Part shown: piece by piece, positions 1 through 64,000 of the stretch
How the letters are laid out: each line of letters starts with the position of its first letter
Position numbering within the stretch: the stretch's first letter is position 1
Source: a virus
Lineage: Duplodnaviria > Heunggongvirae > Uroviricota > Caudoviricetes
Virus record (IMG/VR): IMGVR_UViG_3300024333_000003
Strand: one strand, 5' to 3'
DNA length: 64,000 bases
Notes under the pieces: model-generated
What the model saw: only the letters and a program-made list of their open reading frames with translations
Databases searched by the model: none
Told to the model about the DNA's origin: nothing
Program-made: the position numbers and the translations under genes

Positions 1-39
1 ACAGATATAAAAGGTGTACAAAAGAATACGTTTATAGAT

Positions 40-558
40 ATGTATTCAAAAAATACACGGGTACAACAATGGAAACATTATTATGAAGTTGTACAGACCA
101 GATCCTTGGAAACTAGAAAGAGCAGGGAATTTTATTTTACGGCTATAACTAATATGCTCGCTAATAGTAAGATTCCTAGGGAACGTGCAGAAATCTACGC
201 AGAAATACCTGATGTAGAAAGTCTGTGGAAACCCTCTGCCATTTCGCATCGTGGCGCCATGGGATTATGGCAAATAATGCCTAACACTGCAAAACGATAT
301 GGGTATAAACCAAATGATATGTATGAGCCAGCAAAAGCTACACAATGCGCTATAAAATATCTGATTTTTTTGGATTCCCTATATAGTGGAGATGTTGCGG
401 CGGTACTATTCGCTTATAATGGAGGCGAAACCGGTGTTGCAACACATGCCAAAATATTTCAAACTAAGAATTTTTGGCATATAGAATTTACAAACCGAGA
501 AACATATAATTTTGCTCCAAAGGTCATAGGAGCGTGGTTGTACAATAACAAATATTAA
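40..558 (+). CDS. SLT-domain lytic transglycosylase; the reading frame is open to nt 1, so the gene may be 5'-truncated by the window edge
   Basis: VESLWKPSAISHRGAMGLWQIMPNTA matches the E-S...GLMQ catalytic motif of the SLT family. No stop codon between nt 1 and the ATG at 40. Confidence 0.6.
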   Translation: MYSKNTRVQQWKHYYEVVQTRSLETRKSREFYFTAITNMLANSKIPRERAEIYAEIPDVESLWKPSAISHRGAMGLWQIMPNTAKRYGYKPNDMYEPAKATQCAIKYLIFLDSLYSGDVAAVLFAYNGGETGVATHAKIFQTKNFWHIEFTNRETYNFAPKVIGAWLYNNKY

Positions 559-560
559 AT

Positions 561-1361
561 ATGAACGCATTAAATACCTATTTTAAAGATGTTTCAAAAT
601 ATGGGGTATTAGACGCAGATAAACAAACAGAGATGGTGCTGAGTGCACAACAGGGAGATAAAAAAGCGCAGCATCATCTCGTTGCGTCCAATCTGAAATT
701 CGTCATTTCAGTGGCTCGTCAATATGTAGGACAAGGAATACCGTTAGAAGATCTAATTGCCGAAGGAAATTTAGGTATTTTAAAAGCTATTGATCGCTTC
801 GATCCAGATCAAGGTACTAAATTCCTGACTTATGCCGCATGGTGGATCAGACAATCTATATTATTTGCTTTAGCTGAACACAATAGACAAATTCGGTTGC
901 CAGCCAATCGAATTGGTATATTACAACAATACAATAAAGCGATAATGCAGATGGAACAGGAGTTGAATAGAGAGGTGTCTTCGGGTGAAGTATTGGCAGA
1001 GTTGGGATTGGAAGCCGAAGATCTTGTGCGTCAATCAAGTGTAAGTTACCATACCATCATAGATGAGGGTACTATGCTTATTGATTTGCTACCTAATCCA
1101 GACGGCGAATCTCCTGATGCGGCTTTATTAAAAGATGCATTGAAACAAGAAATACGTCATGTGTTGGCATTGATTCCTACACGAGAACGTACTATATTAA
1201 AAATGTATTATGGTTTCGATGCACAACGAACTTATACACTGGAAGAAATAGGTGAAAAACTAGGTCTTACCAGAGAACGTATAAGACAATTAAGAAACAA
1301 AGCTATAAAAGATCTACGTAGATTAAACCGTAGACGAAAACTCGAGAATCTGAAAGATTAA
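561..1361 (+). CDS. RNA polymerase sigma-70 family factor, primary-sigma-like, with regions 1.2/2/3/4 but no region 1.1
   Basis: DLIAEGNLGILKAIDRFDPDQGTKFLTYAAWWIRQSI is near-identical to RpoD regions 2.1-2.4. TLEEIGEKLGLTRERIRQLRNKAIKDLR matches the region 4.2 HTH. Confidence 0.85.
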   Translation: MNALNTYFKDVSKYGVLDADKQTEMVLSAQQGDKKAQHHLVASNLKFVISVARQYVGQGIPLEDLIAEGNLGILKAIDRFDPDQGTKFLTYAAWWIRQSILFALAEHNRQIRLPANRIGILQQYNKAIMQMEQELNREVSSGEVLAELGLEAEDLVRQSSVSYHTIIDEGTMLIDLLPNPDGESPDAALLKDALKQEIRHVLALIPTRERTILKMYYGFDAQRTYTLEEIGEKLGLTRERIRQLRNKAIKDLRRLNRRRKLENLKD

Positions 1362-2378
1362 ATGGTACATTTTATAAAAACCACAGGGAAAGAATTCGAT
1401 GAGGCATTAACTTTTCTAAAGACTTTGAAAGTAATAAACGTAGATACAGAGACTACAGGCATTGATGCCATACGTGATAAAATATTGTTAATACAAATGG
1501 GAAATATGTATCAACAATATGTCTTTGATGTCGCACGTTTACATGATAGCATCCAGTTATTACGCCCCTTCTTTGAGAGTCAAAGCATAACGAAAATAAT
1601 GCATAACGCAAAATTTGATTATAAATTCCTAAAAAGAGACCTGGGTATAGAAACAGAAAATATATTTGATACTATGTTAGCCGAACAATTGTTACAAAAA
1701 GGGCGAAAAATGTCCGGGTTCGGATTAGATGTAGTAAGTGAAAAATATACCGGTGTTTTGTTAAATAAAACAGTACGCCAGACGTTTCAAAATATGTCTT
1801 ACGGGGATGCAATAAGTACCCCACAAGTTGAATATGCGGCAGGTGATATAAAGCATTTGGCAGCAATAATGGACGCCCAACAAAAACTTATAATTAGAGA
1901 TAATTTGCAACAGGTTATAAATACTGAGATGGGTGTTATTATGGCTACTGGTGATATGGAATTAAATGGTATGAAAATAGACCGTACCAAATGGCTAGCA
2001 GCTGAAGCTGTGGCAAAACGTGAAAGAACTGTTGCCTTAGATAAGTTAGATAAAATGCTGATACCGTATATCGAAAATGACATTTTTGGAAGACCTATTA
2101 TTAATTATAACAGCCCAAAACAGTTACTTAACGTGCTACAAACGGCTGTCGACAAAAATATCACAACGACTCGTGAAGGGGAATTGAAAGAAATTAGTCA
2201 TCCCATTATCGATGCGTTGTTATATTATCGTGGAATGGAAAAACGTGTAACTACTTATGGTGAAGCGTTTTTAAAAAATATACACGAACTAACTGGATTA
2301 ATACATACTGAATTTAATCAAGCCGAAACTGATACCGGCAGGTATAGCAGTAAAAACCCTAAAATATTGGGGGTTTAA
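1362..2378 (+). CDS. polA: Family-A DNA polymerase, 5' part (3'-5' exonuclease domain plus N-terminal polymerase). It ends inside motif A at TGRYSSKNP, so the exon probably ends at nt 2360.
   Basis: Exo motifs (VDTETTG, YAAGD). The C-terminus TGRYSSKNP matches the start of the PolI motif TGRLSSSDPNLQNIP. The ORF terminates 4 codons into the intervening sequence. Confidence 0.8.
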   Translation: MVHFIKTTGKEFDEALTFLKTLKVINVDTETTGIDAIRDKILLIQMGNMYQQYVFDVARLHDSIQLLRPFFESQSITKIMHNAKFDYKFLKRDLGIETENIFDTMLAEQLLQKGRKMSGFGLDVVSEKYTGVLLNKTVRQTFQNMSYGDAISTPQVEYAAGDIKHLAAIMDAQQKLIIRDNLQQVINTEMGVIMATGDMELNGMKIDRTKWLAAEAVAKRERTVALDKLDKMLIPYIENDIFGRPIINYNSPKQLLNVLQTAVDKNITTTREGELKEISHPIIDALLYYRGMEKRVTTYGEAFLKNIHELTGLIHTEFNQAETDTGRYSSKNPKILGV

Positions 2379-2633
2379 TGAAAATTAAACAAAAAGGTGC
2401 TAATTCGAGGAAACGCTCAAAGAGCCAATCTCGAGCTAAACTTAAGAAGATTGTTTTATCTTTGTGGAAATCTAAACACCGACTTAAGAAACGTGTAACG
2501 ACTAGTCGAAAGACGTAGCGATAAGTATCGCGAAATACACCTCACATTTGTGATGAAATAGTCTGATCTATATAGTAATATATAGCTGGAAAATATTCCG
2601 GAGGTAATTTAACGCATTACCTCGAACAAAATG
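2361..2633 (+). other. Putative self-splicing group I intron (~273 nt, no ORF) interrupting polA between ...KNP and NLQNIP...
   Basis: The 5' exon ends in U (cct) and the intervening sequence ends in G. An internal guide GGGGUU (2370-2375) can pair with the exon end AACCCU (P1). An R-like element AACGACUAGUC (2497-2507) and S-like AAAUAGUCUGA (2556-2566) give a P7 pairing GACUA/UAGUC. Joining the two parts restores the conserved TGR.SS..PNLQNIP motif. Confidence 0.6.
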
Positions 2634-3431
2634 AACTTACAAAATATACCTGTAAAAGATACATCGCTATACCGTGAAGCATTTGTTGCTCACACGGACG
2701 AAGATTTGTTAGTAGATGCTGACTACTCAAATATGGAATTGCGAATTCTCGCAGACCTTTCAAAAGAACCTAAATGGATGGAAATTTTTGAAAAGAATTT
2801 AGATATGCACTGCGAAATTGGTTCCGTAGTTATGGGAAAACCTATACGACTAAAAGGTACTAATGGGCCCGACGACCCAGGTGAAAATCTTGAATTACGC
2901 AAAATTGTAAAATCGCTTAATTTCGGAATTTCATATGGAATGGGGGCACAAAAACTCGCGAGAGAAGCAAAAATACCTTTTGCGGAGGCCCGACAAATAA
3001 TTAATAGTTATTGGGCTAGTTTCCCAAACGTCAAAAACTTCTTTGACGCATATGTTGCGAAGTGCATAACTAATAGATGTGTGCGTTCGCCATATGATAA
3101 TAGATTGCGCTGGCTAGAAGGATTCGATTTCGATTCCAATAAAGAGCGCGCTCGCGTGCGTAATATGACAATGAATTTTCCGATGCAGTCGGGAAATGCT
3201 AGTATAACAAAAATTGCTCTTACACACATACGCGAAGAAATAAAAAAAAGTAAATCAACTGCAAAGATTATTTGCACAATTCATGATGAGATTATACTAA
3301 ACGTGAAAAAATCTCAGGCTGAAGAAGCCGAAGCTATGCTTCGAAAATGCATGTTAGAAGCAGGTGAGCTTTACGTAAAAAACGTAAAAATAAAAGTTGA
3401 ATCATGCATAGCCCCCTATTGGAAGAAATAA
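2631..3431 (+). CDS. polA: Family-A DNA polymerase, 3' part (polymerase palm/fingers). The spliced exon probably starts at 2634.
   Basis: NLQNIP at the N-terminus. O-helix/motif B RKIVKSLNFGISYGMG. Motif C HDEIIL. Confidence 0.8.
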   Translation: MNLQNIPVKDTSLYREAFVAHTDEDLLVDADYSNMELRILADLSKEPKWMEIFEKNLDMHCEIGSVVMGKPIRLKGTNGPDDPGENLELRKIVKSLNFGISYGMGAQKLAREAKIPFAEARQIINSYWASFPNVKNFFDAYVAKCITNRCVRSPYDNRLRWLEGFDFDSNKERARVRNMTMNFPMQSGNASITKIALTHIREEIKKSKSTAKIICTIHDEIILNVKKSQAEEAEAMLRKCMLEAGELYVKNVKIKVESCIAPYWKK

Positions 3432-3697
3432 TGAATGGATTTCAATATTATTTCATGAAGGGATTAGAACTGACAGAAGGTACTAAATTAACAGAATATG
3501 AGCGTTACAATATAGCAACAAAATATGCGCAAGGAATGGCATTATGTGACTTAACAGATAGCTTTCGCGTATTGACTGGTGCATTAAGTTCTATACCAGC
3601 GGAGCTGAATAAGTTGAACGATCGGTATTCAAGTACCAGTCTGGCTTATATAGCAAAAGACATCGAAAATATATCAAAATTTTTCTATAAAAATTAA
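3404..3697 (+). CDS. hypothetical protein
   Basis: ORF with compatible codon usage. Overlaps the polA end by 28 nt. Confidence 0.3.
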   Translation: MHSPLLEEIMNGFQYYFMKGLELTEGTKLTEYERYNIATKYAQGMALCDLTDSFRVLTGALSSIPAELNKLNDRYSSTSLAYIAKDIENISKFFYKN

Positions 3698-4074
3698 TGC
3701 AAGAATTTAATTCAGTAAAAGACAACGGAGTACGGGAAGAGTTTGTCACTGGCTCACGGAGAGATACTCGTGAAGGTAAAGGACGTTTTGATCTAATACC
3801 CACAATACCTCTGCGTAGATTAGCAAGACATTACGAAAACGGTGCTGTAAAATATGGTGATCGTAACTGGGAAAAAGGTCAGCCATTAGGCCGTTATCTA
3901 GATAGTGCTTTCAGACACTTAATATGTGTCATGGAGGGACAAACTGACGAGGATCATGTTAGTGCAGTAAGTTGGAATATGTTCGCATATTTACATACAT
4001 TGGAACGTATCAACAATGGAGAACTGCCTGTAGAACTTGATGACATCGGACATAGTAAAAGACCTAAAGTATAA
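3697..4074 (+). CDS. putative dATP/dGTP diphosphohydrolase-like (MazG-like N-terminal domain) protein
   Basis: RFDLIPTIPLRRLARHYENGAVKYGDRNWEKG resembles the phage dNTP pyrophosphohydrolase N-terminal domain family. Confidence 0.4.
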   Translation: MQEFNSVKDNGVREEFVTGSRRDTREGKGRFDLIPTIPLRRLARHYENGAVKYGDRNWEKGQPLGRYLDSAFRHLICVMEGQTDEDHVSAVSWNMFAYLHTLERINNGELPVELDDIGHSKRPKV

Positions 4075-4080
4075 ACAATA

Positions 4081-4116
4081 AACCCCGGTAGATAACTATC
4101 GGGGTTTATTTTTTTT
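4081..4116. terminator. bidirectional rho-independent terminator between convergent gene blocks
   Basis: Hairpin aaccccg-N12-cggggtt followed by a T9 run. Confidence 0.8.
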
Positions 4117-4122
4117 ACCTAA

Positions 4123-4794
4123 TTAAGGTAATTCTATAGGTATAATTTTTGTACAGCGTACTAATGCACTTTCCATAACAATATATTGTTGTCCTTGTAT
4201 TGTCATTTGATGACTTTGAATCATGCAATTCTCTGCATAAAAAGCTGCGACCCATGGACCGGCACCTTCAGCAATTTGTGTAACAGTGTCGCTGCTTTGA
4301 TACAAAATGGCCAATCCAAAAGGTGTATTAAAGAATGATGATGCTAAGTTCATATAGAATTTACCGCCTGTTTCAACTGATGGATCCGATGCATTATATG
4401 CTTGTTCAAATCCAGGTGCATCGTCTCTAGTTGTTGGAGTAACTGCAGTTGATTTATCAGTTATAGCTCCCAACAACGAATTTCCATTGAATACTACTCT
4501 ATTCAATTGTATTTGTGCATAGGTTCGACCTGGTAACAAGTAAGGTACACGTGACCCTAATTCAAATAATTGAATAATATTTTTATTCTGCTGTATAGAC
4601 GCTGAGTCAGTAAGCCCGATTGGAACTAAGTCGGTTACGTTCCCACTAAAGACTGCCGGACCTGCGGCAAGTACTATAGATTCTGCAGAAATAAAATTAT
4701 TGAGTTTTCCATCAGGTAATAAAATATCCTGCTGTTGTGCATGCTTCGTTTTAAACTCCCATTGTGCAACGGTTGACGTTGTTTCTACTGCCAT
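4123..4794 (-). CDS. hypothetical structural protein, tail tube-like by position downstream of the sheath candidate
   Basis: 223 aa, beta-rich composition. Last gene of the operon before the terminator. Confidence 0.3.
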   Translation of the reverse strand: MAVETTSTVAQWEFKTKHAQQQDILLPDGKLNNFISAESIVLAAGPAVFSGNVTDLVPIGLTDSASIQQNKNIIQLFELGSRVPYLLPGRTYAQIQLNRVVFNGNSLLGAITDKSTAVTPTTRDDAPGFEQAYNASDPSVETGGKFYMNLASSFFNTPFGLAILYQSSDTVTQIAEGAGPWVAAFYAENCMIQSHQMTIQGQQYIVMESALVRCTKIIPIELP

Positions 4795-4808
4795 GATAAT
4801 TTATCTCC

Positions 4809-6452
4809 TTAGAATATCAAATCGATCTTAATATAATTTACTGGATATGGTGGTAATATTGTTATACTTACCAACACAGTATCCCTGCTTACAGTATCCT
4901 GTGCAACAGATGCTACAACAAAATCATTCAAAATTCCATCACGTATTAACAAGCTACCGGCGCCCTTTATCGCGATTGTAATCATATCTAATGTAGCACG
5001 ATTAATTACATATCTACCAATAAATGGCTCTACGGCACTACGTACAAATTTCGCTGTATAATCTACAGTTTTTGTAATACTTACTTCACGTTTTTCTATC
5101 GAACTCATGTCGGTCGATAACTGATGACGACATACGATAGGAGACGTGAGTTTTGATTGCTTCAAAATATAAGTTCCGCCTTGTGCGATTGTATTTAATT
5201 GTGCTTCAGTGAAATAATCGGAACTATATTTTAGTGAATTAATGTTTGCTAACGAAAGGTTCGTCATTGGTTGTTGTGGTGTATTTCCCGCAATCATGCC
5301 TGCTACTGCTGGCACACCTATTACTGAAATAGGTACTGGTACATAAGCATAAAAGAACACATCACCAGTTTCCATAGCATGCGCTCTTAATGCCAACCAT
5401 AGTGCTTCAGTTATTTCTACACCAAGTCCAGCAACTGGACGAACTGTGTAATTTCGGTAAGCTGTTTGTGAATTGGTGGCACTAAATGTTACTAATTGAT
5501 CGATGTATGCATTTACAGTTACACTATAACCGCTCGTATATAAATCACTAATATACTGGGGTCTCAATGTTGAGATATGTCTTAGTTCTCTTATAAATGC
5601 TACATCAGGGAAAACGTAAATAACGCGTTTTGCGCCTACGCCGGCCGACATTGCAGAATAAGCGGTCGCAGTAGCTGCTTTTGATGCACCCCAAGGAATC
5701 TTAGGCCCACCAAACACTATTCGCTCTTTCTTAGCTGTCGATAACGACATAGCGTTTACATGTGTTTTATAATTTGCAATAATTGCTGTATCATAAGTTA
5801 ATGGCGCTAACGCGTACACTTCTTTTGCTTCTAAATCTGTCATAGCCAACGTGTGACTTGCTGAGGCAGTTGCAATACCTGACACATTACAAGTAATAGA
5901 TGCAAAATCGTCAACAACAGTTCCGTATGCATATGTAGCTGCGTTACCGTTATTCAAAGTCTCGACCAACGCAAATCCCAACGGATTCAGCGCCGATACA
6001 TCTGTCATTTCATCTACAACGGCTTGTAAAGATTCATATAATTCTACCGACATCAGATCTGAACGTAATGCGCGATAACCGATAAACACAGAGGCGCCAT
6101 TCCAATCAGCATTAGCCGGAACGGTCACTGTGCCGGCATTCGCATCTATCGTCAGTCCACTTGCTATAATAAGACGAGATCCCACTGGATTGGTCACTGT
6201 ACCAGTAGCTTTCATAACTAGATCAACATAGACTGACGTCGAATCTAAAGCCATTCCTGCTTCAAAACCATGCAATGTATAAGTTGTCTGTGAGCCATCA
6301 AATACAGCATAATCACTGTCTTTGGTTGAATCTAATGCTTCTACATGGTACGCTGGGCCAATAACAGCCGGTACTAAATCTGGCTGAATTAGTGTTGGAG
6401 AAACTGTCTTTTGAATTTGATTTACCTCTACTTGAGGCGGATTATATGCCAT
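4809..6452 (-). CDS. putative contractile tail sheath-like protein
   Basis: 547 aa with Thr/Ser/Ala/Val-rich composition typical of sheath proteins, followed by a ~220-aa tube-sized gene. No motif-level proof. Confidence 0.35.
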   Translation of the reverse strand: MAYNPPQVEVNQIQKTVSPTLIQPDLVPAVIGPAYHVEALDSTKDSDYAVFDGSQTTYTLHGFEAGMALDSTSVYVDLVMKATGTVTNPVGSRLIIASGLTIDANAGTVTVPANADWNGASVFIGYRALRSDLMSVELYESLQAVVDEMTDVSALNPLGFALVETLNNGNAATYAYGTVVDDFASITCNVSGIATASASHTLAMTDLEAKEVYALAPLTYDTAIIANYKTHVNAMSLSTAKKERIVFGGPKIPWGASKAATATAYSAMSAGVGAKRVIYVFPDVAFIRELRHISTLRPQYISDLYTSGYSVTVNAYIDQLVTFSATNSQTAYRNYTVRPVAGLGVEITEALWLALRAHAMETGDVFFYAYVPVPISVIGVPAVAGMIAGNTPQQPMTNLSLANINSLKYSSDYFTEAQLNTIAQGGTYILKQSKLTSPIVCRHQLSTDMSSIEKREVSITKTVDYTAKFVRSAVEPFIGRYVINRATLDMITIAIKGAGSLLIRDGILNDFVVASVAQDTVSRDTVLVSITILPPYPVNYIKIDLIF

Positions 6453-6457
6453 AATAG

Positions 6458-7348
6458 TTAACTTTCTGGATTAATTAATGTTTTTGGTACATCATATGCT
6501 AGCATCTTCGCACCCATGATTGGACTAGCTAGTCCCCAGCCTAATGCTGTAGAGGTGCCTTTAAATAATTTTTTATGTAATGGTGCTGGACTTCCATCCG
6601 GATTTGTAGTCGTCGCACCCTCGAGTACACCAAAACCTATGCCTGATCCCATCCCGGCACCAAGCGCTTTACCTAACAACGAACGGCGATAACGATAACC
6701 ATCTTTTATATAATGCATGGACTCATTTGCTTCACGTCCTAAAACTTTCATTGTACGTGTTGCGACATTTCCTTTTATTCCCAATTCAGCGGCAGTCGCC
6801 GGATCTGCAATGGCCATTCCACCACGAAATGCATTACCAATTGCGCGTGTAACCGCAGATCCTTGTGGGACACTCATTTGTTGTATCGGAGCTTTTTTCG
6901 TAAATGATAACATCGGTCTATTTAGAGGACCATCTATTTTTTTAGTTGGTATTGGTCTTAAATGTTCCGGAGTTGCCCAATTTTGAGAAATATATTTTGC
7001 TGCTCCACGAACACTATCCTTTATTGTACCGCCTTCGGTTGCTAATTGCTTTAGATTATTACCTAACCCCAATATTCTTGCCGAATCCGCGCCACCTGCA
7101 CCAAATCCTGCATATGTTTTCCCGCCAAAATATCCGGCTAGCCCGCCTGCGGTCGCTCCTACTAGAAACCCTTTTGATTTTTCCCCTTCAGGCGCCTGAC
7201 TAGCGCCAAGTATTCCACCACCCAAAGCTCCGGCGGTGGAACCAACCGCTTTTGCAGTAATAGGATTAATTGCCTTTGAACTCAGATTTATTAATCTGGG
7301 GGCTATCTTACCAAAAAGTGCTGCTAAAGGATTTGCTTCTTTTATCAT
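6458..7348 (-). CDS. Gly-rich hypothetical virion protein
   Basis: Repeated GGxxG / Gly-zipper stretches (GGGILGASQAP, GATAGGLAGYFGG). Confidence 0.3.
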   Translation of the reverse strand: MIKEANPLAALFGKIAPRLINLSSKAINPITAKAVGSTAGALGGGILGASQAPEGEKSKGFLVGATAGGLAGYFGGKTYAGFGAGGADSARILGLGNNLKQLATEGGTIKDSVRGAAKYISQNWATPEHLRPIPTKKIDGPLNRPMLSFTKKAPIQQMSVPQGSAVTRAIGNAFRGGMAIADPATAAELGIKGNVATRTMKVLGREANESMHYIKDGYRYRRSLLGKALGAGMGSGIGFGVLEGATTTNPDGSPAPLHKKLFKGTSTALGWGLASPIMGAKMLAYDVPKTLINPES

Positions 7349-8172
7349 GTAATTTCTGTGGTTGTAGTGAATTCAATGTAATGCAATAATGTATCATACA
7401 TATATGGTGCACCGCTTAATGTAAACAACCTATCTATACCATTACCTGGGCCTAACTCTTCCGTTTTTTCTTGTAATGTAATACCATCTAAAAATCTTGC
7501 ATAAACTGTTAACCCTGATACTAATGGACGTGTGAACCAAATATATTGGCCAGATACAGTATACGTTGCATAATCTGCAACTTCATCATATCCGATGATC
7601 GATTGTAAGTAAGCAGTGCCAAACCCGCCTGTATAAATTCTTATATCGTAATTACCCGCTACAGTAGCTATGACACTTTGTTTCGAATAATATACTGTGA
7701 CTGGAACTACTACTGCGCGACCAATTACATCTAATCGAATTAACGATTCTTCGCCCATTTGTATATCTAACAATTGATGAATTTCATTCTTTCGAAAATC
7801 ATCTTTGTAAGCTACTAAGGCATTAAAAAGAACATCTGCAACTAAATTTGCCTCAATACCATTAGGCGAGATACATTGATAAGTCACAGATCCAACTACC
7901 AAATCGGATCTAACTTTTGTTTTGTTATCAATGCCAAGACCAGGAAACGCCTCGCGTTGATCGATGGAAGTGCGTGCCCAACGTTTAGTATTTTCGGTTA
8001 ATATTATTGCTGGATACTTTTCATTGGTGCCGGCTACAGCCGAAAATTTATCGCCTATGAAAATACCTGTTAATTTAGGATTTACGTTCCAAGTATACTT
8101 ATTTGGCACGTCCCTAAAATAATGTTGCGCAAAAGATAAAAATGTACGTTTAATGTTTAGAGATAGACTCAT
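7345..8172 (-). CDS. hypothetical structural protein
   Basis: ORF in the structural operon. Confidence 0.3.
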   Translation of the reverse strand: MSLSLNIKRTFLSFAQHYFRDVPNKYTWNVNPKLTGIFIGDKFSAVAGTNEKYPAIILTENTKRWARTSIDQREAFPGLGIDNKTKVRSDLVVGSVTYQCISPNGIEANLVADVLFNALVAYKDDFRKNEIHQLLDIQMGEESLIRLDVIGRAVVVPVTVYYSKQSVIATVAGNYDIRIYTGGFGTAYLQSIIGYDEVADYATYTVSGQYIWFTRPLVSGLTVYARFLDGITLQEKTEELGPGNGIDRLFTLSGAPYMYDTLLHYIEFTTTTEIT

Positions 8173-8318
8173 CTATCTTTTCCTCTCCAAACAACAACTC
8201 TTCCAAAGATTTTTCTTTCTTCGGTTTTATTTTATCCTCTGCTTCTTTTCGCATTTTTTGGGCCAATTGCACATCAGTTTGATGTACTTTTGGCTCCAAT
8301 CGCACTTTAATATTCATA

Positions 8319-8346
8319 TATTACGTATTATTCTGCTGATTGTCAA
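8319..8346 (-). promoter_or_regulatory. sigma-70-like promoter (TTGACA-16-TAATAT) reading leftward into the 8172 to 4123 operon
   Basis: Minus strand reads ccTATTGACAatcagcagaataatacgTAATAT. Confidence 0.4.
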
Positions 8347-8536
8347 TAGGCACTAAAAGCATATGAAAATCCTTATCCACTTGATCAACTAACGCTTTCA
8401 CTTTTGGACTATCTTCCTCGTATATATCTAATTCCAATCTCCACACATGTGTAGATTTCATGCGTTTGATGCCTACGATATTAATTTTTATAGTTTTGTC
8501 TTGAATAGTTTCTTCAGATTCTTCCGTTGATTCCAT
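8321..8536 (-). CDS. hypothetical small acidic protein
   Basis: 71-aa ORF. Confidence 0.25.
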   Translation of the reverse strand: MESTEESEETIQDKTIKINIVGIKRMKSTHVWRLELDIYEEDSPKVKALVDQVDKDFHMLLVPIDNQQNNT

Positions 8537-10521
8537 AATCCCATACTTAATCCAGTGGCTAGGTCGATACCTATACCAGTGGCTATTCCTTTTCCAATAT
8601 TTTTATTAAACTCATTTTTCGATGAGGTGGCTGCAGTTACCGCAGTACCAATTACAGGGCCAGCAACCAATGATGGTAACAAATATTCTTTTGTCATATG
8701 TTTCCAATCTATTCCGCCCGTCTTTGGCATATTTGCCAAATTATCACCCAGAATCGGTATACTATCTTCGGTTTGCATTTGTTGTGGATCGTCCGGCGGT
8801 ATACGCATTTCCTTTAATCTGGCTATGTTTAATTGCGCATCTGGTCTTGTTGGTTTAAATTTCAGTTTAATTAATCCAGTCTTAGTAAATGCTGGATGAT
8901 AATTACTCATAGAATCTCCTAATACAGGCATTGGTGCAGATGTATCGTTTAATGTAGCTGTCTGAACAGTCTTTAAACCTTTATGTATTTTTGGATCCGG
9001 TGCTTTTTTGTGAAACGGTTCAAGTAATGCAGCTTGTTTGCGTCTTGGCCAAGTTTCACTTCTAATGTCTTTGTATACAGGCATACGAAGTGCACCACTT
9101 GGTAATTTCTCCTGCGCCAGCACACGCGCTACCTGTCCTACATATTTATTTGGAAGTTCAAACATTTCTTTTCTCATTTGATCTGTGAATCCACTACCAA
9201 CCCGACCAATTTCCTCTTTACCATTGTATGAATAAGTAAATCCACCAGCAGCTTTATTTTTATATTTTCCTTCCCCCGGAAATACCGACATTATACGTAC
9301 ATCATAATCTTTGAATAATTTTGCCTTCAATGGTACCGACTTATTTAAATCATATACTACAACGCCCTCTTGTGTTAACGGATGGTTGCCAGAACGTATT
9401 TCATCTAGTAATACTTGTTTTTCATTTATAGTCGTCGCTAGCGGCGGCATTTTTAATTCTGGTATTTCTTTTGAAATATTTTTTAGTATCTCGAGTTTTT
9501 CACTATATGGATGACTACTTACATCTTTACCTTGATAACGAACCACATCAAAAACTACATGATCAAGCGGCGCGTTTTCTTGGAGTTCTCTTGAACGCCA
9601 TACATTTGACAATAATCTAGCTGCAGTGTCTCTTGATGATAAAACATTACCAGATGTTCTATCTTTTGCAAATAGTTCTCCTAATAATACTGTTTTGCCT
9701 GGCATACTCTCCGGAACTATTGCAGTATGAAGTCCAGTACGAAACGTATGATTAATTAACTTTGCAGGTCCTTTCTTGCTTGGACGATAAGAGTATATTT
9801 CAATAGGCATTCCACGTCTAAGCAAAAACGCATTCATTGCTCCATCATACTTCGGTGCTAATATCTCGGTCGACTTTGTTACATCGATGGATTCAGGCTT
9901 TATACTTTGAAATTTAGGTTTCGAAATGTTAACTTCTGGTCGAGTATCTCGCGTAGGTGTAGAGTTCATAAACAGCCAATCATCCCCACCAGTATGTATT
10001 AAAGTATATTTTTCAGTGTCGCCATTAGACTTATACACATTAAAAGATACATGATCAGGTGTACTTTTAGTAACTTCAACCTTATCCGCTGAGAATAACT
10101 TTACTGTTCCAGCGCCGTAACCTGATTTGATTTCACCAGACCATGCCGAGTACTCTGCAGTATGATCAGGTTGATGCACAGCAAGAACTTTTTCGCCTGG
10201 AAACTTAGGTAAGTTACGAGCGGCCCAACTATGTGCAATTCCGGTACGTGGATCAACAAGTCGTAAATCGAAATGTTCTCCAGCCTTATGCGCTTTATGC
10301 TGTTGCACATTAAAGTGCCAATTTTCTGGTGTAGAGAATTCGCGTGGACGTGTTTTTACGTCCCGATCAGGAATACCTAAAGCACCTGCTTTTCCTTTAT
10401 GCTTAAAATATTCAACCTGTTGAAGTCTATGTACAGCCGCTGAACGTGATGAATACGGCCCGCCCAAATTCTTGCCTTTTTCGGACAATACGTGCCAACC
10501 GTCTTTTCTATGTACTATCAT
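8488..10521 (-). CDS. LigD-type 3'-phosphoesterase (PE) domain fused to an ATP-dependent polynucleotide ligase, with a C-terminal Gly-zipper/hydrophobic tail
   Basis: N-terminus EHFDLRLV...AHSWAARNLP...YGAGTVKLFSADK matches the LigD PE signature (H.D.RLE...SWAVPKGP...YGAG). Ligase motif I KYDG in APKYDGAMNAF. Motif IV EGVVVYDL. C-terminus VAGPVIGTAVTAA...GIATGIGIDLATGLSMGLW. Confidence 0.75.
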   Translation of the reverse strand: MIVHRKDGWHVLSEKGKNLGGPYSSRSAAVHRLQQVEYFKHKGKAGALGIPDRDVKTRPREFSTPENWHFNVQQHKAHKAGEHFDLRLVDPRTGIAHSWAARNLPKFPGEKVLAVHQPDHTAEYSAWSGEIKSGYGAGTVKLFSADKVEVTKSTPDHVSFNVYKSNGDTEKYTLIHTGGDDWLFMNSTPTRDTRPEVNISKPKFQSIKPESIDVTKSTEILAPKYDGAMNAFLLRRGMPIEIYSYRPSKKGPAKLINHTFRTGLHTAIVPESMPGKTVLLGELFAKDRTSGNVLSSRDTAARLLSNVWRSRELQENAPLDHVVFDVVRYQGKDVSSHPYSEKLEILKNISKEIPELKMPPLATTINEKQVLLDEIRSGNHPLTQEGVVVYDLNKSVPLKAKLFKDYDVRIMSVFPGEGKYKNKAAGGFTYSYNGKEEIGRVGSGFTDQMRKEMFELPNKYVGQVARVLAQEKLPSGALRMPVYKDIRSETWPRRKQAALLEPFHKKAPDPKIHKGLKTVQTATLNDTSAPMPVLGDSMSNYHPAFTKTGLIKLKFKPTRPDAQLNIARLKEMRIPPDDPQQMQTEDSIPILGDNLANMPKTGGIDWKHMTKEYLLPSLVAGPVIGTAVTAATSSKNEFNKNIGKGIATGIGIDLATGLSMGLWNQRKNLKKLFKTKL

Positions 10522-10540
10522 ATCTAATAATACTAAAAAA

Positions 10541-11566
10541 TTACGACCGGCGCAATACGTTTCTCCAATAAATTAAAAGATCCTTATTTATATCATCAAG
10601 ACCTTTTGTTGGTTTCCATCCAGTAGCTTGCATAAATTTAGTACAATCGGGTATTTGTAGTGTAATATCAGTAGGCCTGATTAATGCTAAATCTATTTCT
10701 ATTTTGAAATCAGTTGGTTGTATATAACTTTTAGATATTAAATCATTTAATGCTTCACCGACAGTACATGTGTGATTGCCACCTATATTATAAACTTCGC
10801 CGACTGTACATTTATTGGCGGCTAACCAATAAGCATGTACAGCATCGTCTATATGAGCATAAGTGCGCACAGAATTAAGATTTCCCACACGAATTATATA
10901 TTTTGAATTTCCATAAGAGCGATTATTTATATCTTGTCTATACTGCATTTCGCCTTGTACAATTTGATATGCAAAACTAGATAATGCAAATTTCCTTCCC
11001 CGGCGTGCACCTTCGTGACTAAACATCCTGGTAGTTATTATTTTTAATCCAAATGCTTTATGATAATACTGTGACATCAGATCGTGTCCGACTTTTGATA
11101 TACTATATGGATTTGCCGCTCTAATTGGGTTAGTTTCTTTTATAGGCACTTCTGAAGGATCCGGCATACCATATACTTCGCTGGAACTAACACTTACTAT
11201 AATCGGATCTATACGGCCATCTAATACCGCAAGATGTATTTCATCTAATAAATTGGCAGTTCCAATGATATTTGTTTGTAAAGTATGTATCGGATAAATA
11301 AAACTCGTTTCAGGAAAACTCTGGGCGGCAAAATGCCAAATAATATCTGGTTTTGCTTTTCGCAATAACAAACTTAGACTGCCACGATCCATCAGATCCG
11401 CCTCTATGAAATTGACTCGCGGATTACCGTACAAATGTACTATATTCTCGTCACGACTGCGCCAACGTCTAGAAGCGTAAATCATGCCATCAGTATTAGC
11501 TAATAAATAATCAATCATATGTGAACCAACAAATCCAGTGGCACCGGTTATAAGATAATTAGGCAT
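10541..11566 (-). CDS. NDP-sugar 4,6-dehydratase (GDP-mannose/dTDP-glucose dehydratase family)
   Basis: GATGFVGSHMIDYL Rossmann motif. KETNPIRAANPYSISKVGHDLM matches the dehydratase TxxPxxPxSPYxxSK motif. Confidence 0.75.
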   Translation of the reverse strand: MPNYLITGATGFVGSHMIDYLLANTDGMIYASRRWRSRDENIVHLYGNPRVNFIEADLMDRGSLSLLLRKAKPDIIWHFAAQSFPETSFIYPIHTLQTNIIGTANLLDEIHLAVLDGRIDPIIVSVSSSEVYGMPDPSEVPIKETNPIRAANPYSISKVGHDLMSQYYHKAFGLKIITTRMFSHEGARRGRKFALSSFAYQIVQGEMQYRQDINNRSYGNSKYIIRVGNLNSVRTYAHIDDAVHAYWLAANKCTVGEVYNIGGNHTCTVGEALNDLISKSYIQPTDFKIEIDLALIRPTDITLQIPDCTKFMQATGWKPTKGLDDINKDLLIYWRNVLRRS

Positions 11567-12068
11567 TTCTATCCCTTTCTGATATAATAATGTTCTCTTT
11601 TGCTATCGGCCAGTAAATTCCTAGATAAGGATTAAATGGAGCTATAGTAAACTGCGACGCACGTTCATAATATGTAGTCTGCTTATAACTATACACGATA
11701 ATGTCCGTCATAGCTAGCAGACTATTGCCGAATCCTGGCGGCACTAATAACTGATAACGATTTTTGTCATTTAGTGTAAATGCTTGCCATTGATAATATG
11801 TTTTAGACTCTTTGTTATTATCAATAATAACAACGTATATACTGCCGTACACACATTGTACCAATTTCCATGTTTTAAAATCACCGTGGAATCCTCGAAG
11901 GACATGCTTGTATGAAATTGAAATATCATCTTGTATAAATTCATCTGGTACATTTAATGCTTTGTAGTTCTCTTTGTTGAAGGTCTCTAAGTATTCGCCA
12001 CGAAAATCATAGAATACCTCTGGTATAATTAATTTTGCTTTTTCAAATTTAGTGTCTATTATCTTCAT
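11559..12068 (-). CDS. RmlC-like cupin (dTDP-4-dehydrorhamnose 3,5-epimerase family)
   Basis: 169-aa cupin-like protein (FHGDFKTWKLVQCVYGSIYVVIID) located in a sugar cluster. Confidence 0.6.
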   Translation of the reverse strand: MKIIDTKFEKAKLIIPEVFYDFRGEYLETFNKENYKALNVPDEFIQDDISISYKHVLRGFHGDFKTWKLVQCVYGSIYVVIIDNNKESKTYYQWQAFTLNDKNRYQLLVPPGFGNSLLAMTDIIVYSYKQTTYYERASQFTIAPFNPYLGIYWPIAKENIIISERDRNA

Positions 12069-13047
12069 TAAAATAATTCTTTCTCTTTAAATACTCTTCT
12101 TTGTTTGCTAAAAACCATTTCCACGTATGTTCTAATCCATCGCGTAATGTAGTGATAGGTTCAAAGTTTATTAACATACGCGCTTTCGTTATATCCATAA
12201 CGCGTTTTGGAAATCCGTTTGATTTTGTTGTATCCCATTCATGATTGAAATCAATAAACTCATGTAGTGTATCAACTAAATTTTTTATTGTATAATCCTT
12301 GCCACTGCCCAAATTAATATAATTTACATCTGGCATATAATGCATTGCTTGTATAATACCCTCAGCTACATCTACATTATAAGCAAAGTCACGAATTGCT
12401 GAACCATCCCCCCATATTTTTACAGGGTTCTCGCCCGAAGCAATACGATACATCAACGAAGGCACAACCATTGCATTATTTGGATCGAAGTTATCTCCAG
12501 GACCATAGACATTACAAGGACGCAATACGACAAAATTTTTAATACCGTATTGTTCTTTATAAGCCTGTATTTGTAACTCAGCCATGCGCTTTGCCCAACC
12601 TGGATACATATCCATCGGTAGCCCTTGCGTTATACCGTCTTCGTGAAATATTTCAGCACTTTCGTATGCGCCAATAGAACTAGTGAAGGCGACTTTTTTT
12701 ACGTTATTAATACGACATGCTTCAAGTATGTTTGTATTAAATTGTAACAAGGGCACAAAAAAACTAGCTGGTTTCGTTTTTGTAACTTCAATCGATCCTT
12801 TGATACCCGCCAAATGAAATACATAATCCATTCCTTTAGTTATAAACTCTGCGGCATTGAAATATCGTAGATCCAAATATACATATTCTGCTAATCGATT
12901 TGGCTGAAGATCGTCTAATGATACCACAGTAACGATGGCGCCGGCGTTAACTAAAATATCAACAACAGGACGACCTATTAATCCTGTGCCGCCTATTACC
13001 AAAACTTTCTTTCCTCTAAATTCATCGTATTCTGATTGTCTCAACAT
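12049..13047 (-). CDS. NAD-dependent sugar epimerase/reductase. The start is trimmed to the internal Met; the track ORF extends to 13128.
   Basis: KKVLVIGGTGLIGRPVVD Rossmann motif. TAATG overlap with the upstream SDR gene at 13047. Confidence 0.65.
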   Translation of the reverse strand: MLRQSEYDEFRGKKVLVIGGTGLIGRPVVDILVNAGAIVTVVSLDDLQPNRLAEYVYLDLRYFNAAEFITKGMDYVFHLAGIKGSIEVTKTKPASFFVPLLQFNTNILEACRINNVKKVAFTSSIGAYESAEIFHEDGITQGLPMDMYPGWAKRMAELQIQAYKEQYGIKNFVVLRPCNVYGPGDNFDPNNAMVVPSLMYRIASGENPVKIWGDGSAIRDFAYNVDVAEGIIQAMHYMPDVNYINLGSGKDYTIKNLVDTLHEFIDFNHEWDTTKSNGFPKRVMDITKARMLINFEPITTLRDGLEHTWKWFLANKEEYLKRKNYFNEDNRH

Positions 13048-13778
13048 TAAAAACTCCTGCTTTCTCCGCCATCTGCGGTTATACATGCTCCATTTATTAA
13101 ACTCGCCTCTTCCGAACATAAGAAGCAAACCAAAGCGGCAACTTCTTCCGGCGTTCCCATACGCCCTAACGGTAATGTTTCCTCGAATGTACTTCTTTCT
13201 TCCGGCGTTAATTTATCCCATCCCGTCCCAGGAATTGCTATCGCACCAGGACATACCGTATTAAATGTAATATTATGTCGAACCAGTTCTTTTCGTATCG
13301 CTAACGATTTCATTAACGCAATCTCAGCTGCTTTTGCTACAGTGAACCACGGACGTCCTCCGGATTCCTTACCATAGATGGACGAAATAGTAACAACGCG
13401 GCCAAAATTATTTTGTTTCATCCACGGCAACGCGGCCAGGGTTAACTGTCGTGCCGTTTCATAATTTTTTAATATCACACCATCCCAAGATTCTTCGGGA
13501 GTTGTTAAAACATCATCTGTACCCCAACGCCCTCCACCTCCTACATTATTTATAAGAATGTCGATATGTAGATTCTTTATCTGTTCAGCAACTTTTCCTA
13601 TATCTACTGTGTTCGTAAAATCGGCTTGTATACCTTCATATACATAGGAATGAGCTAAATCATCTACATGTCGAGCAGCTATATAAATATGTTCGTTACG
13701 GTCGTCGATAGCAAATCTGTTAGCGATGGCCCATCCGATACCATGCGTTCCGCCAGTTATTAGTACATTCATCTCCAA
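13047..13778 (-). CDS. short-chain dehydrogenase/reductase (SDR)
   Basis: LITGGTHGIGWAIANRFA TGxxxGxG motif. SIYGKE...YTVAKAA YxxxK motif. Confidence 0.7.
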   Translation of the reverse strand: MEMNVLITGGTHGIGWAIANRFAIDDRNEHIYIAARHVDDLAHSYVYEGIQADFTNTVDIGKVAEQIKNLHIDILINNVGGGGRWGTDDVLTTPEESWDGVILKNYETARQLTLAALPWMKQNNFGRVVTISSIYGKESGGRPWFTVAKAAEIALMKSLAIRKELVRHNITFNTVCPGAIAIPGTGWDKLTPEERSTFEETLPLGRMGTPEEVAALVCFLCSEEASLINGACITADGGESRSF

Positions 13779-14473
13779 TTCACCTTTCTTAAATGATATT
13801 TAGATGCATTTACATCTCTAGGTATACAGTACAATAGCCCACGATAAGTTTTCTGTGGGGCTGACCATATGAATTTTAACGTATCTCTCATTTCATCGTC
13901 AAGCAACAACGGATCCATTTTACCATCTATGAAGTCTTTCTCGGTTACTATATCGCAGGCTTCTTTATAATTGGTATAAAAAGAAAATCGCGGATTTATC
14001 TTCAAAAGGTTATCACGCACTATCTCAAAATCCAAAGGTATGCCGTCATATGTAATATGGCCTAATCCGTTTCTAGTATCAAAATCATGTATTATAATGA
14101 TACAGTTATTGGATGGGGCCATTGATGCTAATTCTTGTTTTACAACAAAACGTAATTCTTTAGGTAGACTGGGATCGTAAAAATGAGCATCCAAATAATA
14201 AATGAGCGGTTCATTTAATGTTGTAGATATATATTTTAAGAATTTTGAACTATCCATGTGGAAAATTTTTATATTATGTTTATTTATAGTTCTTAACACA
14301 ACATCAGTATAAAAATCCTCAATGATTTCACATGAATAAGCGTGTTTAAAATAACGCGCCGCTATTTGTATTCCTTGTCCTCGAAATGTGCCTGTTTCTA
14401 TATATGTTTCTACTTTAAATTCCCTTGCTAACCCCTTAATTGTATTCACGGCACCATGATCAGTCCACGACAT
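13769..14473 (-). CDS. putative SAM-dependent O-methyltransferase (TylF/MycF, macrocin-O-MTase-like)
   Basis: YIETGTFRGQG resembles the TylF-family E.G.(F/Y)RG.S motif. Confidence 0.5.
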   Translation of the reverse strand: MSWTDHGAVNTIKGLAREFKVETYIETGTFRGQGIQIAARYFKHAYSCEIIEDFYTDVVLRTINKHNIKIFHMDSSKFLKYISTTLNEPLIYYLDAHFYDPSLPKELRFVVKQELASMAPSNNCIIIIHDFDTRNGLGHITYDGIPLDFEIVRDNLLKINPRFSFYTNYKEACDIVTEKDFIDGKMDPLLLDDEMRDTLKFIWSAPQKTYRGLLYCIPRDVNASKYHLRKVNWR

Positions 14474-15371
14474 TATTACTCTCCACTTTCTTTAAAAATT
14501 TATTATTGATATAAATACGATCTCCCGCTATATTACAATATTCATCTTCAAACGCATAAACATTTAATTTCTTGTCCAACCCATGTTGTAATAAAAGCGA
14601 TGCTACAATAGAGGCTAATCCACCTATTTTTGAATGTTCCTCATATACTATTAATTCTTGATATGGTTTTATGGCTTTCAGAAATTCACCCTCATCTAAT
14701 GGTTTTAATCGCTCTACACAAATGCATCCAGCCTCCGGAAAAGTATCCAATGCTTCGTGCGTTAAAGTGCCATAAGTTAAAACGGCCCGAGTTCTTCCTT
14801 GCCTCAAAACATGAACATAATTATTGGAAGTTATTGCTGGTAAGTCTGGATAAATTCCTTTGTCAAGTCGAATATACCGAGGTGTCGTTGAGTTCTTGAG
14901 AATATGTACCGAATTCCTCATACTACTTTCATCAAAAGGTACAAAAATTTCAATATTAGGTAATGTATTCAAGATTCCTATGTCTTGTGGTATATGATGT
15001 GTTAATCCATCATAACTATAACTCATCCCACCACCGATGCCTATTAACGTAACAGGTAACTTCATAGCACATAGATTTACTTTTATCTGTTCTAAGGCAC
15101 GTTGAATAAGAAATGCGGCAATAGTGTATACATATATTCTCTTACCTTCCATTGCCATGCCGGCAGCAACGTTTATGAGATTCTGTTCTGATATACCAAC
15201 ATTGACAAATTGTTTTGGATATTTTGCTTTAAATTTGTCTAATTCGGTAGCACCCATGTCGGCTGATAATATAAATACATCTTTAGATGTATCTGCCAAT
15301 AATATTAATTCATTAAAAATAGCATCACGCAAGTCCATATGATAATTCCTCCAATGCAGAAATTGTATCAC
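14460..15371 (-). CDS. transketolase, C-terminal (pyrimidine-binding) subunit of a split transketolase
   Basis: FVNVGISEQNLINVAAGMA. Confidence 0.75.
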   Translation of the reverse strand: MIQFLHWRNYHMDLRDAIFNELILLADTSKDVFILSADMGATELDKFKAKYPKQFVNVGISEQNLINVAAGMAMEGKRIYVYTIAAFLIQRALEQIKVNLCAMKLPVTLIGIGGGMSYSYDGLTHHIPQDIGILNTLPNIEIFVPFDESSMRNSVHILKNSTTPRYIRLDKGIYPDLPAITSNNYVHVLRQGRTRAVLTYGTLTHEALDTFPEAGCICVERLKPLDEGEFLKAIKPYQELIVYEEHSKIGGLASIVASLLLQHGLDKKLNVYAFEDEYCNIAGDRIYINNKFLKKVESNNVVD

Positions 15372-16104
15372 CCTTATTTGGTAATCCGTGGTGACTTGTT
15401 ACATTATTCTCCATAAAGGATATTCCTTTACCTTTTACTGTACGAGCTATATAAACTGTCGGTGTTACTATAGATGCATTTTTATAGGCTTCTATCAAAT
15501 GCAAAATATTGTGTCCATCCACAACATACGACATCCATCCAAATGCCGACCATATTTTCATTAACTGTCTATATGTGGTGTTTTTATCCACAGCATCGGT
15601 GGACTGAAATCCATTGCAATCAACAATGACTCGTAAATTTGTTAGGGCATGAACAGCTGCAAAACGTACGGCTTCCCACACTGACCCCTCATTGCACTCG
15701 CCATCTCCCATTAATACAAAAACATTGTCCGGAGTATTATTAAGTTTTTTGGCAAAAGCTATTCCTGCGCCAATACCAAGTCCATTACCTAACGATCCTG
15801 TTATAGTTATGATTCCAGGAATATGATTGTTAGGATGCTCTGATAACAAACTACCATTTTTGCAGAATGTATGTAATTCGGTGTTAGATATAATGTTACG
15901 TTCCGCAAGTACAGTATATAAAGCAATCCCAGAATGGCCTTTACTTAAAATAAATTTAGTATCATTTGTAACAATATCGCCATAATATAACGACACTAAT
16001 ATGTCCATGCATGACAACGCACCGCCAAGATGACCGCGACCAGCCCTTACCGCAGTCTCAAACATTTTCTTACGTAATTGTTTAGCCTTTAAATTCAGAT
16101 CCAT
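15325..16104 (-). CDS. transketolase, N-terminal (ThDP-binding) subunit of a split transketolase
   Basis: GHLGGALSCMDILVSLYY. ThDP motif GDGECNEGSVWEA. Confidence 0.8.
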   Translation of the reverse strand: MDLNLKAKQLRKKMFETAVRAGRGHLGGALSCMDILVSLYYGDIVTNDTKFILSKGHSGIALYTVLAERNIISNTELHTFCKNGSLLSEHPNNHIPGIITITGSLGNGLGIGAGIAFAKKLNNTPDNVFVLMGDGECNEGSVWEAVRFAAVHALTNLRVIVDCNGFQSTDAVDKNTTYRQLMKIWSAFGWMSYVVDGHNILHLIEAYKNASIVTPTVYIARTVKGKGISFMENNVTSHHGLPNKGDTISALEELSYGLA

Positions 16105-17035
16105 ACCATTTCATTGTTTTAAAAATACCCTGTGAAAATGTATGTAGCGGCTTCCATCCATAGTCAACTAATGCTTTATTATTATCTAACGCTAGAATAG
16201 TTGGAATCGCGGGTTTAGAAGTGTCATATGTTATTTTTAAATCCTTGCCTGATTGCACTATAATACTTTCAACCATTTCTTTTACAGTTATAGCTTTGCC
16301 ATAAGACACATTCACTAAATCGTATGGTTTATGTTGTAAGTTAATAGCCAAATCAATAAAATGTACTACATCGTCGACATAGATCAAATCGCGTGCTGTA
16401 TCAGTGCCATTACCCCACACCGTAATCGTGTCTCCGTACTCCGCATCCATTACTTTTCTAACCGTGGCGCCGAATACATGTGAGTGCTCATAATCATATT
16501 TATCTTGTGGTCCAAAAGTATTCGAATGTCGTATAACCATATGTTTAGTACGACCTAATCTTGAATAAAATTCACACATTTTTTCGATATATACCTTAGT
16601 CCACCCGACACCAAAATAAGCCGGTACTATTTTATCCGATTCATCATAGTCCGTTTCTTTTCTCGGCGTGTCCCCAGGTTGATACATCACCCCACAACTC
16701 AGGAATATAAACTGCGGTACACTGTGTTCATAAGCCGCACGTAATAACAATGAGTTCATTACAGCATTGTCAGTTACATGTATGTAAGGTTTTGTTGTTA
16801 TATCTTTCGATCCAGATGTTGTTGCGGCTGCTTGAATTATTACATCATATGGGCCATAACTCATCACATGATCTACGCCTTTTTGCGTTGTTAGATCGCA
16901 CGATAATAATTTTATATTATCAGGACAATTTGCTTTAGTATGAGCAACGCCCACTACTTCGTAATCGTGTCTAAAATAATACGAAATATTATACCCCATA
17001 AATCCTGTGCAACCACAAACTAATATTTTTTTCAT
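16082..17035 (-). CDS. NAD-dependent epimerase/dehydratase family protein
   Basis: MKKILVCGCTGFMGYNISYYF Rossmann N-terminus. Confidence 0.7.
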   Translation of the reverse strand: MKKILVCGCTGFMGYNISYYFRHDYEVVGVAHTKANCPDNIKLLSCDLTTQKGVDHVMSYGPYDVIIQAAATTSGSKDITTKPYIHVTDNAVMNSLLLRAAYEHSVPQFIFLSCGVMYQPGDTPRKETDYDESDKIVPAYFGVGWTKVYIEKMCEFYSRLGRTKHMVIRHSNTFGPQDKYDYEHSHVFGATVRKVMDAEYGDTITVWGNGTDTARDLIYVDDVVHFIDLAINLQHKPYDLVNVSYGKAITVKEMVESIIVQSGKDLKITYDTSKPAIPTILALDNNKALVDYGWKPLHTFSQGIFKTMKWYGSEFKG

Positions 17036-17745
17036 GTCCAGCTTCCTTTTTGCCCCTGTGATATTGTTAATAGATCATTATCCTTATAATGATCTACTGG
17101 TTTCTTTCTTTTCTGTTTCCCATATTCCCCATAAAGAAAATTTAAATACATACGATCTGCCGCACCATAATTATTTAACAATTGATGTGGCTGTGTTTCA
17201 TATGCAGCGATATCCCACAAAATTTGCACAAGTCCGCCTAATTCATAAAGACGTAATGCTCGATCCAGGTCCCAATATAATCCTATAAAATTAGTATCAA
17301 GCCCTCCGATTTCATCCGATGTTTCTCTAGATAAGAATCCATTTAAGGGCACTAACGGACTAGTCATAACATTCATATTGTAATGTTGTATACTCTCAAT
17401 ACTTATAAGATCTGCGGAGGCATATCTACCCGAAAACATTGTTTTTTTATTCGGTGCTTTTTCCCACGCGTCTACAAATCTAGCTAACATATCGTCAGGA
17501 TAACACATATCATCAGCCGTATTCATTATAAATCGACCGGTGCAGGCTCGTCTGGTAATCTCAATTGCCTGTGCGGGTTTAACCGACGTATGAATGTGTT
17601 TAAAATTATCGGGTAAAGTATATGATGGTATGTTAGGACCAGCAAATATCATTTCAAAGGAAACGCCTGCCTTGCGAAAATTCTCGTATAACTCAAGCCA
17701 AATATTAGTACGTATTGCCGCACCAAAAATACTTACCTCGATCAT
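17032..17745 (-). CDS. hypothetical protein (sugar cluster)
   Basis: ORF tightly packed with its neighbours. Confidence 0.3.
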   Translation of the reverse strand: MIEVSIFGAAIRTNIWLELYENFRKAGVSFEMIFAGPNIPSYTLPDNFKHIHTSVKPAQAIEITRRACTGRFIMNTADDMCYPDDMLARFVDAWEKAPNKKTMFSGRYASADLISIESIQHYNMNVMTSPLVPLNGFLSRETSDEIGGLDTNFIGLYWDLDRALRLYELGGLVQILWDIAAYETQPHQLLNNYGAADRMYLNFLYGEYGKQKRKKPVDHYKDNDLLTISQGQKGSWT

Positions 17746-18302
17746 GCCTCCACCTTATGATATAGATCACCGTATTCAATTAATATTGTAGACTTACCAT
17801 CTTCTCGGGTATATGCAATATAATAAGCATATAATATATCATACTTACTTTTTAATTGGACAACCTCAATTTCTCCGCGACATAATAACTTCAATGCCTC
17901 AGTATGATCCTGACAATGTTGAGGACCAGGATATAGCGGCTCGATAGCGCCGACGCTAGTTCGTATTATAATTTTAGGTTTATACCCGCCTTCGGATACT
18001 TTACGTATATTTGCCAAATGGTTAGTTATTTGATTCGCAGCTATGATTAAAAAGTCGGCTCTTGGATAAATACTGATTGGAACTATTCCTTCCAAGGCCA
18101 TACCAATACTAAGCCCCATCTGGAAATCTTCGAATACTGGTAATTCAATACGTTTTTCCATTGGCACATCTACTAAACTTTTAAATAAGGCATGACCGTC
18201 CCACACCACTGATTGTCCGATAAACTTTGTATTTGATTGTTCGCCCAAATACTTCATTGCTCGCTTTAATTCATCAAAATAGTCCATTAGAAATGTATCC
18301 AT
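17742..18302 (-). CDS. ThDP-enzyme beta subunit-like (E1-beta / transketolase pyrimidine-binding domain only)
   Basis: LPVFEDFQMGLSIGMALEG...ADFLIIAANQI resembles E1-beta/TK Pyr domains. Too short to carry the C-terminal domain. Confidence 0.55.
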   Translation of the reverse strand: MDTFLMDYFDELKRAMKYLGEQSNTKFIGQSVVWDGHALFKSLVDVPMEKRIELPVFEDFQMGLSIGMALEGIVPISIYPRADFLIIAANQITNHLANIRKVSEGGYKPKIIIRTSVGAIEPLYPGPQHCQDHTEALKLLCRGEIEVVQLKSKYDILYAYYIAYTREDGKSTILIEYGDLYHKVEA

Positions 18303-18940
18303 TTCCCTATCCCTACATGCGGATAGCGTTCACGTTTATAACTAAAATATGATATATATTTTTCGGGGGATTCAATATCTACAAATAATTCGGCCGATCG
18401 TAATTTACCCCATGCTTCCTGTGTTGGCGTATTTGTGCTTAATCCATTATCTTCTATAACAAAATGAATAGGAAGATCATTACGTACCGAATACTTCACT
18501 GCTTCGTAAAAGATACCACTTTCACTGGCCATATCACCAACAAAGCACCACACCATGCGAGTTGTGTTAAGATTTAGTTTCAGTCCAGCCGCCGCACCAA
18601 CTGCAATAGGTAGTATACCACCAACGATAGCTGACGTATAAAGATGATGTTGTGGAGATTGAAATGATATGCTTTGGCCTGCCAATATTTTATTTAATAA
18701 CTCATCTTTGGGAACTCCGTGTAATAATGCATGATAATGATTTCGCCAAGTTGTAAACACCCAGTCATCTGGATGAATAAATTGAAATAATTCGATCAAA
18801 TAATCCTCATTATTAAAAGACAGGTGAACAGGAGCTTTTATTTGCCCTTGTTCCCATCGAGCAGCGACATCACTTTCAAAATCAATGAGCTCTTGTTTTG
18901 TAATAGTTATTTCTCTTTGTTTTTCTCTAAATAATTCCAT
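18287..18940 (-). CDS. ThDP-dependent E1 alpha-like subunit (acetoin/pyruvate dehydrogenase E1-alpha family, short form)
   Basis: ThDP-binding motif GDMASESGIFYEAVKYSVRNDLPIHFVIEDN (GD-x28-N). Confidence 0.6.
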   Translation of the reverse strand: MELFREKQREITITKQELIDFESDVAARWEQGQIKAPVHLSFNNEDYLIELFQFIHPDDWVFTTWRNHYHALLHGVPKDELLNKILAGQSISFQSPQHHLYTSAIVGGILPIAVGAAAGLKLNLNTTRMVWCFVGDMASESGIFYEAVKYSVRNDLPIHFVIEDNGLSTNTPTQEAWGKLRSAELFVDIESPEKYISYFSYKRERYPHVGIGKWIHF

Positions 18941-18942
18941 AA

Positions 18943-20304
18943 TTATGCTAATTTAAAAATTCTGTTTTCTATACTATACTTGTAATACTTATCTCTGACA
19001 AATATAAATAATTTATTAGGTTTTATATAGCGTATAAGTAATTTCATACACGCGCGTAATGGATTAGGTAATTTAGCCGCAAAACTTCCAAGTAAGAAAA
19101 TATTATAGCGTATTTCTTTTTCACGTTCAGAAAAAGACTTGTACGGGGATTTCTTTGAACAGTCTGTCATATCTCCTACATATGTTGGATCAAGAATACC
19201 TTTTTGTAAACTATATTCATAAAGTTTGGTACCATTCATTGGTACTGTAGTTGAACAGGCCAAATATGTAACCTTACCTTTATAACCAAAATCAATGATA
19301 TCCATATCATCTTTCACCGTAGATTCAGGAGCCGCCAACATAAAATTAACCCACGTGCGTATTCCTGTATCTGCGATCATACGCGCTGTTTTCGTTACAT
19401 CGATCTTTTGCATATGTCGTCCCAATACTGCTTCGCGCACATGTTCTGACATACTGTCAACGGATAGATGAACGGAGTAGCAATTGGCGGACTTCAACAT
19501 AGCAAGTAAATCTTTATCTACGTGGTCAATGCGTAAATAGCAATTGAACGGCAAATCTACTTCCTTCTTATATCTACGGGTAAACGCATCAAGCCAACTA
19601 TCTGCTTTTAATGCGAAAAGATCGTCCCCGAATTTTATGAACTCTGTGCGATAATTTTTACGAACACGTTGTATTTCATCAATAATTCGATCTGGTGAAA
19701 ACCGTCTAGCAGATTTACCCTTCCCTTTATACAAAGCACGATACGCGCTATTTGCACAATAATGACAAAAGAACGGGCATCCCCTTGTAGCGTAAAAGGT
19801 TTTTTTAGGAGTATTCTTTAAGAAGGAATTATTCAACACCAAATCCCTGTCCGCTTCGGGCAAAATATTTAAGTCACTAATGAGTGGTCGTATAGGATTT
19901 ATCTTTTCTTTTGTTATTATATTTAAAACATTGTCGTAGGATTCATTATTTTCTACACATTTAAGAAAGTCATCAAATACAAGATCTCCCTCGCCAACAC
20001 AGAAAGCGTCGATGGCCGTGTTTTCGAAATCTTGCGGTGCAAAAGTAATCTGAGGCCCACCAGCTATAGATAAAAAATTGTGTTTTGTTTTCGCTAATTT
20101 ATGTGCATCAATCATTTCTTTATATCCATAAACATTTAAAGAATAAGCTACAATGTCCGGTTTATATGAATTCAAAACAGTTGGATAATCTGTTAAAGCA
20201 CAGAAAAATGTCTGATGATCACGTTTTTTAGCAATAGCGGATAAGTGCGCTATCGCTATATGATCAGCATAATCCAATTCATATATACAGAACAAAATTT
20301 TCAT
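18943..20304 (-). CDS. B12-binding radical SAM enzyme (class B radical-SAM methyltransferase-like). The start is trimmed to MKILF; the track ORF extends to 20382.
   Basis: CxxxCxxC radical-SAM motif in RGCPFFCHYCANSAY, preceded by an N-terminal B12-binding-like domain. ATGA overlap with the upstream gene. Confidence 0.7.
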   Translation of the reverse strand: MKILFCIYELDYADHIAIAHLSAIAKKRDHQTFFCALTDYPTVLNSYKPDIVAYSLNVYGYKEMIDAHKLAKTKHNFLSIAGGPQITFAPQDFENTAIDAFCVGEGDLVFDDFLKCVENNESYDNVLNIITKEKINPIRPLISDLNILPEADRDLVLNNSFLKNTPKKTFYATRGCPFFCHYCANSAYRALYKGKGKSARRFSPDRIIDEIQRVRKNYRTEFIKFGDDLFALKADSWLDAFTRRYKKEVDLPFNCYLRIDHVDKDLLAMLKSANCYSVHLSVDSMSEHVREAVLGRHMQKIDVTKTARMIADTGIRTWVNFMLAAPESTVKDDMDIIDFGYKGKVTYLACSTTVPMNGTKLYEYSLQKGILDPTYVGDMTDCSKKSPYKSFSEREKEIRYNIFLLGSFAAKLPNPLRACMKLLIRYIKPNKLFIFVRDKYYKYSIENRIFKLA

Positions 20305-21149
20305 ACAGTAAATTCTTCTAATGTAAATGGAGACGCGCCCCATGTGGCGGCGTTCTTGGTAGCACCTGCATTTATTAAACAACCGTAGATGTCATTTATT
20401 CGTGAGCCGGTTCCACCGAAACCATATCCCGGATGACTCATATGCATGGTAGCGATATCAAAACATGGTTTTACGGGATATCCTGCGAGAATAGCTTTCT
20501 TATTTAAATTACTATCAGTGTACCCTTTATAAAAATATTCTTCTTCATAACCACGTATTTCAAATAAAACGTCTTTATGAAAAAACTGAAAATCACCACA
20601 ACAATCAAGGATAGACCACACATCACCAGCGCAGGCCCCACTAAAACCGTGCCCACCATATCTTGGTAGATTTTCCCTAAAATACCTTTGAACAACTTCT
20701 ATATCTTTAGCATTAAATTGTTTTAATTCCGCAAAATCTACATCATGCCTAGAAATGACCCAACCTATTTTTGGGTCTGCGGTTAATTTTTCAAATGATG
20801 CTCGATCGGGTACAATCGAATCTAATGATGTTATTAATATCCAGTCTCCTGTGGACCTACGTATTGCCATATTATTACCTAGTAACCCACAACTTGCCGG
20901 CGCACCAGGATCGTTCTTTGTGACTTGATCTGTTTGTGCCTTATTTACTTTTAATACTCGTAATTTACCTGTTTTATTTATGGCATCTCCAAGCGCTGTT
21001 ATCAAGTCTATACCTGACGGTGAATTCCAATCAACATAAATTACTTCATCGAATGTGGCGGTCAATGCATTAATACTAAATGGTACTCGTAAATGTAAAT
21101 CACCCCGATAACCATCATTTCTACAAGTTGCGACGGCAGTTAATTTCAT
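20301..21149 (-). CDS. hypothetical protein, possible GT-A glycosyltransferase
   Basis: EVIYVDWNSPSG weakly resembles the GT2 hhVVDDGS motif. Confidence 0.3.
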   Translation of the reverse strand: MKLTAVATCRNDGYRGDLHLRVPFSINALTATFDEVIYVDWNSPSGIDLITALGDAINKTGKLRVLKVNKAQTDQVTKNDPGAPASCGLLGNNMAIRRSTGDWILITSLDSIVPDRASFEKLTADPKIGWVISRHDVDFAELKQFNAKDIEVVQRYFRENLPRYGGHGFSGACAGDVWSILDCCGDFQFFHKDVLFEIRGYEEEYFYKGYTDSNLNKKAILAGYPVKPCFDIATMHMSHPGYGFGGTGSRINDIYGCLINAGATKNAATWGASPFTLEEFTV

Positions 21150-21631
21150 TTGTCGCCTTTAAATATATTCCAATTACCGAACTCCTGAATTAACCCTGCA
21201 GCCAGCGCATCTATTTTTAAGTCTACACGCTCTCCGCGTTCACGCGAAATAACATTCTTAGCTGTATTACGTACACCATTTATCGAGTGCGTCAATTTTA
21301 AAAGTTTATCTTGTTCTGAACCACCAGCACGCGCCTTGCTTTCGTTCTCCCATATATACCTATTGGTTAGCATAACTATTAATATAGCACGAATCATATC
21401 AGCACTAACTGACGGTGTTGTAGTTAATAACATATTGATATCGGCCATGATAAGTTTTTGTTCTTCTTCGTATGCTGCAGAATTCTCAGATGCGAATATT
21501 GACTTCAAGATAACTATACTAAGACGATCTATAAGTTCGGCAAAAGTAGGTACATAGTAACGTGTTTGAGCCTCCATTAATTTATCCTTTGTTTTAAAGT
21601 GGTAAAAAAGTCTCCAATTAAATGAGACCAT
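21146..21631 (-). CDS. hypothetical protein
   Basis: ORF. Confidence 0.3.
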   Translation of the reverse strand: MVSFNWRLFYHFKTKDKLMEAQTRYYVPTFAELIDRLSIVILKSIFASENSAAYEEEQKLIMADINMLLTTTPSVSADMIRAILIVMLTNRYIWENESKARAGGSEQDKLLKLTHSINGVRNTAKNVISRERGERVDLKIDALAAGLIQEFGNWNIFKGDK

Positions 21632-22419
21632 TTAAATTTATTTACAATCACTAAGCGTTCATTTTCATCCATTGGTCGCGGGGTATCTTTTAGAATTTCA
21701 ACTAATTGTTCTACTATATCTTTGTCCTTGACTATTGTATATGCATGTTCCCGATACCAATCATAAGTTGGATCATCTGGTATAATCGGGCGTGCCCCGC
21801 AAAACAAGCCTTCAATTGCCATTAATTCGAAGCCTTCAATAAAACGTAACGCTGATATATATTGTGTGCCATTAAGTACCTCAGCGAACTCATTATCTGG
21901 CATATAATCTAAGTATCTGTAGAATCGTTTGTCCCATCCAAAATTTTGTCCGGTATGATATAAAGTTTGTTTTAATTGTTTGACTGCTTCATATACTTTA
22001 TCTATGGCCTCAGTTTCAGCGATATGCCCCGTAGCAATTACTTTAATGGCACGATTACCCGTATTTGTGCGACAAAAAACATTATCGTCTGCACCCCATG
22101 GCATACCATAATAAGGGATATCTTTATCAGTATATTTACGTAAGTCATGAAATGAAACGGCCATAATAGATTGTGCCCAATATTTTGCGTAATCTATTTC
22201 ATGCGCACTGGCGGTAAAATAACAATGTTGAATCACCACTTTCGGTTTAGGCATCTCTAATGCAGGAATTTCTCCGCCTCCAACTACATGAACAATCATA
22301 ATGTCACAATTTTCATAGTTGGTCCATTCGACCCAATCAGGCGCATACCTATGCAACGCATCTGAAATGCGTTTAAAAGCTATACCCCATTCATTTCTAC
22401 GAAATTCAAATATCTTCAT
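21577..22419 (-). CDS. hypothetical protein (first gene of the sugar cluster)
   Basis: ORF. Confidence 0.3.
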   Translation of the reverse strand: MKIFEFRRNEWGIAFKRISDALHRYAPDWVEWTNYENCDIMIVHVVGGGEIPALEMPKPKVVIQHCYFTASAHEIDYAKYWAQSIMAVSFHDLRKYTDKDIPYYGMPWGADDNVFCRTNTGNRAIKVIATGHIAETEAIDKVYEAVKQLKQTLYHTGQNFGWDKRFYRYLDYMPDNEFAEVLNGTQYISALRFIEGFELMAIEGLFCGARPIIPDDPTYDWYREHAYTIVKDKDIVEQLVEILKDTPRPMDENERLVIVNKFKWSHLIGDFFTTLKQRIN

Positions 22420-22700
22420 AATGTCTTAAATTTCACTTTCTTTATTTTATTACTTTTCTTTAAATTGCATCGCTCACACGTAATTTGTAAATTACGAACA
22501 CCATTCATACGAAAGGGAGTACGTTTTTTGGAATACCGTGATACTGGTATTATATGATCAAAATGGTATATCTCGTGTTCTATTTGCTGTTTGCATATTT
22601 CGCATGTCAATACTCCGTATTTGTTTATATTGTCACTTTTAACTTTCTCGAGCACAGATGTAAATATTTTAGTGCGCTTTATGTGCCTATCTCCATCCAT
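22416..22700 (-). CDS. HNH endonuclease
   Basis: CEICKQQ...HFDHIIPVS...NLQITCERCNLKKSNK matches the HNH motif. Confidence 0.7.
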   Translation of the reverse strand: MDGDRHIKRTKIFTSVLEKVKSDNINKYGVLTCEICKQQIEHEIYHFDHIIPVSRYSKKRTPFRMNGVRNLQITCERCNLKKSNKIKKVKFKTL

Positions 22701-23086
22701 CTTTGTACATTTTTATGGTGTTGTGGATTTTCTTTTTCCAACAATTCAGGTGTAATTTCTTTATAAACAAAACCTATTACTATACACACTTCAGTACCAG
22801 TCTTCGTAATTTGTGCTTTGAGCCCTTCACCATTTGGACCAATATGATCCACAGCGTTGGCCACTGTTTGCAATATATCTTCTTTTAGTAATGGGCGTTC
22901 ATCTACTTCGCCCCAAAAAGACATTGAATCACCTTTTAATTGGGTAAAAACTGTTATTAATTCTTTTGTGATTTTTGGATTGACTTGTTTAAAAGCATGT
23001 AGTATAGATGTTGAAATGAATTCAAGTGGCTTATCTTTTGATAATAATTCGTCTTGTTTTATTGTAAATAATGCAGACTTTAACAT
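22679..23086 (-). CDS. hypothetical protein
   Basis: ORF. Confidence 0.3.
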   Translation of the reverse strand: MLKSALFTIKQDELLSKDKPLEFISTSILHAFKQVNPKITKELITVFTQLKGDSMSFWGEVDERPLLKEDILQTVANAVDHIGPNGEGLKAQITKTGTEVCIVIGFVYKEITPELLEKENPQHHKNVQRWMEIGT

Positions 23087-23095
23087 GTTTTTTCC

Positions 23096-23104
23096 GGTAT
23101 AAGA
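23096..23104 (+). promoter_or_regulatory. GGTATAAGA promoter element (-10-like TATAAG)
   Basis: One of 13 same-strand intergenic copies of this 9-mer. Confidence 0.5.
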
Positions 23105-23156
23105 TAGTTATAATTTAGAAGCTTTCTTCAAACAAAAACTCTAAAAAAGGAGAACT

Positions 23157-23351
23157 ATGGCTAAACGTCGTAGAAAGAAAAAGTTTTCTAATTTTCATAT
23201 AAAAGCACTACAGTCGTATAAGGTTTTACCTAGTGAAGATACAATAACACTTGCGAACTTGCGCGATCCAAGACTAACAAGAACAGATGGTGGACAAGTA
23301 CGTCCTGTATTTTATGATGAAAATCTAAATGTAGCCTTTGGGTCAAATTAG
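23157..23351 (+). CDS. small highly basic protein (MAKRRRKKK...), lone + strand cassette
   Basis: RBS aaaggag 7 nt upstream. Own promoter and terminator. Confidence 0.45.
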   Translation: MAKRRRKKKFSNFHIKALQSYKVLPSEDTITLANLRDPRLTRTDGGQVRPVFYDENLNVAFGSN

Positions 23352-23385
23352 TTTTGGGTCCGAAAGGACCTAAAACTTTTTTTAC
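23350..23385 (+). terminator. rho-independent terminator
   Basis: 12-bp stem agttttgggtcc/ggacctaaaact (one G-U pair), GAAA loop, T7 run. Confidence 0.8.
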
Positions 23386-23386
23386 T

Positions 23387-24169
23387 TTACCAAGAAATAG
23401 GAAAAGAATATACGATATTGTCAATTTCTACCTGTCTAACTTGTGCCTGCTGTGATATCAAAAACATTGCTTTATTAACTGTTTTTATAGTTACTACACG
23501 CCATCTGACACCTAATCTATCGACGATTATATCGGTGGGACTTAAAACAGGGGTGTTACTCATCGTTATTATAGCATCACTATCCTGCCAGTCACCATAT
23601 GTTGTTAACACATGTCTGGGAGGATTATTATTCATTTGAGCTCTGAACCTGTGTGGAAGATAATAACCTCCAGTATACTTGGTATCAAAGCAAACTGTGC
23701 ATTTAGAGTCAGATTGACGCTGCAAAGTCTCATCATAACATGCGGTGCAAAAAGTTCCAAAAGTCTTGCGTTTTAATAATATAAAATCTGCACCACTTAA
23801 TCGATTAAGCACCAATTCACGATGTTTAATAATATACCTAGCATCGTTGTCGGATGTTACTGAAAGACCCTTTGGCAAAGAATAAACAGTCTCTTCAGTA
23901 GTATTATTTATTACGGCTATTTTATAATTGTATGTGGCGTACTTTGTAGTTAGACCAGAAATGGTTATATCATTATACGATCCATGATAATACGGAGAAA
24001 TACCTGACGCAACTAAATCATAATCCGCTGCTTGCAGGGAAGGTAATTCGCTTCTATAAATATCAATATGATAATCTAAGAAACTTTCAGTTGTTGGTTC
24101 CAATGTCCAACTAACAGTTATAAACGACGGCGACACTTGCGCCAATGCGGTATCAAGAATCTTTATCAT
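23387..24169 (-). CDS. hypothetical structural protein
   Basis: ORF after the capsid gene. Confidence 0.3.
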   Translation of the reverse strand: MIKILDTALAQVSPSFITVSWTLEPTTESFLDYHIDIYRSELPSLQAADYDLVASGISPYYHGSYNDITISGLTTKYATYNYKIAVINNTTEETVYSLPKGLSVTSDNDARYIIKHRELVLNRLSGADFILLKRKTFGTFCTACYDETLQRQSDSKCTVCFDTKYTGGYYLPHRFRAQMNNNPPRHVLTTYGDWQDSDAIITMSNTPVLSPTDIIVDRLGVRWRVVTIKTVNKAMFLISQQAQVRQVEIDNIVYSFPISW

Positions 24170-24645
24170 TAATATACGTCAAAAGAAAATGGAGAACTAA
24201 AACCGCCATAAGCTTGATTAACATTAAAGCGAATTTTTGCAGTCTCCACTGCTTTCTCAAATTTTGGTCTCATTACATTATAATAATTAATATAACGTCC
24301 CCATTTATCGTGATGGCTTATTTGTACTCCACCAGCATCAGAAAAAGCCAGCATATTTCTAGCCGAGCTGATTCCCTTTGCGGTCAGTAATTCTAATATA
24401 GCTCCTAATCTAACTGTACTCCAAGGCATATAGCCATTCTCACCTGGTTCAACTACCACATCTGCGATAGTCCAATAAGTAATTGGTGAAAATTCCATGT
24501 TGATGGTGTTTAAAGATTGTTTTATAAAATCAGCTAACTCATCATCAGTGGATTCAAAATCTTCGTCTAATTCGTTGAGTTGTGGCTGATCGTTCAGATA
24601 GCGTCTTAATGCTTTTGCAGCTTCTTCGTAAGTTGTATATGCCAT
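24169..24645 (-). CDS. hypothetical structural protein
   Basis: ORF. Confidence 0.3.
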   Translation of the reverse strand: MAYTTYEEAAKALRRYLNDQPQLNELDEDFESTDDELADFIKQSLNTINMEFSPITYWTIADVVVEPGENGYMPWSTVRLGAILELLTAKGISSARNMLAFSDAGGVQISHHDKWGRYINYYNVMRPKFEKAVETAKIRFNVNQAYGGFSSPFSFDVY

Positions 24646-24653
24646 AGTGCCTC

Positions 24654-25034
24654 TTAATGTGTACGACGAACAATCCTATTGGTAAATAACTTGCCATTCT
24701 CCACCATATACTTTTCGCCGGAGTCTAAGTTGATATGTATATCATAATAATATACACTGGCTCCATCCATTAATAGCGACACAGTGGGCTCTGCAATAAA
24801 TTGTAATTGTGCTGAACCGTCAGCGTTATTTGTAACCTCACCTATACCCGAGGCTGTCGTATACCTTGTTATATGAATTGAAAATACAGCATCTACATCA
24901 GGAAGATCAACATCAGATTTAACGGTCCAGAAAGCATCTGTTACAATATGGCTGCCAGGCACTGTACTCAACGTGCGGGTTAAAGAATACGTGTCACCAA
25001 TAGTAAAATCATCGATATTTTTAATATCTTGCAT
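24654..25034 (-). CDS. hypothetical structural protein
   Basis: ORF. Confidence 0.3.
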   Translation of the reverse strand: MQDIKNIDDFTIGDTYSLTRTLSTVPGSHIVTDAFWTVKSDVDLPDVDAVFSIHITRYTTASGIGEVTNNADGSAQLQFIAEPTVSLLMDGASVYYYDIHINLDSGEKYMVENGKLFTNRIVRRTH

Positions 25035-25077
25035 TTGTTCTCCTATTAATATACTAAAAAATTATATAAATGTCAAC

Positions 25078-25107
25078 TAATAAAAAAGGCCAACAAATCT
25101 GTTGGCC
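25078..25107 (-). terminator. rho-independent terminator after the candidate capsid gene
   Basis: Minus strand reads GGCCAACAgattTGTTGGCC followed by TTTTTTATT. Confidence 0.8.
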
Positions 25108-25137
25108 TTTAAAATAATGTACCGCTTTTACCAAATG

Positions 25138-26052
25138 TTATGCATTTGACCAAGTTAATTTTGCAACTGCCTTGTTGTTGATAATAGCCATACCAATGGT
25201 CTCATATGCGGACCACTTAATCAGGTTACGTTTCTTCTCTATCCAGAATTTAACATCGTTTAGGACATAGAATTTACCCATAAATTCCTGAGGTGCGAAC
25301 GCATACATTGTGCCTTCTGGAACCAAATCGCCCTTAATTGTCGTTACGAACTTTTTGCCCAAAATTGTTGCGTATTTAAAACCGTTAATATACACTTCAC
25401 TTGCAGCCGGCGAACCTACTGTCGTTGCAGGTAGTGTAGCTAGTTTATTGTAATCTGCTTGGTTCATTAACACTACATCAACTACCAATGGATTTGTTCC
25501 AGTTGTGGAATCTTCCATCTTGTTGAATAGTTTTGTGAACATGTTCAACTCCATAATTCCTGAAGTTGTGGTTGTGTACGTTACCGTCTTACTCGAAGCT
25601 GCAACTGCTGCTGCTACTGCAGTCATGAATGCTGTATCTTCAATCTTCATGATCTCTTTTACTGCATTACGTTCAACTAGTTCAGTTATTGGCATTTCAT
25701 ATGCTAATAGCTCTTCTTCAACCTTTTGGAATTCTTTCGAACTAATACCAAAGAAAGAAACCTCTGCACGGTCGCCTTCAACGTATTGAACGTCTGGTTG
25801 TCCGCGTAGAGTAATCATCATTGCACCTGCATCCGGTTCGATGTCAACGATTTTAACTAATTGCTCGTGTAATGTAGTACGCTGTAAATCAGCCTTAGTT
25901 ACATATTGTGGGTTAATAATTTTGCGAGAAAATGCGTTCTCACGCAATTTGGTACGAATATACTGACCAACCTCTTGTGCCACCTTCTCTAATTCAGTAT
26001 CAAGGCGGTTAACGAAAATTTCGTTCAATGCTTTAGTGTTTACACTTTCCAT
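25138..26052 (-). CDS. putative major capsid protein (HK97-fold size class)
   Basis: 304 aa. Immediately followed by a strong terminator, the typical position and expression context for an MCP. No motif proof. Confidence 0.4.
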   Translation of the reverse strand: MESVNTKALNEIFVNRLDTELEKVAQEVGQYIRTKLRENAFSRKIINPQYVTKADLQRTTLHEQLVKIVDIEPDAGAMMITLRGQPDVQYVEGDRAEVSFFGISSKEFQKVEEELLAYEMPITELVERNAVKEIMKIEDTAFMTAVAAAVAASSKTVTYTTTTSGIMELNMFTKLFNKMEDSTTGTNPLVVDVVLMNQADYNKLATLPATTVGSPAASEVYINGFKYATILGKKFVTTIKGDLVPEGTMYAFAPQEFMGKFYVLNDVKFWIEKKRNLIKWSAYETIGMAIINNKAVAKLTWSNA

Positions 26053-26064
26053 TTTCTAATCTCC

Positions 26065-26508
26065 TTAGACAGTCTGAATATCGATAACGGTATACGTTGT
26101 TCCGAGGTACGTGAGTGAATACGGGGCTTTCACGCAAAAAGCCACAATGTGATCTGTTCCTAAAGTTGCTGTTGCAAGTTTTCCACCCGCGCCAGTCTTT
26201 AGAGGATCACCTAAACTTGGAGTTGATAAATATTGATCTGTCGTTGCAAATACTTTACCAACAATGACAGTCACTTTTTTGGTGTTAACCACATCTGGTG
26301 TCCAGCCTACTAAGCCGGTTCGATATGATTCGTTCCAAATAGGCCATGCTAATCCTGTGGCAGCTTGTGTCAGGGTCGCTTCATTACTAGCGTTTAGTGT
26401 AACCCATGATCCCTGAACACCCGAAGATAACACTTGACCAGCGCCTGATTGTGATAATGTTAATTCTTTTCTAAGAACTAACGAAATATCGCTGAATATT
26501 TTAAACAT
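26065..26508 (-). CDS. hypothetical head protein
   Basis: ORF. Confidence 0.3.
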   Translation of the reverse strand: MFKIFSDISLVLRKELTLSQSGAGQVLSSGVQGSWVTLNASNEATLTQAATGLAWPIWNESYRTGLVGWTPDVVNTKKVTVIVGKVFATTDQYLSTPSLGDPLKTGAGGKLATATLGTDHIVAFCVKAPYSLTYLGTTYTVIDIQTV

Positions 26509-26510
26509 AG

Positions 26511-26843
26511 TTAATTACTGTCTCCATATAATAAATAATAAGTTAGATTGTCTATTTGACCTCCGGGAGCTGGTGTTTCAGTAAGCGATCCTAACTTTAA
26601 TGTACCGCCTTTTATCATGTCAAGCGCTTTTATCGCTGTCTCCAACTCTTCCAGAGCCATTTGCTTGAACTCAGAAACCTTTTGCAAAACATCACTTGCT
26701 TCAAATTCCTGAGTAGTCAACAACTTTCGAATCAGCTCCTCCGCCTTTTCATATCGTGCAAGTTTTTGAATCGCTTCATTACGTTCACGACTTAAAGTAC
26801 GTAAAGTGTTCGCTGCAGTTTTAAGTAGTTGTTTGTCGACCAT
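26511..26843 (-). CDS. hypothetical coiled-coil protein
   Basis: ORF. Confidence 0.3.
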   Translation of the reverse strand: MVDKQLLKTAANTLRTLSRERNEAIQKLARYEKAEELIRKLLTTQEFEASDVLQKVSEFKQMALEELETAIKALDMIKGGTLKLGSLTETPAPGGQIDNLTYYLLYGDSN

Positions 26844-27027
26844 TATACTTTCCTTCTAAATAATCGGCTACAACTGCTAATTCTGCTAACTTGTCTAGCA
26901 GCGTGTCTTCTTCAGCAAATGCTTCCAAAGCTTCTGCTAGTTTCTCTACATCTTCGTCTGGTGTAGAGGCAAGAGGTTGAGGTTTAGCCTCGGCTGACTT
27001 GCGGATAATTTGTTGCAAGTCTATCAT
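26821..27027 (-). CDS. hypothetical acidic small protein
   Basis: ORF. Confidence 0.25.
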   Translation of the reverse strand: MIDLQQIIRKSAEAKPQPLASTPDEDVEKLAEALEAFAEEDTLLDKLAELAVVADYLEGKYNGRQTTT

Positions 27028-27358
27028 TTAAATCCCTCTTGTATTGATAATAACCAAAACCCGCTGCACCCAAACCAAGAGCAGCTGCAGTACCTAATAG
27101 ATTTTTATTTTTCTTCTCTTGTTCCTCGATAACCTTGCTTCTTTGTACAAAAGTTGGTGTCTCATTTAATTCCTTTTGCACTTCATTTATAAAAGTTTGT
27201 ACTTTACCTTTTACTTTTTGTTGCTTTGCAGCGGCAACATCCGCTATCGTACCGAATACTCGAGTTTTAAATAAATTCCATTTAGGTCCAGCTGTTTTTT
27301 CAAATTCCTGAAAAAAGGCCTTTACTATAACGGCTTCTTGATTTTCTACAGAAAGCAT
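26984..27358 (-). CDS. hypothetical protein with C-terminal TM/Gly segment
   Basis: ORF. Confidence 0.3.
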   Translation of the reverse strand: MLSVENQEAVIVKAFFQEFEKTAGPKWNLFKTRVFGTIADVAAAKQQKVKGKVQTFINEVQKELNETPTFVQRSKVIEEQEKKNKNLLGTAAALGLGAAGFGYYQYKRDLNDRLATNYPQVSRG

Positions 27359-27360
27359 GA

Positions 27361-27660
27361 TTACTTACCTTCTTTTGTTACTTCCTCAACAAAAGCACGT
27401 GCCATGATGCGACCTGCTTCTTCGAGTTCGGCAACCTTCTGTTGCTCTTCCTCAACCTGTAAATCATGGTTGATCATGAGTTCAGTTAATTGCGCAACAT
27501 CTTCGTCAGTATGATCCTTTGGATAATTCTGGACCATAAGATCTTTAGCAGCAGATGCGTATTTCTCAATAATACGTACGCGCTCTTCGGCTAATTTTGT
27601 CTGTTGTTCTTTTTCTGCTGCTTCTTTCAGCATCTGTTCGTGAACTTGAAGTAAACCCAT
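27361..27660 (-). CDS. scaffold-like coiled-coil protein. The start is trimmed to MGLLQVHEQ with a GGAGG RBS; the track ORF extends to 27792.
   Basis: Shares an EEQQKVAELEEAGRIMARAF module with the upstream gene. Confidence 0.35.
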   Translation of the reverse strand: MGLLQVHEQMLKEAAEKEQQTKLAEERVRIIEKYASAAKDLMVQNYPKDHTDEDVAQLTELMINHDLQVEEEQQKVAELEEAGRIMARAFVEEVTKEGK

Positions 27661-27661
27661 A

Positions 27662-28228
27662 TTAGTTACCTCCGAAAAACTTGTTATAAACGGCCGTGAT
27701 AATTTTTGCACTTGCATTCTTTGATTGATCATATGCAGTTGGATGTTCTTCAACTGGCAATTCAGGTGCGGTTGGTACTGTTGGTTGACCATTTACTTGG
27801 ATGTAGCCCTCGGGTCCTTTTAGTCTTTCACCCGCAGTTAGTTGCTGAATAATAGAAACTGCTTTCATCGCATTTTCTTGTCTCTCTGGTTTCAAAGAAA
27901 TTTGCGCTGGACTGGCTGGATCTTCGGCTTTGGTTTCAACATATCCATGTGCGCCGACTGCCAATTTATACAGTTCATCGTGAAATGCACGTGCCATTAC
28001 TCGGCCTGCTTCGTCCATCTCTGCTGCAACTTTCTGTTGTTCTTCTAAAGTTGGTTCTGTTACAGCTGGTGCCGGTACTGGTGCTGGTGTTGCCGCCGGT
28101 ACAACTGGTGCCGGCTCCGCAACTACTGGTGCTGGCTCTGTTGCTGCTGGTACTGGTTCAGGAACTGCTTCTTGCGCATTCTTTTCTAAAGTGATGCGAT
28201 TGATGATTTCTTGTAAATCGATAGGCAT
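27662..28228 (-). CDS. scaffold-like protein with a Pro/Ala/Val-rich tandem repeat
   Basis: PAPVVAEPAPVVPAATPAPVPAPAV repeat. EEQQKVAAEMDEAGRVMARAF module. RBS AGGAGA. Confidence 0.4.
   Translation of the reverse strand: MPIDLQEIINRITLEKNAQEAVPEPVPAATEPAPVVAEPAPVVPAATPAPVPAPAVTEPTLEEQQKVAAEMDEAGRVMARAFHDELYKLAVGAHGYVETKAEDPASPAQISLKPERQENAMKAVSIIQQLTAGERLKGPEGYIQVNGQPTVPTAPELPVEEHPTAYDQSKNASAKIITAVYNKFFGGN
28055..28165 (-). repeat. short tandem nucleotide repeat (ggtgcYggYWc units) encoding the (P/A)APV repeats
   Basis: Visible tandem periodicity in the sequence. Confidence 0.5.
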
Positions 28229-28261
28229 AGTAGAAAGTTCTCCTAATTAAATTGTGTTAAA

Positions 28262-28289
28262 TATTAACGAAAAATTTACTTAATGTCAA
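28262..28289 (-). promoter_or_regulatory. sigma-70-like promoter TTGACA-16-TTAATA with an SD-containing leader
   Basis: Minus strand reads ccctaTTGACAttaagtaaatttttcgTTAATA...aggagaactttctATG. Confidence 0.45.
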
Positions 28290-30042
28290 TAGGGATGTAA
28301 TCTATAACGTCGTTGTAAAATTTTTCTAGTTTGTCTGGCTTCAATCCCAAGATAAGACGATCTATTGCATCCAAAGAGTATTCGGATGTTTTTGCCATGA
28401 CCCCGATAGGGGGCATTTTCATTATCTTGTGAAGCTGGCCTAGGGTAAATGTGCCGCCCGCGCCAGCTAGAAATGGATGACGTCGTACGAAGTCTCCAAA
28501 TTCAGTTATCGGCTCACCTTTCTGAAGTTTTGCTTCTTGTGATCCAGCATAGATATACGATGCTGGCACAGCCATAAGCAAACGTTTCAAAAAATGTGGA
28601 CGTATGATAGCCGCGGTCTTATTAAACATAAGATCTTGGATTCCAACAGTGCCGGCTGCTGCCGCACCCAACACGATAGGAATAAGCCATGGTTTTGATA
28701 GGAGAAATTTTTCAAAGTTTCCCGTTTCCGCAAGAGTTTTTCCAGTCAGCCCAATCTTATCCATCAAGGCATTGTAACCAATATACAATGCGCCCAAACC
28801 CAATAACGGCATCAACGGATTTTTTATAGGAGCAAAAGTAGATTCCGCCGGACGTTTCAAGGTTGGGGCATGAACTCCTGGATTAATAGTAATTGCTACG
28901 GGCGATGACTCTGTAGTGAGTTCGGCCCGTTTTATCAAAACACGTTTTATAACATGAGGAACTGTTAATGACATACCTGGTGCCCAATGAGCAATTTTTT
29001 GGGCTAGTTCGTCATTAAAGTTTTGAAGTGATATATCATTTGGAAATTCAGGATCTTCATCCATATCCATTAATGATATGTTAGAGTCGTAACACGACTC
29101 GGCTAATTTTTCTTGCCCGCCCTTTGATAGAATAATGTATTGAAATTCTGTCGGAGTCGGAACTATACGCATACCCAACATAGTCGAAAGAATTTCATTA
29201 GATGCATATTTTGCTACTACTTCTTTTAATTCTTCTTTAGGCATCGGTTGTTGTGATGCGTATATTAAACGCTTCGGATCCGCATCAACAGCCGCTATTG
29301 TACCATCAACCAATTTATTTATAGCTGATTCTTTTACACCTGATTCTTTGAAGAACTGTTGCGCTATTACTGCTGATGGAATTTCAGCTTGTACAGATGC
29401 AATTTTACTAAGTACACTAGCGGTACGATCGGCTGGAATTCGTACAAAACTAATATCAAAAAATTTCAAATCAGTATCATTTATAGCGTAAATTTTTTGA
29501 CCGTCTGGTAATGTAATGCCCATTTGATTTTTTAAATGATCACAATAGTCAGACACGCGCTTGCTTTTTTTCTTACATATACTGCATGTGTCAAAGGGAA
29601 CTTTTACCCCCATAGACACTGCTGGATATTCGCCTTTTTCTATACGATCAAGAATTTCTTTTGCCCGTTCATTGTCAAGCTCAAGCACTAGTTCGACACG
29701 ATGCATATCGGGATTGAATACCGCGATCTTTACCTGACCAAAACTTTTCAAGGGATCTTTGTTCACATGATGCTTGTATGCGTGCCCAAGTTTTTCAAAT
29801 GTCTTGTGATCACGACATAACGACAAGTCGGGGAAATAATCGCCATTGCGATTTGGACCCCAGAATTCGCCAGATCCCATTGCGTTAACAAGCACATACG
29901 TCTTGCTTGCTTTCTTTTCGAGCCCTTTTACACGATCACGGAGTTCTTGTGAATATTCAGCAGTCTTCGTTAACGAGTCTGACCAGAATTGAATAAAAGT
30001 TCCGGAATCGTTATGTAAATCAAAACTTGTAAATTTTATCAT
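28276..30042 (-). CDS. large head-morphogenesis protein (portal and/or prohead protease candidate)
   Basis: 588 aa. Position between the terminase and the scaffold genes. Confidence 0.3.
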   Translation of the reverse strand: MIKFTSFDLHNDSGTFIQFWSDSLTKTAEYSQELRDRVKGLEKKASKTYVLVNAMGSGEFWGPNRNGDYFPDLSLCRDHKTFEKLGHAYKHHVNKDPLKSFGQVKIAVFNPDMHRVELVLELDNERAKEILDRIEKGEYPAVSMGVKVPFDTCSICKKKSKRVSDYCDHLKNQMGITLPDGQKIYAINDTDLKFFDISFVRIPADRTASVLSKIASVQAEIPSAVIAQQFFKESGVKESAINKLVDGTIAAVDADPKRLIYASQQPMPKEELKEVVAKYASNEILSTMLGMRIVPTPTEFQYIILSKGGQEKLAESCYDSNISLMDMDEDPEFPNDISLQNFNDELAQKIAHWAPGMSLTVPHVIKRVLIKRAELTTESSPVAITINPGVHAPTLKRPAESTFAPIKNPLMPLLGLGALYIGYNALMDKIGLTGKTLAETGNFEKFLLSKPWLIPIVLGAAAAGTVGIQDLMFNKTAAIIRPHFLKRLLMAVPASYIYAGSQEAKLQKGEPITEFGDFVRRHPFLAGAGGTFTLGQLHKIMKMPPIGVMAKTSEYSLDAIDRLILGLKPDKLEKFYNDVIDYIPIDIK

Positions 30043-30045
30043 AGG

Positions 30046-30618
30046 TTATTGAAAATCATGATACGTCATAAAACTTGGCACTGATTTACTCGGTGCCTCA
30101 GTCAAACCGCTTAATACTGAACCTAGTATTGATGGTGGTGCATTCTTTTTTGCTTCCATAGTTTGTTTTTGTATCTGTGTTAGTTCACCAACACTTGCCG
30201 GTAATGGACCTCCTGCAACATGATCATATTGCAGTGCTTGTCGAATGTATGCACCAGCGGTAAGTGGGTTCTGTGCAACAGCCGGTGAAAAGTGTATCAA
30301 TGCTTCAAAATATAATTTGGCACGTTCTTTATTACTGGTTAAATCAGGATGTAGTTTTAATACTTCTTTAAAGAGGGTATCTTTTTGAGATTCAATAACA
30401 CTTTTTTCATAAAGTCCTATACCAATCTTTGCCGCACCTGCTGCTAATCCTAGTCCAGTACTTACTGCCAATCCAGTGGCCAGATAACGTAAAAAGGTCG
30501 ATATGTCTGGTGTCGCAACTTTTTCTAGTTCCTCTTTAAATGCAGCTGCCTTCGCCATTGTGCTTGGGCGAATTTTTCCGGCTTTATATAATTCAATAAA
30601 TTTTCCTAGTGCTGACAT
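30046..30618 (-). CDS. hypothetical protein with Gly-zipper segment
   Basis: LATGLAVSTGLGLAAGAAKIGIGLY. Confidence 0.3.
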   Translation of the reverse strand: MSALGKFIELYKAGKIRPSTMAKAAAFKEELEKVATPDISTFLRYLATGLAVSTGLGLAAGAAKIGIGLYEKSVIESQKDTLFKEVLKLHPDLTSNKERAKLYFEALIHFSPAVAQNPLTAGAYIRQALQYDHVAGGPLPASVGELTQIQKQTMEAKKNAPPSILGSVLSGLTEAPSKSVPSFMTYHDFQ

Positions 30619-30619
30619 A

Positions 30620-31567
30620 TTATCCTCGATAGTTTACTGGAATATTGTGTAACGGGCTATTTTCTCGTTTTATTGTTTCCTTAGCCACAACTGGAAGTGC
30701 TAATGCGCCTATTCCAGTACCAACAGCTAGACCAGTACCAAATACTGCTGGGTGCTTTAAAACTTTTTTCACTGTCTCACCAATTACTCCACCAAGTTTA
30801 TAAAGTTCCCATTCTTCGTATAGTTGTGCAAGTTTATCTTGCAGTGTTTTATACTCATTAGCAATCTTTATTAACAATAACGATTGTTGAAACAAAGGAT
30901 GGCGTGTGTTTACCGGATGTGTATAAGCCACATCCGCTGTTTTTGTCATAGATCCAATCGGCATATTGGAAGTTAACCTGGTTTCCACTTCCTTTAACGT
31001 TTCAACAAATATCGGGTCATTATTTATACTAAGTGCCGCACTAATATCGTTATAACTTGTGCCACCAAGTACTGCTTGTTTTATCATGTCTTCCAGAACG
31101 CACGCTTCCTTTGCAAACAATAATTGACCATCAGTAATCATTCCCAATATAGTTGCTTCAGCTGCCTTAAAACGCCAATAGTCTTTTAACTTAGCATCTG
31201 CAGCTTCTTGCGGCTGAGTTTCTGCGACCTTTTCAAAAATAGGTGCAAACTCAGGAACTTCGTATTCTGGAGCTTCGTAATAATCGATATTATAATTTTT
31301 AGTTTCGGCCGTCTTTGTCGATGTAGTTGCGGCCTGAATAGCTATTGGATCTGCAGTATCAAATTGTATATATTTCTCATCACTCTTGTTAAATAAATTC
31401 ATATACACATCGGTGTTGGCAGCTTCGATTACCCTAGCTACTTGTGCTTGATTTAATCCATTATCCGCCGCAATTTTTATGATCGACTCATTTAGCGACT
31501 TTCCGTCTTTCAGGTACTCTGTTGCTGCTTGTTTAGCAAAGAGTTCTAATTCATAACTTGATACCAT
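30620..31567 (-). CDS. hypothetical protein with C-terminal Gly-zipper
   Basis: GTGLAVGTGIGALALPVV. Confidence 0.3.
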   Translation of the reverse strand: MVSSYELELFAKQAATEYLKDGKSLNESIIKIAADNGLNQAQVARVIEAANTDVYMNLFNKSDEKYIQFDTADPIAIQAATTSTKTAETKNYNIDYYEAPEYEVPEFAPIFEKVAETQPQEAADAKLKDYWRFKAAEATILGMITDGQLLFAKEACVLEDMIKQAVLGGTSYNDISAALSINNDPIFVETLKEVETRLTSNMPIGSMTKTADVAYTHPVNTRHPLFQQSLLLIKIANEYKTLQDKLAQLYEEWELYKLGGVIGETVKKVLKHPAVFGTGLAVGTGIGALALPVVAKETIKRENSPLHNIPVNYRG

Positions 31568-31603
31568 GTAATTGATTCTCCTATAGTAGATTATACAAAA
31601 ATC

Positions 31604-31981
31604 TTAACTCTCAGTCAAGACCTTAAGTAATTCTGTTTTGAATGCAGCGATCTTGCTTGCATTTATACCTTTAAACCCGGGAGCAGTGCGTTTCATACCA
31701 ATAGCATTAATACAGCCAGGAGTAGTACGATTATTACTACCTATTTTTTCGACACCTGCGTATGAAAATACCACTTTTTTTGCTACTTCCCGTTCTTCGG
31801 GGTTTAAGTTGTGAAATACGTTAGCTATTTGTTTAGCTGACTCTAGCACTGTTTTAGGAGTAGCTAATGGTTGATGCGCTTCGGTCCTTTTTGTGTTTAG
31901 ATAAAGTTTAGTTAATCTTTCATTTACCGCGTTGCCGGAAGTATCGGTAAGCCTTGAAAAACGTTTAATAGGTGTCTTCAT
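31604..31981 (-). CDS. hypothetical protein
   Basis: ORF. Confidence 0.3.
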   Translation of the reverse strand: MKTPIKRFSRLTDTSGNAVNERLTKLYLNTKRTEAHQPLATPKTVLESAKQIANVFHNLNPEEREVAKKVVFSYAGVEKIGSNNRTTPGCINAIGMKRTAPGFKGINASKIAAFKTELLKVLTES

Positions 31982-31992
31982 ATAGTTCTTTA

Positions 31993-34653
31993 TTAATTAT
32001 TAAATGCAGAGGCACGGTAATATAATTCTGCAGCCAGGTCTCCATACAAAATGCTATGGAAGGTGTCGTCGGCGGCAGACTTAATATATCTGTACGTGTT
32101 CTTTTCTTCGTTATATTCAATCGCAATAGCCAGTATATCTTTCGCATAATATTGAAAGTCACTCCATTGCGGGAAAACGATCTTCCGCTGTTTTATCTTA
32201 GTAAATAAATCAGTCATCACGGTGTTGCGAGATAAGGTATATGCCTGAATATGCCCATTGAACTGACCACGTTGTTTTTGATTCGGCACATGTTGAAATG
32301 CTATTAATCTGGTTTTATCATTTATACGATTTCGTACTTCAGCATTCACTGCCTCACCAAAACCGGCATCAGCTCCTATTAATGCACAGCCCCATCTGTA
32401 ATATTCTGCCGGTATATGCTCATGTAGATAAGCATAATCAGCTTCTTTACCTTCATACTTATGTAGGTAGATTATTTCTGTAACATCACCGCGACGTTGC
32501 GAAATTGTCATCAACGTTTTTGACATTTCGCTGTTAATTGGCCCCCAGTCCATTCCCATAAACGTGGGATAATCTCTGGTGCGACGATCTGGTTCCTGAA
32601 TCATTGGCCCACCAGTGCAACATGCTTTAATTTCCTCTTCGGTTACTGGAGCGACACCGGCATCATATGGTAGCCCTAGATACTCGTTAAAAAATACGCC
32701 TTTGGATTTTGTTTGAAATGGTATATAAACATCCGTCTGCCAATTTACCCAAGGCGCGTGGGCAAACATTAAAACACTAACTCTAAACCCCTCAAACAAG
32801 TACGATCCATCATGAATAGATTTGTCTGATTCGGGATTTGTACGCACCCATTGTCCGTTGCGCGCGTCTAGAGACATTTTGCAATATCTACAAGCAAGCC
32901 CCCATGGTTGAATGTTTTCTTCGTCAAGAAAGTTTTGTTTCTCACAATGCTGGCATTTTGCAATCCATTCATTTCTAGTAGTCTGACGCCATCGATTTGC
33001 TAATGGCCCGATAATATGTTTTGGAGTTCCTGCATATATCGAATGTTTGTAAAATGATCGCGCCATTGTTTGTTCAATGACATCGATGTTATCATCGGGA
33101 ATATCTTGGATTTCGTCCAGACACTGATGACACACTATAGGTAACTTTTCTATCGCATCTCTTACAAAAATCAAGTGATTCTTTACGCCGACACAATAAA
33201 CTGGTCCAATGTAATCTATATATTCGATGCGCGAATTATTTGTATATCCGTTCCAAAATATTATGCTGTCTTTTTTATAGCGTCCGACGTTATATAAAAT
33301 TGTTCCGTTATATGCTGGTTTTCGACTTCTAATACTACAAAGATACCCCAAGCGAAGCCATGCCTCCTGTACTGTATTTGCTAACTCGATTGATGCTGTA
33401 ACTAACTGTCCCCCGTTATGACCGAAGTCTTGTACATGCATGGCATCTCCTTTATATAAGGCATTTAAAAGGTCCGGTAGATATTGTATGTAATTTAATA
33501 ATTCCCTAGGTATATATTTATCATGCGAGGTGCCCAAAGCATATAAGTATCTAGATAAAGCAGCGTTTGCAAAGTAAAATGTATTACATACAGCATTTTT
33601 ATTATGTCTGGCAACAACGCCCCATTTAACTCCCATTGCTGTTAAGCAATGTCGAATTTCGTCTGAGTATGCACCTTCGTTTTGTATTATACGTATTTGT
33701 CCCGCAGGAGATATATACCCCTCAGCTAAAAACCACCCCATAAATTGCATGAAAATTTTCAATGGCGCTGAAAAACTGGGTATCTTTTTGGGATATTTAT
33801 ACGGAGATCCGTCTAACTTATTTGCAACAATTTGTTCAGGTAATTTAAAATCGACGGGATTGGCTGACTCCCAATTTCCCCTAACACCTAATTTAAAATT
33901 TTTTCCTGCTAACTGTTGTGCTTTTATATTAAACCAGCCTTTAACTTTTGGATTCTGATAGTAACCAGTACTTAATTCCTGTGATACGTTCATTATATGA
34001 TCAGGGGTCACGCAAAGATTAAAACTGCGCTGCGTAAATTTAACTAGTTTACCTTGATATGCTTTTTGGATATACATATCGGGTAAATGATATTCTACCA
34101 TTCCCGTTTTGTCATTTACTGTAGCAACTCTTTCATCGTCGAGAAGATTTTTAAATAATTTCCAACCATTCTCGGTGAGAATTTCTGTATTTGCATCAAA
34201 ACAATTCATGTCAGCAGATATACCACGAATACGATCGGCAGTTGCAGATCCATAACGTAAATAAATAACACTACCATTAAGGAAACGTTTTTGGAATACG
34301 TTTTGAATTGTGGAACTACTTACAAAATATTTTTTAAATATCGGGCTTTGTTCTATAACAGTATCAACACGATCATATGAAAATACGCGTACCTGTTCAA
34401 CAGTGGGCGATACTGCCAAAATTTTAAATCCACCCTTATGCCTGTTGCTAACATATGGCATTAAAATACATTTAGCTAACATGAAATTTGACAGCGTGGT
34501 AGATTTAGCGACTTGGCGACTCGTATGTAAACACAACTTCATTGGATCAATATCATAAATCAATTTCATGTGTGGATAGTCATCCAAACTGAATGGTTCA
34601 TTATTAAGATAAAAAAACTTTTGTACGAAGTCTGATAATTTAAATTGTAACAT
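31993..34653 (-). CDS. terL: terminase large subunit interrupted by an intein (extein ~526 aa)
   Basis: N-terminal deviant Walker A TSRQVAKST. A Walker-B-like LDE is reconstituted across the intein. C-terminal nuclease-sized domain. Confidence 0.7.
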   Translation of the reverse strand: MLQFKLSDFVQKFFYLNNEPFSLDDYPHMKLIYDIDPMKLCLHTSRQVAKSTTLSNFMLAKCILMPYVSNRHKGGFKILAVSPTVEQVRVFSYDRVDTVIEQSPIFKKYFVSSSTIQNVFQKRFLNGSVIYLRYGSATADRIRGISADMNCFDANTEILTENGWKLFKNLLDDERVATVNDKTGMVEYHLPDMYIQKAYQGKLVKFTQRSFNLCVTPDHIMNVSQELSTGYYQNPKVKGWFNIKAQQLAGKNFKLGVRGNWESANPVDFKLPEQIVANKLDGSPYKYPKKIPSFSAPLKIFMQFMGWFLAEGYISPAGQIRIIQNEGAYSDEIRHCLTAMGVKWGVVARHNKNAVCNTFYFANAALSRYLYALGTSHDKYIPRELLNYIQYLPDLLNALYKGDAMHVQDFGHNGGQLVTASIELANTVQEAWLRLGYLCSIRSRKPAYNGTILYNVGRYKKDSIIFWNGYTNNSRIEYIDYIGPVYCVGVKNHLIFVRDAIEKLPIVCHQCLDEIQDIPDDNIDVIEQTMARSFYKHSIYAGTPKHIIGPLANRWRQTTRNEWIAKCQHCEKQNFLDEENIQPWGLACRYCKMSLDARNGQWVRTNPESDKSIHDGSYLFEGFRVSVLMFAHAPWVNWQTDVYIPFQTKSKGVFFNEYLGLPYDAGVAPVTEEEIKACCTGGPMIQEPDRRTRDYPTFMGMDWGPINSEMSKTLMTISQRRGDVTEIIYLHKYEGKEADYAYLHEHIPAEYYRWGCALIGADAGFGEAVNAEVRNRINDKTRLIAFQHVPNQKQRGQFNGHIQAYTLSRNTVMTDLFTKIKQRKIVFPQWSDFQYYAKDILAIAIEYNEEKNTYRYIKSAADDTFHSILYGDLAAELYYRASAFNN
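33124..34203 (-). mobile_element. intein (360 aa) with a LAGLIDADG homing-endonuclease domain inside terL
   Basis: Block A CFDANTEILTENG. Block B CVTPDHIMNVS. LAGLIDADG-like FMGWFLAEGYIS and LLNALYKGDAMH. Block F VYCVGVKNHLIFV. Block G LPIVCHQ followed by +1 Cys (C-terminal Gln instead of Asn). Confidence 0.6.
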
Positions 34654-34655
34654 AA

Positions 34656-34931
34656 TTATTTTCTATTTATAAACGTACCGCCAACACTATTCCATTCTGA
34701 CACACCGTCTGTGCCATATAGCTTTTTTTGTCGGACTTTATTTTCACCTTGTCGTTTTACAAAATCAGGGCCTAATAATGTTTTAATCTCGCGGTCCAAC
34801 GCTTTATCTTGTGCTTTACGAAAAAGCCGCATCTGCCGTTTATTACCTATTCGCTGAGCCTTTAAAAAAGCACGCTCATATAATTCTGAACTTAACGCTA
34901 ATTTCTCCATTACAATCTCTGCTTTTGTCAT
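34656..34931 (-). CDS. hypothetical protein
   Basis: ORF. Confidence 0.3.
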   Translation of the reverse strand: MTKAEIVMEKLALSSELYERAFLKAQRIGNKRQMRLFRKAQDKALDREIKTLLGPDFVKRQGENKVRQKKLYGTDGVSEWNSVGGTFINRK

Positions 34932-34932
34932 A

Positions 34933-35442
34933 TTATCTCCTTGCCAATGATTTAGTACGTGTATCTATAAATTTTCTTGCGTCAGCGTCAGCGATTTCAT
35001 CAACCCATTGCTCGCGATTTATCAGATGTGGATAACGTTTTATTGCCGGTTCTCTTCGAAATAATCTATGAGTGATATTACCTTTCTCATCGGTGCCAAA
35101 AACATTAATGTGGAACTCTTTACCGGCCTCAGCTGTGTCTACAGCAAGATCTTTGAATTTTAATGTGGTGTCATTCATACTTGATTTCAGTTCGTCCATG
35201 AATCCTGCATATAACGGATGTTCTTTAGAAATCCAGCGAACGCCTGATTTGGATGAAAATGTATTCATGAGTTCAGGTATTTTATGTGAACCCATGAGTT
35301 TCTCAACTATTGGCGCAAATAATTTCTTGGTAAACTGCGCTTTTGCCGGATTGGCAGCTAGTGCTGCCGCTAATCCTAAAGTAATGGCCTTAGATTTAAG
35401 ACCGGCGTCTTTATTAATGTTTAACTGATTTGCGTCTTCCAC
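34933..35442 (-). CDS. hypothetical protein
   Basis: ORF. Confidence 0.3.
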   Translation of the reverse strand: MEDANQLNINKDAGLKSKAITLGLAAALAANPAKAQFTKKLFAPIVEKLMGSHKIPELMNTFSSKSGVRWISKEHPLYAGFMDELKSSMNDTTLKFKDLAVDTAEAGKEFHINVFGTDEKGNITHRLFRREPAIKRYPHLINREQWVDEIADADARKFIDTRTKSLARR

Positions 35443-35546
35443 CCTGTCCCCGATATTTACAAATACTGCCTTTATGCCGACCTATTTTTGTAAATGTACC
35501 AGCTCCTTGACGAGTATTTTTCTTACTTCCGCCTTTATATGGAGCG

Positions 35547-35918
35547 TTACTTTGCTTTATCATTACTTCCTTCGAGAATCTTGTTTAGTTGCACTTTAGT
35601 TGCTTCTAAAAAGTCAATACGTTTCTTAACTTCCTCTAAACGTTCGCGATGACGTTGCTTTGCCTTGCCTGAGTCGATTAAATCCAACAATTCATTTTTC
35701 TCTTTTTTCAGTAACGAAACTTCGAGGTCACCATTAGCTATTTTTAACGATGCTATATTTGTATCAAGTTTAAGTTCTAATCGTTTAACTTCTTGTGCCA
35801 TTACTTCGGGAGTTACTAAAAAATTTGTATACGTCGTTGCTACAATAAATCCAAAGGCAATGAATGAAATTATTAGCGTCCATTTTTTACCGATATATTT
35901 TTTTATTTCGTCAAACAT
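35547..35918 (-). CDS. membrane-anchored coiled-coil protein
   Basis: N-terminal TM helix plus coiled coil. Confidence 0.3.
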   Translation of the reverse strand: MFDEIKKYIGKKWTLIISFIAFGFIVATTYTNFLVTPEVMAQEVKRLELKLDTNIASLKIANGDLEVSLLKKEKNELLDLIDSGKAKQRHRERLEEVKKRIDFLEATKVQLNKILEGSNDKAK

Positions 35919-36645
35919 GGGTGCTTTCCTTGTTTTTTATATATTCGCCAGGCACTTTAGCTGATCGCCCATAATTACGATTACGCAACACAATCTGCGC
36001 ATATCGTTTCCACACAGCTTTTTGTTTATCTACCGCCATATTTCTGGTCAAAGCTTTTACTAAGGGGTCACCTGAGGCAATTGTATATTCAAGTGATGTA
36101 TATTTATTTTCTTTTTTAGCCGCTATTTTTAATCTTTGTTCTGCGTCCATAATTGTACCTTTGTCTATAGGAAATCTATTTTTACGTTCTTCAAACCAAT
36201 CCTTAAAGGATTTATTAGTAAGTCCTTTGGCCCGATTCACTCCATACCAATCTGCTATGGCCTCTAATTTGTATTTTGTCGGTACATCCTTTGGATGTTT
36301 ATGTAATGCCCGCCAATGATGAGGATTTCGATGATAATGTTGTTGTACTACATCACGCCATTGCATATATAACTTAGGATCCTTGGCCCCTTGTAATCCT
36401 TCTGGTCCATTGAACCATGCAGAATAAGCAGACCACTCGGATGGACGAAATTTAGTACTGTCATGTGTTATAGCCTGCACTAACGGCAAATTCATCTCGA
36501 GCATAGCTTTTCCCGTGTACCATTTATGTGGAAGCAAATATCCAGCATAGCCGACGTGTTGTTTGATCTTATCTCTGTTGGCGTAACCAAACCCAGCACC
36601 TATTAAAAAACCAGCTGCTGCTGCTGGAAGAATGTATTTATTCAT
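35911..36645 (-). CDS. hypothetical protein with N-terminal Gly-zipper
   Basis: AAAAGFLIGAGFGYAN. Confidence 0.3.
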   Translation of the reverse strand: MNKYILPAAAAGFLIGAGFGYANRDKIKQHVGYAGYLLPHKWYTGKAMLEMNLPLVQAITHDSTKFRPSEWSAYSAWFNGPEGLQGAKDPKLYMQWRDVVQQHYHRNPHHWRALHKHPKDVPTKYKLEAIADWYGVNRAKGLTNKSFKDWFEERKNRFPIDKGTIMDAEQRLKIAAKKENKYTSLEYTIASGDPLVKALTRNMAVDKQKAVWKRYAQIVLRNRNYGRSAKVPGEYIKNKESTHV

Positions 36646-36866
36646 ACCTTCACCAATAATGTTTGAATATTACCTGTGCGTAAAAACAAATTTCGTGCTA
36701 ACATAGCTGCTCGTAATTGTATTTTTGTAAATGCCTTAAACCGTGTAGCAGTTATTGCTGAACCAGTGAATGTTCGAGCTGGATATTTTGGCATTTCGTG
36801 CCAACCACCTCCGTGATATTGATAATATTTATTTAATTCGCTTTGCGATGTAATCGGTATTATCAT
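36642..36866 (-). CDS. hypothetical small protein
   Basis: ORF. Confidence 0.25.
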   Translation of the reverse strand: MIIPITSQSELNKYYQYHGGGWHEMPKYPARTFTGSAITATRFKAFTKIQLRAAMLARNLFLRTGNIQTLLVKV

Positions 36867-37567
36867 CCAACCAGGTCTTTCAGTAATTTGCCGTACGGTC
36901 CGCGTGATAGAAGTTTAAATATTACGTGATCTTCTTCTTTATTAGGAGTGCCTGCACCCCATCTATATGCGTCCTTAGAATCTTCGTCTATACGTTTAAA
37001 AAACCTTTGCAAGGTTTTAAGCGATGTGAGCGCCTTATCATAGTCTTTATTTCGGATGGCCGTACGCACACTATCAATTTCACTTTCGATCATAATCATC
37101 ATCATTTTAACATACGCAATTTCACTTGCGTACTCGACTTCAGGGTCTTTTATTTTATCATATGGTGTGGGGCGTTTTAACCAACGATCAGTCATAAGAT
37201 CATAAGCGCCTAGTGATCGCTCCCACCCGCGGGTAATTTTATCTGGGGGTATATATTCAATAAAGAAAAATTGTAGTGGGTGGTTAGTGCCCGGCAGTAA
37301 TACTTCCTGCCGATTAAATTCTTTAAATAAAGGATGCCACTTATCAAACTCTTCTTCCTTGGTAGACATAATTTGTACATCAATATCGGAATCATCGCTA
37401 TACTGCAATGTCACATTACTACCCTGCATAACGGCATTATATAATTTAGTGAGAGGGAAGAAAGTTGATAAATGATCAAATATCCATTCTTTTACTTCAG
37501 GACGAACAGTCTCGTTTTCGAATATATATGGATTTAAAACATGTCGTGGAGGATCTAGTATTCCCAT
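36863..37567 (-). CDS. hypothetical protein
   Basis: ORF. Confidence 0.3.
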   Translation of the reverse strand: MGILDPPRHVLNPYIFENETVRPEVKEWIFDHLSTFFPLTKLYNAVMQGSNVTLQYSDDSDIDVQIMSTKEEEFDKWHPLFKEFNRQEVLLPGTNHPLQFFFIEYIPPDKITRGWERSLGAYDLMTDRWLKRPTPYDKIKDPEVEYASEIAYVKMMMIMIESEIDSVRTAIRNKDYDKALTSLKTLQRFFKRIDEDSKDAYRWGAGTPNKEEDHVIFKLLSRGPYGKLLKDLVG

Positions 37568-37576
37568 AATATTAAT

Positions 37577-38473
37577 TTATTCAAATTTTAATTTATCTAA
37601 AGCTATACTGGTGCCACCAGTGCCACGTTTGGGCAACTCGACGGGAACTTCGCTAATGTCGGTTATTTTGGACTCAGTTTTATCAGAAGTATTTTCTACG
37701 ACCAGTTTAATTTTAAGTTCATCCAATAAGTTATGACTTTCCTTCTTGCGCGCATCGCTTGAATCTAATCGATCGGCTATCTTTAATGCTAATTGTGCAA
37801 ACTTCTGCGCATCATCCGGACGTAAACGTACATTTTCTTTAAAGGTAAAATATGCATCAGACAACATATCAGAAAATACTTGTTCTAATGACATATGAGG
37901 ATCGGTGCCAAGACCTAACTTCCATACCAAATAATGTCTGTCACCCTTTAATGCTGCTTTCTTTAGAATCATTTTGAATTCAGCGTCACGCTGAGACTCT
38001 ACAAAAAATTCTCGGTCAGCATAACCCCATTCTTCGAAGTTAGCAAAATATTTTAAGAAGTTTTGAAAATCAGGCGAGTCGTGTGACACTTCATAGCGGC
38101 CGTTTACCAGTAATTCAATATCCATGGGATTAATTCCAGATAACGCCAGTGCTGTAATAATTTTTCGTAATCTAGAATCTGCTAATATTTCAAAAGCTCC
38201 CTCGCACCCGTCGATACTGGTCTTAGCCGGTGCTGGTTTTTTAAAGCGATAATAATACATCGGAGATAACTGCAAATCTTCAAGCTCGATATCATCGAAT
38301 TGTAAATTCGCAGAAGTCTCGCGGAGCTGATCTACAATAGGTGCTAAAGTTGCTAAGTCTAACTCTATATTATGCAATTTACAATCTTCCAACACCATCT
38401 CAGGCTTGAATCCTCCTGCGATTAATGTTTGTATATAAAGCTTTTCAGGTACACGTATAATTTTCTTTACCAT
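37577..38473 (-). CDS. hypothetical protein
   Basis: ORF. Confidence 0.3.
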   Translation of the reverse strand: MVKKIIRVPEKLYIQTLIAGGFKPEMVLEDCKLHNIELDLATLAPIVDQLRETSANLQFDDIELEDLQLSPMYYYRFKKPAPAKTSIDGCEGAFEILADSRLRKIITALALSGINPMDIELLVNGRYEVSHDSPDFQNFLKYFANFEEWGYADREFFVESQRDAEFKMILKKAALKGDRHYLVWKLGLGTDPHMSLEQVFSDMLSDAYFTFKENVRLRPDDAQKFAQLALKIADRLDSSDARKKESHNLLDELKIKLVVENTSDKTESKITDISEVPVELPKRGTGGTSIALDKLKFE

Positions 38474-38931
38474 AAGTTTTTCACGTCTTGTATAGTGACT
38501 GGTTTGGGTTTACGTTTTAACTTTCCTTCTTTTCTCAGCTTAACTTCGTAATTGGTACGATTCCCAAGCCAATAGGGTCTCTTTTCTCCCATGAGGTATC
38601 TACGAACAAAATTAACAAACTTGCTAAGCGGAATGCCATGCTTTTGCGCCATGCCTTTGTACGTACATTCCCGCAGTTCTTTAAAAAATGCTTCCTTACC
38701 AATTGTATTATAGTATTCTAACAATTTTTTATTTTCAGAACTCTGTGGTTGACGACGCAAAACACCGGGACATCTACGACCCCATCTTGGTTTTGGATGC
38801 CACTTCTGATCTTGAAATATAACGTCTTTCACATACTGTAACGAAATCAACGGATCGCCGGCTTCCTCCACTATCTGTTCGGGAGTGTAACCTTTGTCTT
38901 TTTGGATTAAAACATATGCACTCCATTTCAT
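38467..38931 (-). CDS. hypothetical basic, possibly DNA-binding protein (first gene of the head/packaging operon)
   Basis: ORF preceded by a leaderless promoter. Confidence 0.3.
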   Translation of the reverse strand: MKWSAYVLIQKDKGYTPEQIVEEAGDPLISLQYVKDVIFQDQKWHPKPRWGRRCPGVLRRQPQSSENKKLLEYYNTIGKEAFFKELRECTYKGMAQKHGIPLSKFVNFVRRYLMGEKRPYWLGNRTNYEVKLRKEGKLKRKPKPVTIQDVKNLW

Positions 38932-38965
38932 AGAGAAATTTACGCATATTTAATATAAATGTCAA
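38932..38965 (-). promoter_or_regulatory. sigma-70-like promoter TTGACA-17-TAAATT with the ATG 5 nt downstream (leaderless)
   Basis: Minus strand reads TTGACAtttatattaaatatgcgTAAATTtctctATG. Confidence 0.55.
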
Positions 38966-38971
38966 TAGTAT

Positions 38972-38980
38972 GGTATAAGA
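38972..38980 (+). promoter_or_regulatory. GGTATAAGA promoter element, back-to-back with the divergent minus-strand promoter
   Basis: aTGGTATAAGAt upstream of gene 39007. Confidence 0.5.
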
Positions 38981-39006
38981 TATACAGTTTATAGAAAGGA
39001 GACTAT

Positions 39007-39279
39007 ATGTATTTATACGAATTAAAAGGTCCGGCCAGAATTCGCGTCCTAGAAGATGTCGTGACACCAATAGGCGCATTACCTATATATAAAGGAATGG
39101 TACTGAATTTTTATCATCTCGATGGCATGTATTCTGTTTGTGCTACATATGACGGAACAATCTATCATGCAAGCGCACATACAAAAGTTGAAGTTCTTCG
39201 GGGCGAACCATCGTCGCAAAAAAGATTAAAATTTAAATTAAAAGGAAAATATAATGACGCGAAAAGTAAGAGTTATTGA
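39007..39279 (+). CDS. hypothetical protein
   Basis: RBS aaaggag. Confidence 0.35.
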   Translation: MYLYELKGPARIRVLEDVVTPIGALPIYKGMVLNFYHLDGMYSVCATYDGTIYHASAHTKVEVLRGEPSSQKRLKFKLKGKYNDAKSKSY

Positions 39280-39313
39280 ACCACATTCATACTTATATAG
39301 AGTTTAGTTTAGC

Positions 39314-39553
39314 ATGAAACCAATATGTTTTAAAGGATGTAACTGCATTTACGCTAAAGACCAGCCTGAGTACCTGCCTCTGCATGTACATAAAAAATTA
39401 GATGGCGAAGTTATTAGCTGTTGGGAATTTAATTGGCGTGACCGCCTGAAAATATTGTTTGGTGCAAAGTTATATTGGCACCAGTTAACGTTTAATAAAC
39501 CATTACAACCCGTTAGAGCGGAATTAGAATTTAATATACATGATCAAACATAA
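39314..39553 (+). CDS. hypothetical protein
   Basis: ORF. Confidence 0.3.
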   Translation: MKPICFKGCNCIYAKDQPEYLPLHVHKKLDGEVISCWEFNWRDRLKILFGAKLYWHQLTFNKPLQPVRAELEFNIHDQT

Positions 39554-39773
39554 AAAACAATTCGGAGTATACCATTGGGATACATTCGATAATGAAACCA
39601 TTCTAATCACAAAGGATTGGCGCACTTTAGAAATGGCAGAATTTGATACGATACTAGAAGCCGACGCATTTGTACAAGAACAATATGCCGGGTGTATAAG
39701 TGATCAAGGCGCGGATCAGGTAGATATTGTAGATCTACAAGGAAACGTAGTTCAATCTTATAGGGTTTGCTAA
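39540..39773 (+). CDS. hypothetical protein
   Basis: ORF. Confidence 0.3.
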   Translation: MIKHKKQFGVYHWDTFDNETILITKDWRTLEMAEFDTILEADAFVQEQYAGCISDQGADQVDIVDLQGNVVQSYRVC

Positions 39774-39933
39774 CGAATGATCCGCAAAATTCGTAATAAG
39801 GCGAAAGCCTTTTGGAAACATGGAAAACATAAAAACCTGTACGAAATAAATATTTTGAATAATAGGAAAAAAATAATTAGAAGTACAGATATGGTTGATA
39901 GTATTAAAACGCTCTTTGCTAAAAAGGTGGTAA

Positions 39934-40251
39934 ATGATAAAGCTACGTGATATATTTGACGACAAGGTAGAATTGCCCAAGACTTATAAAGGAATAAACC
40001 TTTATAAAAGTGATTGGACACATAGTGCTTTGCGTTCTATTACCTGTTCAATAGTTGGAGCAGAGATCTTAGATTTCACTATTATACAAACTGAATATGG
40101 CTTCCGTGCTTGGTGTTATAAAACTTCGTATTATACAAATCCCGTAATTTCAACTAATTTTTATTCTCCAGACACATTGTTAGAAGAAGTGCTAGAGACG
40201 TTCATTCGTTGTTTCACAAAGATAAGTCAGGCGATAAATGATATTCATTAA
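39934..40251 (+). CDS. hypothetical protein
   Basis: ORF. Confidence 0.3.
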   Translation: MIKLRDIFDDKVELPKTYKGINLYKSDWTHSALRSITCSIVGAEILDFTIIQTEYGFRAWCYKTSYYTNPVISTNFYSPDTLLEEVLETFIRCFTKISQAINDIH

Positions 40252-40346
40252 AGAAGATGTCATGATTAGCGGGTATACTAGTATGCCACAAGTGATAAAA
40301 GTAATAAATTGGCATATGACCTTTAAACATTGGAAAAGGTGTATTT

Positions 40347-40829
40347 ATGAACTTATTATTTTTAGACATTGACGGTGTATTAATTAACGCACGTGGTTGT
40401 ATTGCGCACGATCTACATGATATTGGACAACCGAGTCGTGCAACAGATGTTAATTTTGATCCGACATCAGTAAAATTGCTTCAGCGGGTGTGTGAAATAT
40501 GCGACTTAAAAATATTCATACACAGTACGTGGTGGCATGACGGTATATACGACACTGAATATTTTGTTGCTGCGTTAGAGAAATATGGGTGGGCAAATGC
40601 TCCGGTTATTGGCGGTATCGATGTACGTGGGCGCAAAAATCGCGTCAATTATGGACTGCTAACATTTCAACCAGAAAGATGGATTATCTTGGATGATGCC
40701 TGTATGAAAGAAGAGTATGGTAGTAATATGCTTTGTATAAATCCAATGGAAGGCATAACATTTGCTGATTATGCATATATACTTACATACTTTGGCAAAG
40801 CCGATAAAATAGGTTGTTTCTTCTTTTAA
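40347..40829 (+). CDS. HAD-superfamily phosphatase-like protein
   Basis: Motif I LFLDIDGVL (DxDG). Motif III-like IILDD. Confidence 0.5.
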   Translation: MNLLFLDIDGVLINARGCIAHDLHDIGQPSRATDVNFDPTSVKLLQRVCEICDLKIFIHSTWWHDGIYDTEYFVAALEKYGWANAPVIGGIDVRGRKNRVNYGLLTFQPERWIILDDACMKEEYGSNMLCINPMEGITFADYAYILTYFGKADKIGCFFF

Positions 40830-40834
40830 TTTAT

Positions 40835-40843
40835 GGTATAAGA
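40835..40843 (+). promoter_or_regulatory. GGTATAAGA promoter element
   Basis: aTGGTATAAGAat with a possible -35 TTGTTT 17 nt upstream. Confidence 0.5.
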
Positions 40844-40905
40844 ATTTTACTTTTAAGATAGGGTTTTATTACTTATGTGTTCGACTTCCTATCTTAGTCG
40901 AACTG

Positions 40906-41541
40906 TTGTTAATATTTAAGGAGATTCACATGAGTCAACTTCCGTTAGTTCCCACACAATTGGTGGCCGAATTTCGGGCTTTCGCGCGCGTGCATGATAT
41001 GCGAAGGCAAGAACTGAAAAAAGCCTTGCTCACCAATGTGTACTCGAGTCTTGATAAGCGCCGCATTGTTGTGGTGTTGAAGGATCGAGTTGCACCTGGA
41101 TCAGATCGCCGTAAATTTTACCCAGAGGTAAAAGGAGCAACATTACATATCCAAGCAAATGAGTGCGGACCATTTTCCAAGGGTTCGGGATCATTTGCAC
41201 AGGTTGTAACAGATCTCGAAGGAAACAAATTAAGGCCAATCGTAGATTTCGCCAAAGTAAAAGGCGGATACGTAGCTCCCGGCGGACATCGTGCGATTTT
41301 TGATGCCCCAACATTAATGGTATTAAAGGCCTACCAAGACCAAAATGTGGTTACGATAAGCAAACTCACACCATATGTTGATGGTGAAGAAGCATGGATC
41401 CATGAAGATGCCATGTGCGTAGTGCCAAAAAATCAGGCATTGCCACCCGAATGGGAAAAATATACACCGGCTTTTCAGGCGTTATTGGTACGACTACATA
41501 AGGTCGCCACTATTGAATTACATTATGGTATCATAGGATAG
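40906..41541 (+). CDS. hypothetical protein
   Basis: RBS aaggag. Confidence 0.35.
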   Translation: MLIFKEIHMSQLPLVPTQLVAEFRAFARVHDMRRQELKKALLTNVYSSLDKRRIVVVLKDRVAPGSDRRKFYPEVKGATLHIQANECGPFSKGSGSFAQVVTDLEGNKLRPIVDFAKVKGGYVAPGGHRAIFDAPTLMVLKAYQDQNVVTISKLTPYVDGEEAWIHEDAMCVVPKNQALPPEWEKYTPAFQALLVRLHKVATIELHYGIIG

Positions 41542-41545
41542 TAAT

Positions 41546-41761
41546 ATGCTTACCCCGAAAGACTTAGAAGCGCTTAATAAAACACACAACGATTTTTTGG
41601 TGCTACCTGATCGAGTGGTTGGGTCGACCTATTTATGTTTGCCTGAAACTGATCAATGCGGCAACAGTAAGAAACCGTATCTATCTGCAGAAGAATCACG
41701 TAAACAACTTGCATTGCTGGAATCAGACCGAATTCGTGAATTATGTAGTAAACCGCGCTAG
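41546..41761 (+). CDS. hypothetical protein
   Basis: ORF. Confidence 0.3.
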   Translation: MLTPKDLEALNKTHNDFLVLPDRVVGSTYLCLPETDQCGNSKKPYLSAEESRKQLALLESDRIRELCSKPR

Positions 41762-41768
41762 AAACTAA

Positions 41769-41803
41769 AAGACCCGAGATGATGACCCGGGTCTTTTTTT
41801 TTA
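41769..41803 (+). terminator. rho-independent terminator
   Basis: aagacccg-N10-cgggtctt followed by a T9 run. Confidence 0.8.
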
Positions 41804-42310
41804 CTGTTTCAATCGTTTATGCGCTTTATCTGGTCCAAATATTTTTAGACCTAATCCGATATCTGGATACATCGGGGCTATAATAGGAGGTTGTGGTTGG
41901 TTACGATAAGGAGCGGCCATTTTTTGTATCTCATCATTTCTGGCACGTAATACCGTTAGAAATTGTGGTAAGGTACGTTGACCTTTTAAACTATTACAAG
42001 CCGGGCATATAATATTTAAATTATCAGTATTATGTATATTACCACGGTATCGTTTATAGTACGATCGAGGAACTTTGTGATCGATCGTCAGGGCATCCCA
42101 CGTCATTGGCATGCCGCATGTCTCGCAGGCTATAAAATTGCCTGGGAGTAATAATTGCTTGAGTCGATTGTAAAGCCATTCTTCAGTGATGTTACTTTTA
42201 CCGTTACGTTTCGAAATATCGTCACTGAATCTTTTTATTTTATTTGTTACGAGAGCCTTCAATGAAAATCGAAAGCCATTGTTACCATTAGTTTGTTTTT
42301 GTTTGGTCAT
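41801..42310 (-). CDS. HNH endonuclease
   Basis: CETCGMP...IDHKVPRS...NLNIICPACNSLKGQ. Confidence 0.65.
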   Translation of the reverse strand: MTKQKQTNGNNGFRFSLKALVTNKIKRFSDDISKRNGKSNITEEWLYNRLKQLLLPGNFIACETCGMPMTWDALTIDHKVPRSYYKRYRGNIHNTDNLNIICPACNSLKGQRTLPQFLTVLRARNDEIQKMAAPYRNQPQPPIIAPMYPDIGLGLKIFGPDKAHKRLKQ

Positions 42311-42851
42311 AATTTATCGACACCGGTGCGTCAGGCGGTCTATCTGTATTATCAGTAAATATTAATGGAGGGTACATGTATAATTTGTTTGTAGATGGTA
42401 ATGGATTAAACTGCGCTTGTGCGGCGTTGAATTCTAAGTATAATTCATTATAAAATATTATTTTTTCTATTACTACGATAGCCTCGGGTGCTTCAGCAGA
42501 TGTTTTTGGAAAACGAATATCAAAACAAGACGTTTGATCGTAAGCTTCGTAGTATTTTAGTATCTCTGCCGGAGATACTGCATAAATATCTTTATTTATT
42601 ACCCGTTGAAAAAGTTTTTCCGGAAACAGCTTTTCGATATAATTAGTGGCTTCATCTTTTGTAAGAAGTCTGGAAGAAAATTTATAAAATGTATTTCGAG
42701 CTATTATAACACGGCCCTTAAATAATGTATTTAATACCAATAAAACCTGACGGCCTTTTTCTCTTAAATCAGCGGTCAAAGAAATACCAGTATTTATACT
42801 ATATATATTACCACTTAATATCGGACTGCCAAGAGAAGGTGTACTCATCAT
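42288..42851 (-). CDS. hypothetical protein
   Basis: ORF. Confidence 0.3.
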   Translation of the reverse strand: MMSTPSLGSPILSGNIYSINTGISLTADLREKGRQVLLVLNTLFKGRVIIARNTFYKFSSRLLTKDEATNYIEKLFPEKLFQRVINKDIYAVSPAEILKYYEAYDQTSCFDIRFPKTSAEAPEAIVVIEKIIFYNELYLEFNAAQAQFNPLPSTNKLYMYPPLIFTDNTDRPPDAPVSINYDQTKTN

Positions 42852-43077
42852 CGATCTTTAAAGTGTCTGGATAGTTTGCGGTGTTGTATTGTTTTTGAAA
42901 AATACGCACGATCCGACTAGCAACCGCTCTGCTAAAAATTTTATCTGTAACGTGTCGTACATTGTTTTGAATACATAATATCTTACCAGCATCGTATTGC
43001 ATATTGACATATTGTGATATTTCCGACGCAATTCGAGTAGTGGCTAATAATTCTAAATCGTCTATAGTTACTGGCAT
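42808..43077 (-). CDS. hypothetical protein
   Basis: ORF. Confidence 0.3.
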   Translation of the reverse strand: MPVTIDDLELLATTRIASEISQYVNMQYDAGKILCIQNNVRHVTDKIFSRAVASRIVRIFQKQYNTANYPDTLKIDDEYTFSWQSDIKW

Positions 43078-43080
43078 TAT

Positions 43081-43089
43081 GGTATAAGA
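43081..43089 (+). promoter_or_regulatory. GGTATAAGA promoter element
   Basis: aTGGTATAAGAt. Confidence 0.5.
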
Positions 43090-43144
43090 TATTTGTTATG
43101 CATTTACATATATAATATACATAAAATTTAGGAGAAAAGCAAAT

Positions 43145-43531
43145 ATGAAGGCATTTAGTATACCAGCATTAAATGCAGCTAAGAGACTAGCTCAGCTGTA
43201 TCGAGATCTTACATGCGTACAAGTAGAGAACGCGTTTAAGACTTATGGTGTTAAAGATGTCGCTAGGGCGTTAACAGGGTTTGGTGATACCAATGAATGT
43301 ATAATTTGTGCTATTGCGGACACATGTATAGATTGCTTTTACATGCAAGTAGCTGAAGAACATTGCACAGCGGGTGTTAATGAGAAAACTTATCGTGCAA
43401 TCGCCAGCGCAGATACACCAGAAAAATTATACTTGGCCTATAAAGCAAGAATGAACTATATACAACAACTTATTGAAAGGTGCGAATATGAAATGGATGA
43501 TGATGTTAGTGGTAAGTATGCTATTATATAG
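43145..43531 (+). CDS. Cys-rich small protein (paralog of 44007-44396)
   Basis: CIICAIADTCIDC...TPEKLYLAYKARMNYIQQL. Confidence 0.35.
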   Translation: MKAFSIPALNAAKRLAQLYRDLTCVQVENAFKTYGVKDVARALTGFGDTNECIICAIADTCIDCFYMQVAEEHCTAGVNEKTYRAIASADTPEKLYLAYKARMNYIQQLIERCEYEMDDDVSGKYAII

Positions 43532-43802
43532 CTGCGGATTGTTAGAAGCTCCTGCTCCATCAAAGAATGATCCAAAAATCCAAATACAAAATTTACGAAT
43601 AACCATGGGGGCCGACCATGTCCTTGTGTCCGGTGAAGCAAAGAATCTCAAAGATACCGCAGTAAGTGTTCAAATAAATATAACACTTAATGGTATAAGC
43701 GGTGGTACAGAAGTATACTTTGGAATGTATACTATGCGCGAGTTCTCGATCAAGTACCCAGGTGTTACTGAAATAAGAAAGGTGGAAATAGAATGTTTAT
43801 AG
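43488..43802 (+). CDS. small lipoprotein (start trimmed to MKWMMM)
   Basis: Signal peptide with lipobox LLYSC. Confidence 0.4.
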   Translation: MKWMMMLVVSMLLYSCGLLEAPAPSKNDPKIQIQNLRITMGADHVLVSGEAKNLKDTAVSVQINITLNGISGGTEVYFGMYTMREFSIKYPGVTEIRKVEIECL

Positions 43803-44017
43803 TAGTAATGGATCGATGTCGCCGTCCAGCAGTTATTAACGTTGATAAAATTATATCGATTGAAATCCATGAAAACTCAGCAGACAAACATGTTGTATTT
43901 TATTTGGACAATAATAACCAACTGCACTGTCATGTTGCAGAAGACATTAATAAAATTATGGTATTATTAGAAAAAGAAACAATGCTGTTAAAAACGGAAG
44001 GTGTAAATGCATCCTAA
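43793..44017 (+). CDS. hypothetical protein
   Basis: ORF. Confidence 0.3.
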   Translation: MFIVVMDRCRRPAVINVDKIISIEIHENSADKHVVFYLDNNNQLHCHVAEDINKIMVLLEKETMLLKTEGVNAS

Positions 44018-44396
44018 AAATATAACGGCTGCAAGACAGTTAATGAAGTTTTATAAAACTGTGACATTAGAAACTATAAAAGATGTTTGGAACGCGCATT
44101 GTTATGAATGTTCCATAATTATAGATGGAGAGCTGATTGCTCGAAAATTAATTGGATTTAATAGATATCATTCATGTAGTTTATGTAAAGCCGTAAACAG
44201 CCAATGTGCCTTATGTATATATGCCCCCAAGAATGGACCAAAAAATGCATATATGAAAGCTTATTGTGGAAATTCTTCTACTTATAAGAACATCAAGTCT
44301 GCAAAAACACCTGAGGAGTTGTTAACGGCATTTCGAAAACGCGCTACATTTATACAAAGGAGATTAAATGCAATCGCTAAACGTGAAAGAGTTTAA
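44007..44396 (+). CDS. Cys-rich small protein (paralog of 43145-43531)
   Basis: CSLCKAVNSQCALC...TPEELLTAFRKRATFIQRRL. Confidence 0.35.
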   Translation: MHPKNITAARQLMKFYKTVTLETIKDVWNAHCYECSIIIDGELIARKLIGFNRYHSCSLCKAVNSQCALCIYAPKNGPKNAYMKAYCGNSSTYKNIKSAKTPEELLTAFRKRATFIQRRLNAIAKRERV

Positions 44397-44733
44397 CGAA
44401 AAAATTTATAATGTGTCCGGTGTTAATACTGGATTTTCAGGATTAGTGCCGGCGTTAATTTTGTTTTATATACCGTGTTCATTTATGAAATCTACTGTTG
44501 ATATGTTAGAAAATATTTCACAAAAATATACTGGTAAATTAAATTTATATGGAGTAGATGTTAGTGATGCTGGTTATGAATTAGCTGAGATGCTTGGTAT
44601 ACGTGCACTGCCGTCATTACTGATCATATCTATGACCGGAGAACCGATGTTTTTAATGGGACGAATGGAGACAAGCAAGATGTTAGAAAATATATTATCA
44701 AAATTGGGTATAGGGAGTAAAATAATTTTATGA
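44368..44733 (+). CDS. thioredoxin-fold protein with a degenerate, single-Cys active site
   Basis: LILFYIPCSFMKS...KLNLYGVDVSDAGYELAEMLGIRALPSLLI matches the Trx layout, but CxxC is reduced to CSFM. Confidence 0.4.
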   Translation: MQSLNVKEFNEKIYNVSGVNTGFSGLVPALILFYIPCSFMKSTVDMLENISQKYTGKLNLYGVDVSDAGYELAEMLGIRALPSLLIISMTGEPMFLMGRMETSKMLENILSKLGIGSKIIL

Positions 44734-45035
44734 ATGTATCACGTAAAAGTTGGAAGTATGCTATTTCAAAAAGTGTATTTCCGGACCTGGAGAAAACAGC
44801 CGTTACAAAATATCAATCGAGGCTGCTATTTGCGGGTGCGTTACTCATAATGACGGTAACAATTGTAGTTTATGGAGGCATGGCGGGATTAATTCTGTAT
44901 GTTGTTTTATTATGTCCTTGGCTAATTCGGATTATTATAATTAGTATAACCATTGTAATAGCAGTAATAATATATTTAGTAACTATTTATAAAAGGCTGT
45001 CAAACAAAGAAGAACCGATAATTTATAAGGATTAG
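44730..45035 (+). CDS. small membrane protein (2 TM)
   Basis: Hydrophobic helices. Confidence 0.3.
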   Translation: MNVSRKSWKYAISKSVFPDLEKTAVTKYQSRLLFAGALLIMTVTIVVYGGMAGLILYVVLLCPWLIRIIIISITIVIAVIIYLVTIYKRLSNKEEPIIYKD

Positions 45036-45041
45036 TAATAG

Positions 45042-45251
45042 ATGGCAATCATTAACAAAAAAGTTAAACCACAAAAGATAAAAGCTAAGGCCAGTTTGAA
45101 AATTGTGTGCGATATTGAATTAGAAGCTGGGATATCTATAGAGGAAGTTTGCAAAAACATTACAACAGGACTCGAGCACTTCTTAAGTGAAACAGGCTGT
45201 GCCTTGGTTCATGGAGAGGTAACATTAGATGACAATCATCGAAAATCATAA
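45042..45251 (+). CDS. hypothetical protein
   Basis: ORF. Confidence 0.3.
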   Translation: MAIINKKVKPQKIKAKASLKIVCDIELEAGISIEEVCKNITTGLEHFLSETGCALVHGEVTLDDNHRKS

Positions 45252-45615
45252 TCCTAATATACATGCTTATTATGGATACTGGCGCGGAGAAGATGACAAA
45301 GACAGCACCTATTTCATATATCGTTTTCCAATAATAGGGTATCGTGTGGAGGATTCCGAGGCAATTGTACTATTGGATGACGGACGTATAGGAAGTGCAG
45401 TTGGATCTATATACACTGGTGAATATCCCGGAAAAGAAGTCTTATTACGACAAGCAAGTTGCTTCGAGGAAGTAGACGAAAGTGAAATCAACTTAGTACT
45501 CGAGAATAGTTTAATATTATCAATGGTTATGGAGAAAAAAAATGTGCTTCTATCCGAAATCGCCGGCAAAACCGAAGAGGGCCTGGTGGCCAATAAAAGT
45601 TGTAAAAGCAATTAA
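45229..45615 (+). CDS. hypothetical protein
   Basis: ORF. Confidence 0.3.
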   Translation: MTIIENHNPNIHAYYGYWRGEDDKDSTYFIYRFPIIGYRVEDSEAIVLLDDGRIGSAVGSIYTGEYPGKEVLLRQASCFEEVDESEINLVLENSLILSMVMEKKNVLLSEIAGKTEEGLVANKSCKSN

Positions 45616-45994
45616 AATTGTGGATGGGATATGGTATACCGCGGCGCTGAAAGTCCAGATTAAGCCAGGCGTAACACAGCGCCCTGAAGTTAAAGTAAAT
45701 TATAAAGAAACTGTACATTATGCCGAAGAGGGTTGGATTCATAGTTACCTGTACGCCGCAGAAAAAGGGGACAAGTTTTGTTGTCATTTTAAAATTCGTA
45801 ATATTTTTTATCGTGATGTAATGGCAGTTATACCATTTGGCGCGTTTTATTTAAAAAATGATACAGAGGTAATATCATCCAAATTAAAAATTGGAAAAAA
45901 ATTAATACCGTGCGCCCATGAGCCGGAAAAACCAAAAAATCCCTTATATAGGCAAATAATTCAAAAATTAAAAAATTTTGGGAGAACCTGTTGA
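45542..45994 (+). CDS. hypothetical basic protein
   Basis: ORF. Confidence 0.3.
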   Translation: MCFYPKSPAKPKRAWWPIKVVKAIKIVDGIWYTAALKVQIKPGVTQRPEVKVNYKETVHYAEEGWIHSYLYAAEKGDKFCCHFKIRNIFYRDVMAVIPFGAFYLKNDTEVISSKLKIGKKLIPCAHEPEKPKNPLYRQIIQKLKNFGRTC

Positions 45995-46808
45995 CTTTGA
46001 TTCACCACATACTAGCATCCTTGAACACGAAAGACCGGAATCACGGGTTGAGGCTCATTTTATGATTGCATTAACTAGCGACGAAGCACGTGAATTTTTA
46101 ACTGAATTTGGTTTCGATATAATAGCTAAATATATATACACCGAACAGCACTCAAGTCCACTAAATGTCACATTCACAGATCTATCTGATTCAGCTATAG
46201 CATCGGGAGCCATACAATACTTCGAAGAGTACTCTGCGCTAAAATTGCACAAAGTATTAAATAAGTACGGACTAGACGCATATAACGTATTAACACGTAA
46301 TAACAAGGCAGATAGTATCACCGTTAAAGACATACTTGAATCAAGCATGTATACATACAGCACACAGTACAAGTTATTAAATAGTTTCGGTGTATTTGCC
46401 ACCACGATATTAAATGCAGATCATGAACGTATATTGACCCCCGCTGCTTTTATGATAATTCAAGATCGAATAGCTGGCGTTGATGAAAATCTATTTAAAT
46501 TATTTGAAGCTTATGTAAATTCGGCACCATTATTTTCAATTGCACCAATTCTCGAATGTGTGCCCCGTACATTGCACGCATCTGATCTAAAATTTAGCGC
46601 TATATATCATCCAAGAGCGCTGCCCATATTTGTTCAGATGTTACAAACAATCGATCCGACTATATTAAATACACATCGCGATAATTTTAATAACTGGTTA
46701 ATTACAAATGTACCGAGCAGTCAATTCGAAGCTTTTGGTGTTGTTGCTGCTGGAGCGTTACAAAGTTTTTATGACAATTTACTCGAAAAGAGTGATTGGC
46801 CAAAATAG
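45978..46808 (+). CDS. hypothetical protein
   Basis: ORF. Confidence 0.3.
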   Translation: MGEPVDFDSPHTSILEHERPESRVEAHFMIALTSDEAREFLTEFGFDIIAKYIYTEQHSSPLNVTFTDLSDSAIASGAIQYFEEYSALKLHKVLNKYGLDAYNVLTRNNKADSITVKDILESSMYTYSTQYKLLNSFGVFATTILNADHERILTPAAFMIIQDRIAGVDENLFKLFEAYVNSAPLFSIAPILECVPRTLHASDLKFSAIYHPRALPIFVQMLQTIDPTILNTHRDNFNNWLITNVPSSQFEAFGVVAAGALQSFYDNLLEKSDWPK

Positions 46809-46831
46809 CTCAGAACATGGGCTATTTTTTT

Positions 46832-47065
46832 TTATTTTCTTGAGGATGAGGGGATATATTTTTTTGATTTATTTTTGGCGAATGTAATGTGCTTTAGGGC
46901 TGAAGGAAGTAATGCGGTATAAGAACATAGAAGGATTAGATGTCCTCTTTCTAACCGACACCGTGCACGGTTTTTGTCACAAAGGGAAGGCGAGTAACTA
47001 TCGCCACCTTCTCTTTTACATAAATGAAAAAGGGCAGCCTCAGCCACCCTTTTCATAATTTTCAA
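46832..47065 (-). CDS. hypothetical small protein
   Basis: ORF. Confidence 0.25.
   Translation of the reverse strand: MKIMKRVAEAALFHLCKREGGDSYSPSLCDKNRARCRLERGHLILLCSYTALLPSALKHITFAKNKSKKYIPSSSRK
46916..46924 (+). promoter_or_regulatory. GGTATAAGA promoter element. It shares a 17-nt identity (ggtataagaacatagaa) with the copy at 57340 and is followed by a short palindrome plus T5.
   Basis: cGGTATAAGAACATAGAAgg. Downstream accgtgcacggt followed by ttttt at about 46961-46977. Confidence 0.4.
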
Positions 47066-47222
47066 TTTGTGAGTATATGTATTTTTGTCTATTTTTTAAT
47101 CGCCATGTGATTTTAAATTTATAACCACATCCTTCGCAAGTTGCTTCATCCGTTGCTACTGATTCAGTAGTACAGATAAGTTCCAACCTAAACTTCTTTT
47201 GATTGCATTTGGGACACCACAT
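47040..47222 (-). CDS. zinc-ribbon small protein
   Basis: CPKCN...CEGCG. Confidence 0.35.
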   Translation of the reverse strand: MWCPKCNQKKFRLELICTTESVATDEATCEGCGYKFKITWRLKNRQKYIYSQIENYEKGG

Positions 47223-47412
47223 CGTCTTTTGCTTCTATTAACGATTCCAATATTTCGTTGCAAAGCTCGTTGTATAACTCAAAAAAATCTTTTGTGGTTA
47301 CTACTCCGCCAGGCACGGTAAGCTGGATTAATTGCGCCGCTAACTCTGCAATTTGCATCTTCATATCAACTTCTTGATGTACAAGAGCTAGTTTTATATC
47401 ATTTAATTTCAT
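47188..47412 (-). CDS. hypothetical small protein
   Basis: Leaderless promoter immediately upstream. Confidence 0.35.
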   Translation of the reverse strand: MKLNDIKLALVHQEVDMKMQIAELAAQLIQLTVPGGVVTTKDFFELYNELCNEILESLIEAKDDVVSQMQSKEV

Positions 47413-47446
47413 GGTATAATATACGAAATTATTTAAACAAAGTCAA
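47413..47446 (-). promoter_or_regulatory. sigma-70-like promoter TTGACT-17-TATATT with the ATG 5 nt downstream (leaderless)
   Basis: Minus strand reads TTGACTttgtttaaataatttcgTATATTataccATG. Confidence 0.5.
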
Positions 47447-47451
47447 ATAGT

Positions 47452-47460
47452 GGTATAAGA
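47452..47460 (+). promoter_or_regulatory. GGTATAAGA promoter element. An additional TGGTATAAT extended -10 lies at 47412-47420.
   Basis: gTGGTATAAGAg upstream of gene 47563. Confidence 0.45.
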
Positions 47461-47562
47461 GAATATGAGCAATTTACCCGGATTGTTCACAATAAATCAA
47501 TAACAATCGGCCTACCTGGGCCATTGCAACGGGTATGCATAAACAGGTAAAGGAGTAATAAT

Positions 47563-48168
47563 ATGTTACACGCTTTATTAAATAGTGGCATTATGCTTGC
47601 CCTAAAAGCGATCACAATCGCAGCTGCGCCATTATCCTGGATTAAAGATGGCGGCATTCACAAACTTGGTGCTTTTGTAAATTACAGTGCTAAATGGAGC
47701 AAGCCGCAATATCCAAAAGGTAATCCCGATGATGTCCTCAAGGTCATGTGCGATACACTGCCCGACAAAATCGTGCGGTTACACGTGCAACACGAAGGGA
47801 TGCTTCGATTGCTCGATGAGGGAGTAATAAGTAAACGCTGGCATGGGGGATATGATGAGTCAGACGCAGTGGTGTTAGCAAAAGTCACTAAGATATATGC
47901 TGACGATCATATAATTCATTTTGAAGCTGTTGCCGAAGGTGACGTTGAGAATTGCATTATCACTGACTCCGACGACAAGCCATATAACTTGCTCCTTACT
48001 TTCAACGAAATCGATGCTATCGAAATTCTTGACCCCTCAAAGGTCCTGCAGATCGAAAATGATGAGGATGAGAGTGAGGATGAGGACGAGAATAAATCAA
48101 TCGCCGATCAGGTAAAAGCTCTTTCAAGTAAAGAGCCAGCCGCATCAAAGGAAAATAAAGAGTCATAA
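47563..48168 (+). CDS. protein with an extremely acidic C-terminal tail (ENDEDESEDEDEN)
   Basis: RBS aaaggag. Confidence 0.4.
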   Translation: MLHALLNSGIMLALKAITIAAAPLSWIKDGGIHKLGAFVNYSAKWSKPQYPKGNPDDVLKVMCDTLPDKIVRLHVQHEGMLRLLDEGVISKRWHGGYDESDAVVLAKVTKIYADDHIIHFEAVAEGDVENCIITDSDDKPYNLLLTFNEIDAIEILDPSKVLQIENDEDESEDEDENKSIADQVKALSSKEPAASKENKES

Positions 48169-48197
48169 ACCAGAGAACACTGGCTGATATAAATGAG

Positions 48198-48228
48198 AAA
48201 AGCCTGATTAATCTCAGGCTTTTTCTTT
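48198..48228. terminator. rho-independent terminator (bidirectional)
   Basis: agcctga-ttaatc-tcaggct followed by TTTTCTTT. Confidence 0.75.
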
Positions 48229-49374
48229 ACGTTCTATAAGTGCAGTGCTACCTACAACGGTAGATGTAGCTATTGCTTTAATGCCTGCTGTAACTTTAGT
48301 ATCGCGACCAGTTACTTTTTTGTACAAATTGTGGGCAGTATTTGGACGATAATTGACTGTTAGTATCGCGGGATCTAAATTACCGCTTTGATCATTTATT
48401 TCTACTATCCGTGTTTTGCCTTTCACATCTTTAATGACATCAGCACCAAGCAAGAAACTGCGTTCTTTGAATACTTTTGGATTAGCTTTTACTATCCTTT
48501 GTAATGATCCCATAGTTGATGATATAAATTTTTTATCTGCATGAGATTTATTTATTGGTATTACCCCACCAGCCCAATCTGCGTTACGTCCGGTAATATT
48601 AACCGGACTAACTTTATTCTTATGTACAGAAAACTCAACTCTAAATTCGTGTCTTGGTTTACCTTTATCCATACCACTACTAATTCTTTCGTAATCGACC
48701 TCAGGCTGTATAACATATTTAGACTGATTCTTAAATAAGTGTCCGACTGCTTTACGATATTGTTTTGGGACTTCGCCTGTTAATTTATAATGCTCTTGAA
48801 TCTCACTAATAACTGATGACGGAAAATGTCCTTCTTGTCTGGATGCATAATCAACAGTAGGTTTAATATAATGCTTATTACGAATCTTACTGAATGCTTC
48901 CAAAAATTTTGCCTTTGATTTAGGCGAACCAACTGCTTCACTAAATGCACGACCTGGCACGATACTGTGTGTTGGATCTTTAAGTCTTGAAAACTCTATT
49001 TTGTTTTGTAATTTCTCACGAATAATATGTGATGCCGTATTAAGACCAATATCGGCTTTAGGTAAATTTGGTGTTTTGCCTAATACATCAATGTCTGCGT
49101 ACAACGCACCTTCAACTTTTTTTACATTCTTGAGCTTATCAACAGATGTAACATCAATGTCGCCGTAGAATATATTCTTTAATGTTCTACTTAGTGGATT
49201 TTTACCGCTCATTATTTTTCGCGTGCCTGCGTCACTAACCCAGGTAAGTTTACCCTTTGATGCTCGTTGTAATGCTGTAGGATTCCATGCTTTACGTGCT
49301 ACAGCATAAGTTGCAGCGCCTACGGCTGCGGCTAATCCGGGAATAATATATTTATTCTTTTCGTTTTTTGGCAT
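48214..49374 (-). CDS. hypothetical tail-module protein with N-terminal Gly-zipper
   Basis: IIPGLAAAVGAATYAV. Confidence 0.3.
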   Translation of the reverse strand: MPKNEKNKYIIPGLAAAVGAATYAVARKAWNPTALQRASKGKLTWVSDAGTRKIMSGKNPLSRTLKNIFYGDIDVTSVDKLKNVKKVEGALYADIDVLGKTPNLPKADIGLNTASHIIREKLQNKIEFSRLKDPTHSIVPGRAFSEAVGSPKSKAKFLEAFSKIRNKHYIKPTVDYASRQEGHFPSSVISEIQEHYKLTGEVPKQYRKAVGHLFKNQSKYVIQPEVDYERISSGMDKGKPRHEFRVEFSVHKNKVSPVNITGRNADWAGGVIPINKSHADKKFISSTMGSLQRIVKANPKVFKERSFLLGADVIKDVKGKTRIVEINDQSGNLDPAILTVNYRPNTAHNLYKKVTGRDTKVTAGIKAIATSTVVGSTALIERKEKA

Positions 49375-50107
49375 GATCTAATGCAAACCCTAATGCACCT
49401 AATGCTACAGCAGGAGCTACGACATACTTTAATAATGATTTATTTGATGCTGGTAGATGTGTTTCTACTTTCTTTAGTTCTGCTACTAATGTAAATTTTT
49501 TTGGATTGGTGAAATCTTTTGGCATAGCAATTGATTTATTGACTTTGAATAATCGCTGTGGTAAATGTTTGGCTGGAGCATTACTGCAAAAATCTCCTTC
49601 ACACTTTATATTTTTTAATCCAAATGAGTTCGCTAGATACGCTTTTATAGCAGCGGGAGAGCTGTATGAAGACTTAGTATAACGTTTATTTACACCCTTT
49701 AAGAAATTTTTGCGCTCAGTATCAGTAATGTGAGGACGCCATGCTTCATGTGCTTCTTCAGTGAGTGCTTGTCGTAAATCTTTTTTGGTTGTATCTCCGC
49801 CCGGCTGTTGATGACGTAATAAAAATTCGGAATATTGCCCCTTGCCAGTATATACACCAATATGATAAACAGGTTTATTGCGATTTAGAAATGTATCAAA
49901 ACCTTTTTCCCATGGACCCTTGTCGTACGCCCCAGTTAGTAACACGTCGCCAGGTTTCAACTTGGATATAAATTTTTCTTTTTCCAGTGCTGAAATATGT
50001 ACTGGCTTACTGACCTTCGGCAGACTAGAACGTCCATATGTATAAGCTATCCCACCACCGGTGCCTAATGCTACACCAGTTAGTGTGTTATTATTTTCCT
50101 TTGCCAA
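49352..50107 (-). CDS. hypothetical tail-module protein with N-terminal Gly-zipper
   Basis: LTGVALGTGGGIAYTYG. Confidence 0.3.
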   Translation of the reverse strand: MAKENNNTLTGVALGTGGGIAYTYGRSSLPKVSKPVHISALEKEKFISKLKPGDVLLTGAYDKGPWEKGFDTFLNRNKPVYHIGVYTGKGQYSEFLLRHQQPGGDTTKKDLRQALTEEAHEAWRPHITDTERKNFLKGVNKRYTKSSYSSPAAIKAYLANSFGLKNIKCEGDFCSNAPAKHLPQRLFKVNKSIAMPKDFTNPKKFTLVAELKKVETHLPASNKSLLKYVVAPAVALGALGFALDHAKKRKE

Positions 50108-50339
50108 ATAAAACCTTCATTGTTTGTTTACCACGCTTGGTTGTTGCAATAAATGCACCCGTTGCACCTCCCATGATTGCACCACCTAATACTCCGGCAA
50201 TTGGGGTGTCATTGAATGTGTTTGCTCCCAAAATTCCACCAGTTAATGCACCAATCGCACCCCCAGCTAAATTGGGATTTTTTGCTAAGTGTTTCGCAAC
50301 TGGTGTAAATAATTCACCTATACTAGATTGTTTTACCAC
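50091..50339 (-). CDS. small Gly-zipper membrane protein
   Basis: GGAIGALTGGILGAN...GGAIMGGATGAFIA. Confidence 0.35.
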   Translation of the reverse strand: MVKQSSIGELFTPVAKHLAKNPNLAGGAIGALTGGILGANTFNDTPIAGVLGGAIMGGATGAFIATTKRGKQTMKVLFGKGK

Positions 50340-50342
50340 AAC

Positions 50343-50750
50343 TTATCCTTTCACTACTCTAAACCCTTCTACGCCGGGAATAGCTGAATCTACTGGTTTC
50401 TGTTGTTTCTTTAAATTAAGTAAGCGTTTATCGTGTGCCTGTGCATTTTGCGCATGCTGAATTCGATTCATACGCAATTCTTTTTCAGACAAAGCTATAT
50501 TAGCCATGGAAGGCACGGTTTCACGTACTTTATTAACTAAGGGTGTTATTGCTTTATTAAATTTAGCACCAAATGCCACGCCTGCTCCAGTACCAAATGC
50601 GGTGCCCACAATAGTACCACGTGCATTACCATCATCGATAACATTGCCTCCAACGGCCCCCACTGCACCGCCAGCAATTCCCGTAGTTGTGCGAGGAAAT
50701 TGTCTTACTTTGTTAATTGCTTTTGCAAATAAGTTAGCTATTTCGTTCAT
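50343..50750 (-). CDS. Gly-zipper protein
   Basis: GIAGGAVGAVGG...GTAFGTGAGVAFGA. Confidence 0.35.
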   Translation of the reverse strand: MNEIANLFAKAINKVRQFPRTTTGIAGGAVGAVGGNVIDDGNARGTIVGTAFGTGAGVAFGAKFNKAITPLVNKVRETVPSMANIALSEKELRMNRIQHAQNAQAHDKRLLNLKKQQKPVDSAIPGVEGFRVVKG

Positions 50751-52477
50751 TTTAATCCCTTTACTCCACGTAATATTTCAATTATATCTAACAAACCAAA
50801 CATTACTTTGCGCAATGCGCCTTCATCTACTAACTGTACACCAATTCTTGCTTTCATAATCATTTCTGCTAACGCTGCCACAGCATTTTCAAATAACGGG
50901 ATTGAGTCTATAAATACCGCAATTGTATCTTTGTTAACAAAATTTAGTGCTAACACTTTATCAACAGTAGGTACATCAGGTATAGCGCTTGCTTCTTTAA
51001 CATAATTTCGAGATACTCTTTGGATATCACTTAATTCTTTTGCAACAATACTGTCATACTCAAATGCTATCTTTTCAATGGACGAAACTGGTTCAGTAAA
51101 TTCGTATTCAAACTCTAAGGCTTCACCATCCCGTAACGATCCAAGTTTTTTTACATCATCCTCTAGTGCACCTTTCTGAATTAACGTCCAAATGCCATCA
51201 TGTAGGTTGACTGGTGTTGCACCATCTATTGATAATTCAGTAGCTGTTTTAATAACACGATGTTTTATATTTTTTACTTTCTTTTCTGTGCATTGTTCAC
51301 AACCTAACTTAACAAATGCATTTTCTGGCACCCATGTCCACCCATCAACATTTGCAGTCTTTTCAATACCACTATACACCGCAAACTTGGCTCCATTATT
51401 TGCATACACATACTGTATATCACGCATAGCAAGTAATCGATCTACGGTTAATACATCGCTATATGTACCATCTCCGTATTTAAACATACCGGATTTATGT
51501 AATTCAGGCGGCTGTCCAGGAGGTTCCATTGATATTTTTACCGGTGCATCTACATACATGTGATTAGGTATACGAACATAGTCACCATTTTCAAGTAACA
51601 CAATTGACGTGTCACTATTTTTAATTGGTAGTATTACTACAGGCTTAGATTGCTGTTTAGCTTCTAATGTTTTGGCTTTCGCACATTTAATAAGCTGTCC
51701 TTTAAATGCGGCAACATCTGCTTCGGTCATGTTATCAAATGTAATTGCAGTATCGGCAACCTTACTATTCCCGAATGTACCATGATATGAAAACTCACCA
51801 TTTTTATAAATGTACCAAATATCACGGTCGAGTAAATCATTTACACGTGCTGCAGTTTTCTCGAGAACCACATCTTCGTGCGATTCACTGGCAATCTTAA
51901 CTACACACGACGCTGTGCCGTTCATACGATAACCTTCAGTTACTTGCTCGTTTTCAATTTCTGTCAAAATCTTTTCACGTTCGGCCTTTGTTGTTAAAGG
52001 CAATACTTTATCTAATAATGATTCGTCTGCACCAGCAGTTTTGTAGGTTTCGATTGGTGCCTCTCTCATATATCCCAATCCGCCTGAACTAAATAACAAT
52101 GTAGTGATATCACCTGTTTCTCGTTTCACCGTTTTCAGGAACGGAGTTTTACCTGCAATATATGTATTGATTGTATAATCAGTTAATGGTATAACTTGTC
52201 CATTAATTAAGCAAACGTCAAATGGATACAATTCACGATTTTTAATAACGATGGGCACTGCGACACCTCCACCATTTTCAACAATGATTGCACCAATTGC
52301 ATATCCTTTTTGTTCATCTTTTTGTTTGAATTCTACTCTGACCGGATAATTAATAAAATAAGGAAATGCCACATAGAACTGTTCCATTACATCTCTAGTC
52401 CATTCAGTAGGATTTTCACTTACTCGTAGGTATGCAGTCTTTTCAAATTCTAATGGTTTAATAAATAGATCTGTCAT
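50747..52477 (-). CDS. large tail/baseplate structural protein
   Basis: 576-aa ORF. Confidence 0.3.
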   Translation of the reverse strand: MTDLFIKPLEFEKTAYLRVSENPTEWTRDVMEQFYVAFPYFINYPVRVEFKQKDEQKGYAIGAIIVENGGGVAVPIVIKNRELYPFDVCLINGQVIPLTDYTINTYIAGKTPFLKTVKRETGDITTLLFSSGGLGYMREAPIETYKTAGADESLLDKVLPLTTKAEREKILTEIENEQVTEGYRMNGTASCVVKIASESHEDVVLEKTAARVNDLLDRDIWYIYKNGEFSYHGTFGNSKVADTAITFDNMTEADVAAFKGQLIKCAKAKTLEAKQQSKPVVILPIKNSDTSIVLLENGDYVRIPNHMYVDAPVKISMEPPGQPPELHKSGMFKYGDGTYSDVLTVDRLLAMRDIQYVYANNGAKFAVYSGIEKTANVDGWTWVPENAFVKLGCEQCTEKKVKNIKHRVIKTATELSIDGATPVNLHDGIWTLIQKGALEDDVKKLGSLRDGEALEFEYEFTEPVSSIEKIAFEYDSIVAKELSDIQRVSRNYVKEASAIPDVPTVDKVLALNFVNKDTIAVFIDSIPLFENAVAALAEMIMKARIGVQLVDEGALRKVMFGLLDIIEILRGVKGLK

Positions 52478-53214
52478 TTTGTTTTCTTTATATAAGGTAT
52501 AATTTTTAATTCGTTGAGCGCCTCTTTGGAACGATTAACAAAATAATTTACATAATTTAGTTTATCTTGTAATTGTGCTGGAGCCAATGCTGTCGTTCTT
52601 ATTGCGTTAGCTCCTTCAGATGCAGGCGCTTTTTCTGCGGTCATCTTTTGTATTAGATTAGACCCCTGTGATATATTACGTTTCAATAATTGTTTTGTTA
52701 ATGGTACATTGCCGTTTAAAATCAATTCGTTTGTTGTGGTAATTCGTTTATCCAATGCCTGTCGTAATGCTTTAGGACTAACGGCAGCCATTTTATTATA
52801 TGTGCTTTCAGCAATACGTGCCTTTTTACCAGCAGACCATTCTGGGTGTTCGCGTTTTAATGCACGATATATTTCTTTTACCTTTTCAGGACGATCCTGG
52901 CTGGTGAATGACGGCATGTCTTTTGCGGTCTTTTGAAATCCTAGTTCTTGCATTTTTTTACCTTCACGATATCTATCCCATTCATCTGCAAAATATTTAC
53001 GATTTACCGTATTGGCAATTAATGCAGATCCTGCGCCAATACCCGCACCTATTAATGCGTCTTTCCATCCTACATTGCGCCCACGTGCTAACTGATATAA
53101 TATAGCCATGGGTATACCGTAAGCTGCACCTAAACTAACTGCGGGCAGTAGTGGTGTTTGTGGATCACTTATTTTTTCGTTGAAGTATGTCTTTGGTAAT
53201 TCCATAGAGTGCAA
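52474..53214 (-). CDS. hypothetical protein with Gly-zipper
   Basis: LIGAGIGAGSALIAN. Confidence 0.3.
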   Translation of the reverse strand: MHSMELPKTYFNEKISDPQTPLLPAVSLGAAYGIPMAILYQLARGRNVGWKDALIGAGIGAGSALIANTVNRKYFADEWDRYREGKKMQELGFQKTAKDMPSFTSQDRPEKVKEIYRALKREHPEWSAGKKARIAESTYNKMAAVSPKALRQALDKRITTTNELILNGNVPLTKQLLKRNISQGSNLIQKMTAEKAPASEGANAIRTTALAPAQLQDKLNYVNYFVNRSKEALNELKIIPYIKKTK

Positions 53215-53482
53215 ATGATAGAGCTGAAGCAGGTGCTACTTTAAGCATTTTTACACCGGCTCCAGAAAAAAATCCTTTGGGGCCACCTATGTAATACATT
53301 TCTTTTATCTGCGCCGGAATAGTTTTTGACATAAGTTTATGTCCTAAAAATGTACCAGCGCGACGTGAATCTGCGATTGCATCAATAGGGGCGACAACTA
53401 AATTAGCCAAGGCACCTGCGGTACCACCAGCTATTAAGTCATCTGTTCTTTTCTTTTCAAATCCGAGTTTATTTAGATTCAT
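53165..53482 (-). CDS. small Gly-rich membrane protein, leaderless
   Basis: Promoter places the ATG 5 nt after the -10. Confidence 0.35.
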   Translation of the reverse strand: MNLNKLGFEKKRTDDLIAGGTAGALANLVVAPIDAIADSRRAGTFLGHKLMSKTIPAQIKEMYYIGGPKGFFSGAGVKMLKVAPASALSFALYGITKDILQRKNK

Positions 53483-53516
53483 ACGTAATATTACTCAAAT
53501 AATCTGAGTATGTCAA
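53483..53516 (-). promoter_or_regulatory. sigma-70-like promoter TTGACA-17-TAATAT with the ATG 5 nt downstream (leaderless)
   Basis: Minus strand reads ctaTTGACAtactcagattatttgagTAATATtacgtATG. Confidence 0.55.
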
Positions 53517-53521
53517 TAGTA

Positions 53522-53773
53522 TTAACTGATTGTTCCTTTTATTGTAATAGGTGCCGCATTTTGTTGTGCTGACGGACTACCTGCTACCATGATTTCACCA
53601 ATATTAGCTGTTACTGACACGACGGTGTTGGCTGTTAAGTAATCAATAATAGCTTTTGCAATGGCTTCAAACATTTCATCATTAGTATAATTATCACGTA
53701 ATTTTATTTTTTGTTTTTTCTTGTCGACCTCAGCTTTTATCTTAACCACAAGATCGCTCGCACTTAATGACAT
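53522..53773 (-). CDS. hypothetical small protein
   Basis: ORF. Confidence 0.3.
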   Translation of the reverse strand: MSLSASDLVVKIKAEVDKKKQKIKLRDNYTNDEMFEAIAKAIIDYLTANTVVSVTANIGEIMVAGSPSAQQNAAPITIKGTIS

Positions 53774-55044
53774 TATTCTGCCCTCGTTGTATTTGTAAAT
53801 TGATTTGAACTGCTGTCTGAGCCTGGTGAATATATACTCATATCTAATGGAAAAGGTGTACTTGTAGGTGATGCCGGGCCTTGTGCTTGATGTTGATGCT
53901 TAGCGTACTCGTCCTTGACCCAACTTTCTGTCACTAATCGCTGTTCATTACCGGATCCACCAATCTTAATTGTACCGTCCGCTTTAATCGTAACATCACC
54001 GCTAGCGGTAACAGTAATTACACATTTACCATTATCTAATATAATACCACCATCACTGGCAATATCTAATTTAACTTTATCATCGGCTAGACGTAGTATT
54101 AATGCACTTGAACCCGTGCCCATTGCTAATGAATATTTCTTACTTGCACCTTCGCCACTACCAATAATACTAAATTGATTGTCCACTGATGAATCCAGTA
54201 TTAGATCAACTTTAGCTTTAGCATCGTTGAAGGTCAGTGTGCTTATCAATGACTTCTCATCAAACTTCCACTGAACATTATTTTTTGTGTCAGTGTTTTT
54301 TACAGAATATAATAATGCACCATCGGTTGTCCATGTAATATCTGATGTAATTTTTAAATCTGTCTCAGCAAACGACAAAGCAATAATATTTTTGTCGCCT
54401 ATTGTACCAGTTAATGAATATATGGAAGATCCAGTTGAATCATAATTTTCTTTTATCCAAAAGTTAACAGTGCCTTTAGCTTCATCTGATTTACCAATAT
54501 CGATTATAAAATTATCTGGCTTAGTATCTGTTTTGTGTGTAGGTAATGCGGTAAGATCTTGATCCTTGGCATAATAGAATCGGTATATACCAGGTCTGAT
54601 ACTATTACTGCCTGTCCAATATTTAAAGGTTACATTTTTGAATTGTCCAAATAACGATTCAGCTCGTGGCTCTAATACTAATTGTGAATATTCAGATGTA
54701 TATAAACTTAATGATCCGTCACCGAATGCTTTAACATGTGTATTATCTGCACTAGCTAATACAAATCCACCAGGTTCAGATCTAGTAATTTCTCGCGCAA
54801 AACTACCTGGAACAAACCCCAGGATAAAAACCATATATGCAGAATCTTTAAAACATACAGCATATAAATTATCGCATTTACTAGCACCAGCACGAAATCC
54901 AGCACCTCGTCCTGTTGGCATCATAGACAGTACTGTTGCTACTTCAGCTAATGACGCTTCGCTCCTTTCAACTGCATTCATACGCTTGACCTTGAATCGA
55001 TAATCGTCCAGCTGTTCTAATACCTTAGCATAAAAAGTTTCCAT
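53773..55044 (-). CDS. tail/baseplate structural protein
   Basis: 423 aa, beta-rich. First gene of the operon. Confidence 0.3.
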   Translation of the reverse strand: METFYAKVLEQLDDYRFKVKRMNAVERSEASLAEVATVLSMMPTGRGAGFRAGASKCDNLYAVCFKDSAYMVFILGFVPGSFAREITRSEPGGFVLASADNTHVKAFGDGSLSLYTSEYSQLVLEPRAESLFGQFKNVTFKYWTGSNSIRPGIYRFYYAKDQDLTALPTHKTDTKPDNFIIDIGKSDEAKGTVNFWIKENYDSTGSSIYSLTGTIGDKNIIALSFAETDLKITSDITWTTDGALLYSVKNTDTKNNVQWKFDEKSLISTLTFNDAKAKVDLILDSSVDNQFSIIGSGEGASKKYSLAMGTGSSALILRLADDKVKLDIASDGGIILDNGKCVITVTASGDVTIKADGTIKIGGSGNEQRLVTESWVKDEYAKHQHQAQGPASPTSTPFPLDMSIYSPGSDSSSNQFTNTTRAE

Positions 55045-55078
55045 ACAAGAATATACGAAAGTATATTCAAAAATGCAA
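55045..55078 (-). promoter_or_regulatory. sigma-70-like promoter TTGCAT-17-TATATT with the ATG 5 nt downstream (leaderless)
   Basis: Minus strand reads TTGCATttttgaatatactttcgTATATTcttgtATG. Confidence 0.5.
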
Positions 55079-55087
55079 GGTATAAGA
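55079..55087 (+). promoter_or_regulatory. GGTATAAGA promoter element, abutting the divergent -35 box
   Basis: aGGTATAAGAat upstream of gene 55131. Confidence 0.45.
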
Positions 55088-55130
55088 ATATGATAACTAA
55101 TATACCCACTATACTTAGAAAGGATAAATC

Positions 55131-56246
55131 ATGATTCTTATCGGAATCGTTATTATTGCAATTGCTGAAGCAGTTTGTTTTGTGTTTTTTAAAGACAAAA
55201 TGTCTTGGCAGAAATATGTAATACTACTGAATATTGGGTTTATAATTTTATTCGGTAGTCAATTAATAGCTACATATGGAACAGCTTTAGAAACTGAATA
55301 TATCGGCGAATATGCGTTAGCATGTGATTACTATGAACCATGGAATGAATGGCATCATGATATGTGTTCACGCGACATTCCTTCGGGGACTGATTCAGAC
55401 GGTAATATTACATATACCACATATTACTATGATTGTTCACATGTGGATAGTCATGGACCTAGTTATAAAATAACTACAAATCTCGGTAAAAATTATGACG
55501 TAGATTTGGGTATGTATAACTACTTAACCAAGATATGGAAAAATAAACAATACATAGACCTAGGCCGAAATTATTATACACAGGATGGTGATAAATATAC
55601 TACACATTGGAATAACGATGATCATACTATTATTCCATATATTAGTACACAACTATACACTAATAAAACACGACATGCGCCAAGTGTATTTAAATTCTAT
55701 CAGCCTGATACAGCACATATAAAATTGTTTAATTATCCGAAAGTGATAAATAACACCTGTCCTTCGATATTGCAAGAAGGGAATATAATGGATTATACTC
55801 AAGCAGATCAGCTGCTGACAAATTACAATGGCTTAATCGGATCAGTAAAACAAGTACGTATGTGGTTATTAATATTCCACGACCGGCCAGATGGATACGC
55901 TGTTCATCAAGAAAGCTATTGGAAAGGTGGTAATAAGAACGAAGTAGTTGTATGTGTAAGTATTAACGATACGGCCAAAATACAGTGGGCTAAAGTCTTC
56001 TCATGGACTAAACGGAATGATATGAAAGAAGATATACAAGCTATGATATTAGCTCAAAGTAAATTCGATCCATTGACTACGGTGACTAATCTTAAAGATA
56101 TAGTGGCCCAAAAATTTGAGCGGCGGCAATTTAAGGAATTTGACTATTTGACTGTAGAAATAGAACCAATCATACAAATACTTATTCTTTCATTATTGTT
56201 AATGGTACTAATAATAACTATTATATTTTTCACAATAAGGAATTAA
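55131..56246 (+). CDS. membrane protein (N- and C-terminal TM helices)
   Basis: RBS aaaggat. Hydrophobic ends. Confidence 0.35.
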   Translation: MILIGIVIIAIAEAVCFVFFKDKMSWQKYVILLNIGFIILFGSQLIATYGTALETEYIGEYALACDYYEPWNEWHHDMCSRDIPSGTDSDGNITYTTYYYDCSHVDSHGPSYKITTNLGKNYDVDLGMYNYLTKIWKNKQYIDLGRNYYTQDGDKYTTHWNNDDHTIIPYISTQLYTNKTRHAPSVFKFYQPDTAHIKLFNYPKVINNTCPSILQEGNIMDYTQADQLLTNYNGLIGSVKQVRMWLLIFHDRPDGYAVHQESYWKGGNKNEVVVCVSINDTAKIQWAKVFSWTKRNDMKEDIQAMILAQSKFDPLTTVTNLKDIVAQKFERRQFKEFDYLTVEIEPIIQILILSLLLMVLIITIIFFTIRN

Positions 56247-56248
56247 TT

Positions 56249-56647
56249 ATGATTATCAAACTTTTCCATTCTGCGTTGCAGTCCGCGTCTACAATATCGG
56301 CGTATCGTGTTTTATGTCCATGCTGTGCTGAAGGTGTACTAGGTTGCATACGGAATGATAGTGCGAAATTAACTAATTATGATTTTTGTCAAGAATGCGG
56401 CCAACAGTACCAATACCTGGATACTGCGATAAACGAAGAAGTGTTAGTAAAACATACAAATATACCAATTGAAACGTGTGTTATATGTCATACCAAAAAT
56501 GCGCACACTGTCACAAATGTAGGCTACCTACCAAGTCTCAGTATTTACATAGACTTACAGCTATTACCTAAAAAATATATAAGCGACATCCCCCTAAGTC
56601 TTTGTGAAAAATGTGCACGTAGTTACGACCGCGAATTTCACTCATAA
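56249..56647 (+). CDS. Cys-rich zinc-finger protein
   Basis: CPCC...CQEC...CVIC...CEKC. Confidence 0.35.
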   Translation: MIIKLFHSALQSASTISAYRVLCPCCAEGVLGCIRNDSAKLTNYDFCQECGQQYQYLDTAINEEVLVKHTNIPIETCVICHTKNAHTVTNVGYLPSLSIYIDLQLLPKKYISDIPLSLCEKCARSYDREFHS

Positions 56648-56657
56648 TCGCCACCTA

Positions 56658-56692
56658 AATATTTGCCTGGACTGACCCTCCAGGCAAATATT
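56658..56692. repeat. perfect 13-bp inverted repeat (aatatttgcctgg-N9-ccaggcaaatatt), terminator-like without an adjacent U-tract
   Basis: Seen directly in the sequence. Confidence 0.5.
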
Positions 56693-57339
56693 GAAAAGTA
56701 CATTTTTTACTTTTCAAAAAAACTTTTTACCCAAAAAATCCGAAAAAATTTTCCTTCGCAAAAAATTCTCATTTTGATACACTTTTTTGGTCAAAAACCC
56801 CAATGATTTTGCAACAAAAAATGACCGGTGCAGCAGCGGACCCGCATAAACAGGGGCCAGAAAAATTTTTTTCAAAATCAACTTCGACCGGTCCCATGAA
56901 AAATCGCATTTCCGATCAATGAAATCAGCTTAAAGTAAATTGTGAACTCAGAATTAGACCTATTTATATTTATTTTTAGTAAAAGTAATAATATTCTAAA
57001 GTTGAAATAAAATTGATTTTCAAATATTAAAAAACGACCCCTAAAAATGAGGATCGATATTACGCTAAAACCCTCATTTTTATTTAAGATTTTACTTTAG
57101 CGTGGTGTGCTAAGTGCTTAATTTATAAGAACTTAATCCCTCAAAAACGCGAAAAACGCGACCGGTCCCTAAACGGCGATTTTGTTCCAAAATCGCTAAT
57201 TTCAAAACGTAAGTTTAAAGGCCTTCAATCAACTGCTTAAAATACACCAAAACGGCCATTTAATTTTGTCACGCGACTTTGTCAAAAATATGATAAAATG
57301 ACGAAAAAATCTGCTTGTGGTCCCATAGCCATTCACCGT
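56693..57339. other. ORF-free A-tract-rich region, a candidate replication origin or regulatory hub
   Basis: Multiple A5-7 tracts. GACCGGTCC appears twice. AAAAACGCG is repeated directly. Divergent promoter-like elements. Confidence 0.35.
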
Positions 57340-57348
57340 GGTATAAGA
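57340..57348 (+). promoter_or_regulatory. GGTATAAGA promoter element
   Basis: gTGGTATAAGAACATAGAAaggag upstream of gene 57368. Confidence 0.5.
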
Positions 57349-57367
57349 ACATAGAAAGGAGTATATT

Positions 57368-57910
57368 ATGAAATACGCAATATTACTCATTAGCACGATT
57401 CTTTTATATAACGTGATAGATTCCAGCACATTACCAAAAATTACGTCTATACAGGAACTGTGCGAAATTAGACAGGTGTCCTATAGTATGATCAAACGAC
57501 AAATATTCCGTGAGTCGTCTTATCGACCACATGTTATCAGCCATAAAGGCGCGGTAGGATTAATGCAGGTGTTGCCATCAACTGCCAGCGATTTCTGTCA
57601 ATATTCAATAACTATCGAAATGTTGAAAGATAAATTATTCAACGTAACTATAGGAATACGCTACTTATTGCATTTGCGTGGATTTTATATTTATCTAGGA
57701 TATGATTCGAGCAAAGCAATGCAGTTAGCCATGTGTTCATACTATGAAGGACCCGGTGCTACTATATCTAGGCACTTCAAGGGTAAGCTTTGTAAGGCAA
57801 CAAAAAAAGCTTACTATAGATATTATGTATTTAATAAAACACCAAAACCATTAACCAATTTGCCTAAAGTTAAATTAAACTCTTACGCAAAATTTATTGT
57901 CGGAGTATAA
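57368..57910 (+). CDS. SLT-domain lytic transglycosylase with an N-terminal signal/SAR-like hydrophobic segment
   Basis: FRESSYRPHVISHKGAVGLMQVLPSTA. N-terminus MKYAILLISTILLYNV. Confidence 0.65.
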   Translation: MKYAILLISTILLYNVIDSSTLPKITSIQELCEIRQVSYSMIKRQIFRESSYRPHVISHKGAVGLMQVLPSTASDFCQYSITIEMLKDKLFNVTIGIRYLLHLRGFYIYLGYDSSKAMQLAMCSYYEGPGATISRHFKGKLCKATKKAYYRYYVFNKTPKPLTNLPKVKLNSYAKFIVGV

Positions 57911-58445
57911 TATGAATATAGCGATTCACTTTGCCGACTTCAATGCATATGGGTGTCCGCAATGCGGGTGTTCTTCCGCTACTGGTTATCTTTCTGGGAA
58001 TGGGACAACTTGCGTACAATGCCTTGAATGCAAGGAAGCTTTTTATATTGTTTCGGATCATCTATCAGTATCTACCATAGGTCATGGTGATCCTGCCGTA
58101 TTTCCAGAGGTATCACCACATCCACGTGCGCATGTTCCAGCACATAATTTGGTAGTGCCAGACAACCCACCTCCCGAGGGGGAATATTTTGCGCCCAGAG
58201 GTGTTGGTTATGATTTGGCTGGATTTGTAAGATGTAAGCAAGCCGGAGAACGAATAGTTCAAATGTTTACAGAGATACTACGGTGTAAACCAAAAACTTT
58301 TCTTGATTATCGTCCAAATGAACCACTGTGGATTCAGGTTAAGGTAAAAGCTGAAGATCATATAGATCTTGAAAAACTTAACGAACTTACGCAAAACGGA
58401 ATCATTACAAAACAAAAGATACAGCAATGTTTAATTCAGGTATAA
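57897..58445 (+). CDS. Cys-rich (zinc-ribbon) protein
   Basis: CPQCGC...CVQCLEC. Confidence 0.3.
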   Translation: MSEYNMNIAIHFADFNAYGCPQCGCSSATGYLSGNGTTCVQCLECKEAFYIVSDHLSVSTIGHGDPAVFPEVSPHPRAHVPAHNLVVPDNPPPEGEYFAPRGVGYDLAGFVRCKQAGERIVQMFTEILRCKPKTFLDYRPNEPLWIQVKVKAEDHIDLEKLNELTQNGIITKQKIQQCLIQV

Positions 58446-58447
58446 GA
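58439..58447 (+). promoter_or_regulatory. GGTATAAGA promoter element
   Basis: aGGTATAAGAt, followed by a ~460-nt ORF-free region. Confidence 0.45.
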
Positions 58448-58448
58448 T

Positions 58449-58903
58449 AATAAGTACCAAAGCTATCATTATATGGAAGGCGCATACCAACCATATTAAT
58501 GATTAAATCATGTTACTCTAATCTGCGGACGTGAGTGTGGTTCTAAATAGTAGTATGCTAACGCGAAGCATATACTAAAAGGGACCGTTGGAAGATAACA
58601 ACGTATTATCTCCAAACTGGTGATGACTATGCAAAAGTCGTTGCTTGGGTGATGATAAAAGCAGGTACTCTTTTCAGCCTATTCAATGTATGACTGAAGG
58701 GTATGCGCGAACAAAAAATTCATCCAACCTACATTGGGTCTATGCATCTACATAGGGTTGGGTCGAACTGGACTATTACTAGGATAGCCGAGGGGTACCG
58801 GCGAAAAGGTACAGTGTGTACATCGAAATACATACTTCTGAATACTAGATGATTCAGCCAAGAACAAAATCTGGAGGATCGTCCTAGCGGATCCTCCATT
58901 TTA
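58449..58903 (+). ncRNA. candidate non-coding RNA (a promoter-to-terminator unit with no ORF of 30 aa or more). Function unknown.
   Basis: Bounded by the promoter at 58439 and the terminator at 58873. Locally higher GC. Several hairpins, e.g. gtatgct-N7-agcatac. Confidence 0.3.
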
Positions 58904-58905
58904 AA
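58873..58905 (+). terminator. stem-loop terminator
   Basis: ggaggatc-N9-gatcctcc followed by ATTTT. Confidence 0.55.
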
Positions 58906-58915
58906 GGAGTAATTT

Positions 58916-59104
58916 ATGAGCTGGAGAAATGTTTTTTGTTCTGCCCATGTTCGTTGGGAAGGTATATTGTCTGTTCAAAGAGTAGCAAGAGCGAGTGGTT
59001 ATGAGTTCTATACCTGGAACGATAAAGTATATCGTACAGATGATAATAAATACAAACCACATGCTATAATTAATGGCGATGATTTTGAAATAGGTGTACC
59101 ATGA
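58916..59104 (+). CDS. hypothetical protein
   Basis: RBS aaaggag. Confidence 0.35.
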   Translation: MSWRNVFCSAHVRWEGILSVQRVARASGYEFYTWNDKVYRTDDNKYKPHAIINGDDFEIGVP

Positions 59105-59496
59105 TCACAATTCGAGAATCATTAACACCATCATTATGTATGGAAGGAATATGTCCAAACGATGCCGCCATATATCTATTCAATCGTAGAGCCCATACAT
59201 TGGCACGGTTGATATATGTATCTCCTGAAAAAATAGTTCTTCAAGGAACTGTAATGCCTAAGTATCTTCATTTACAAATAGCCGCGACCGGCGCTCCAAT
59301 GCCGATGTCGTTATTGTTACATATGTTTGCAGAGATCGAATTTAATAATAAAGTATTAATAGGATCTCTATCAGATTTCAAACACCATTTTTTCAGGGCT
59401 TGGGGCATGCCTGTGCCTGAACAACCACCTGAAAGCTTTTTTAAAGAACGATTAGATCAATGTATTTTACAACAGCTTACTCCTATCCCATTGTAG
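59101..59496 (+). CDS. hypothetical protein
   Basis: ORF. Confidence 0.3.
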   Translation: MITIRESLTPSLCMEGICPNDAAIYLFNRRAHTLARLIYVSPEKIVLQGTVMPKYLHLQIAATGAPMPMSLLLHMFAEIEFNNKVLIGSLSDFKHHFFRAWGMPVPEQPPESFFKERLDQCILQQLTPIPL

Positions 59497-59582
59497 CCCG
59501 ATGCCCAGAACCATTAGGTTACTTCTTTCCTGAACCGGCAGCACAACATACTGTCGGTTCAGTAGTTAATTTGGAGATCATT

Positions 59583-59741
59583 ATGAAAATAAATAATTTT
59601 GTTAAGATTGCAGTAATATGTTTAGTGACATCTCTTTTTTGTATATGTTGGTGCGCCATCCTTAATCCCGAAGGAATATTTTTCTTCTCGCTTACTGCTG
59701 GAGCCGCGTTTTTAATAATCTCGCAAGGAAATAAAACATGA
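59583..59741 (+). CDS. small 2-TM membrane protein, a holin candidate (start trimmed to MKINNF)
   Basis: RBS ggag. IAVICLVTSLFCICWCAIL...FFFSLTAGAAFLII. Confidence 0.3.
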   Translation: MKINNFVKIAVICLVTSLFCICWCAILNPEGIFFFSLTAGAAFLIISQGNKT

Positions 59742-59965
59742 GTACCAAAGATATAATTTATACGGGCATACTTATTCTTTTTGCCGTAATATTATTTGAA
59801 CAACAGCTACAGATAAATGATAATTACACTGAAGCACAAATGCGACAACTAGATTATGTAGCTGAGAAAGCAAAAATTAAGGATCGTATGAAACAAATGC
59901 AAAAGACAATCGACAGTTTAAAGATATCTTCTGATTCTATAAAAACTTATTATCTATATCATTAA
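59738..59965 (+). CDS. small membrane protein with 1 TM plus coiled coil, a holin/spanin candidate
   Basis: IIYTGILILFAVILF followed by a charged coiled coil. Confidence 0.3.
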   Translation: MSTKDIIYTGILILFAVILFEQQLQINDNYTEAQMRQLDYVAEKAKIKDRMKQMQKTIDSLKISSDSIKTYYLYH

Positions 59966-59974
59966 AGGAGCATT

Positions 59975-60136
59975 ATGCAAAATGTTAATATTTATGCTGT
60001 AATTGGTTTTATTGTAGCGTTGTTATTAGATTTTTTGGCGATACAATTAATACTATTCAAAAATAAGCGCTGGGGGCTAGTCCTACACATATTTTGTATG
60101 ATTCTAGCTTTCATCTCGGGATTTTATCTTCTATGA
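59975..60136 (+). CDS. small 2-TM membrane protein (53 aa, below the ORF-track threshold)
   Basis: RBS aaaggag 5 nt upstream. ATGA overlap with the next gene. Confidence 0.35.
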   Translation: MQNVNIYAVIGFIVALLLDFLAIQLILFKNKRWGLVLHIFCMILAFISGFYLL

Positions 60137-60624
60137 TACGCCTCGGAATAGTACCTATAGATGAGGTATTCACACAGATTTATGACGGCCGAGGGCGTCC
60201 AGATCGATTAATCTGTGGACAATGGATACACATGGAGTCAATACGTTATAAGGTATTTCGTCAAAGCCTAAGCTGTAAACACTGCGGACTACGTGGAGAA
60301 TATTTTGCTGTGGAAAAACATATTCACGGGTACGATGCCAGTGTTGAGAACACCAGATATCATCTTAATTTATACGCACGTGTTGGTGATGAAGAAATAT
60401 TATTTACTAAAGATCATATATTACCCAAGTCACTGGGCGGCAAAGATGACCTAGAAAATTTGCAGACATTATGTGTTAAATGCAACCATAAAAAAGGTAA
60501 CAATATAATAAAGGACCAGCATTTGATTCCTTGGCCAAGTAAACGAATTAAGATGAAAATGATTGCAGAAGCTGTTAAACAAAAGAAAGGAGTAGTCTAT
60601 GGCGGTATATGTAATGTGTTCTAA
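60133..60624 (+). CDS. HNH endonuclease (start trimmed to MIRLG)
   Basis: HILPKSLGGKDDLENLQTLCVKCNHKKGN. Confidence 0.65.
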   Translation: MIRLGIVPIDEVFTQIYDGRGRPDRLICGQWIHMESIRYKVFRQSLSCKHCGLRGEYFAVEKHIHGYDASVENTRYHLNLYARVGDEEILFTKDHILPKSLGGKDDLENLQTLCVKCNHKKGNNIIKDQHLIPWPSKRIKMKMIAEAVKQKKGVVYGGICNVF

Positions 60625-60829
60625 ACACGGAGAATGCAAAAATGCACATCCAGGCGATCCGTGTCCTAGGTGCGGAAAGCCTGTGATTCAAACCGTGTTA
60701 ACGTCAAAGCCAACACATATTCCCCGTGATCTAGGGAATCAAGTTGGTAGTATAAGTCATCGTACCCATAGCGACTATGAGCATGTTTCTATGGGAGGTC
60801 GAATTCTACCACATCGTATCATTAATTAA
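60599..60829 (+). CDS. small zinc-ribbon protein
   Basis: C..HGEC...CPRCGKP. Confidence 0.3.
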   Translation: MAVYVMCSKHGECKNAHPGDPCPRCGKPVIQTVLTSKPTHIPRDLGNQVGSISHRTHSDYEHVSMGGRILPHRIIN

Positions 60830-60860
60830 CATATTAACCACATTTTTTAAGGAGTAATTT

Positions 60861-61820
60861 ATGCTTGTATTTATCGGAATATTGGGATGTATTGGTATGG
60901 CTTATGGTATAATTGGTATTGTAAACAAAAAGAATCCGGAGTTTCGATTACGCGCTCCTCGTACCATACTCGCCATTGGATTTATAGTTTTCATTGCTAT
61001 CATCAATTTCAAGATTGTTAACGGACAAAAAGTTGGTGTGTTATTTAAACCTAGTGGTATTGATACGGTAGCAGTTCAGTCCGGCTGGCGCTTTGTACCA
61101 ATATGGTATGATCTTTTTCTTATGGATAAAACTGTACAGGTATACACATTTTCAAATAAGCATAATGAGGGCGCAAAAAGTGAGTATGACGCTATATGGG
61201 CTCCTACCAAAGATGGTATCAAGATGGGATTTAATCTTACCGTACCTTGGCGTATAGATCCAAATTATGCACCATGGATTTATGCCAATGTAAGTGAACA
61301 AGATGGTAAAGATCGGTTTGAGTGGATCGAAGAAAACATTATCCGACCAATGGCAGTTGCGGCTCTACAAATGTCGGCCAATGATTTTACCCCTGTTGAA
61401 CTGTATGGTGAACGTCGTAAAGATTTACAGGCAGCGGCTTGGAAAAAAATGCAAGCTAGTTTCCGTGAATATCATATTCTTTGCGATGGCATATCTCTTA
61501 GAGAGGTATTTTATAATGAAGCATATGAAGCCATGATAAACAAGAAAAAACTTGAAGAACAAGAAAAGCTACGTCTTGAGGTTGTAACACAGCAAAAAAT
61601 CGAACTCAAGAAACAAGCCGATATAGATAAATCGATTGCAATAGTCGGAGCTGAGGGGCGGGCGCGTGCATTGCAAATCGAGGGGCAATCTGTTACTAAC
61701 AATCCAAAAATAGTAGCACTAAAATGGATCGAAAGGTGGAATGGGCAACCTCCACAAACATATGTAGGTGGAGCTGGAAAAGAGCCGATGTTTATATTGG
61801 ATTTGAAAGACACTAAGTAA
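60861..61820 (+). CDS. SPFH/band-7 (stomatin/prohibitin/HflKC-like) membrane protein
   Basis: N-terminal TM helices. SPFH-like core VGVLFKPSGIDTVAVQSGWRFVPIW. C-terminal coiled coil. Confidence 0.55.
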   Translation: MLVFIGILGCIGMAYGIIGIVNKKNPEFRLRAPRTILAIGFIVFIAIINFKIVNGQKVGVLFKPSGIDTVAVQSGWRFVPIWYDLFLMDKTVQVYTFSNKHNEGAKSEYDAIWAPTKDGIKMGFNLTVPWRIDPNYAPWIYANVSEQDGKDRFEWIEENIIRPMAVAALQMSANDFTPVELYGERRKDLQAAAWKKMQASFREYHILCDGISLREVFYNEAYEAMINKKKLEEQEKLRLEVVTQQKIELKKQADIDKSIAIVGAEGRARALQIEGQSVTNNPKIVALKWIERWNGQPPQTYVGGAGKEPMFILDLKDTK

Positions 61821-61821
61821 C

Positions 61822-61830
61822 GGTATAAGA
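61822..61830 (+). promoter_or_regulatory. GGTATAAGA element
   Basis: aCGGTATAAGAat. Confidence 0.35.
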
Positions 61831-61878
61831 ATATAAGTACACGATACCCTCCCTTTCGTGTATCTAAGCCTTCCTAAT

Positions 61879-61916
61879 GCACGAGTTTCTGACTGGTTAC
61901 TCGTGCATTTTTTTTA
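61879..61916 (+). terminator. rho-independent terminator
   Basis: gcacgagt-N12-actcgtgc followed by a T9 run. Confidence 0.8.
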
Positions 61917-61918
61917 CG

Positions 61919-61927
61919 GGTATAAGA
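61919..61927 (+). promoter_or_regulatory. GGTATAAGA promoter element
   Basis: cGGGTATAAGAt upstream of gene 61953. Confidence 0.45.
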
Positions 61928-61952
61928 TTAAATAACGAAAGGAGAACCAGTC

Positions 61953-63170
61953 ATGGAAAAAGATTATGATATGATCGTAAAACGACGATCAAGAAAAAAG
62001 ATTCGTAAATTTATTCAGCACAACCTTGTTGGTGATGCTAAGAATAAAAAAGTATTATTTCTTCCAGGGGTCACCGCGTATGATGTATTTGAAATTTTTG
62101 ATCCATTAGGGTTCAAGAGGGAAAACTTATATGGTTTAGAATGTAATCCTTCGCTGTATCCTCAAGTACAAAAAATTGCGCAACAGTTAAAATTTAATCT
62201 ATTACCAAGGACTACCTATGCTGATTTCGCAACAATCACCACTCAGGTATTTGATGTAATGTGGCTTGATTTTCAAGGACAATTTACACAAATTGGTGGC
62301 ACGTCCCCTAATATCTTAGCCAAAGATGGTATTGTAATCACTAATTTTTTGGGAGCACGTGAAAACGGATTTTCTGCCGAAACCTACGCTTTTATGAAAA
62401 ATATCTATAAAGATTTAAACAAAGAGGCGCTTGTCAGTGTTTTTGTATTAAGCATGTTTTCCGAGAATTACCCTTGTAATGCAGTCGATTTTGTGACCGG
62501 TATGAATAAAGAGGAATTCGATAATTCATTTCACGAACGGATATCAGCAACAAGTACAAATAATGTAATCTCCGAGGATACATGGGAATGTATAGAAGAG
62601 GATGCCGTAAACATGACACGTAGATATTGTCAAGATTTATTAAAAGAATTCCTCAAAGCTGCTGATCATAACATTCCCTATGAGGCGCTTGCAAAATTCT
62701 TGTGGGCAGCCAAAGTTCAGCCACGTCGTGTGATGGATCACTCTGCATTTAAGTACAATAGTAATCCTAGCCCCATGTTCATTGATATGTTTTCATTTGC
62801 TCCAATAATGATAAATATGCATATTCCAGCAACCATACAGACATTAGAGCAAGCCTTAAAAGATATTGTAGATCATGGAACAGCAGCATTAGTGTCCACC
62901 ATATGTGAAGCGCTAGATTGGTTTATAGATCGAAACGTAGTTCCCACAATACAAGCCCGTATTGATCTGGGAAAAGAAAAAGAGGCGGAAAGGAGAATAC
63001 TTATGGATTCAATACGAGTTCATTTAAAAGCAGGCGACAAAATGCAGGCGGCGAAGGTCTTAGTAGAAAAAAATCCTACTATGTCTTCAAACGCTATTGC
63101 TAAGTTGACCGGCACCAAGAAAATGGCCGTTGCGGGACTTAAGGCACATAGAACCCGACGGCTAGGTTAA
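61953..63170 (+). CDS. hypothetical protein (405 aa) with a C-terminal HTH-like segment
   Basis: RBS aaaggag. Confidence 0.35.
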   Translation: MEKDYDMIVKRRSRKKIRKFIQHNLVGDAKNKKVLFLPGVTAYDVFEIFDPLGFKRENLYGLECNPSLYPQVQKIAQQLKFNLLPRTTYADFATITTQVFDVMWLDFQGQFTQIGGTSPNILAKDGIVITNFLGARENGFSAETYAFMKNIYKDLNKEALVSVFVLSMFSENYPCNAVDFVTGMNKEEFDNSFHERISATSTNNVISEDTWECIEEDAVNMTRRYCQDLLKEFLKAADHNIPYEALAKFLWAAKVQPRRVMDHSAFKYNSNPSPMFIDMFSFAPIMINMHIPATIQTLEQALKDIVDHGTAALVSTICEALDWFIDRNVVPTIQARIDLGKEKEAERRILMDSIRVHLKAGDKMQAAKVLVEKNPTMSSNAIAKLTGTKKMAVAGLKAHRTRRLG

Positions 63171-63178
63171 TAAGTAAA

Positions 63179-63207
63179 ATGTGACGAATATCCGTCACAT
63201 TTTTTTA
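63179..63207 (+). terminator. rho-independent terminator
   Basis: atgtgacg-aatatc-cgtcacat followed by a T7 run. Confidence 0.85.
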
Positions 63208-63214
63208 CTATTTT

Positions 63215-63223
63215 GGTATAAGA
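63215..63223 (+). promoter_or_regulatory. GGTATAAGA promoter element
   Basis: tTGGTATAAGAat. Confidence 0.45.
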
Positions 63224-63283
63224 ATCATGTTTCCAAGAACGGGAGCGGCATCGGAGATGCGGTGGTAGGAGGGTGGGGATTTT

Positions 63284-63292
63284 GGTATAAGA
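63284..63292 (+). promoter_or_regulatory. GGTATAAGA promoter element
   Basis: tTGGTATAAGAt. Confidence 0.45.
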
Positions 63293-63621
63293 TTATAGTC
63301 CAGTAATATAACTAGCTAGTTTGTAGAACCAGTAAAAAAATGTCAAAGATATTAACATAACTTGATTTGTTAACTTCGGGTTTTAATACATTTATGGAGT
63401 CGACGACTCTAGCTGCCTGGTGAAGATATATTATGTGTCATATAAGGACCTTGTGTAAACCCAATAACCCCTAAGACGGGAAGGAGAGACTCGGGTAGAT
63501 AATGTGATAGGACACCAAGGCTGCCGGGGCTTATCTCCGGCAGCTAATTATTCGAAACTGGTAAATAACTGATGAATGTAGTTCAGTATAACTCCAAATC
63601 ACAGGCCAGTATCCCTGGCCT
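63293..63621 (+). ncRNA. candidate structured leader or ncRNA (ORF-free, two strong hairpins)
   Basis: gctgccgg-N9-ccggcagc at about 63513-63537. 10-bp stem cacaggccag-N5-ctggcctgtg at about 63599-63623. Confidence 0.25.
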
Positions 63622-63999
63622 GTGCACCGAAAGGAAGGTATTATCATGTTTGAAAACACCATAGACACGATGTCAACGTTAGTCGGTGTTTGTTTAGAAA
63701 TAGAATTTCCAAATCACCTTGTTGATTTTCCCGACTTCCGTGTAATTCGCTCATTTCCATTTTGTACTGAACTAGGGGGATCCCAGCTAAAAATTTGTGG
63801 TCATGTCGCTGATCAATTGCTACTGGCACGCCGAGCTATATTAATGGCTCCTCCCAACAGTCTGTTACACAGTTTAGCGATAAAGATTGAACACGATATC
63901 GTTCGTACAGCGGCAATGTATATGGGCTGTGCTCCACAGTCCTTAGTTTTACGCAGACACCCTCAAGAGACTCAAACAATTGTAGTTGTCAGGTTATAA
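63622..63999 (+). CDS. hypothetical protein, 3'-truncated by the window edge
   Basis: RBS aaggaagg. ORF runs to the end of the window. Confidence 0.35.
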   Translation: MHRKEGIIMFENTIDTMSTLVGVCLEIEFPNHLVDFPDFRVIRSFPFCTELGGSQLKICGHVADQLLLARRAILMAPPNSLLHSLAIKIEHDIVRTAAMYMGCAPQSLVLRRHPQETQTIVVVRL

Positions 64000-64000
64000 C

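Follow-up and report, generated by a model that had tools for sequence, protein, structure and literature searches.

A conserved, primary-like sigma factor in a large-phage lineage whose DNA carries two classes of promoter-like sites

Specificity subunits encoded by phages, such as SPO1 gp28 and gp33/34, T4 gp55 and phiEco32 gp36, redirect the core RNA polymerase of the host to phage promoters that share a highly conserved motif. In T4, the late promoter, TATAAATA, is a short, invariant, -35-less element of the -10 type. RpoD-like sigma factors have likewise been documented in large phages, namely in the so-called 'group 2' jumbo phages (Iyer et al. 2021, PMC7824862), with CBB_513 of vB_PcaM_CBB as an example (PMC5259590), and in this respect the gene described here is a real but fairly ordinary finding. 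It lies in a stretch of 64,000 nucleotides, which is referred to below as the window; this is phage DNA, with an identifiable tail sheath, major head protein, protease/scaffold and large terminase.

The gene is an ATG-to-TAA ORF on the plus strand with a product of 266 aa (Table 1). A sequence-only reading had already called it as a primary-type (RpoD-like) sigma factor, and its coordinates were exact. Membership of that family was evident from the Pfam models Sigma70_r2 (E = 5.8e-20; 71.3 bits against a cut-off of 24), Sigma70_r3 (5.4e-07; 30.1 against 25.3) and Sigma70_r4 (2.4e-14; 53 against 24.1). The superfamily model TIGR02937 (118.8 bits against 42.9) and PHROG 351, a phage RNA polymerase sigma factor family (E = 4.3e-58 over residues 22-263), were matched as well, and solved SigA/RpoD chains in the PDB aligned to nearly the full length of the protein, with E-values down to 3.6e-53. 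This contrasted with the scores against all NCBIfam RpoD and RpoS models, which were far under the curated cut-offs, both for RpoD/SigA (NF006666, 202 against 572; TIGR02393, 200.5 against 354; NF004208, 192.8 against 555) and for RpoS (TIGR02394, 208.8 against 378.7; NF004207, 198.2 against 394). With MzaA, a defence-system sigma of about 726-aa architecture, only the C-terminal sigma module aligned (207 against 800). These data support a full-length, primary-like protein of the group 1/2 type which, judged by its sequence, is best described as primary-like (group-2-like) and not as a copy of RpoD. The proposal of a primary, RpoD-like sigma stands with regard to the full-length, primary-like architecture and the canonical -35-reading residues, and falls short at the cut-offs of the RpoD models.

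The sigma gene is a vertically inherited, conserved core gene of a myovirus lineage with genomes of 90-215 kb. Hardly any space separates it from its neighbours, a transglycosylase gene and the gene for DNA polymerase I; this SLT-sigma-PolA order is kept in seven related contigs (L087, L088, L089, L094, L097, L098 and the P0022 contig), whose sigma proteins are 52-77% identical, and the unit sits in a replication/nucleotide-metabolism module in every relative examined. An identical protein was found on 20 contigs from several samples, including contigs of up to 215 kb. A DNA search for the nearest isolated phages gave no match, and the closest proteins of isolated phages were distant (sigma, at most 37% identity; capsid, 33%, in Salmonella phage Arash; PolA, 33-37%, in crAss-like phages) and gave no host call. 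The GDP-mannose 4,6-dehydratase was equally uninformative about the host, being 64-74% identical to proteins of many unrelated taxa. AGGAG-type Shine-Dalgarno sequences precede 40% of the phage gene starts, compared with a background of 7%; in small comparison samples, the values were 11% for Bacteroidota loci, 23% for Ignavibacteria and 67% for Marinimicrobia. The difference from the Bacteroidota loci argues against a host in the Bacteroidota proper, without pointing to a particular other one. As a side observation, the promoter-rich regions of relatives were sought through a 371-aa protein: scans of viral and metagenome sequences gave one distant locus, and a protein search retrieved homologues of at most 45% identity, on other contigs.

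With regard to ancestry, the nearest cellular relatives are the short primary sigma-A factors of the FCB group (Bacteroidota, Ignavibacteriota, Chlorobiota and relatives), at 40-44% identity, and in a simple neighbour-joining tree the phage clade was sister to these proteins and not nested within them. The pattern used for scanning genome contigs, YA[SVA]WWI, favours FCB sequences; for this reason, scores and identities, and not the list from that scan alone, are the basis of the FCB affinity. In alignments, the phage protein begins with region 1.2, and region 1.1 is absent. The FCB-type factors (284-291 aa) likewise lack region 1.1, so its absence was inherited and did not arise as a phage adaptation, an example of how this trait of a phage sigma may be no more than a matter of ancestry; for the same reason, it does not decide whether a protein on this branch is a primary sigma. 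The sequence-only reading was correct about the absence itself, and the phage-specific loss of autoinhibition that it had drawn from it does not follow.

The same reading had regions 2.1-2.4 and 4.2 as almost identical to the housekeeping consensus, which was overstated. Over the whole protein, E. coli sigma-70 was 35% identical and Firmicute SigA 35-36%; by region, compared with E. coli, the values were 41% (2.1), 59% (2.2), 53% (2.3), 47% (2.4) and 57% (4.2). In region 1.2 the protein has diverged far, with identities of 9% (E. coli) and 26% (FCB consensus), and region 3.1/3.2 is shortened. In E. coli numbering, F419, F427, Y430, W433, W434, Q437 and the TRERIRQ recognition helix of region 4.2 are retained, and the core-binding and DNA-melting aromatic residues are intact. 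Of the canonical -10/-35 set, Q437, R584, E585, R588 and Q589 are identical, and T440L, R441F, H455N and E458G differ; L386F, S428L and Y425T are further departures. Measured against the refuting condition that the sequence-only reading had named, the specificity residues agree with the primary consensus in region 4.2 and depart from it at these four positions (440, 441, 455 and 458) in region 2.4/3.0. Two of the T-7 pocket residues listed in PMC7566282, a set that includes residue 428, are altered (L386F and S428L). When 28 members of the phage clade were compared with 89 cellular sigmas, only eight positions were fixed differently, and four of these, residue 428 among them, are in regions 1.2 and 2.3. 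The signature residues Q116, A123, L428, T429 and N447 are present in 93-100% of the phage clade, at positions that are E, I, I, S and S, respectively, in cellular proteins. Q437 and the 4.2 recognition helix, with the equivalents of the -35-contacting residues R584, E585, R588 and Q589, are invariant across the whole phage clade.

Recognition of TTGACA/TATAAT-type promoters, as had been expected of the protein, cannot be read from these residues: the 4.2 helix of Bacteroidota sigma-A is no different, but its promoters are of the TTTG/TAnnTTTG type, and Chlorobaculum promoters follow TTG-N17-23-TAnn[AT]T. A classical Bacteroidota regime was rejected for the window, where TAnnTTTG, the -7 box of Bacteroidota, was only 1.3-fold represented in intergenic DNA, i.e., not enriched, and TTTG-N19-TAnnTTTG had zero sites.

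The two promoter classes that had been proposed do exist in the window. Class (a), the 9-mer GGTATAAGA, occurs at 13 sites against 0.59 expected, a number reached in none of 100 shuffles; all are on the plus strand, 11 of the 13 are intergenic, and they lie 7-45 nt ahead of a Shine-Dalgarno sequence or straight after terminators. The element is all-or-none, in that one-mismatch variants are essentially all in coding DNA, and no hidden -35 was found (TTG at 3 of 16 sites, against a background of 12%). A search of Rfam at gathering thresholds gave no matches. The exact 9-mer is also present in L088, L094, L097 and L098, with sigma proteins 52-64% identical and a GC content of 36.6%-43.9%, and in the distant relatives L094 and L097 it is immediately upstream of SLT-sigma-PolA. 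Sigma and motif showed no covariation: every relative with the 9-mer carries it unchanged, so this comparison does not discriminate.

Class (b), TTGACW-N16-GTAWAWT, a pattern refined after the sites had been seen, occurs at four sites against 0.05 expected, with none of 100 shuffles reaching four. These sites head every minus-strand structural block; they are degenerate and fit the Chlorobaculum sigma-A consensus. Host-type promoters are usually degenerate. G at -13 is common to both classes, and in sister phages plus-strand class (b)-like sites are found about 5 kb upstream of the sigma gene. The assertion that the phage promoters look host-like was overstated: a generic sigma-70 promoter scan of the window gave no more sites than shuffled sequence (72 against 70.3, and 87 against 84.3), and it is only a handful of top-scoring, well-placed sites that carries the claim.

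Table 1. Positions of the sigma gene, its neighbours and the promoter-like sites in the window.
Feature	Position	Strand	Context	Basis
SLT-domain lytic transglycosylase gene	1..558	+	5' end beyond window; stop 2 nt before sigma ATG	Pfam SLT on 215-aa product in L003; sequence
Sigma-70-family gene	561..1361	+	Regions 1.2-4.2, without region 1.1 or non-conserved insert	ORF, Pfam r2/r3/r4, PHROG 351, PDB SigA, alignment in E. coli numbering, signature positions
DNA polymerase I, N-terminal part	1362..2378	+	3'-5' exonuclease and start of polymerase domain; ATG abuts sigma stop	Pfam DNA_pol_A_exo1, DNA_pol_A; sequence
Class (a), GGTATAAGA	23096..23104	+	Upstream of ORF 23157-23351	
Class (b), TTGACA-N17-TATATT, G at -13	25048..25076	-	Upstream of ORF 24654-25034, just downstream of major head gene	
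Class (b), TTGACT-N17-TATAAT, G at -13	31590..31618	-	Upstream of ORF 30620-31567	
Class (b), TTGACA-N17-TAAATT, G at -13	38937..38965	-	Head of long minus-strand structural block	
Class (a), GGTATAAGA	38972..38980	+	27 nt upstream of ORF 39007-39279; divergent from class (b) 38937-38965	
Class (a), GGTATAAGA	40835..40843	+	Upstream of ORF 40930-41541	
Class (a), GGTATAAGA	43081..43089	+	Upstream of ORF 43145-43531	
Class (a), GGTATAAGA	46916..46924	+	No annotated plus-strand gene near	
Class (b), TTGACT-N17-TATATT, G at -13	47418..47446	-	Upstream of ORF 47188-47412	
Class (a), GGTATAAGA	47452..47460	+	Upstream of ORF 47563-48168; divergent from class (b) 47418-47446	
Class (b)-like, TTGCAT-N17-TATATT, G at -13	55050..55078	-	Head of minus-strand block 55044-48214	
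Class (a), GGTATAAGA	55079..55087	+	Upstream of ORF 55131-56246; abuts class (b)-like 55050-55078	
Class (a), GGTATAAGA	57340..57348	+	20 nt upstream of SLT/endolysin-like ORF 57368-57910	
Class (a), GGTATAAGA	58439..58447	+	Next plus-strand ORF 470 nt downstream	
Class (a), GGTATAAGA	61822..61830	+	Followed by ~80-nt structured RNA ending in intrinsic terminator	
Class (a), GGTATAAGA	61919..61927	+	26 nt upstream of ORF 61953-63170	
Class (a), GGTATAAGA	63215..63223	+	Just after terminator hairpin	
Class (a), GGTATAAGA	63284..63292	+	Second of tandem pair	

It is probable that the phage sigma guides the RNA polymerase of the host to promoters of the phage. As to which sigma reads which class, we give tentative preference, stopping short of calling it probable, to a division in which the phage sigma reads GGTATAAGA and the host sigma reads the canonical class (b). 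The host sigma-A holoenzyme would start transcription from the degenerate canonical TTGACW-N16-GTAWAWT sites, and transcripts reaching the sigma operon would lead to synthesis of the phage sigma. That the model needs such a bootstrap from another promoter, because the sigma gene is itself in a class (a) transcription unit, counts against it; the plus-strand class (b)-like sites upstream of the gene in sister phages could give the first sigma transcripts. The phage sigma would then bind the host core RNA polymerase, confer on it a promoter specificity chosen by the phage, and read the invariant, -35-independent, extended--10-like (T)GGTATAAGA, from which the tRNAs, the SLT-sigma-PolA operon (a positive feedback), many small ORFan genes, the short structured RNA and auxiliary genes would be driven. 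The G at -7 and the A at -6 of GGTATAAGA may be accommodated by the clade-fixed changes E116Q and I123A in region 1.2, together with those in region 2.3 (L at 428, T at 429, and a small or polar residue in place of Y425), and the shared G at -13 may be read by the FCB-type N455/R456 surface.

That the phage sigma drives GGTATAAGA had been a side idea of the sequence-only reading, and it is somewhat better supported than its converse by the invariance of the 9-mer across the sigma-bearing clade and by the place of the fixed substitutions, in elements responsible for reading the -10 in its downstream half. The invariance of the -35-contacting residues, however, argues against a sigma that serves only -35-less promoters, and class (b) would fit it better. 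Gene placement also speaks against the division: class (b) precedes structural genes, which are normally late, and class (a) precedes replication and ORFan genes, which are normally early or middle. Textbook cases have the late class switched on by a sigma that comes from the early/middle module of the phage.

The assignment could also be the reverse, as was the main idea of the sequence-only reading, with the phage sigma reading class (b), as a late switch or after the phage has inactivated the host sigma, and GGTATAAGA being read by something available from the onset of infection, such as the host holoenzyme or an injected factor. The invariance of Q437 and the 4.2 helix and the class (b) sites at the head of every minus-strand structural block are both in keeping with this reversed assignment, as is the position of the gene in a replication (early/middle) module and, for L094 and L097, immediately after GGTATAAGA, where late-gene sigmas are usually found. 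Moreover, the clade has a basic C-terminal tail of its own (RRLNRRRK instead of RH(P/T)SRSK), which alters the surface of region 4, through which sigmas bind anti-sigma factors and activators. We nevertheless consider it rather unlikely. If the host sigma also reads class (b), no temporal switch would result unless the host sigma is blocked; an anti-sigma gene, which had been suggested as something to look for, was sought and none was found in the window, and neither an anti-sigma nor a second sigma was present among the PHROG scans of 20 class (a)-driven proteins and the Pfam tables for the window. An exact, -35-less 9-mer kept across phages with 52-100% identical sigmas is unlike early promoters read by the host, and the clade-fixed substitutions are in elements reading the -7 position and the discriminator, not in region 2.4 or 4.2.

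It is improbable that the phage sigma is specific to neither class and acts on host genes or competes for the core polymerase, thereby reprogramming the physiology of the host as has been proposed for other such phage-carried sigmas, with GGTATAAGA being read by the host holoenzyme or by another phage factor. Most genes of the window are ORFans, among which an unrecognised factor able to read GGTATAAGA could have its place; the DNA-reading residues are near those of cellular FCB sigma-A (region 2.4 is 74% identical to the FCB consensus), and host-like sigmas that are carried by phages and act on programmes of the host are on record (bioRxiv 10.1101/2021.11.12.468384). Every relative examined, however, has the gene in its replication module, as a strictly conserved core gene in the same synteny; this speaks for an essential function in the programme of the phage itself and not for an accessory one in manipulating the host, and a separate clade with fixed signature changes is not what a recent host copy would look like. 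A decayed or non-functional remnant of a host sigma gene acquired earlier, as the divergent region 1.2, the shortened region 3.1/3.2 and the scores below every curated RpoD/RpoS model might suggest, is effectively refuted by the conservation pattern, i.e., a frame that is intact in all 28 members of the clade, 44 invariant columns among which are all the key functional residues, conserved synteny and translational coupling, and an identical protein on 20 contigs from several samples.

Returning to the preferred assignment of GGTATAAGA to the phage sigma, a more specific version of it appears possible but doubtful to us: an FCB-type primary sigma would have been re-specified through region 1.2 and the T-7 pocket to read the -35-independent GGTATAAGA, with G and not T at -7, and its self-driving positive-feedback operon would form an autonomous circuit; the phages would be large, uncultured ones of FCB bacteria outside the Bacteroidota, e.g., Ignavibacteria or Chlorobi-like hosts. 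If the assignment is true, this primary-like sigma and its exact 9-bp promoter would be a compact natural pair for studying the -7 pocket and region 1.2 in -10 specificity. It would also be a candidate orthogonal promoter/sigma module for bacteria of the FCB group, for whose transcription signals the standard tools are of little use.

Among the known systems, the FCB sigma-A factors (sigma-AB of Bacteroides fragilis and those of Flavobacterium, Ignavibacteria and Chlorobi) have F386, L440, N455, R/K456, G458 and the TRER(I/V)RQ helix in common with the phage protein, and neither has region 1.1 or the non-conserved insert. They carry a 16-19-residue N-terminal extension (MRQLKI..TNRE) that is missing from the phage sigma, which differs from them further in a 5-residue deletion at the end of region 3.1, a region 3.2 finger three residues shorter, its basic C-terminal tail and the fixed residues of its separate sister clade. 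E. coli RpoS and other group 2 sigmas are similar in being of a non-essential type and primary-like, with little or no region 1.1, and rpoS_proteo was the best NCBIfam match; identity to RpoS, however, was 32%, with a score under the cut-off, and the tree places the phage sigma with the FCB primary sigmas.

The group 2 jumbo phages, like the phage of the window, are large, have no RNA polymerase of their own, encode a near-complete cellular-type sigma with regions 2-4 and carry both host-like and divergent promoter classes. The present clade differs in being FCB-related (the best tblastn match to any deposited phage was about 35% identical), in a family A instead of a family B polymerase, and in a capsid that, by the matches obtained, is not of the gp23 type and is nearest to those of Salmonella phage Arash, Vibrio phages and Bacillus phage G. 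Finally, the SPO1, T4 and phiEco32 factors are highly diverged or truncated, whereas in the sigma of the window region 4 is complete and the residues that read DNA have stayed primary-like; we infer a link between this sigma and GGTATAAGA, a 9-mer that, being short, invariant and -35-less, resembles the late promoter of T4.

The frame assigned to the sigma gene by the sequence-only reading was recovered exactly, and its product scored above the Pfam thresholds for Sigma70_r2, r3 and r4, matched PHROG 351 'RNA polymerase sigma factor' at 4e-58 and aligned over residues 4-265 with solved SigA and RpoD chains (E down to 3.6e-53). All scores with the NCBIfam RpoD, SigA and RpoS models were far under the curated cut-offs, the generic sigma-70 superfamily model being the only NCBIfam model passed. 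Just 2 nt separate the sigma ATG from the end of the upstream SLT-transglycosylase gene, and the DNA polymerase I (PolA) gene begins directly after the sigma stop codon; the three genes therefore form a tight unit. The identical sigma protein was present on 20 metagenomic contigs (the longest of 215 kb), and the SLT-sigma-PolA order was kept in seven related contigs with sigmas 52-77% identical. This block sits in a replication/nucleotide-metabolism module (RecU, dUTPase, RNR, JAB/ThiF, ligase); next to it, on the opposite strand, lies the tail-sheath block. Structural and terminase genes on the - strand identify the window as phage DNA, and no deposited phage was close at the DNA level. Within this phage lineage the sigma gene belongs to the core, and its product is a conserved, intact, primary-like sigma factor of FCB ancestry.

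Features located in the window
Feature	Coordinates	Strand	Remarks
Sigma gene	561-1361	+	ATG at 561, TAA at 1359-1361, 266 aa
dGTP_diPhyd_N-domain protein	3697-4074	+	
Tail sheath	4809-6452	-	
LigD_N + ATP-ligase fusion	8488-10521	-	
GDP-mannose 4,6-dehydratase	10541-11566	-	64-74% identical to cellular enzymes
Major head protein	25138-26052	-	
Protease/scaffold	28276-30042	-	
Large terminase	31993-34653	-	886 aa
105-aa protein	53165-53482	-	Mito_carr Pfam match; unusual phage cargo
Class (b) TTGCAT variant	55050-55078		
319-aa protein	60861-61820	+	Band_7 (SPFH) domain; unusual phage cargo
Candidate small RNA	61831-61918	+	~80 nt; starts after GGTATAAGA at 61822

In a large protein collection, the nearest set comprised proteins of 250-268 aa with 50-79% identity, encoded on contigs reaching about 200 kb, followed by cellular 284-291-aa 'primary sigma factors' with 43-47% identity. 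Named genomes with cellular relatives, retrieved with a scan pattern biased towards the FCB group, belonged almost all to that group (Hymenobacter, Marinilabiliales, Flavobacteriales, Cytophagales, Bacteroidales, Ignavibacteriota, Marinimicrobia, Gemmatimonadota, Chlorobiaceae). The affinity was rechecked independently. By BLASTP, the phage protein shares 40-44% identity with FCB sigma-A; the values were lower for SigA of S. aureus and B. subtilis (35-36%), E. coli sigma-70 (35%) and RpoS (32%). An NJ tree placed the FCB sigmas as sister of the phage clade. Region 1.1 is indeed absent, but this is not specific to the phage: the aligned FCB sigmas start just 16-19 residues ahead of region 1.2, so its absence is a family trait and no phage innovation. 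The short Bacteroidetes sigma has been called an 'unusual primary sigma factor' (PMC9723704, PMC7366714).

Residues were compared in E. coli numbering throughout. F419, F427, Y430, W433/W434, R436, Q437, R448 and R451 are the same in both proteins, and the region 4.2 recognition helix T583-Q589 (TRERIRQ) is entirely conserved, whereas L386F, Y425T, S428L, T432A, T440L, R441F, H455N, M456R and E458G depart from E. coli; the majority of these departures are also present in FCB sigma-A. Identity in regions 2.3, 2.4 and 4.2 was 53%, 47% and 57% to E. coli sigma-70, and 59%, 74% and 67% to the FCB consensus. The near identity to the housekeeping consensus claimed from sequence thus holds only for the melting aromatics and the helix of region 4.2; across regions 2.4/3.0 and 4.2, the helix is unchanged while T440L, R441F, H455N and E458G are altered. 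The T-7 pocket residues L110, L111, E114, N383, L386, K426 and S428 (PMC7566282) correspond to V16, L17, D20, N44, F47, K87 and L89 of the phage sigma. Recognition of TTGACA/TATAAT promoters cannot be predicted from the residues alone, as had been attempted. The 4.2 helix is no different in Bacteroidota sigma-A, yet the promoters used there are TTTG/TAnnTTTG (PMC9723704, PMC7366714). For comparison, the Chlorobaculum promoter consensus is TTG-N17-23-TA[ATC][ATC][AT]T.

A comparison of 28 phage-clade proteins with 89 FCB sigmas from cells gave just eight positions fixed to different residues, namely E116Q and I123A in region 1.2, L for I at 428, T for S at 429, N for S at 447, I for V at 558, and two C-terminal positions. 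Relative to FCB sigma-A, the phage proteins further lack 5 residues where region 3.1 ends, have a region 3.2 finger shorter by 3 residues and carry a basic tail, RRLNRRRKLENLKD.

The two promoter-like classes proposed earlier were both present, with a strict partition by strand and gene set. The -35-less class (a) 9-mer GGTATAAGA occurs at 13 window sites against 0.59 expected (13 was reached by 0 of 100 shuffles), and a 14th lies 28 nt beyond the window end. Every site is on the + strand, 11 of the 13 are intergenic, and they lie 7-45 nt upstream of a Shine-Dalgarno sequence or straight behind terminator hairpins; one-mismatch variants fall essentially in coding DNA only, matching chance expectation. 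No position upstream of the element is conserved, TTG at -35 being no commoner than in the background. The element can be read as an extended -10 (TGnTATAAT) in which positions -13 and -7 are G and position -6 is A. The candidate small RNA folds into two strong hairpins (-26.2 kcal/mol, z = -7.5), the second forming a terminator with a T-run, and a second 9-mer stands immediately behind it; Rfam gave no match for this RNA. This arrangement supports GGTATAAGA as a putative promoter. The exact 9-mer was also found in contigs L088 (sigma 64% identical, GC 43.9%), ahead of a tRNA and syntenic with L003:5732, L094 (52%), L097 (57%) and L098 (54%), immediately upstream of SLT-sigma-PolA in L094 and L097. 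Among the matches listed, no literature linked it to phage transcription. Its sole near-copy inside the sigma gene, CGTATAAGA (window 1278-1286, +), is made by the R-I-R codons of TRERIRQ and is probably a coincidence.

Class (b), TTGACW-N16-GTAWAWT, a pattern refined once sites had been inspected, gave 4 matches against 0.05 expected (4 was reached by 0 of 100 shuffles), all on the - strand at the heads of, or punctuating, structural blocks. G at -13, common to class (a), was present in all class (b) sites versus 19% of background matches. No overall enrichment was obtained in the window with a generic sigma-70 promoter scan, nor any with the Bacteroidota-type TAnnTTTG. In sister phages, class (b)-like + strand sites lie upstream of tRNA-Met and an HNH gene, about 5 kb before sigma.

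With regard to which class the phage sigma reads, we lean, tentatively, towards class (a). A motif that is invariant, all-or-none and kept in divergent phages argues for a reader encoded by the phage, and a -10-type element could be read by a primary-like region 2. Furthermore, the clade-fixed substitutions cluster in elements reading -7 to -4, exactly where the two classes differ. Class (b) itself resembles an ordinary degenerate host-type promoter and fits a non-Bacteroidota FCB sigma-A. Against this assignment, the phage clade shows no variation in the -35-reading residues and, with the sigma gene itself behind class (a), a bootstrap would be required. In the textbook scheme a phage sigma turns on late genes, and reading of class (b), which heads the structural genes, would fit it; we regard this rival as less likely. 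A weak hint at an FCB host outside Bacteroidota proper comes from the ancestry of the sigma, the G at -13 common to both classes, a GC content of about 37% and a moderate use of Shine-Dalgarno sequences.

Several neighboring features were also recorded. PolA (window 1362-3431) consists of two ORFs separated by a 252-nt insert (gap 2379-2630) with a small, very basic ORF (2378-2518, 46 aa); it is intact in L088 and L094 (600 aa) and broken by HNH_3 or LAGLIDADG homing-endonuclease ORFs in L087, L089 and L098, pointing to an intron, a mobile insertion or a remnant of one, with no group I intron at the Rfam gathering threshold. The terminase match of the large terminase is restricted to residues 510-876; faint LAGLIDADG_3 matches were also obtained, and a thymidylate-synthase PHROG match at residues 137-269. 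An intein or fused domain may be present. No tRNA gene lies in the window itself; tRNA-Met, tRNA-Val (directly behind GGTATAAGA) and tRNA-Ser are found some 3-4.4 kb before the window starts (L003:5003-6436), with similar sets in L087, L088 and L089 and tRNA-like sequences in equivalent gaps of L098. The dGTP_diPhyd_N, LigD_N-ligase and GDP-mannose 4,6-dehydratase genes, near whose equivalents relatives have glycosyltransferase or acetyltransferase genes, could form a nucleotide/DNA-modification or sugar module. A conserved module at L003:877-4313, and its equivalents in L087, L088 and L089, encodes an OmpA-domain protein (with an additional NMT1 substrate-binding domain in L089), a permease-like protein and an ABC ATPase, and would be a phage-borne ABC transporter. 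Of two separate SLT-domain transglycosylases (window 1-558 and 57368-57910, both +), the second may be an endolysin, based on its hydrophobic N-terminus and a GGTATAAGA site 20 nt upstream. About 3.6-6.4 kb past the right end of the window (L096:13576-16448, +), a PARP/WGR-type ADP-ribosyltransferase and an NAD synthase are encoded downstream of a GGTATAAGA site, with RNA ligase and ClpP further on. T4 Alt and Mod are ADP-ribosyltransferases modifying host polymerase or other host proteins, and, speculatively, the L096 enzyme could act likewise.

Large phages without their own RNA polymerase carry sigmas 'close to the cellular RpoD' (PMC7824862), and phage CBB has several promoter classes and, in its early gene set, a sigma with regions 2-4 (PMC5259590). 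The phage described here likewise is a large phage with a primary-like sigma; its kind is therefore known, and what is new is the FCB-related clade to which this sigma belongs.

Follow-up and report, generated by a model that had tools for sequence, protein, structure and literature searches.

RESULTS

Organization of the polymerase locus

The window, by which we mean the whole 64,000-nucleotide stretch of phage DNA analyzed here, carries a family A DNA polymerase gene in two pieces on the plus strand, the strand of all gene and intron features described below. The ORF list and Pfam place exon 1 at positions 1362 to 2360, where it encodes the 3'-5' exonuclease domain (DNA_pol_A_exo1, E = 3.8e-35) and the N-terminal part of the polymerase. 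Exon 1 ends in ...TGRYSSKNP, with CCU as its final codon; the upstream ORF (1362-2378) runs on through KILGV to a stop. The downstream ORF (2631-3431) starts with M-NLQNIP, and Pfam and the junction alignment define exon 2 as positions 2634 to 3431, encoding NLQNIP..., motifs A, B and C, and the stop codon. Pfam finds positions 29 to 126 of the DNA_pol_A profile in the upstream piece and positions 127 to 380 in exon 2 (E = 2.8e-61). The profile therefore breaks at 126|127 and is joined exactly upon removal of 2361-2633. Ten uninterrupted homologues, colinear with the joined polymerase at 50 to 71% identity, align with it gap-free across the junction, which bears out the initial annotation in its claim that joining TGRYSSKNP to (M)NLQNIP restores a conserved motif. 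The break had been placed inside motif A, which is a mislabel: TGRxSSxxPNLQNIP is a conserved motif upstream of motif A, and Delarue motif A itself (DYSNMELR, 2721-2744) starts 29 codons into exon 2.

The spacer at 2361-2633 is, as first described, 273 nt long, preceded by a U (T2360) and closed by a G (G2633), and it has stop codons in all three frames. Spacer and exon 2 both begin with AA, so the mRNA alone would permit the junction to be shifted by 1 or 2 bases; the boundaries 2361-2633 alone fit the group I rule of a U before the intron and a G at its end. The predicted spliced-junction 31-mer is AGCAGTAAAAACCCTAACTTACAAAATATAC. Annotation pipelines call two ORFs at the locus. An exact look-up among about 15 billion public protein sequences did not return the spliced 598-residue protein, a megablast search of the polymerase gene against 50,697 phage records returned no match, and the best polymerase match in the phage database was only about 32% identical.

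The spacer is predicted to be a group I intron of subgroup IA2

A 601-nt slice holding the spacer was scanned against Rfam and matched RF00028 (Intron_gpI) with 69.4 bits (E = 1.5e-17; model positions 1 to 253 at 2351-2585), well over the gathering cut-off of 50 bits. Scans of the whole 64-kb window, at the gathering threshold and at E ≤ 0.1, missed the intron both times, which we attribute to loss in the speed filters. Default Rfam filtering can thus overlook a 69-bit, AT-rich intron within a 64-kb scan. The fold had a z-score of −5.7 against shuffled sequence, and 14 helices, P1 to P9.2, could be drawn with standard pairs only.

In P1 (2354-2376), the exon sequence AAACCCU (2354-2360) pairs with the guide GGGGUUU (2370-2376) at 7 of 7 positions, all standard pairs. 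The pairing of GGGGUU with AACCCU (2355-2360) reported in the initial annotation is thereby extended by A2354-U2376. The 5' splice site is marked by the U2360-G2370 wobble, which does not vary among four homologues. P2, a hairpin AAU GAAA AUU (2377-2386) found by helix check and also predicted by RNAalifold, contains the AUG (2378-2380) of a remnant ORF described below; the stop of the exon 1 frame (UAA, 2376-2378) overlaps this AUG as UAAUG (2376-2380).

The core comprises P3 to P8. P3 (2395-2399 AGGUG with 2538-2542 CACCU; 5/5 pairs) encloses P4 to P6, the 5' strand of P7, P7.1 and P7.2; in relatives, it shows compensatory changes at three of its five pairs, with 100% of cells paired. P4 (2405-2410 with 2429-2434) and P5 (2415-2418 with 2422-2425) come from Rfam, helix check, covariation and RNAalifold, and their joining segments J4/5 and J5/4 are A-rich. 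P6 (2435-2436 with 2493-2494) and P6a (CUUAAG 2441-2446 with CUUAAG 2483-2488) were placed by helix check and by alignment with the introns of two relatives, L003 and L006. P7, the guanosine-binding helix, pairs GACUA (2500-2504) with UAGUC (2559-2563) at 5/5 positions, in agreement with the helix first proposed; it forms a pseudoknot with P3 and is invariant in all homologues, and its strands fit the Rfam consensus AGACUA and AUAGUC. Helix check then gives P7.1 (GUC GAAA GAC, 2505-2514), a GUA linker (2515-2517) and P7.2 (GCGAU AAGU AUCGC, 2518-2531), with compensatory changes at 1/3 pairs of P7.1 and 4/5 of P7.2. A P7.1 and a P7.2 that are linked by G-U-A and separate P7 from the 3' strand of P3 are the hallmark of subgroup IA2 (PMC3428280). 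P8 (CAC AUUU GUG, 2543-2552; helix check and alignment) has only 3 bp, compared to 5 to 7 bp in relatives. All core helices and joining segments have consensus lengths.

The 3' domain (2568-2622) consists of P9 (2568-2574 with 2579-2585, GUAA loop) and P9.1 (2586-2591 with 2596-2601), which are supported by covariation, td comparison and RNAalifold, and of P9.2 (2602-2608 with 2616-2622), which carries compensatory changes at five of seven pairs. The P9-P9.1-P9.2 layout matches that of the td intron. The terminal G2633 forms the 3' splice site, with the intron ending in ...GAACAAAAUG and td in ...GAACAUAAUG. When P10 was sought, intron positions 7 and 8 and the start of exon 2 offered at most 2 bp, which is not convincing. 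With a P8 of 3 bp, a P2 of 3 to 5 bp and a P10 of at most 2 bp, the ribozyme may be weak or in need of help.

Covariation was evaluated across four homologous introns at the same site. The helices had 89.5% of cells paired, against 26 to 45% when the 3' partners were slid, a contrast that is inflated because the tested structure was derived from one of these only four sequences. Twenty-one pairs were changed on both sides, compared to 2 to 4 in the slid controls and 10.6 in shuffles, and 0 of 500 shuffles attained 21. RNAalifold gave 24 pairs with changes on both sides and independently recovered P1, P2, P4, P5, P7, P7.1, P7.2, P9, P9.1 and P9.2.

Altogether, the 5' exon ends in a U paired with a guide G in P1, the intron ends in a G, and a full core with its P3/P7 pseudoknot and guanosine-binding helix lies between them. 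Other kinds of insertion were considered and discarded: an intein by the stop codons in all frames, translational bypassing by the 273-nt length and the ribozyme nature of the spacer, and a group II intron or IStron by the lack of any such Rfam match. Judged from sequence, 2361-2633 is very probably a self-splicing group I intron of subgroup IA2 and of the T4 td type within a family A polymerase gene (probability roughly 0.92), in keeping with the group I assignment of the initial annotation.

Introns at the same site in related phages

The host is an uncultured phage of about 215 kb. The exon 1 product was present on 17 contigs from JGI, ENA and Logan assemblies, the longest (ERZ27250193 k141_197835) being about 215 kb, and the window intron was 100% identical across five loci from different samples. 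Samples that carry the phage include SRR35384740, SRR7616076 and ERZ27250193. These counts indicate a phage circulating with this allele.

The insertion site is a Pro|Asn codon junction, here KNP|NLQNIP. A syntenic relative (L007) has no insert, its intronless site reading AGTAATCCT|AACCTACAAAATATACC, whereas introns occupy the identical CCU| site in the syntenic relatives L002 (90 bits), L005 (59 bits), L003 and L006. Those of L003 and L006 are 684 to 694 nt long and encode HNH proteins; the ORF-less introns of relatives at this site are 270 and 292 nt long. This single site offers a snapshot of the homing-endonuclease life cycle, with empty, HNH-carrying (684 to 694 nt) and HNH-less (270 to 292 nt) alleles. 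Measured against these lengths and the 320 nt of an ORF-less td intron, the window intron is "very short," as it was initially called, in a relative sense only. Recent horizontal transfer was considered and rejected: intron identity among relatives is 68 to 78%, close to the 61 to 74% seen in the flanking exons.

The relatives also bear on whether the two ORFs could be functional as they stand, as a split polymerase in which a 338-residue exonuclease/N-terminal piece and a 266-residue C-terminal piece, started at the AUG at 2631, assemble without splicing. This AUG (2631-2633) immediately precedes the Asn codon, gene callers annotate two proteins, and exon 1 of the cyanophage Pf-WMP3 polymerase alone shows exonuclease activity (PMC3428280). 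However, the junction AUG is merely the td-like ...AAUG end of the intron, and relatives do not share it: AAGG closes the introns of L005 and L003 and AACG that of L002, leaving no start codon at the junction. Moreover, the break interrupts a motif that is conserved as one contiguous block, the polymerase of close relatives is encoded by one unbroken gene, and covariation maintains a complete ribozyme in the spacer. With neither a conserved start for the C-terminal piece nor a ribozyme-free spacer, we regard a split polymerase as extremely improbable.

The intron contains a vestigial HNH endonuclease ORF

A vestigial ORF of 46 codons at 2378-2518 was identified by tblastn and by aligning its protein to the HNH proteins of L003 and L006. 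It fuses in frame the ~33 codons at the start and the ~13 at the end of an I-PfoP3I-like HNH gene, the HNH catalytic region being missing; the tblastn matches of the L003 and L006 HNH proteins lie at 2384-2476 and 2477-2515. The alignment with L003 and L006 marks the 36-nt P6a loop (2447-2482) as a deletion scar from which about 411 nt of the HNH gene are gone. The UAG stop of the relic lies across the GUA linker and the base that opens P7.2. Thus, the "ORF-less" label of the initial annotation is correct in that the intron has no functional endonuclease gene, but the HNH remnant remains an ORF.

Intact HNH ORFs of 178 to 182 residues are present in the relatives L003, L004 and L006, and the L003 protein is 34% identical to I-PfoP3I of Pf-WMP3 over 162 residues (E = 1e-23). 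In this lineage, the endonuclease frame starts in P2, passes through the 5' strands of P3 to P6 and reaches its stop codon in the GUA linker that joins P7.1 to P7.2. Encoding an active HNH homing endonuclease was taken as a mark of the mobile introns at this site, referred to as site 674 after E. coli Pro674|Asn675 (PMC3428280); the window relic has no HNH motif. By its sequence, the window copy is a non-autonomous derivative of the site-674 mobile introns, and it is probably immobile unless an endonuclease acts on the site in trans. Looking in the window for an HNH gene standing on its own, we obtained just one weak tblastn match (54541-54624, E = 0.002), and the 423-residue ORF there was dropped as a trans-acting candidate, as it has no Pfam family.

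The frame of the relic has been preserved in two deletions with different bounds, in the window and in L005. In L005, though, the relic ORF is cut short by a stop codon that arose from a compensatory change keeping P7.1 intact, which points to selection on RNA structure and not on the peptide. RNA constraints alone explain the conservation of the ORF. Were the relic still translated, ribosomes in the core could compete with folding, or the basic peptide could aid it, which we consider very unlikely; if translation did compete with folding, polymerase production would depend on translation state.

Could the intron instead have decayed to the point of losing splicing, leaving the polymerase a pseudogene or rescued by another polymerase elsewhere in the ~215-kb genome? 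The endonuclease gene is lost, P10 is weak, P8 is shorter than in relatives, the spliced protein is absent from public collections, and the check for a second polymerase covered 64 kb of the ~215 kb. Yet the core is at consensus lengths with an Rfam score well over the cut-off, both exons are intact ORFs with strong Pfam scores, the identical allele recurs on 17 contigs from several samples, and the L005 change described above speaks for selection on the RNA. We therefore consider such decay highly improbable.

It is less improbable, although still unlikely, that the intron is functional but not self-sufficient in vivo, requiring a cofactor or chaperone or responding to ribosome traffic through the relic, with regulated polymerase output as the result. 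The peripheral helices P2 and P8 have few base pairs, P10 is weak, ribosomes terminating at UAAUG (2376-2380) could reinitiate into the core, and ORFs that extend into intron cores require tight control of expression (reviewed in PMC3984707). Against this, L003, L005 and L006 do not preserve the UAAUG overlap, introns of the td-type IA2 group, including that of Pf-WMP3, self-splice in vitro (PMC3428280), and no feature here demands a cofactor.

DISCUSSION

Proposed splicing and history of the intron

If the window intron follows group I chemistry, the guide GGGGUUU would pair with the exon end AAACCCU after transcription, forming a P1 whose U-G wobble sits at the splice site. P7 would bind an external guanosine, which would attack 3' of U2360, and the freed 3'-OH of the exon would in turn attack after G2633. 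Ligation of CCU to AAC would yield ...TGRYSSKNP-NLQNIP... and a single 598-residue polymerase. The ancestor was very probably a mobile intron of roughly 690 nt. Its I-PfoP3I-like HNH gene would have begun in P2, formed a loop extending from P6a and reached its end in the P7.1/P7.2 linker, until a deletion of about 411 nt that kept the frame removed the nuclease and left the 46-codon relic. For annotation, two polymerase ORFs and a 46-residue hypothetical protein should be recorded as one spliced 598-residue polymerase. The case leaves knowledge of group I introns unchanged, and its value lies mainly in annotation.

Comparison with known introns

The insertion site is not new. Site 674 is common to the introns of SPO1, SP82, Bastille and Pf-WMP3 (PMC3428280): SPO1 gene 31 is interrupted at TGRLSSNEP|NAQQFP by an 882-nt intron, and the Pf-WMP3 polymerase at TRLSSSKP|NIQQIP. 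The initial annotation, which took the position to differ from that of SPO1-type introns, was wrong in this respect, both phages using the same Pro|Asn codon junction as the window. Earlier documented hosts of a site-674 intron were Bacillus herelleviruses and a T7-like cyanophage, to which an uncultured large-phage lineage is now added.

The Pf-WMP3 intron, a group IA2 intron encoding the nicking HNH endonuclease I-PfoP3I (PMC3428280), shares with the window intron the exact insertion point, ...SSxxP|N(L/I)Q(N/Q)IP, and the P7.1-GUA-P7.2 arrangement. In the window lineage, as in Pf-WMP3, the endonuclease gene is looped from P6a and continues through P7 into P7.1/P7.2. The two differ in that the Pf-WMP3 intron is 672 nt long, whereas the window intron, with its endonuclease lost, has 273 nt; the window intron has a P2, which is absent in Pf-WMP3 (PMC3428280), and its P9.1 and P9.2 are without counterpart in the alignment. 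The ORF of the window's relatives also starts far further upstream, in P2, and so overlaps P3 to P6 as well, and Pf-WMP3 is a T7-like podovirus as opposed to the ~215-kb uncultured phage here.

The introns of SPO1, SP82 and Bastille are likewise IA2 introns with an identical insertion site (PMC3428280). They encode I-HmuI, I-HmuII and I-BasI, N-terminal-HNH enzymes that resemble the HNH proteins of the window's relatives at the HNH motif only. These introns are three times longer than the window intron, and the phages are herelleviruses of Gram-positives.

Introns in phage family A polymerase genes are also found in the T7-like phages PhiI and W31 and in vectreviruses; they belong to IA2 and carry an HNH gene in P6a (PMC3428280). 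They have local similarity to the window intron, but their insertion point, site 881 in E. coli numbering, lies far downstream (PMC3428280). ULINTec4 has its polymerase gene in two pieces, one of 626 and one of 211 residues.

In sequence and fold, the window intron is of the td kind. The td intron of the T4-like phage HP3 (320 nt, ORF-less) is 69% identical to it globally and 72% over the 3' half, and in a blastn comparison with the td intron the last 83 nt were 76.5% identical. Between P7 and the 3' end, the two share P7, P7.1, GUA, P7.2, P8, P9 with its GNRA loop, P9.1 and P9.2, a P9.2 loop of the UUAACG type and the ...GAACAnAAUG end. The td copy of T4 carries the GIY-YIG endonuclease I-TevI in P6a. 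An exact 26-mer spanning P7-P7.1-GUA occurred at 31 plus 65 loci on viral and metagenome contigs, among which only the window's own phage (L063) had it at the polymerase Pro|Asn site; the 26-mer thus belongs to td-type cores in general rather than to this site. The td intron differs in host gene (thymidylate synthase) and in site, and in both introns the terminal AUG has been annotated as the start of exon 2.

A family A DNA polymerase gene in two pieces

Pfam and ORF analysis placed on the plus strand a family A DNA polymerase divided between two ORFs (1362-2378 and 2631-3431), preceded by genes for an SLT transglycosylase (40-558) and then a sigma-70-type factor (561-1361). The first piece reads ...TDTGRYSSKNP and then KILGV before its stop codon, and the second starts with MNLQNIP. 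The first piece covers Pfam DNA_pol_A profile positions 29-126 and the second positions 127-380; because the profile resumes directly, excision of 2361-2633 (273 nt) would restore the domain with no residue lost or gained. As the initial annotation had proposed, the predicted joined polymerase (598 residues) was compared with uninterrupted homologues, and the junction was gapless against 10 of them. The spacer contains stop codons in all three frames, is preceded by T2360 and has G2633 as its last base. The intron coordinates 2361-2633 in that annotation were exact. Just 3' of the polymerase, in a position kept in all relatives, lies a gene (3697-4074, plus strand) for a 125-residue protein matching PF18909, the dATP/dGTP diphosphohydrolase N-terminal domain (E = 9e-19); it may have a link to nucleotide-pool or modified-base metabolism.

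Group I identity and structure

A scan of the slice 2200-2800 (601 nt) against Rfam, likewise proposed earlier, matched Intron_gpI (RF00028) at 2351-2585 with 69.4 bits (gathering score, 50; E = 1.5e-17) and covered the full model, which bears out the assignment to group I. Rfam cmscan of the whole window gave no match at the gathering threshold or at a permissive E <= 0.1, misses that were put down to the filtering of an AT-rich sequence. Relative to dinucleotide shuffles, the predicted fold of the intron region is more stable by 5.7 standard deviations.

The full structure was drawn by hand from the Rfam model alignment, and every pair was checked. P1 (2354-2360 with 2370-2376) places a U2360-G2370 wobble at the splice site and is followed by P2 (2377-2386), P3 (2395-2399 with 2538-2542), P4 (2405-2410 with 2429-2434), P5 (2415-2418 with 2422-2425) and P6/P6a (2435-2446 with 2483-2494). 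P7 pairs GACUA (2500-2504) with UAGUC (2559-2563), and P7.1 (2505-2514), a GUA linker (2515-2517), P7.2 (2518-2531), P8 (2543-2552), P9 (2568-2585), P9.1 (2586-2601) and P9.2 (2602-2622) lead to the terminal G2633. The guide sequence and P7 helix described in the initial annotation were both correct. Subgroup IA2 is recognized by P7.1 and P7.2 linked by GUA (PMC3428280), the arrangement found at 2505-2531. Judged from its sequence and predicted fold, 2361-2633 is a real group I intron with correct boundaries. A dead intron, which would fit the short P8 (just 3 bp) and P10 (<= 2 bp) and the failure of an exact look-up to find the spliced 598-residue protein in the public protein collection, is unlikely, given that the core is complete, both exons are intact, an identical allele occurs in five loci from separate samples, and the exon-1 product is encoded on 17 contigs, the longest of ~215 kb.

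Insertion site and relatives

Motif A in Delarue's sense is DYSxxELR. In the window it reads DYSNMELR (2721-2744) and starts 29 codons inside exon 2, so that the earlier placement of the intron inside motif A was mistaken. Nor does its position differ from that of the SPO1 introns, as had been claimed: SPO1 gene 31, read directly, carries an 882-nt intron at TGRLSSNEP/NAQQFP, and the Pf-WMP3 polymerase is broken at TRLSSSKP/NIQQIP, the same Pro/Asn junction as in the window. Site 674 (E. coli numbering) is common to the introns of SPO1, SP82, Bastille and Pf-WMP3, with the phiL7 intron at 676 and those of PhiI and W31 at 881 (PMC3428280). The Pro/Asn junction is a recurrent, documented homing site.

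No close relative of the window's polymerase was found among deposited phages; the metagenome protein collection holds many uninterrupted homologues of ~600 residues (50-71% identity) and several products of ~335-344 residues that terminate just past TGRYSSxxP. Among the fetched loci, L007 (71% identical) is uninterrupted at the Pro/Asn site and shares the window's ThiF-SLT-sigma-PolA-dGTP_diPhyd_N synteny; at the same site, L005 has an ORF-less intron of 270 nt (Rfam, 59 bits), L003 and L004 a 684-nt intron and L006 a 694-nt intron, each with an HNH_3 ORF, and L002, a more distant viral contig, an ORF-less intron of 292 nt (Rfam, 90 bits). The exon preceding these introns always ends in CCU, and the last intron base is always G. 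Intron identity among relatives is 68-78% versus 61-74% for the flanking exons; because the two divergences match, nothing points to recent intron transfer.

For covariation, the window's intron was aligned with that of L005 and with the core portions of those in L003 and L006. In this four-sequence alignment, whose structure derives from one member, 89.5% of cells were paired under the drawn structure versus 26-45% with partners slid, and 21 pairs were changed on both sides versus 2-4 in the slid controls. Shuffles gave 10.6 such double-sided changes, and 0/500 reached 21. Most of the 21 observed pairs fall in P3, P7.2, P9 and P9.2. Without an input structure, RNAalifold finds P1, P2, P4, P5, P7, P7.1, P7.2, P9, P9.1 and P9.2. 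A split polymerase made of two polypeptides is unlikely: the spacer holds a ribozyme that has been maintained, and the AUG at the junction simply belongs to the td-like end of the intron and is not kept in L005, L003 and L002.

Related polymerases are interrupted elsewhere as well. L002 (IMGVR_UViG_3300046028_008523) has a second polymerase intron (4380-5410) inside motif A proper, ADYSS/QELRIIAQ; it contains a LAGLIDADG-type ORF of 282 residues, and 5132-5342 gives a weak match to group I (25 bits). A third hot spot lies directly behind ...(S/T)(I/L)NFG of motif B in the homologous proteins P0021, P0032, P0041 and P0063 and in L003 (4490-5128). The L003 polymerase gene is in three pieces (342, 68 and 163 residues), and 4514-4596 gives a partial match to group I. 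In OM43 phages MEP401 and MEP402, a "small unknown protein" is reported to separate the family A polymerase into two ORFs, the intron status being left undecided (PMC10580990); this layout is similar to the window's exon-relic ORF-exon order, and the interruption may be a compact intron of the same sort.

Other features of the window

The terminase large subunit (31993-34653, minus strand; 886 residues) has Pfam GpA_ATPase at residues 39-138 and LAGLIDADG_3 at 396-461. Its insert looks like an intein of ~370 residues at the Walker B site, with candidate borders ...ISADMN/CFDANTEILTENG...LPIVCHQ/CLDEIQD, and would, if true, be the window's second selfish element. A 677-residue protein (8488-10521, minus strand) combines a LigD 3'-phosphoesterase, an ATP-dependent DNA ligase and a ligase OB domain, a fusion unusual for a phage ligase.

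Intron type and endonuclease history

The 26-mer GTGTAACGACTAGTYGAAARACGTAG, comprising J6/7, P7, P7.1 and the GUA linker, has exact copies at 31 loci in viral contigs and 65 in metagenome contigs; the window's own phage (L063) is the sole one at the polymerase site, and <=3 others lie near any polymerase gene. The td-type core appears to be spread over many phage genes. A simple scan of the 64-kb window for the td-type motif ACGACTA...ATAGTC found no second core.

In L003 and L006, the HNH ORF begins in P2 and continues across the 5' strands of P3-P6 before looping out of P6a; its product terminates in ...RVTTSRKT, the stop codon lying within the P7.1/P7.2 linker. The window retains a 46-codon relic ORF (2378-2518), MKIKQKGANSRKRSKSQSRAKLKK...KKRVTTSRKT, in which both ends of the HNH gene are fused in frame and the catalytic part is absent. 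Its start overlaps the exon-1 frame stop in TAATG (2376-2380, inside P1/P2), a classic translational-coupling layout not kept in L003, L005 and L006. The L005 deletion resembles the window's with other end-points, and there a compensatory change keeping P7.1 cuts the relic ORF short with an early stop codon, which argues that the RNA rather than the relic peptide is under selection.

By blastn against phage genomes, the intron matches introns of Staphylococcus phages, one in a Bacillus phage terminase gene, and T4-like td introns at their 3' end. The ORF-less td intron of phage HP3 (320 nt) shares 69% identity with it overall (72% in the 3' half), has the identical helix order and likewise finishes ...GAACAnAAUG. 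Over 162 residues, the HNH protein of L003 shares 34% identity with I-PfoP3I of Pf-WMP3 (E = 1e-23); its identity to intron endonucleases of phiL7 and other T7-like phages is 38-42%. It resembles I-HmuI of SPO1 only at the HNH motif. By these comparisons the lineage is of the Pf-WMP3/phiL7 type, and the window's intron is a nuclease-less derivative of it, as expected toward the end of the homing-endonuclease life cycle. Placed at the classic homing site of polymerase genes and without an endonuclease gene, it is a td-type IA2 intron of an ordinary kind.

Follow-up and report, generated by a model that had tools for sequence, protein, structure and literature searches.

What would a phage gain from a gene that joins a LigD-type 3'-phosphoesterase (PE) to an ATP-dependent ligase, and on which nucleic acid would the product act? 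The question is raised by a 677-aa protein encoded in the window, a 64-kb stretch of DNA (64,000 nucleotides) from a contig up to ~215 kb long. A sequence-only reading had proposed a PE-ligase with a glycine-zipper tail, possibly repairing tRNA or DNA by analogy with T4 Pnk/Rnl.

Domain architecture of the PE-ligase

The same 677-aa protein is read on 14 contigs, two different sequencing runs being among their sources, and is therefore not an assembly artefact; its N-terminal module and core are also found in the homologues P0002, P0004 and P0023. The gene is tightly packed: in the ORF list, 19 nt separate it from its upstream neighbour, and it overlaps the downstream one by 49 nt (Table 1). 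Homologues show 40-71% identity over the core, the conserved unit comprises aa 47-490, and AF2 models residues 1-45 and 61-490 with confidence. Relatives encode the pieces of the protein as three or four separate genes. The fusion of PE and ATP-dependent ligase in a phage, as first proposed, is genuine: both parts lie above their Pfam thresholds, both active sites are intact and conserved, and every quoted motif is present (EHFDLRL 82-88, SWA 98-100, YGAG 135-138, KYDG 224-227 and EGVVV 385-389).

Table 1. Features of the PE-ligase gene, its product and the surrounding window.
Feature	Position	Strand	Basis
PE-ligase gene, 677 aa, ATG start, stop codon included	8488..10521	minus	ORF list
Beta-beta-beta-alpha mini-domain, aa 1-45	10387..10521	minus	AF2 models, family search
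LigD-type PE beta-barrel, aa ~61-190	9952..10341	minus	Pfam LigD_N, TIGR02777, PDB matches
Ligase nucleotidyltransferase (NTase) domain, aa ~219-392	9346..9867	minus	Pfam DNA_ligase_A_M, Foldseek
Ligase OB domain, aa ~393-490	9052..9345	minus	Pfam DNA_ligase_OB_2; pLDDT >93
Disordered Pro/Lys-rich linker, aa ~491-595 (~105 aa)	8737..9051	minus	Low pLDDT, composition
Conserved Gly-zipper helical module, aa 596-677	8491..8736	minus	Homologue comparison
71-aa gene overlapping the ligase 3' end by 49 nt	8321..8536	minus	ORF list; called on contigs
Syntenic 275-aa protein, probable neck or tail-completion protein	7345..8172	minus	Synteny
Syntenic 296-aa protein with Gly-zipper segments	6458..7348	minus	Weak Gly-zipper Pfam matches
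Tail sheath (context anchor)	4809..6452	minus	phrog_279 tail sheath, E 6e-13
Stand-alone HAD_SAK_2 phosphatase-family protein	40347..40829	plus	PF18143, E 1e-14, 55.5 bits vs cut-off 27.5

The profile search, set beforehand as the point on which the PE assignment could fail, finds the homology: Pfam LigD_N (PF13298) matches aa 73-150 with an E-value of 1.7e-10 and 41.4 bits, against a cut-off of 31.1. TIGR02777 matches as well (E 5.7e-12, under that model's full-domain cut-off), while the best full-length family match is the mycobacterial-type LigD, NF007210 (E 1.3e-27), and a sequence search of the PDB returns the archaeal enzymes 3P4H (E 2.5e-9) and 3P43 (E 8e-8) together with the Pseudomonas LigD PE (3N9B/2LJ6). 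The domain had been assigned to the N-terminal ~150 aa; it is indeed present, but at aa ~61-190, behind a separate mini-domain of 45 residues.

The PE catalytic hexad was defined by mutagenesis of the archaeal CkoPE and MbaPE, in which two histidines and an aspartate are metal ligands, an arginine and a histidine bind phosphate, and a tyrosine is the sixth residue (PMC3082917). In the phage protein these residues are His75, His83, Asp85, Arg87, His120 and Tyr124. The first four align residue by residue with His9, His15, Asp17 and Arg19 of CkoPE in the printed 3P4H alignment, and His120 and Tyr124, located in a conserved DH..Y segment, match His51 and Tyr55 by position. The hexad is kept in 117-119 of the 119 homologues. 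By sequence and hexad, the phage domain is thus assigned to the LigD 3'-phosphoesterase superfamily. The residues of the N-terminal peptide that Pseudomonas LigD needs for 3'-phosphomonoesterase activity could not be mapped onto the phage protein.

The sealing module is classed as an ATP-dependent DNA ligase, NTase followed by OB. DNA_ligase_A_M (PF01068) covers aa 218-374 with 28.4 bits (cut-off 26.2), and DNA_ligase_OB_2 (PF14743) covers aa 415-487 with 30.6 bits (cut-off 28). The NTase domain carries motif I (K224-Y-D-G), motif III around G281-E282 and motif IV (E385-G386); the OB domain carries motif V (K399/K401) and a motif VI-like R479. Five of these residues, K224, D226, E385, G386 and K401, are invariant in the 119 homologues, K399 is kept in at least 90% of them and R479 in 108. 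Since the catalytic residues of both halves are near-invariant among homologues of 40-71% identity, both activities are under selection.

Structural comparison gave a consistent picture, with Foldseek E-values of 1e-11 to 1e-15 to many DNA ligases. All 50 PDB neighbours listed are DNA ligases, including archaeal, T4, human Lig1, LigE, Chlorella virus and Mtb LigD enzymes, the last ranking only 37th among the structural matches; the neighbours listed from the viral library BFVD are DNA ligases too, with the exception of a few mRNA capping enzymes. No RNA ligase appears among the listed neighbours from either library. The ligase half is also placed outside the LigD LIG clade, with 26.6 bits for TIGR02779 (cut-off 227.75) and 18.8 for TIGR02776 (cut-off 373), and its best match is the phage ligase family phrog_114 (PHROG 114, ATP-dependent DNA ligase, E 2.5e-25).

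The first 45 residues, on the other hand, are modelled as a separate, independently folding module that does not belong to the PE domain (pLDDT >93 within the full-length model, 91.5 for the segment modelled by itself). Their consensus is SEKGKNLGGPYxTxEEAxxRLxQVEYFK. The related locus L003 carries the mini-domain as a stand-alone 58-aa gene, and other homologues have it at the N- or C-terminus. The family counts 5,411 proteins, mostly of 43-47 aa and mostly stand-alone 44-aa proteins. Its members come from bacteria and archaea as well as from phages, and were counted in >540 species genomes and on at least 502 viral contigs; the mini-domain has no match in Pfam or NCBIfam. No conserved partner of the stand-alone mini-protein was found in 80 cellular loci, and genomic context yields no function for it because the best neighbour cluster recurs in only 9 of the 80. 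The mini-domain is also embedded in phage proteins of 600-1,600 aa, one of them beside a DMP19-like DNA-mimic domain and one beside DUF5661.

At the other end, the hydrophobic glycine-zipper tail is present as claimed, but as a conserved ~75-aa module (aa ~596-677) following a ~105-aa disordered linker. AF2 pLDDT stays below 50 for aa 511-627. The linker bears a repeated short motif, PMPVLGDSMSNY / IPILGDNLANM, which is seen again in the tails of four homologues (P0002, P0005, P0007 and P0008); L003 has it in a 132-aa ORF of its own. The module itself (PSLVAGPVIG...GKGIATGIGIDLATGLSMGLWNQRK) turns up in varied positions: at the C-terminal end of a separate 214-aa DUF5661 protein in L003, at the N-terminus of P0015, inside P0014 and on its own in L032. 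It is rare: a search of 1.84 billion representatives gave 18 matches, most of them to proteins of 74-157 aa, and we regard it as a conserved, portable and lineage-specific module. Its Kyte-Doolittle maxima over 19 residues, 1.52 and 1.15, are borderline for a transmembrane segment and fall below the usual threshold of ~1.6; AF2 predicts the helices at low confidence, and the similarity to the V-ATPase c-subunit (E 0.005) is weak and of the composition type. The membrane or virion association first suggested for the tail is a conjecture. Other window proteins contain no significant copies of the N-terminal module, linker or tail, which would have suggested a shared targeting signal.

Genomic setting and recurrent partners

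The host element is a jumbo myovirus. The window encodes sheath, terminase, protease and major head protein, and its sheath is homologous to those of phage G and phage Arash (gp236). The 71-aa gene downstream of the PE-ligase is an operon partner, 56% identical to its syntenic counterpart in L003. The 275-aa protein, which has no match in Pfam or PHROG, has homologues between PE-ligase and sheath gene in nine relatives (L003, L004, L005, L007, L009-L012 and L030), and the 296-aa protein is syntenic in four (L003, L004, L007 and L011). In closer relatives (at least 47% identity), the PE-ligase is found just upstream of the neck and sheath genes, and the order PE-ligase, 275-aa and ~290-aa proteins, sheath and tube, with polA and sigma70 divergent, holds in L003-L005, L007, L009-L012 and L030. 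Distant homologues (~40% identity) are without sheath synteny at the sensitivity used. Taken alone, this position among virion genes proves little, because a non-structural sugar-biosynthesis cluster shares the same gene run.

Scans for promoters and terminators around the gene gave counts at shuffle level and were uninformative, and an Rfam scan of the 64-kb window returned zero matches. A tblastn search of 50,697 phage records found no PE-ligase in cultured phages; the ligase half only was matched (aa 263-489, 23-36% identity). Salmonella phage Arash, to judge by sheath and capsid the closest relative in culture, has no PE-ligase upstream of its sheath gene. The HAD phosphatase announced elsewhere in the window is real and belongs specifically to PF18143 (HAD_SAK_2), an RNA-repair-associated type whose family is named for RNA-repair proteins. 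Its gene lies 30 kb from the ligase on the opposite strand and is not syntenic with it, and a functional link between the two is a conjecture.

SNF2-family ATPases translocate on double-stranded DNA, and in about a third of the related loci an SNF2 ATPase is a neighbouring gene or is fused to the enzyme (L003, L004, L005/9/10, L026, L029, L032, L033 and P0014/22/32/42/45). A BLAST search of the window with two related SNF2 proteins found no such gene, so the partnership is not obligatory. Other homologues carry fusions to a LigT/2H phosphoesterase (P0020 and P0069), to an AAA_33-like P-loop kinase (P0072; one to three homologues have P-loop kinase-like domains) or to Nudix (P0103 and P0075), and C39 peptidase and HTH domains are further partners in the family. 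About half of the family consists of plain PE-ligases of ~450 aa with no accessory domain. The 2H, kinase and Nudix fusions, together with HAD_SAK_2 in the same genome, would also be compatible with substrates that are RNA or a mixture of RNA and DNA.

Proposed function and competing explanations

Because both active sites are intact and conserved, an end-healing and sealing enzyme, as originally suggested, would be the natural reading of the protein. In our view the gene product is probably a bifunctional enzyme of DNA 3'-end healing and nick sealing that maintains the DNA of the jumbo myovirus. The domain identities, conserved active sites, modularity, synteny and phage context are established in this analysis, and a mechanism can be proposed from the known chemistry of the two domain families. 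The PE barrel would bind a metal through His75, His83 and Asp85, Mn2+ being the metal in characterised PEs. With Arg87, His120 and Tyr124, it would hydrolyse a 3'-phosphate, or remove ribonucleotides from the 3' terminus, at a nick, gap or break, leaving a 3'-OH. In turn, the ligase would adenylate itself at Lys224 with ATP and transfer the AMP to the 5'-phosphate, after which the strand would be sealed.

Most likely, the enzyme acts on double-stranded DNA of the phage itself, at nicks or breaks blocked at the 3' end, which could arise from host nucleases, from AP-lyase or ribonucleotide processing, or from replication and recombination. An SNF2-type DNA translocase is its probable partner. 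Expression is likely to be late, to judge from gene order, because the gene is packed in a same-strand run of head, neck and sheath genes; the cleaning of nicked concatemers before packaging would be one fitting role. The mini-domain, linker and Gly-zipper tail appear to serve as adaptors that bind the substrate or a partner and direct localisation, with no part in catalysis.

One doubtful alternative is a general replicative or recombinational ligase acting on Okazaki fragments and recombination nicks, in which the PE domain would mainly bind or clamp DNA and end healing would be minor. The protein is the sole ligase detectable in the 64-kb window, where no second PE was found either, and the phage's own DNA polymerase A gene is ~5 kb away. 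The PE domain precedes the NTase domain at the site of the DNA-binding domain in three-domain ligases, to which the Foldseek alignments span 330-400 columns, and the plain half of the family would suit such a role. However, a purely structural function would not keep six PE catalytic residues across 119 sequences, the gene belongs to the structural run and lies away from the divergently transcribed polA/sigma70 block, and repeated fusion with other end-modifying enzymes points to end chemistry; moreover, the only-ligase argument covers 64 kb of the contig, and a second ligase is possible in the remainder. A joint, previously unrecognised machine of PE-ligase, SNF2, 44-aa mini-protein module and Gly-zipper module, which would accompany the DNA or be posted on it during entry or packaging and guard the genome by healing and resealing 3'-blocked nicks and breaks made by host defence nucleases, is unlikely as a whole. 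Rather unlikely too is a virion-packaged or very early effector of the polyvalent type, placed by its adaptors at the incoming genome, where it would repair defence-nuclease damage or re-circularise the DNA. The virion-gene neighbourhood in closer relatives, the occurrence of the mini-domain in large phage proteins with DMP19-like and DUF5661 neighbours, and the long disordered linker with repeated short motifs and conserved hydrophobic tail are in line with it, as are the promiscuous architectures (SNF2, 2H, Nudix, C39 peptidase, P-loop and HTH) typical of polyvalent proteins (PMC5512222). Against it, a MuF, portal or capsid-targeting hallmark is absent, the sugar-biosynthesis cluster weakens the positional argument, the distantly related Arash lacks such a gene upstream of its sheath gene, and the published survey lists no PE or DNA-ligase domains (PMC5512222).

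The repair of RNA or tRNA, in which PE would remove 2',3'-cyclic or 3'-phosphates left by anticodon nucleases or HEPN RNases before the ligase reseals the RNA, is very improbable. It draws on the activity of PE enzymes on ribonucleotide-terminated 3' ends (PMC3082917), on the two homologues with 2H/LigT and the one to three with P-loop kinase-like domains, and on the HAD_SAK_2 domain encoded by the same phage. But the module that seals is a DNA ligase by type, complete with OB domain, and has no RNA ligase among its listed structural neighbours, the recurrent partner is an SNF2-family ATPase, the HAD gene is unlinked to the ligase, the window has no tRNA genes, and the protein has no 5'-kinase, which would be needed after anticodon-nuclease cleavage. 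The DNA-ligase-type module, the SNF2 partner and the missing 5'-kinase thus make the original analogy to T4 Pnk/Rnl unlikely. Least credible is a phage NHEJ ligase joining double-strand ends with host or phage Ku, for example in circularising the injected linear genome, as mycobacteriophages Corndog and Omega reportedly do with host LigD. The match of PE to NF007210 and a PE-LIG order that mirrors Pseudomonas LigD are in its favour, yet the precomputed Pfam annotation of four phages (L001 and L003-L005) shows no Ku (PF02735) in the surrounding 8-10 kb, the protein has no POL/PrimPol domain, and the low TIGR02779 score indicates a ligase module that is not specifically LigD-like.

If the preferred reading of a DNA end-healing and sealing enzyme holds, a widespread uncultivated lineage of jumbo phages would possess its own such enzyme, in which a PE from the LigD world was joined to a phage-type ligase independently of bacterial LigD. 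PE domains have so far been characterised in bacterial and archaeal break-repair enzymes, and would then extend from cellular break repair into phage biology, which suggests that repair of 3'-blocked nicks matters for maintaining phage DNA or surviving nicking defences. The modular fusions would tie the 44-aa mini-protein family, DUF5661 and the Gly-zipper module to DNA end metabolism, making them experimentally approachable, and a ligase that cleans and seals in one polypeptide is a possible reagent for damaged or ribonucleotide-terminated DNA. Should the genome-guarding machine prove true, it would represent a counter-defence strategy based on repair, and would offer a first clue to function, namely the recognition of DNA ends or nicks, for more than 5,000 unannotated mini-proteins of bacteria, archaea and viruses.

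Relation to known systems

The enzymatic parts are familiar; their phage-borne combination with the add-ons is not found in cultured phages or in the searchable literature, where we found no description of a phage PE-ligase. Bacterial LigD (PE-LIG-POL in P. aeruginosa, POL-PE-LIG in M. tuberculosis) has the identical PE hexad fused to an ATP-dependent NTase and OB, and the PE-then-LIG order of the Pseudomonas and Agrobacterium enzymes is that of the phage protein. The predicted chemistry, removal of a 3'-phosphate or trimming of 3'-ribonucleotides followed by sealing, would also be shared. Unlike LigD, the phage protein lacks POL (PrimPol), which is likewise absent from the precomputed Pfam calls of its neighbours in L001 and L003-L005; its ligase half falls outside the LigD clade, it is phage-encoded among virion genes, and it has three extra modules, with SNF2 as a recurrent partner in relatives.

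The best sequence matches of the phage PE, CkoPE (Candidatus Korarchaeum, 3P4H) and MbaPE (Methanosarcina barkeri, 3P43), share its eight-stranded barrel signature and equivalents of the six catalytic residues, but these archaeal enzymes are single-domain, whereas the phage PE is covalently tied to a ligase. Minimal viral and phage ligases (PHROG 114; T7, Chlorella virus and LigE types) have the same NTase and OB core, including DNA_ligase_OB_2, and phage DNA ligases are the top BFVD structural matches, aligned over ~300-340 columns; in contrast to the phage protein, no cultured-phage ligase found has a PE domain.

T4 Pnkp with Rnl1/Rnl2 and bacterial Pnkp/Hen1 follow the same logic of healing blocked ends before sealing them, and the 2H and P-loop kinase-like domains of some family members, like the HAD_SAK_2 gene of this genome, recall such RNA-repair systems. 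The healing fold here is a PE barrel and not a HAD domain, the protein is without kinase, HAD or RNA_ligase domain, and the ligase is of the DNA and not the Rnl type, with DNA as its likely substrate. Finally, PE and DNA ligase lie outside the published repertoire of polyvalent proteins, whose archetype is P1 DarB with SNF2 and methylase (Iyer, Burroughs, Anand, de Souza & Aravind 2017; PMC5512222), and the phage protein has no MuF, portal or metallopeptidase hallmark; its family resembles them in promiscuous accessory domains, in SNF2 as a partner, in proximity to virion genes and in small uncharacterised domains shared with giant phage proteins.

Two catalytic centres in one reading frame

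The sequence-only reading had proposed a LigD-type 3'-phosphoesterase (PE) and an ATP-dependent ligase in a single ORF, and the profile searches agree with this assignment. Pfam places LigD_N, the PE family, at residues 73–150 (E 1.7e-10, above the gathering score), followed by DNA_ligase_A_M (218–374) and DNA_ligase_OB_2 (415–487), each over threshold. NCBIfam matches are LigD_PE_dom and, at 96 bits, the PE region of a LigD of mycobacterial type, and PHROG 114 (ATP-dependent DNA ligase) matches with E 2.5e-25. All the quoted motifs are found (EHFDLRL, SWA, YGAG, KYDG and EGVVV), and the solved PE enzymes matched by sequence are 3P4H (Candidatus Korarchaeum, E 2.5e-9), 3P43 (Methanosarcina barkeri) and 3N9B/2LJ6 (Pseudomonas LigD). 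The 677-aa protein is read identically on 14 contigs, with two sequencing runs among their sources, the longest recorded contig being 215 kb. Judged by sequence, the PE-ligase is real and its domains are correctly identified.

Mutagenesis and crystal structures of the stand-alone archaeal enzymes CkoPE (Candidatus Korarchaeum) and MbaPE (M. barkeri) defined six essential PE residues: two histidines and an aspartate on the metal, an arginine and a histidine on the phosphate, and a tyrosine (PMC3082917). In a HMMER alignment, His75, His83, Asp85 and Arg87 pair residue by residue with CkoPE His9, His15, Asp17 and Arg19, and His120 and Tyr124, in a conserved DH..Y segment, match CkoPE His51 and Tyr55 by position. 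Across a core alignment of 119 homologues (40–71% identity), the six PE residues are kept in 117–119 of the sequences; ligase residues K224, D226, E385, G386 and K401 do not vary at all, and at least 90% of the sequences keep K399. This conservation indicates that both catalytic centres are under purifying selection, which argues against the PE domain being a mere structural appendage.

Portable modules around a conserved core

BLAST against the homologues delimits residues 47–490 as the conserved unit, and many relatives are plain PE-ligases of 440–490 aa. The AlphaFold2 model, built from 97 sequences (mean pLDDT 81.5), resolves this unit into PE, nucleotidyltransferase (NTase) and OB domains, with additional segments on both sides (see table).

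Features of the PE-ligase and of the surrounding phage genes (window coordinates in nt; protein regions in aa of the PE-ligase)
Feature	Position	Strand	Remarks
Sigma-70-like factor, the phage's own	561-1361	plus	
DNA polymerase A, exonuclease/N-terminal ORF	1362-2378	plus	
DNA polymerase A, C-terminal ORF	2631-3431	plus	
125-aa protein, PF18909 dGTP_diPhyd_N	3697-4074	plus	conserved in L003
Tail sheath	4809-6452		
PE-ligase ORF	8488-10521	minus	677 aa; ATG start
Mini-domain (aa 1-45 of ligase)	10387-10521	minus	consensus MIVKRKDGYHVVSEKGKNLGGPYKTREEAVKRLRQVEYFKHKGK; family loci L035-L198
Sugar-nucleotide biosynthesis cluster	~10541-21149	minus	~10 kb; between head genes and ligase
Major head protein	25138-26052		
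Prohead-protease-like protein	28276-30042		
Large terminase subunit	31993-34653	minus	886 aa; LAGLIDADG_3 at aa 396-461; phrog_85 match
HAD_SAK_2, stand-alone	40347-40829	plus	E 1e-14
246-aa protein	52474-53214	minus	46-aa stretch 61% identical to mid-part of L003 DUF5661-tail protein
SPFH/Band-7 family protein	60861-61820	plus	E 9e-20
Three strands and a helix	aa 1-45		pLDDT > 93 (AlphaFold2)
PE barrel	aa ~61-190		confident (AlphaFold2)
NTase	aa ~219-392		confident (AlphaFold2)
OB	aa ~393-490		confident (AlphaFold2)
Disordered stretch	aa 511-627		pLDDT < 50 (AlphaFold2)
Helices	up to aa 674		low confidence (AlphaFold2)

The flanking modules are portable. Among homologous proteins, the N-terminal mini-domain is found N-terminally in P0002, P0004 and P0023 and C-terminally in P0033–P0035; the tail module forms the C-terminus in the closest relatives and the N-terminus in P0015, and in P0014 it separates the ligase from an SNF2 domain. 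In the related locus L003 the parts are separate genes: a 58-aa gene directly downstream of one for an SNF2 helicase, the PE-ligase itself (457 aa), a linker-like ORF of 132 aa and a DUF5661 protein of 214 aa with the tail module at its end, with an HNH_3 ORF and two Cys-rich Vsr/DUF559-like ORFs between them (L003:6244-8017 and 9371-10252). With its interspersed endonuclease ORFs, the arrangement looks like homing-endonuclease fragmentation of one gene, or an unfused ancestral state. From its sequence match, part of the DUF5661 partner exists elsewhere in the window genome, in the 246-aa protein, with no tail. In another locus, L032, two small genes close to the ligase encode the tail module and the mini-domain separately. 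Since the modules are portable, or separate genes in relatives, the 677-aa protein is a "Rosetta-stone" fusion of co-travelling parts.

In the linker, a P-[IV]-L-G-D-[ST]-M-x-N-like motif is repeated, and relatives have this motif too. The tail module (residues 596–677) is rare, with 18 matches in 1.84 billion representatives, mostly in proteins of 74–157 aa; its sequence is strongly conserved and its hydrophobicity only borderline, and membrane insertion is possible. About 30 more distant homologues (e.g. P0067, P0087, P0095 and P0100) begin with a conserved peptide of ~25 residues, (I/T)GGxLAALADLGLxKxAxEFAPGIP, which may be a docking helix; a similar segment, SLKKLGFKKIA, follows the mini-domain in P0132, P0190 and P0002.

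A profile of nine mini-domain copies retrieved 5,411 proteins. The best 120 matches are nearly all stand-alone mini-proteins of 43–47 aa (a few up to 75), with 59–84% identity to the window copy across domains of life. More than 540 species genomes carry the family. Acidobacteriota (megabase contigs), Patescibacteria, DPANN and Bathyarchaeota are represented, as are Micrarchaeota and a closed chromosome of Woesebacteria; viral copies lie on at least 502 contigs of IMG/VR. Neither Pfam nor NCBIfam has a model for the family, its PHROG match is weak, and no conserved gene neighbour was found in 80 cellular loci. Copies also lie inside phage proteins of 600–1,600 aa that are otherwise almost devoid of Pfam matches (L122:2402-7192, L119:2051-5113, L121:926-4483, L145:1871-4732 and others) and that may be of polyvalent type; in one, a DMP19-like (DNA-mimic) domain follows directly, and in one other DUF5661 directly precedes. 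A role as a nucleic-acid- or partner-binding adaptor is plausible.

The phage and its gene neighbourhood

The window, with its sheath, large terminase, prohead-protease-like and major head genes, is part of a large myovirus from a lineage of uncultivated jumbo phages. Its nearest cultured phages are Salmonella phage Arash, Vibrio phages D69/D148/D181 and Bacillus phage G, at 26–36% identity in sheath and capsid. None of 50,697 phage records holds a PE-ligase, the ligase half alone being matched at 23–36% identity; IMG/VR yielded relatives on 29 viral contigs. The large terminase probably contains an intein or a homing-endonuclease insertion.

The sigma-70-like factor, the split DNA polymerase A and the dGTP-diphosphohydrolase-like gene diverge from the virion-gene run. 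The polymerase halves lie 252 nt apart (spacer 2379-2630), with a short, very basic ORF opening the spacer, in which Rfam found no intron; in the related loci L004 and L005 the polymerase is a single gene of ~600 aa. The PF18909 gene is a hint that the phage manipulates nucleotide pools and perhaps has a modified genome. Among the enzymes of the sugar cluster are several NAD-dependent epimerases/dehydratases, a dTDP-sugar isomerase, a short-chain dehydrogenase, transketolase/E1-like TPP enzymes and a B12-binding radical SAM enzyme. Hypermodification of DNA or decoration of glycans is conceivable as the purpose of the cluster; in relatives, other glycosyl- or methyl-transferase sets occupy its position.

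In the closer clade (at least 47% identity) gene order is conserved: the PE-ligase is followed by small ORFs, then by a ~280-aa protein and a ~290-aa Gly-zipper protein, and then by sheath and tube; polA and sigma70 are transcribed away from this run. An SNF2-family ATPase adjoins the ligase or forms one protein with it in loci L003, L004, L005/L009/L010, L026, L029, L032 and L033, and likewise with proteins P0014, P0022, P0032, P0042 and P0045; BLAST with two related SNF2 proteins found no such gene in the 64-kb window. Other members of the family carry appended 2H/LigT phosphoesterases (P0020, P0069), Nudix domains (P0075, P0103) and AAA_33-like or other P-loop kinase-like domains (P0072; weaker in P0042 and P0113), an enrichment for end-modifying enzymes which supports a role in end chemistry. 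DUF5661/DUF5662, DUF4269 with a C39 peptidase, HTH domains and inteins are also found.

Predicted mechanism, rival roles and known systems

Mechanistically, the PE domain would remove a 3'-phosphate or trim a 3'-ribonucleotide to leave a 3'-OH; ATP would then adenylate Lys224, and the AMP would pass to the 5'-phosphate before the nick is sealed. The substrate would most likely be phage duplex DNA with 3'-blocked nicks or breaks. The gene is tightly packed in the virion-gene run (upstream gap of 19 nt, 49-nt overlap with the next gene), which suggests late expression. An attractive role would be the cleaning of nicked concatemers ahead of packaging; phage T4 is said, in the work of Zachary & Black 1981, to need ligase for encapsidation.

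The earlier proposal of tRNA or RNA repair has in its favour a HAD_SAK_2 gene of the same genome, which encodes a stand-alone HAD of the type found in "Swiss Army Knife" RNA-repair proteins. This gene shows no linkage with the ligase, and the 211-aa and 105-aa ORFs beside it have no family matches. With a ligase of DNA type, no kinase and an SNF2 partner, RNA repair is disfavoured. Among the structural neighbours listed there is no RNA ligase; they are DNA ligases, except that the viral library also gave a small number of mRNA capping enzymes. The SNF2 partner together with the DNA-ligase-type sealing module indicates DNA rather than RNA as the substrate.

An ordinary replicative ligase, with PE mainly as a DNA-binding domain, is possible and compatible with healing and sealing, although conservation of the PE active site is an argument for catalysis being important. 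Ku-dependent NHEJ or genome circularisation is a further rival, against which neither Ku nor POL, the PrimPol polymerase domain of LigD, was found within 8–10 kb in four phages. The gene neighbourhood and the promiscuous domain architectures are consistent with a virion-delivered counter-defence effector of polyvalent type; however, the published polyvalent repertoire includes neither PE nor ligase (PMC5512222). A repair machine injected with, or stationed on, the genome to guard it seems improbable to us; if true, a family of more than 5,000 mini-proteins would gain a function with it.

Compared with bacterial LigD, the predicted activity of the window protein resembles that of the PE-LIG part, but the protein is not a LigD: it lacks a POL domain, has no Ku gene nearby, and its ligase half belongs with the minimal phage ligases, outside the LigD clade. 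In a review of DNA ligase architectures, PE modules appear in the LigD context only and most viral ligases are unclustered singletons (PMC7470946), and no description of a phage PE-ligase was found in the literature searched. With a biochemical function predictable from known families, the finding is not categorically new. What appears new is an independently assembled, phage-borne enzyme, predicted to heal and seal and conserved in an uncultivated jumbo-phage lineage, together with its distinctive set of putative portable adaptors and its proposed SNF2 partnership.
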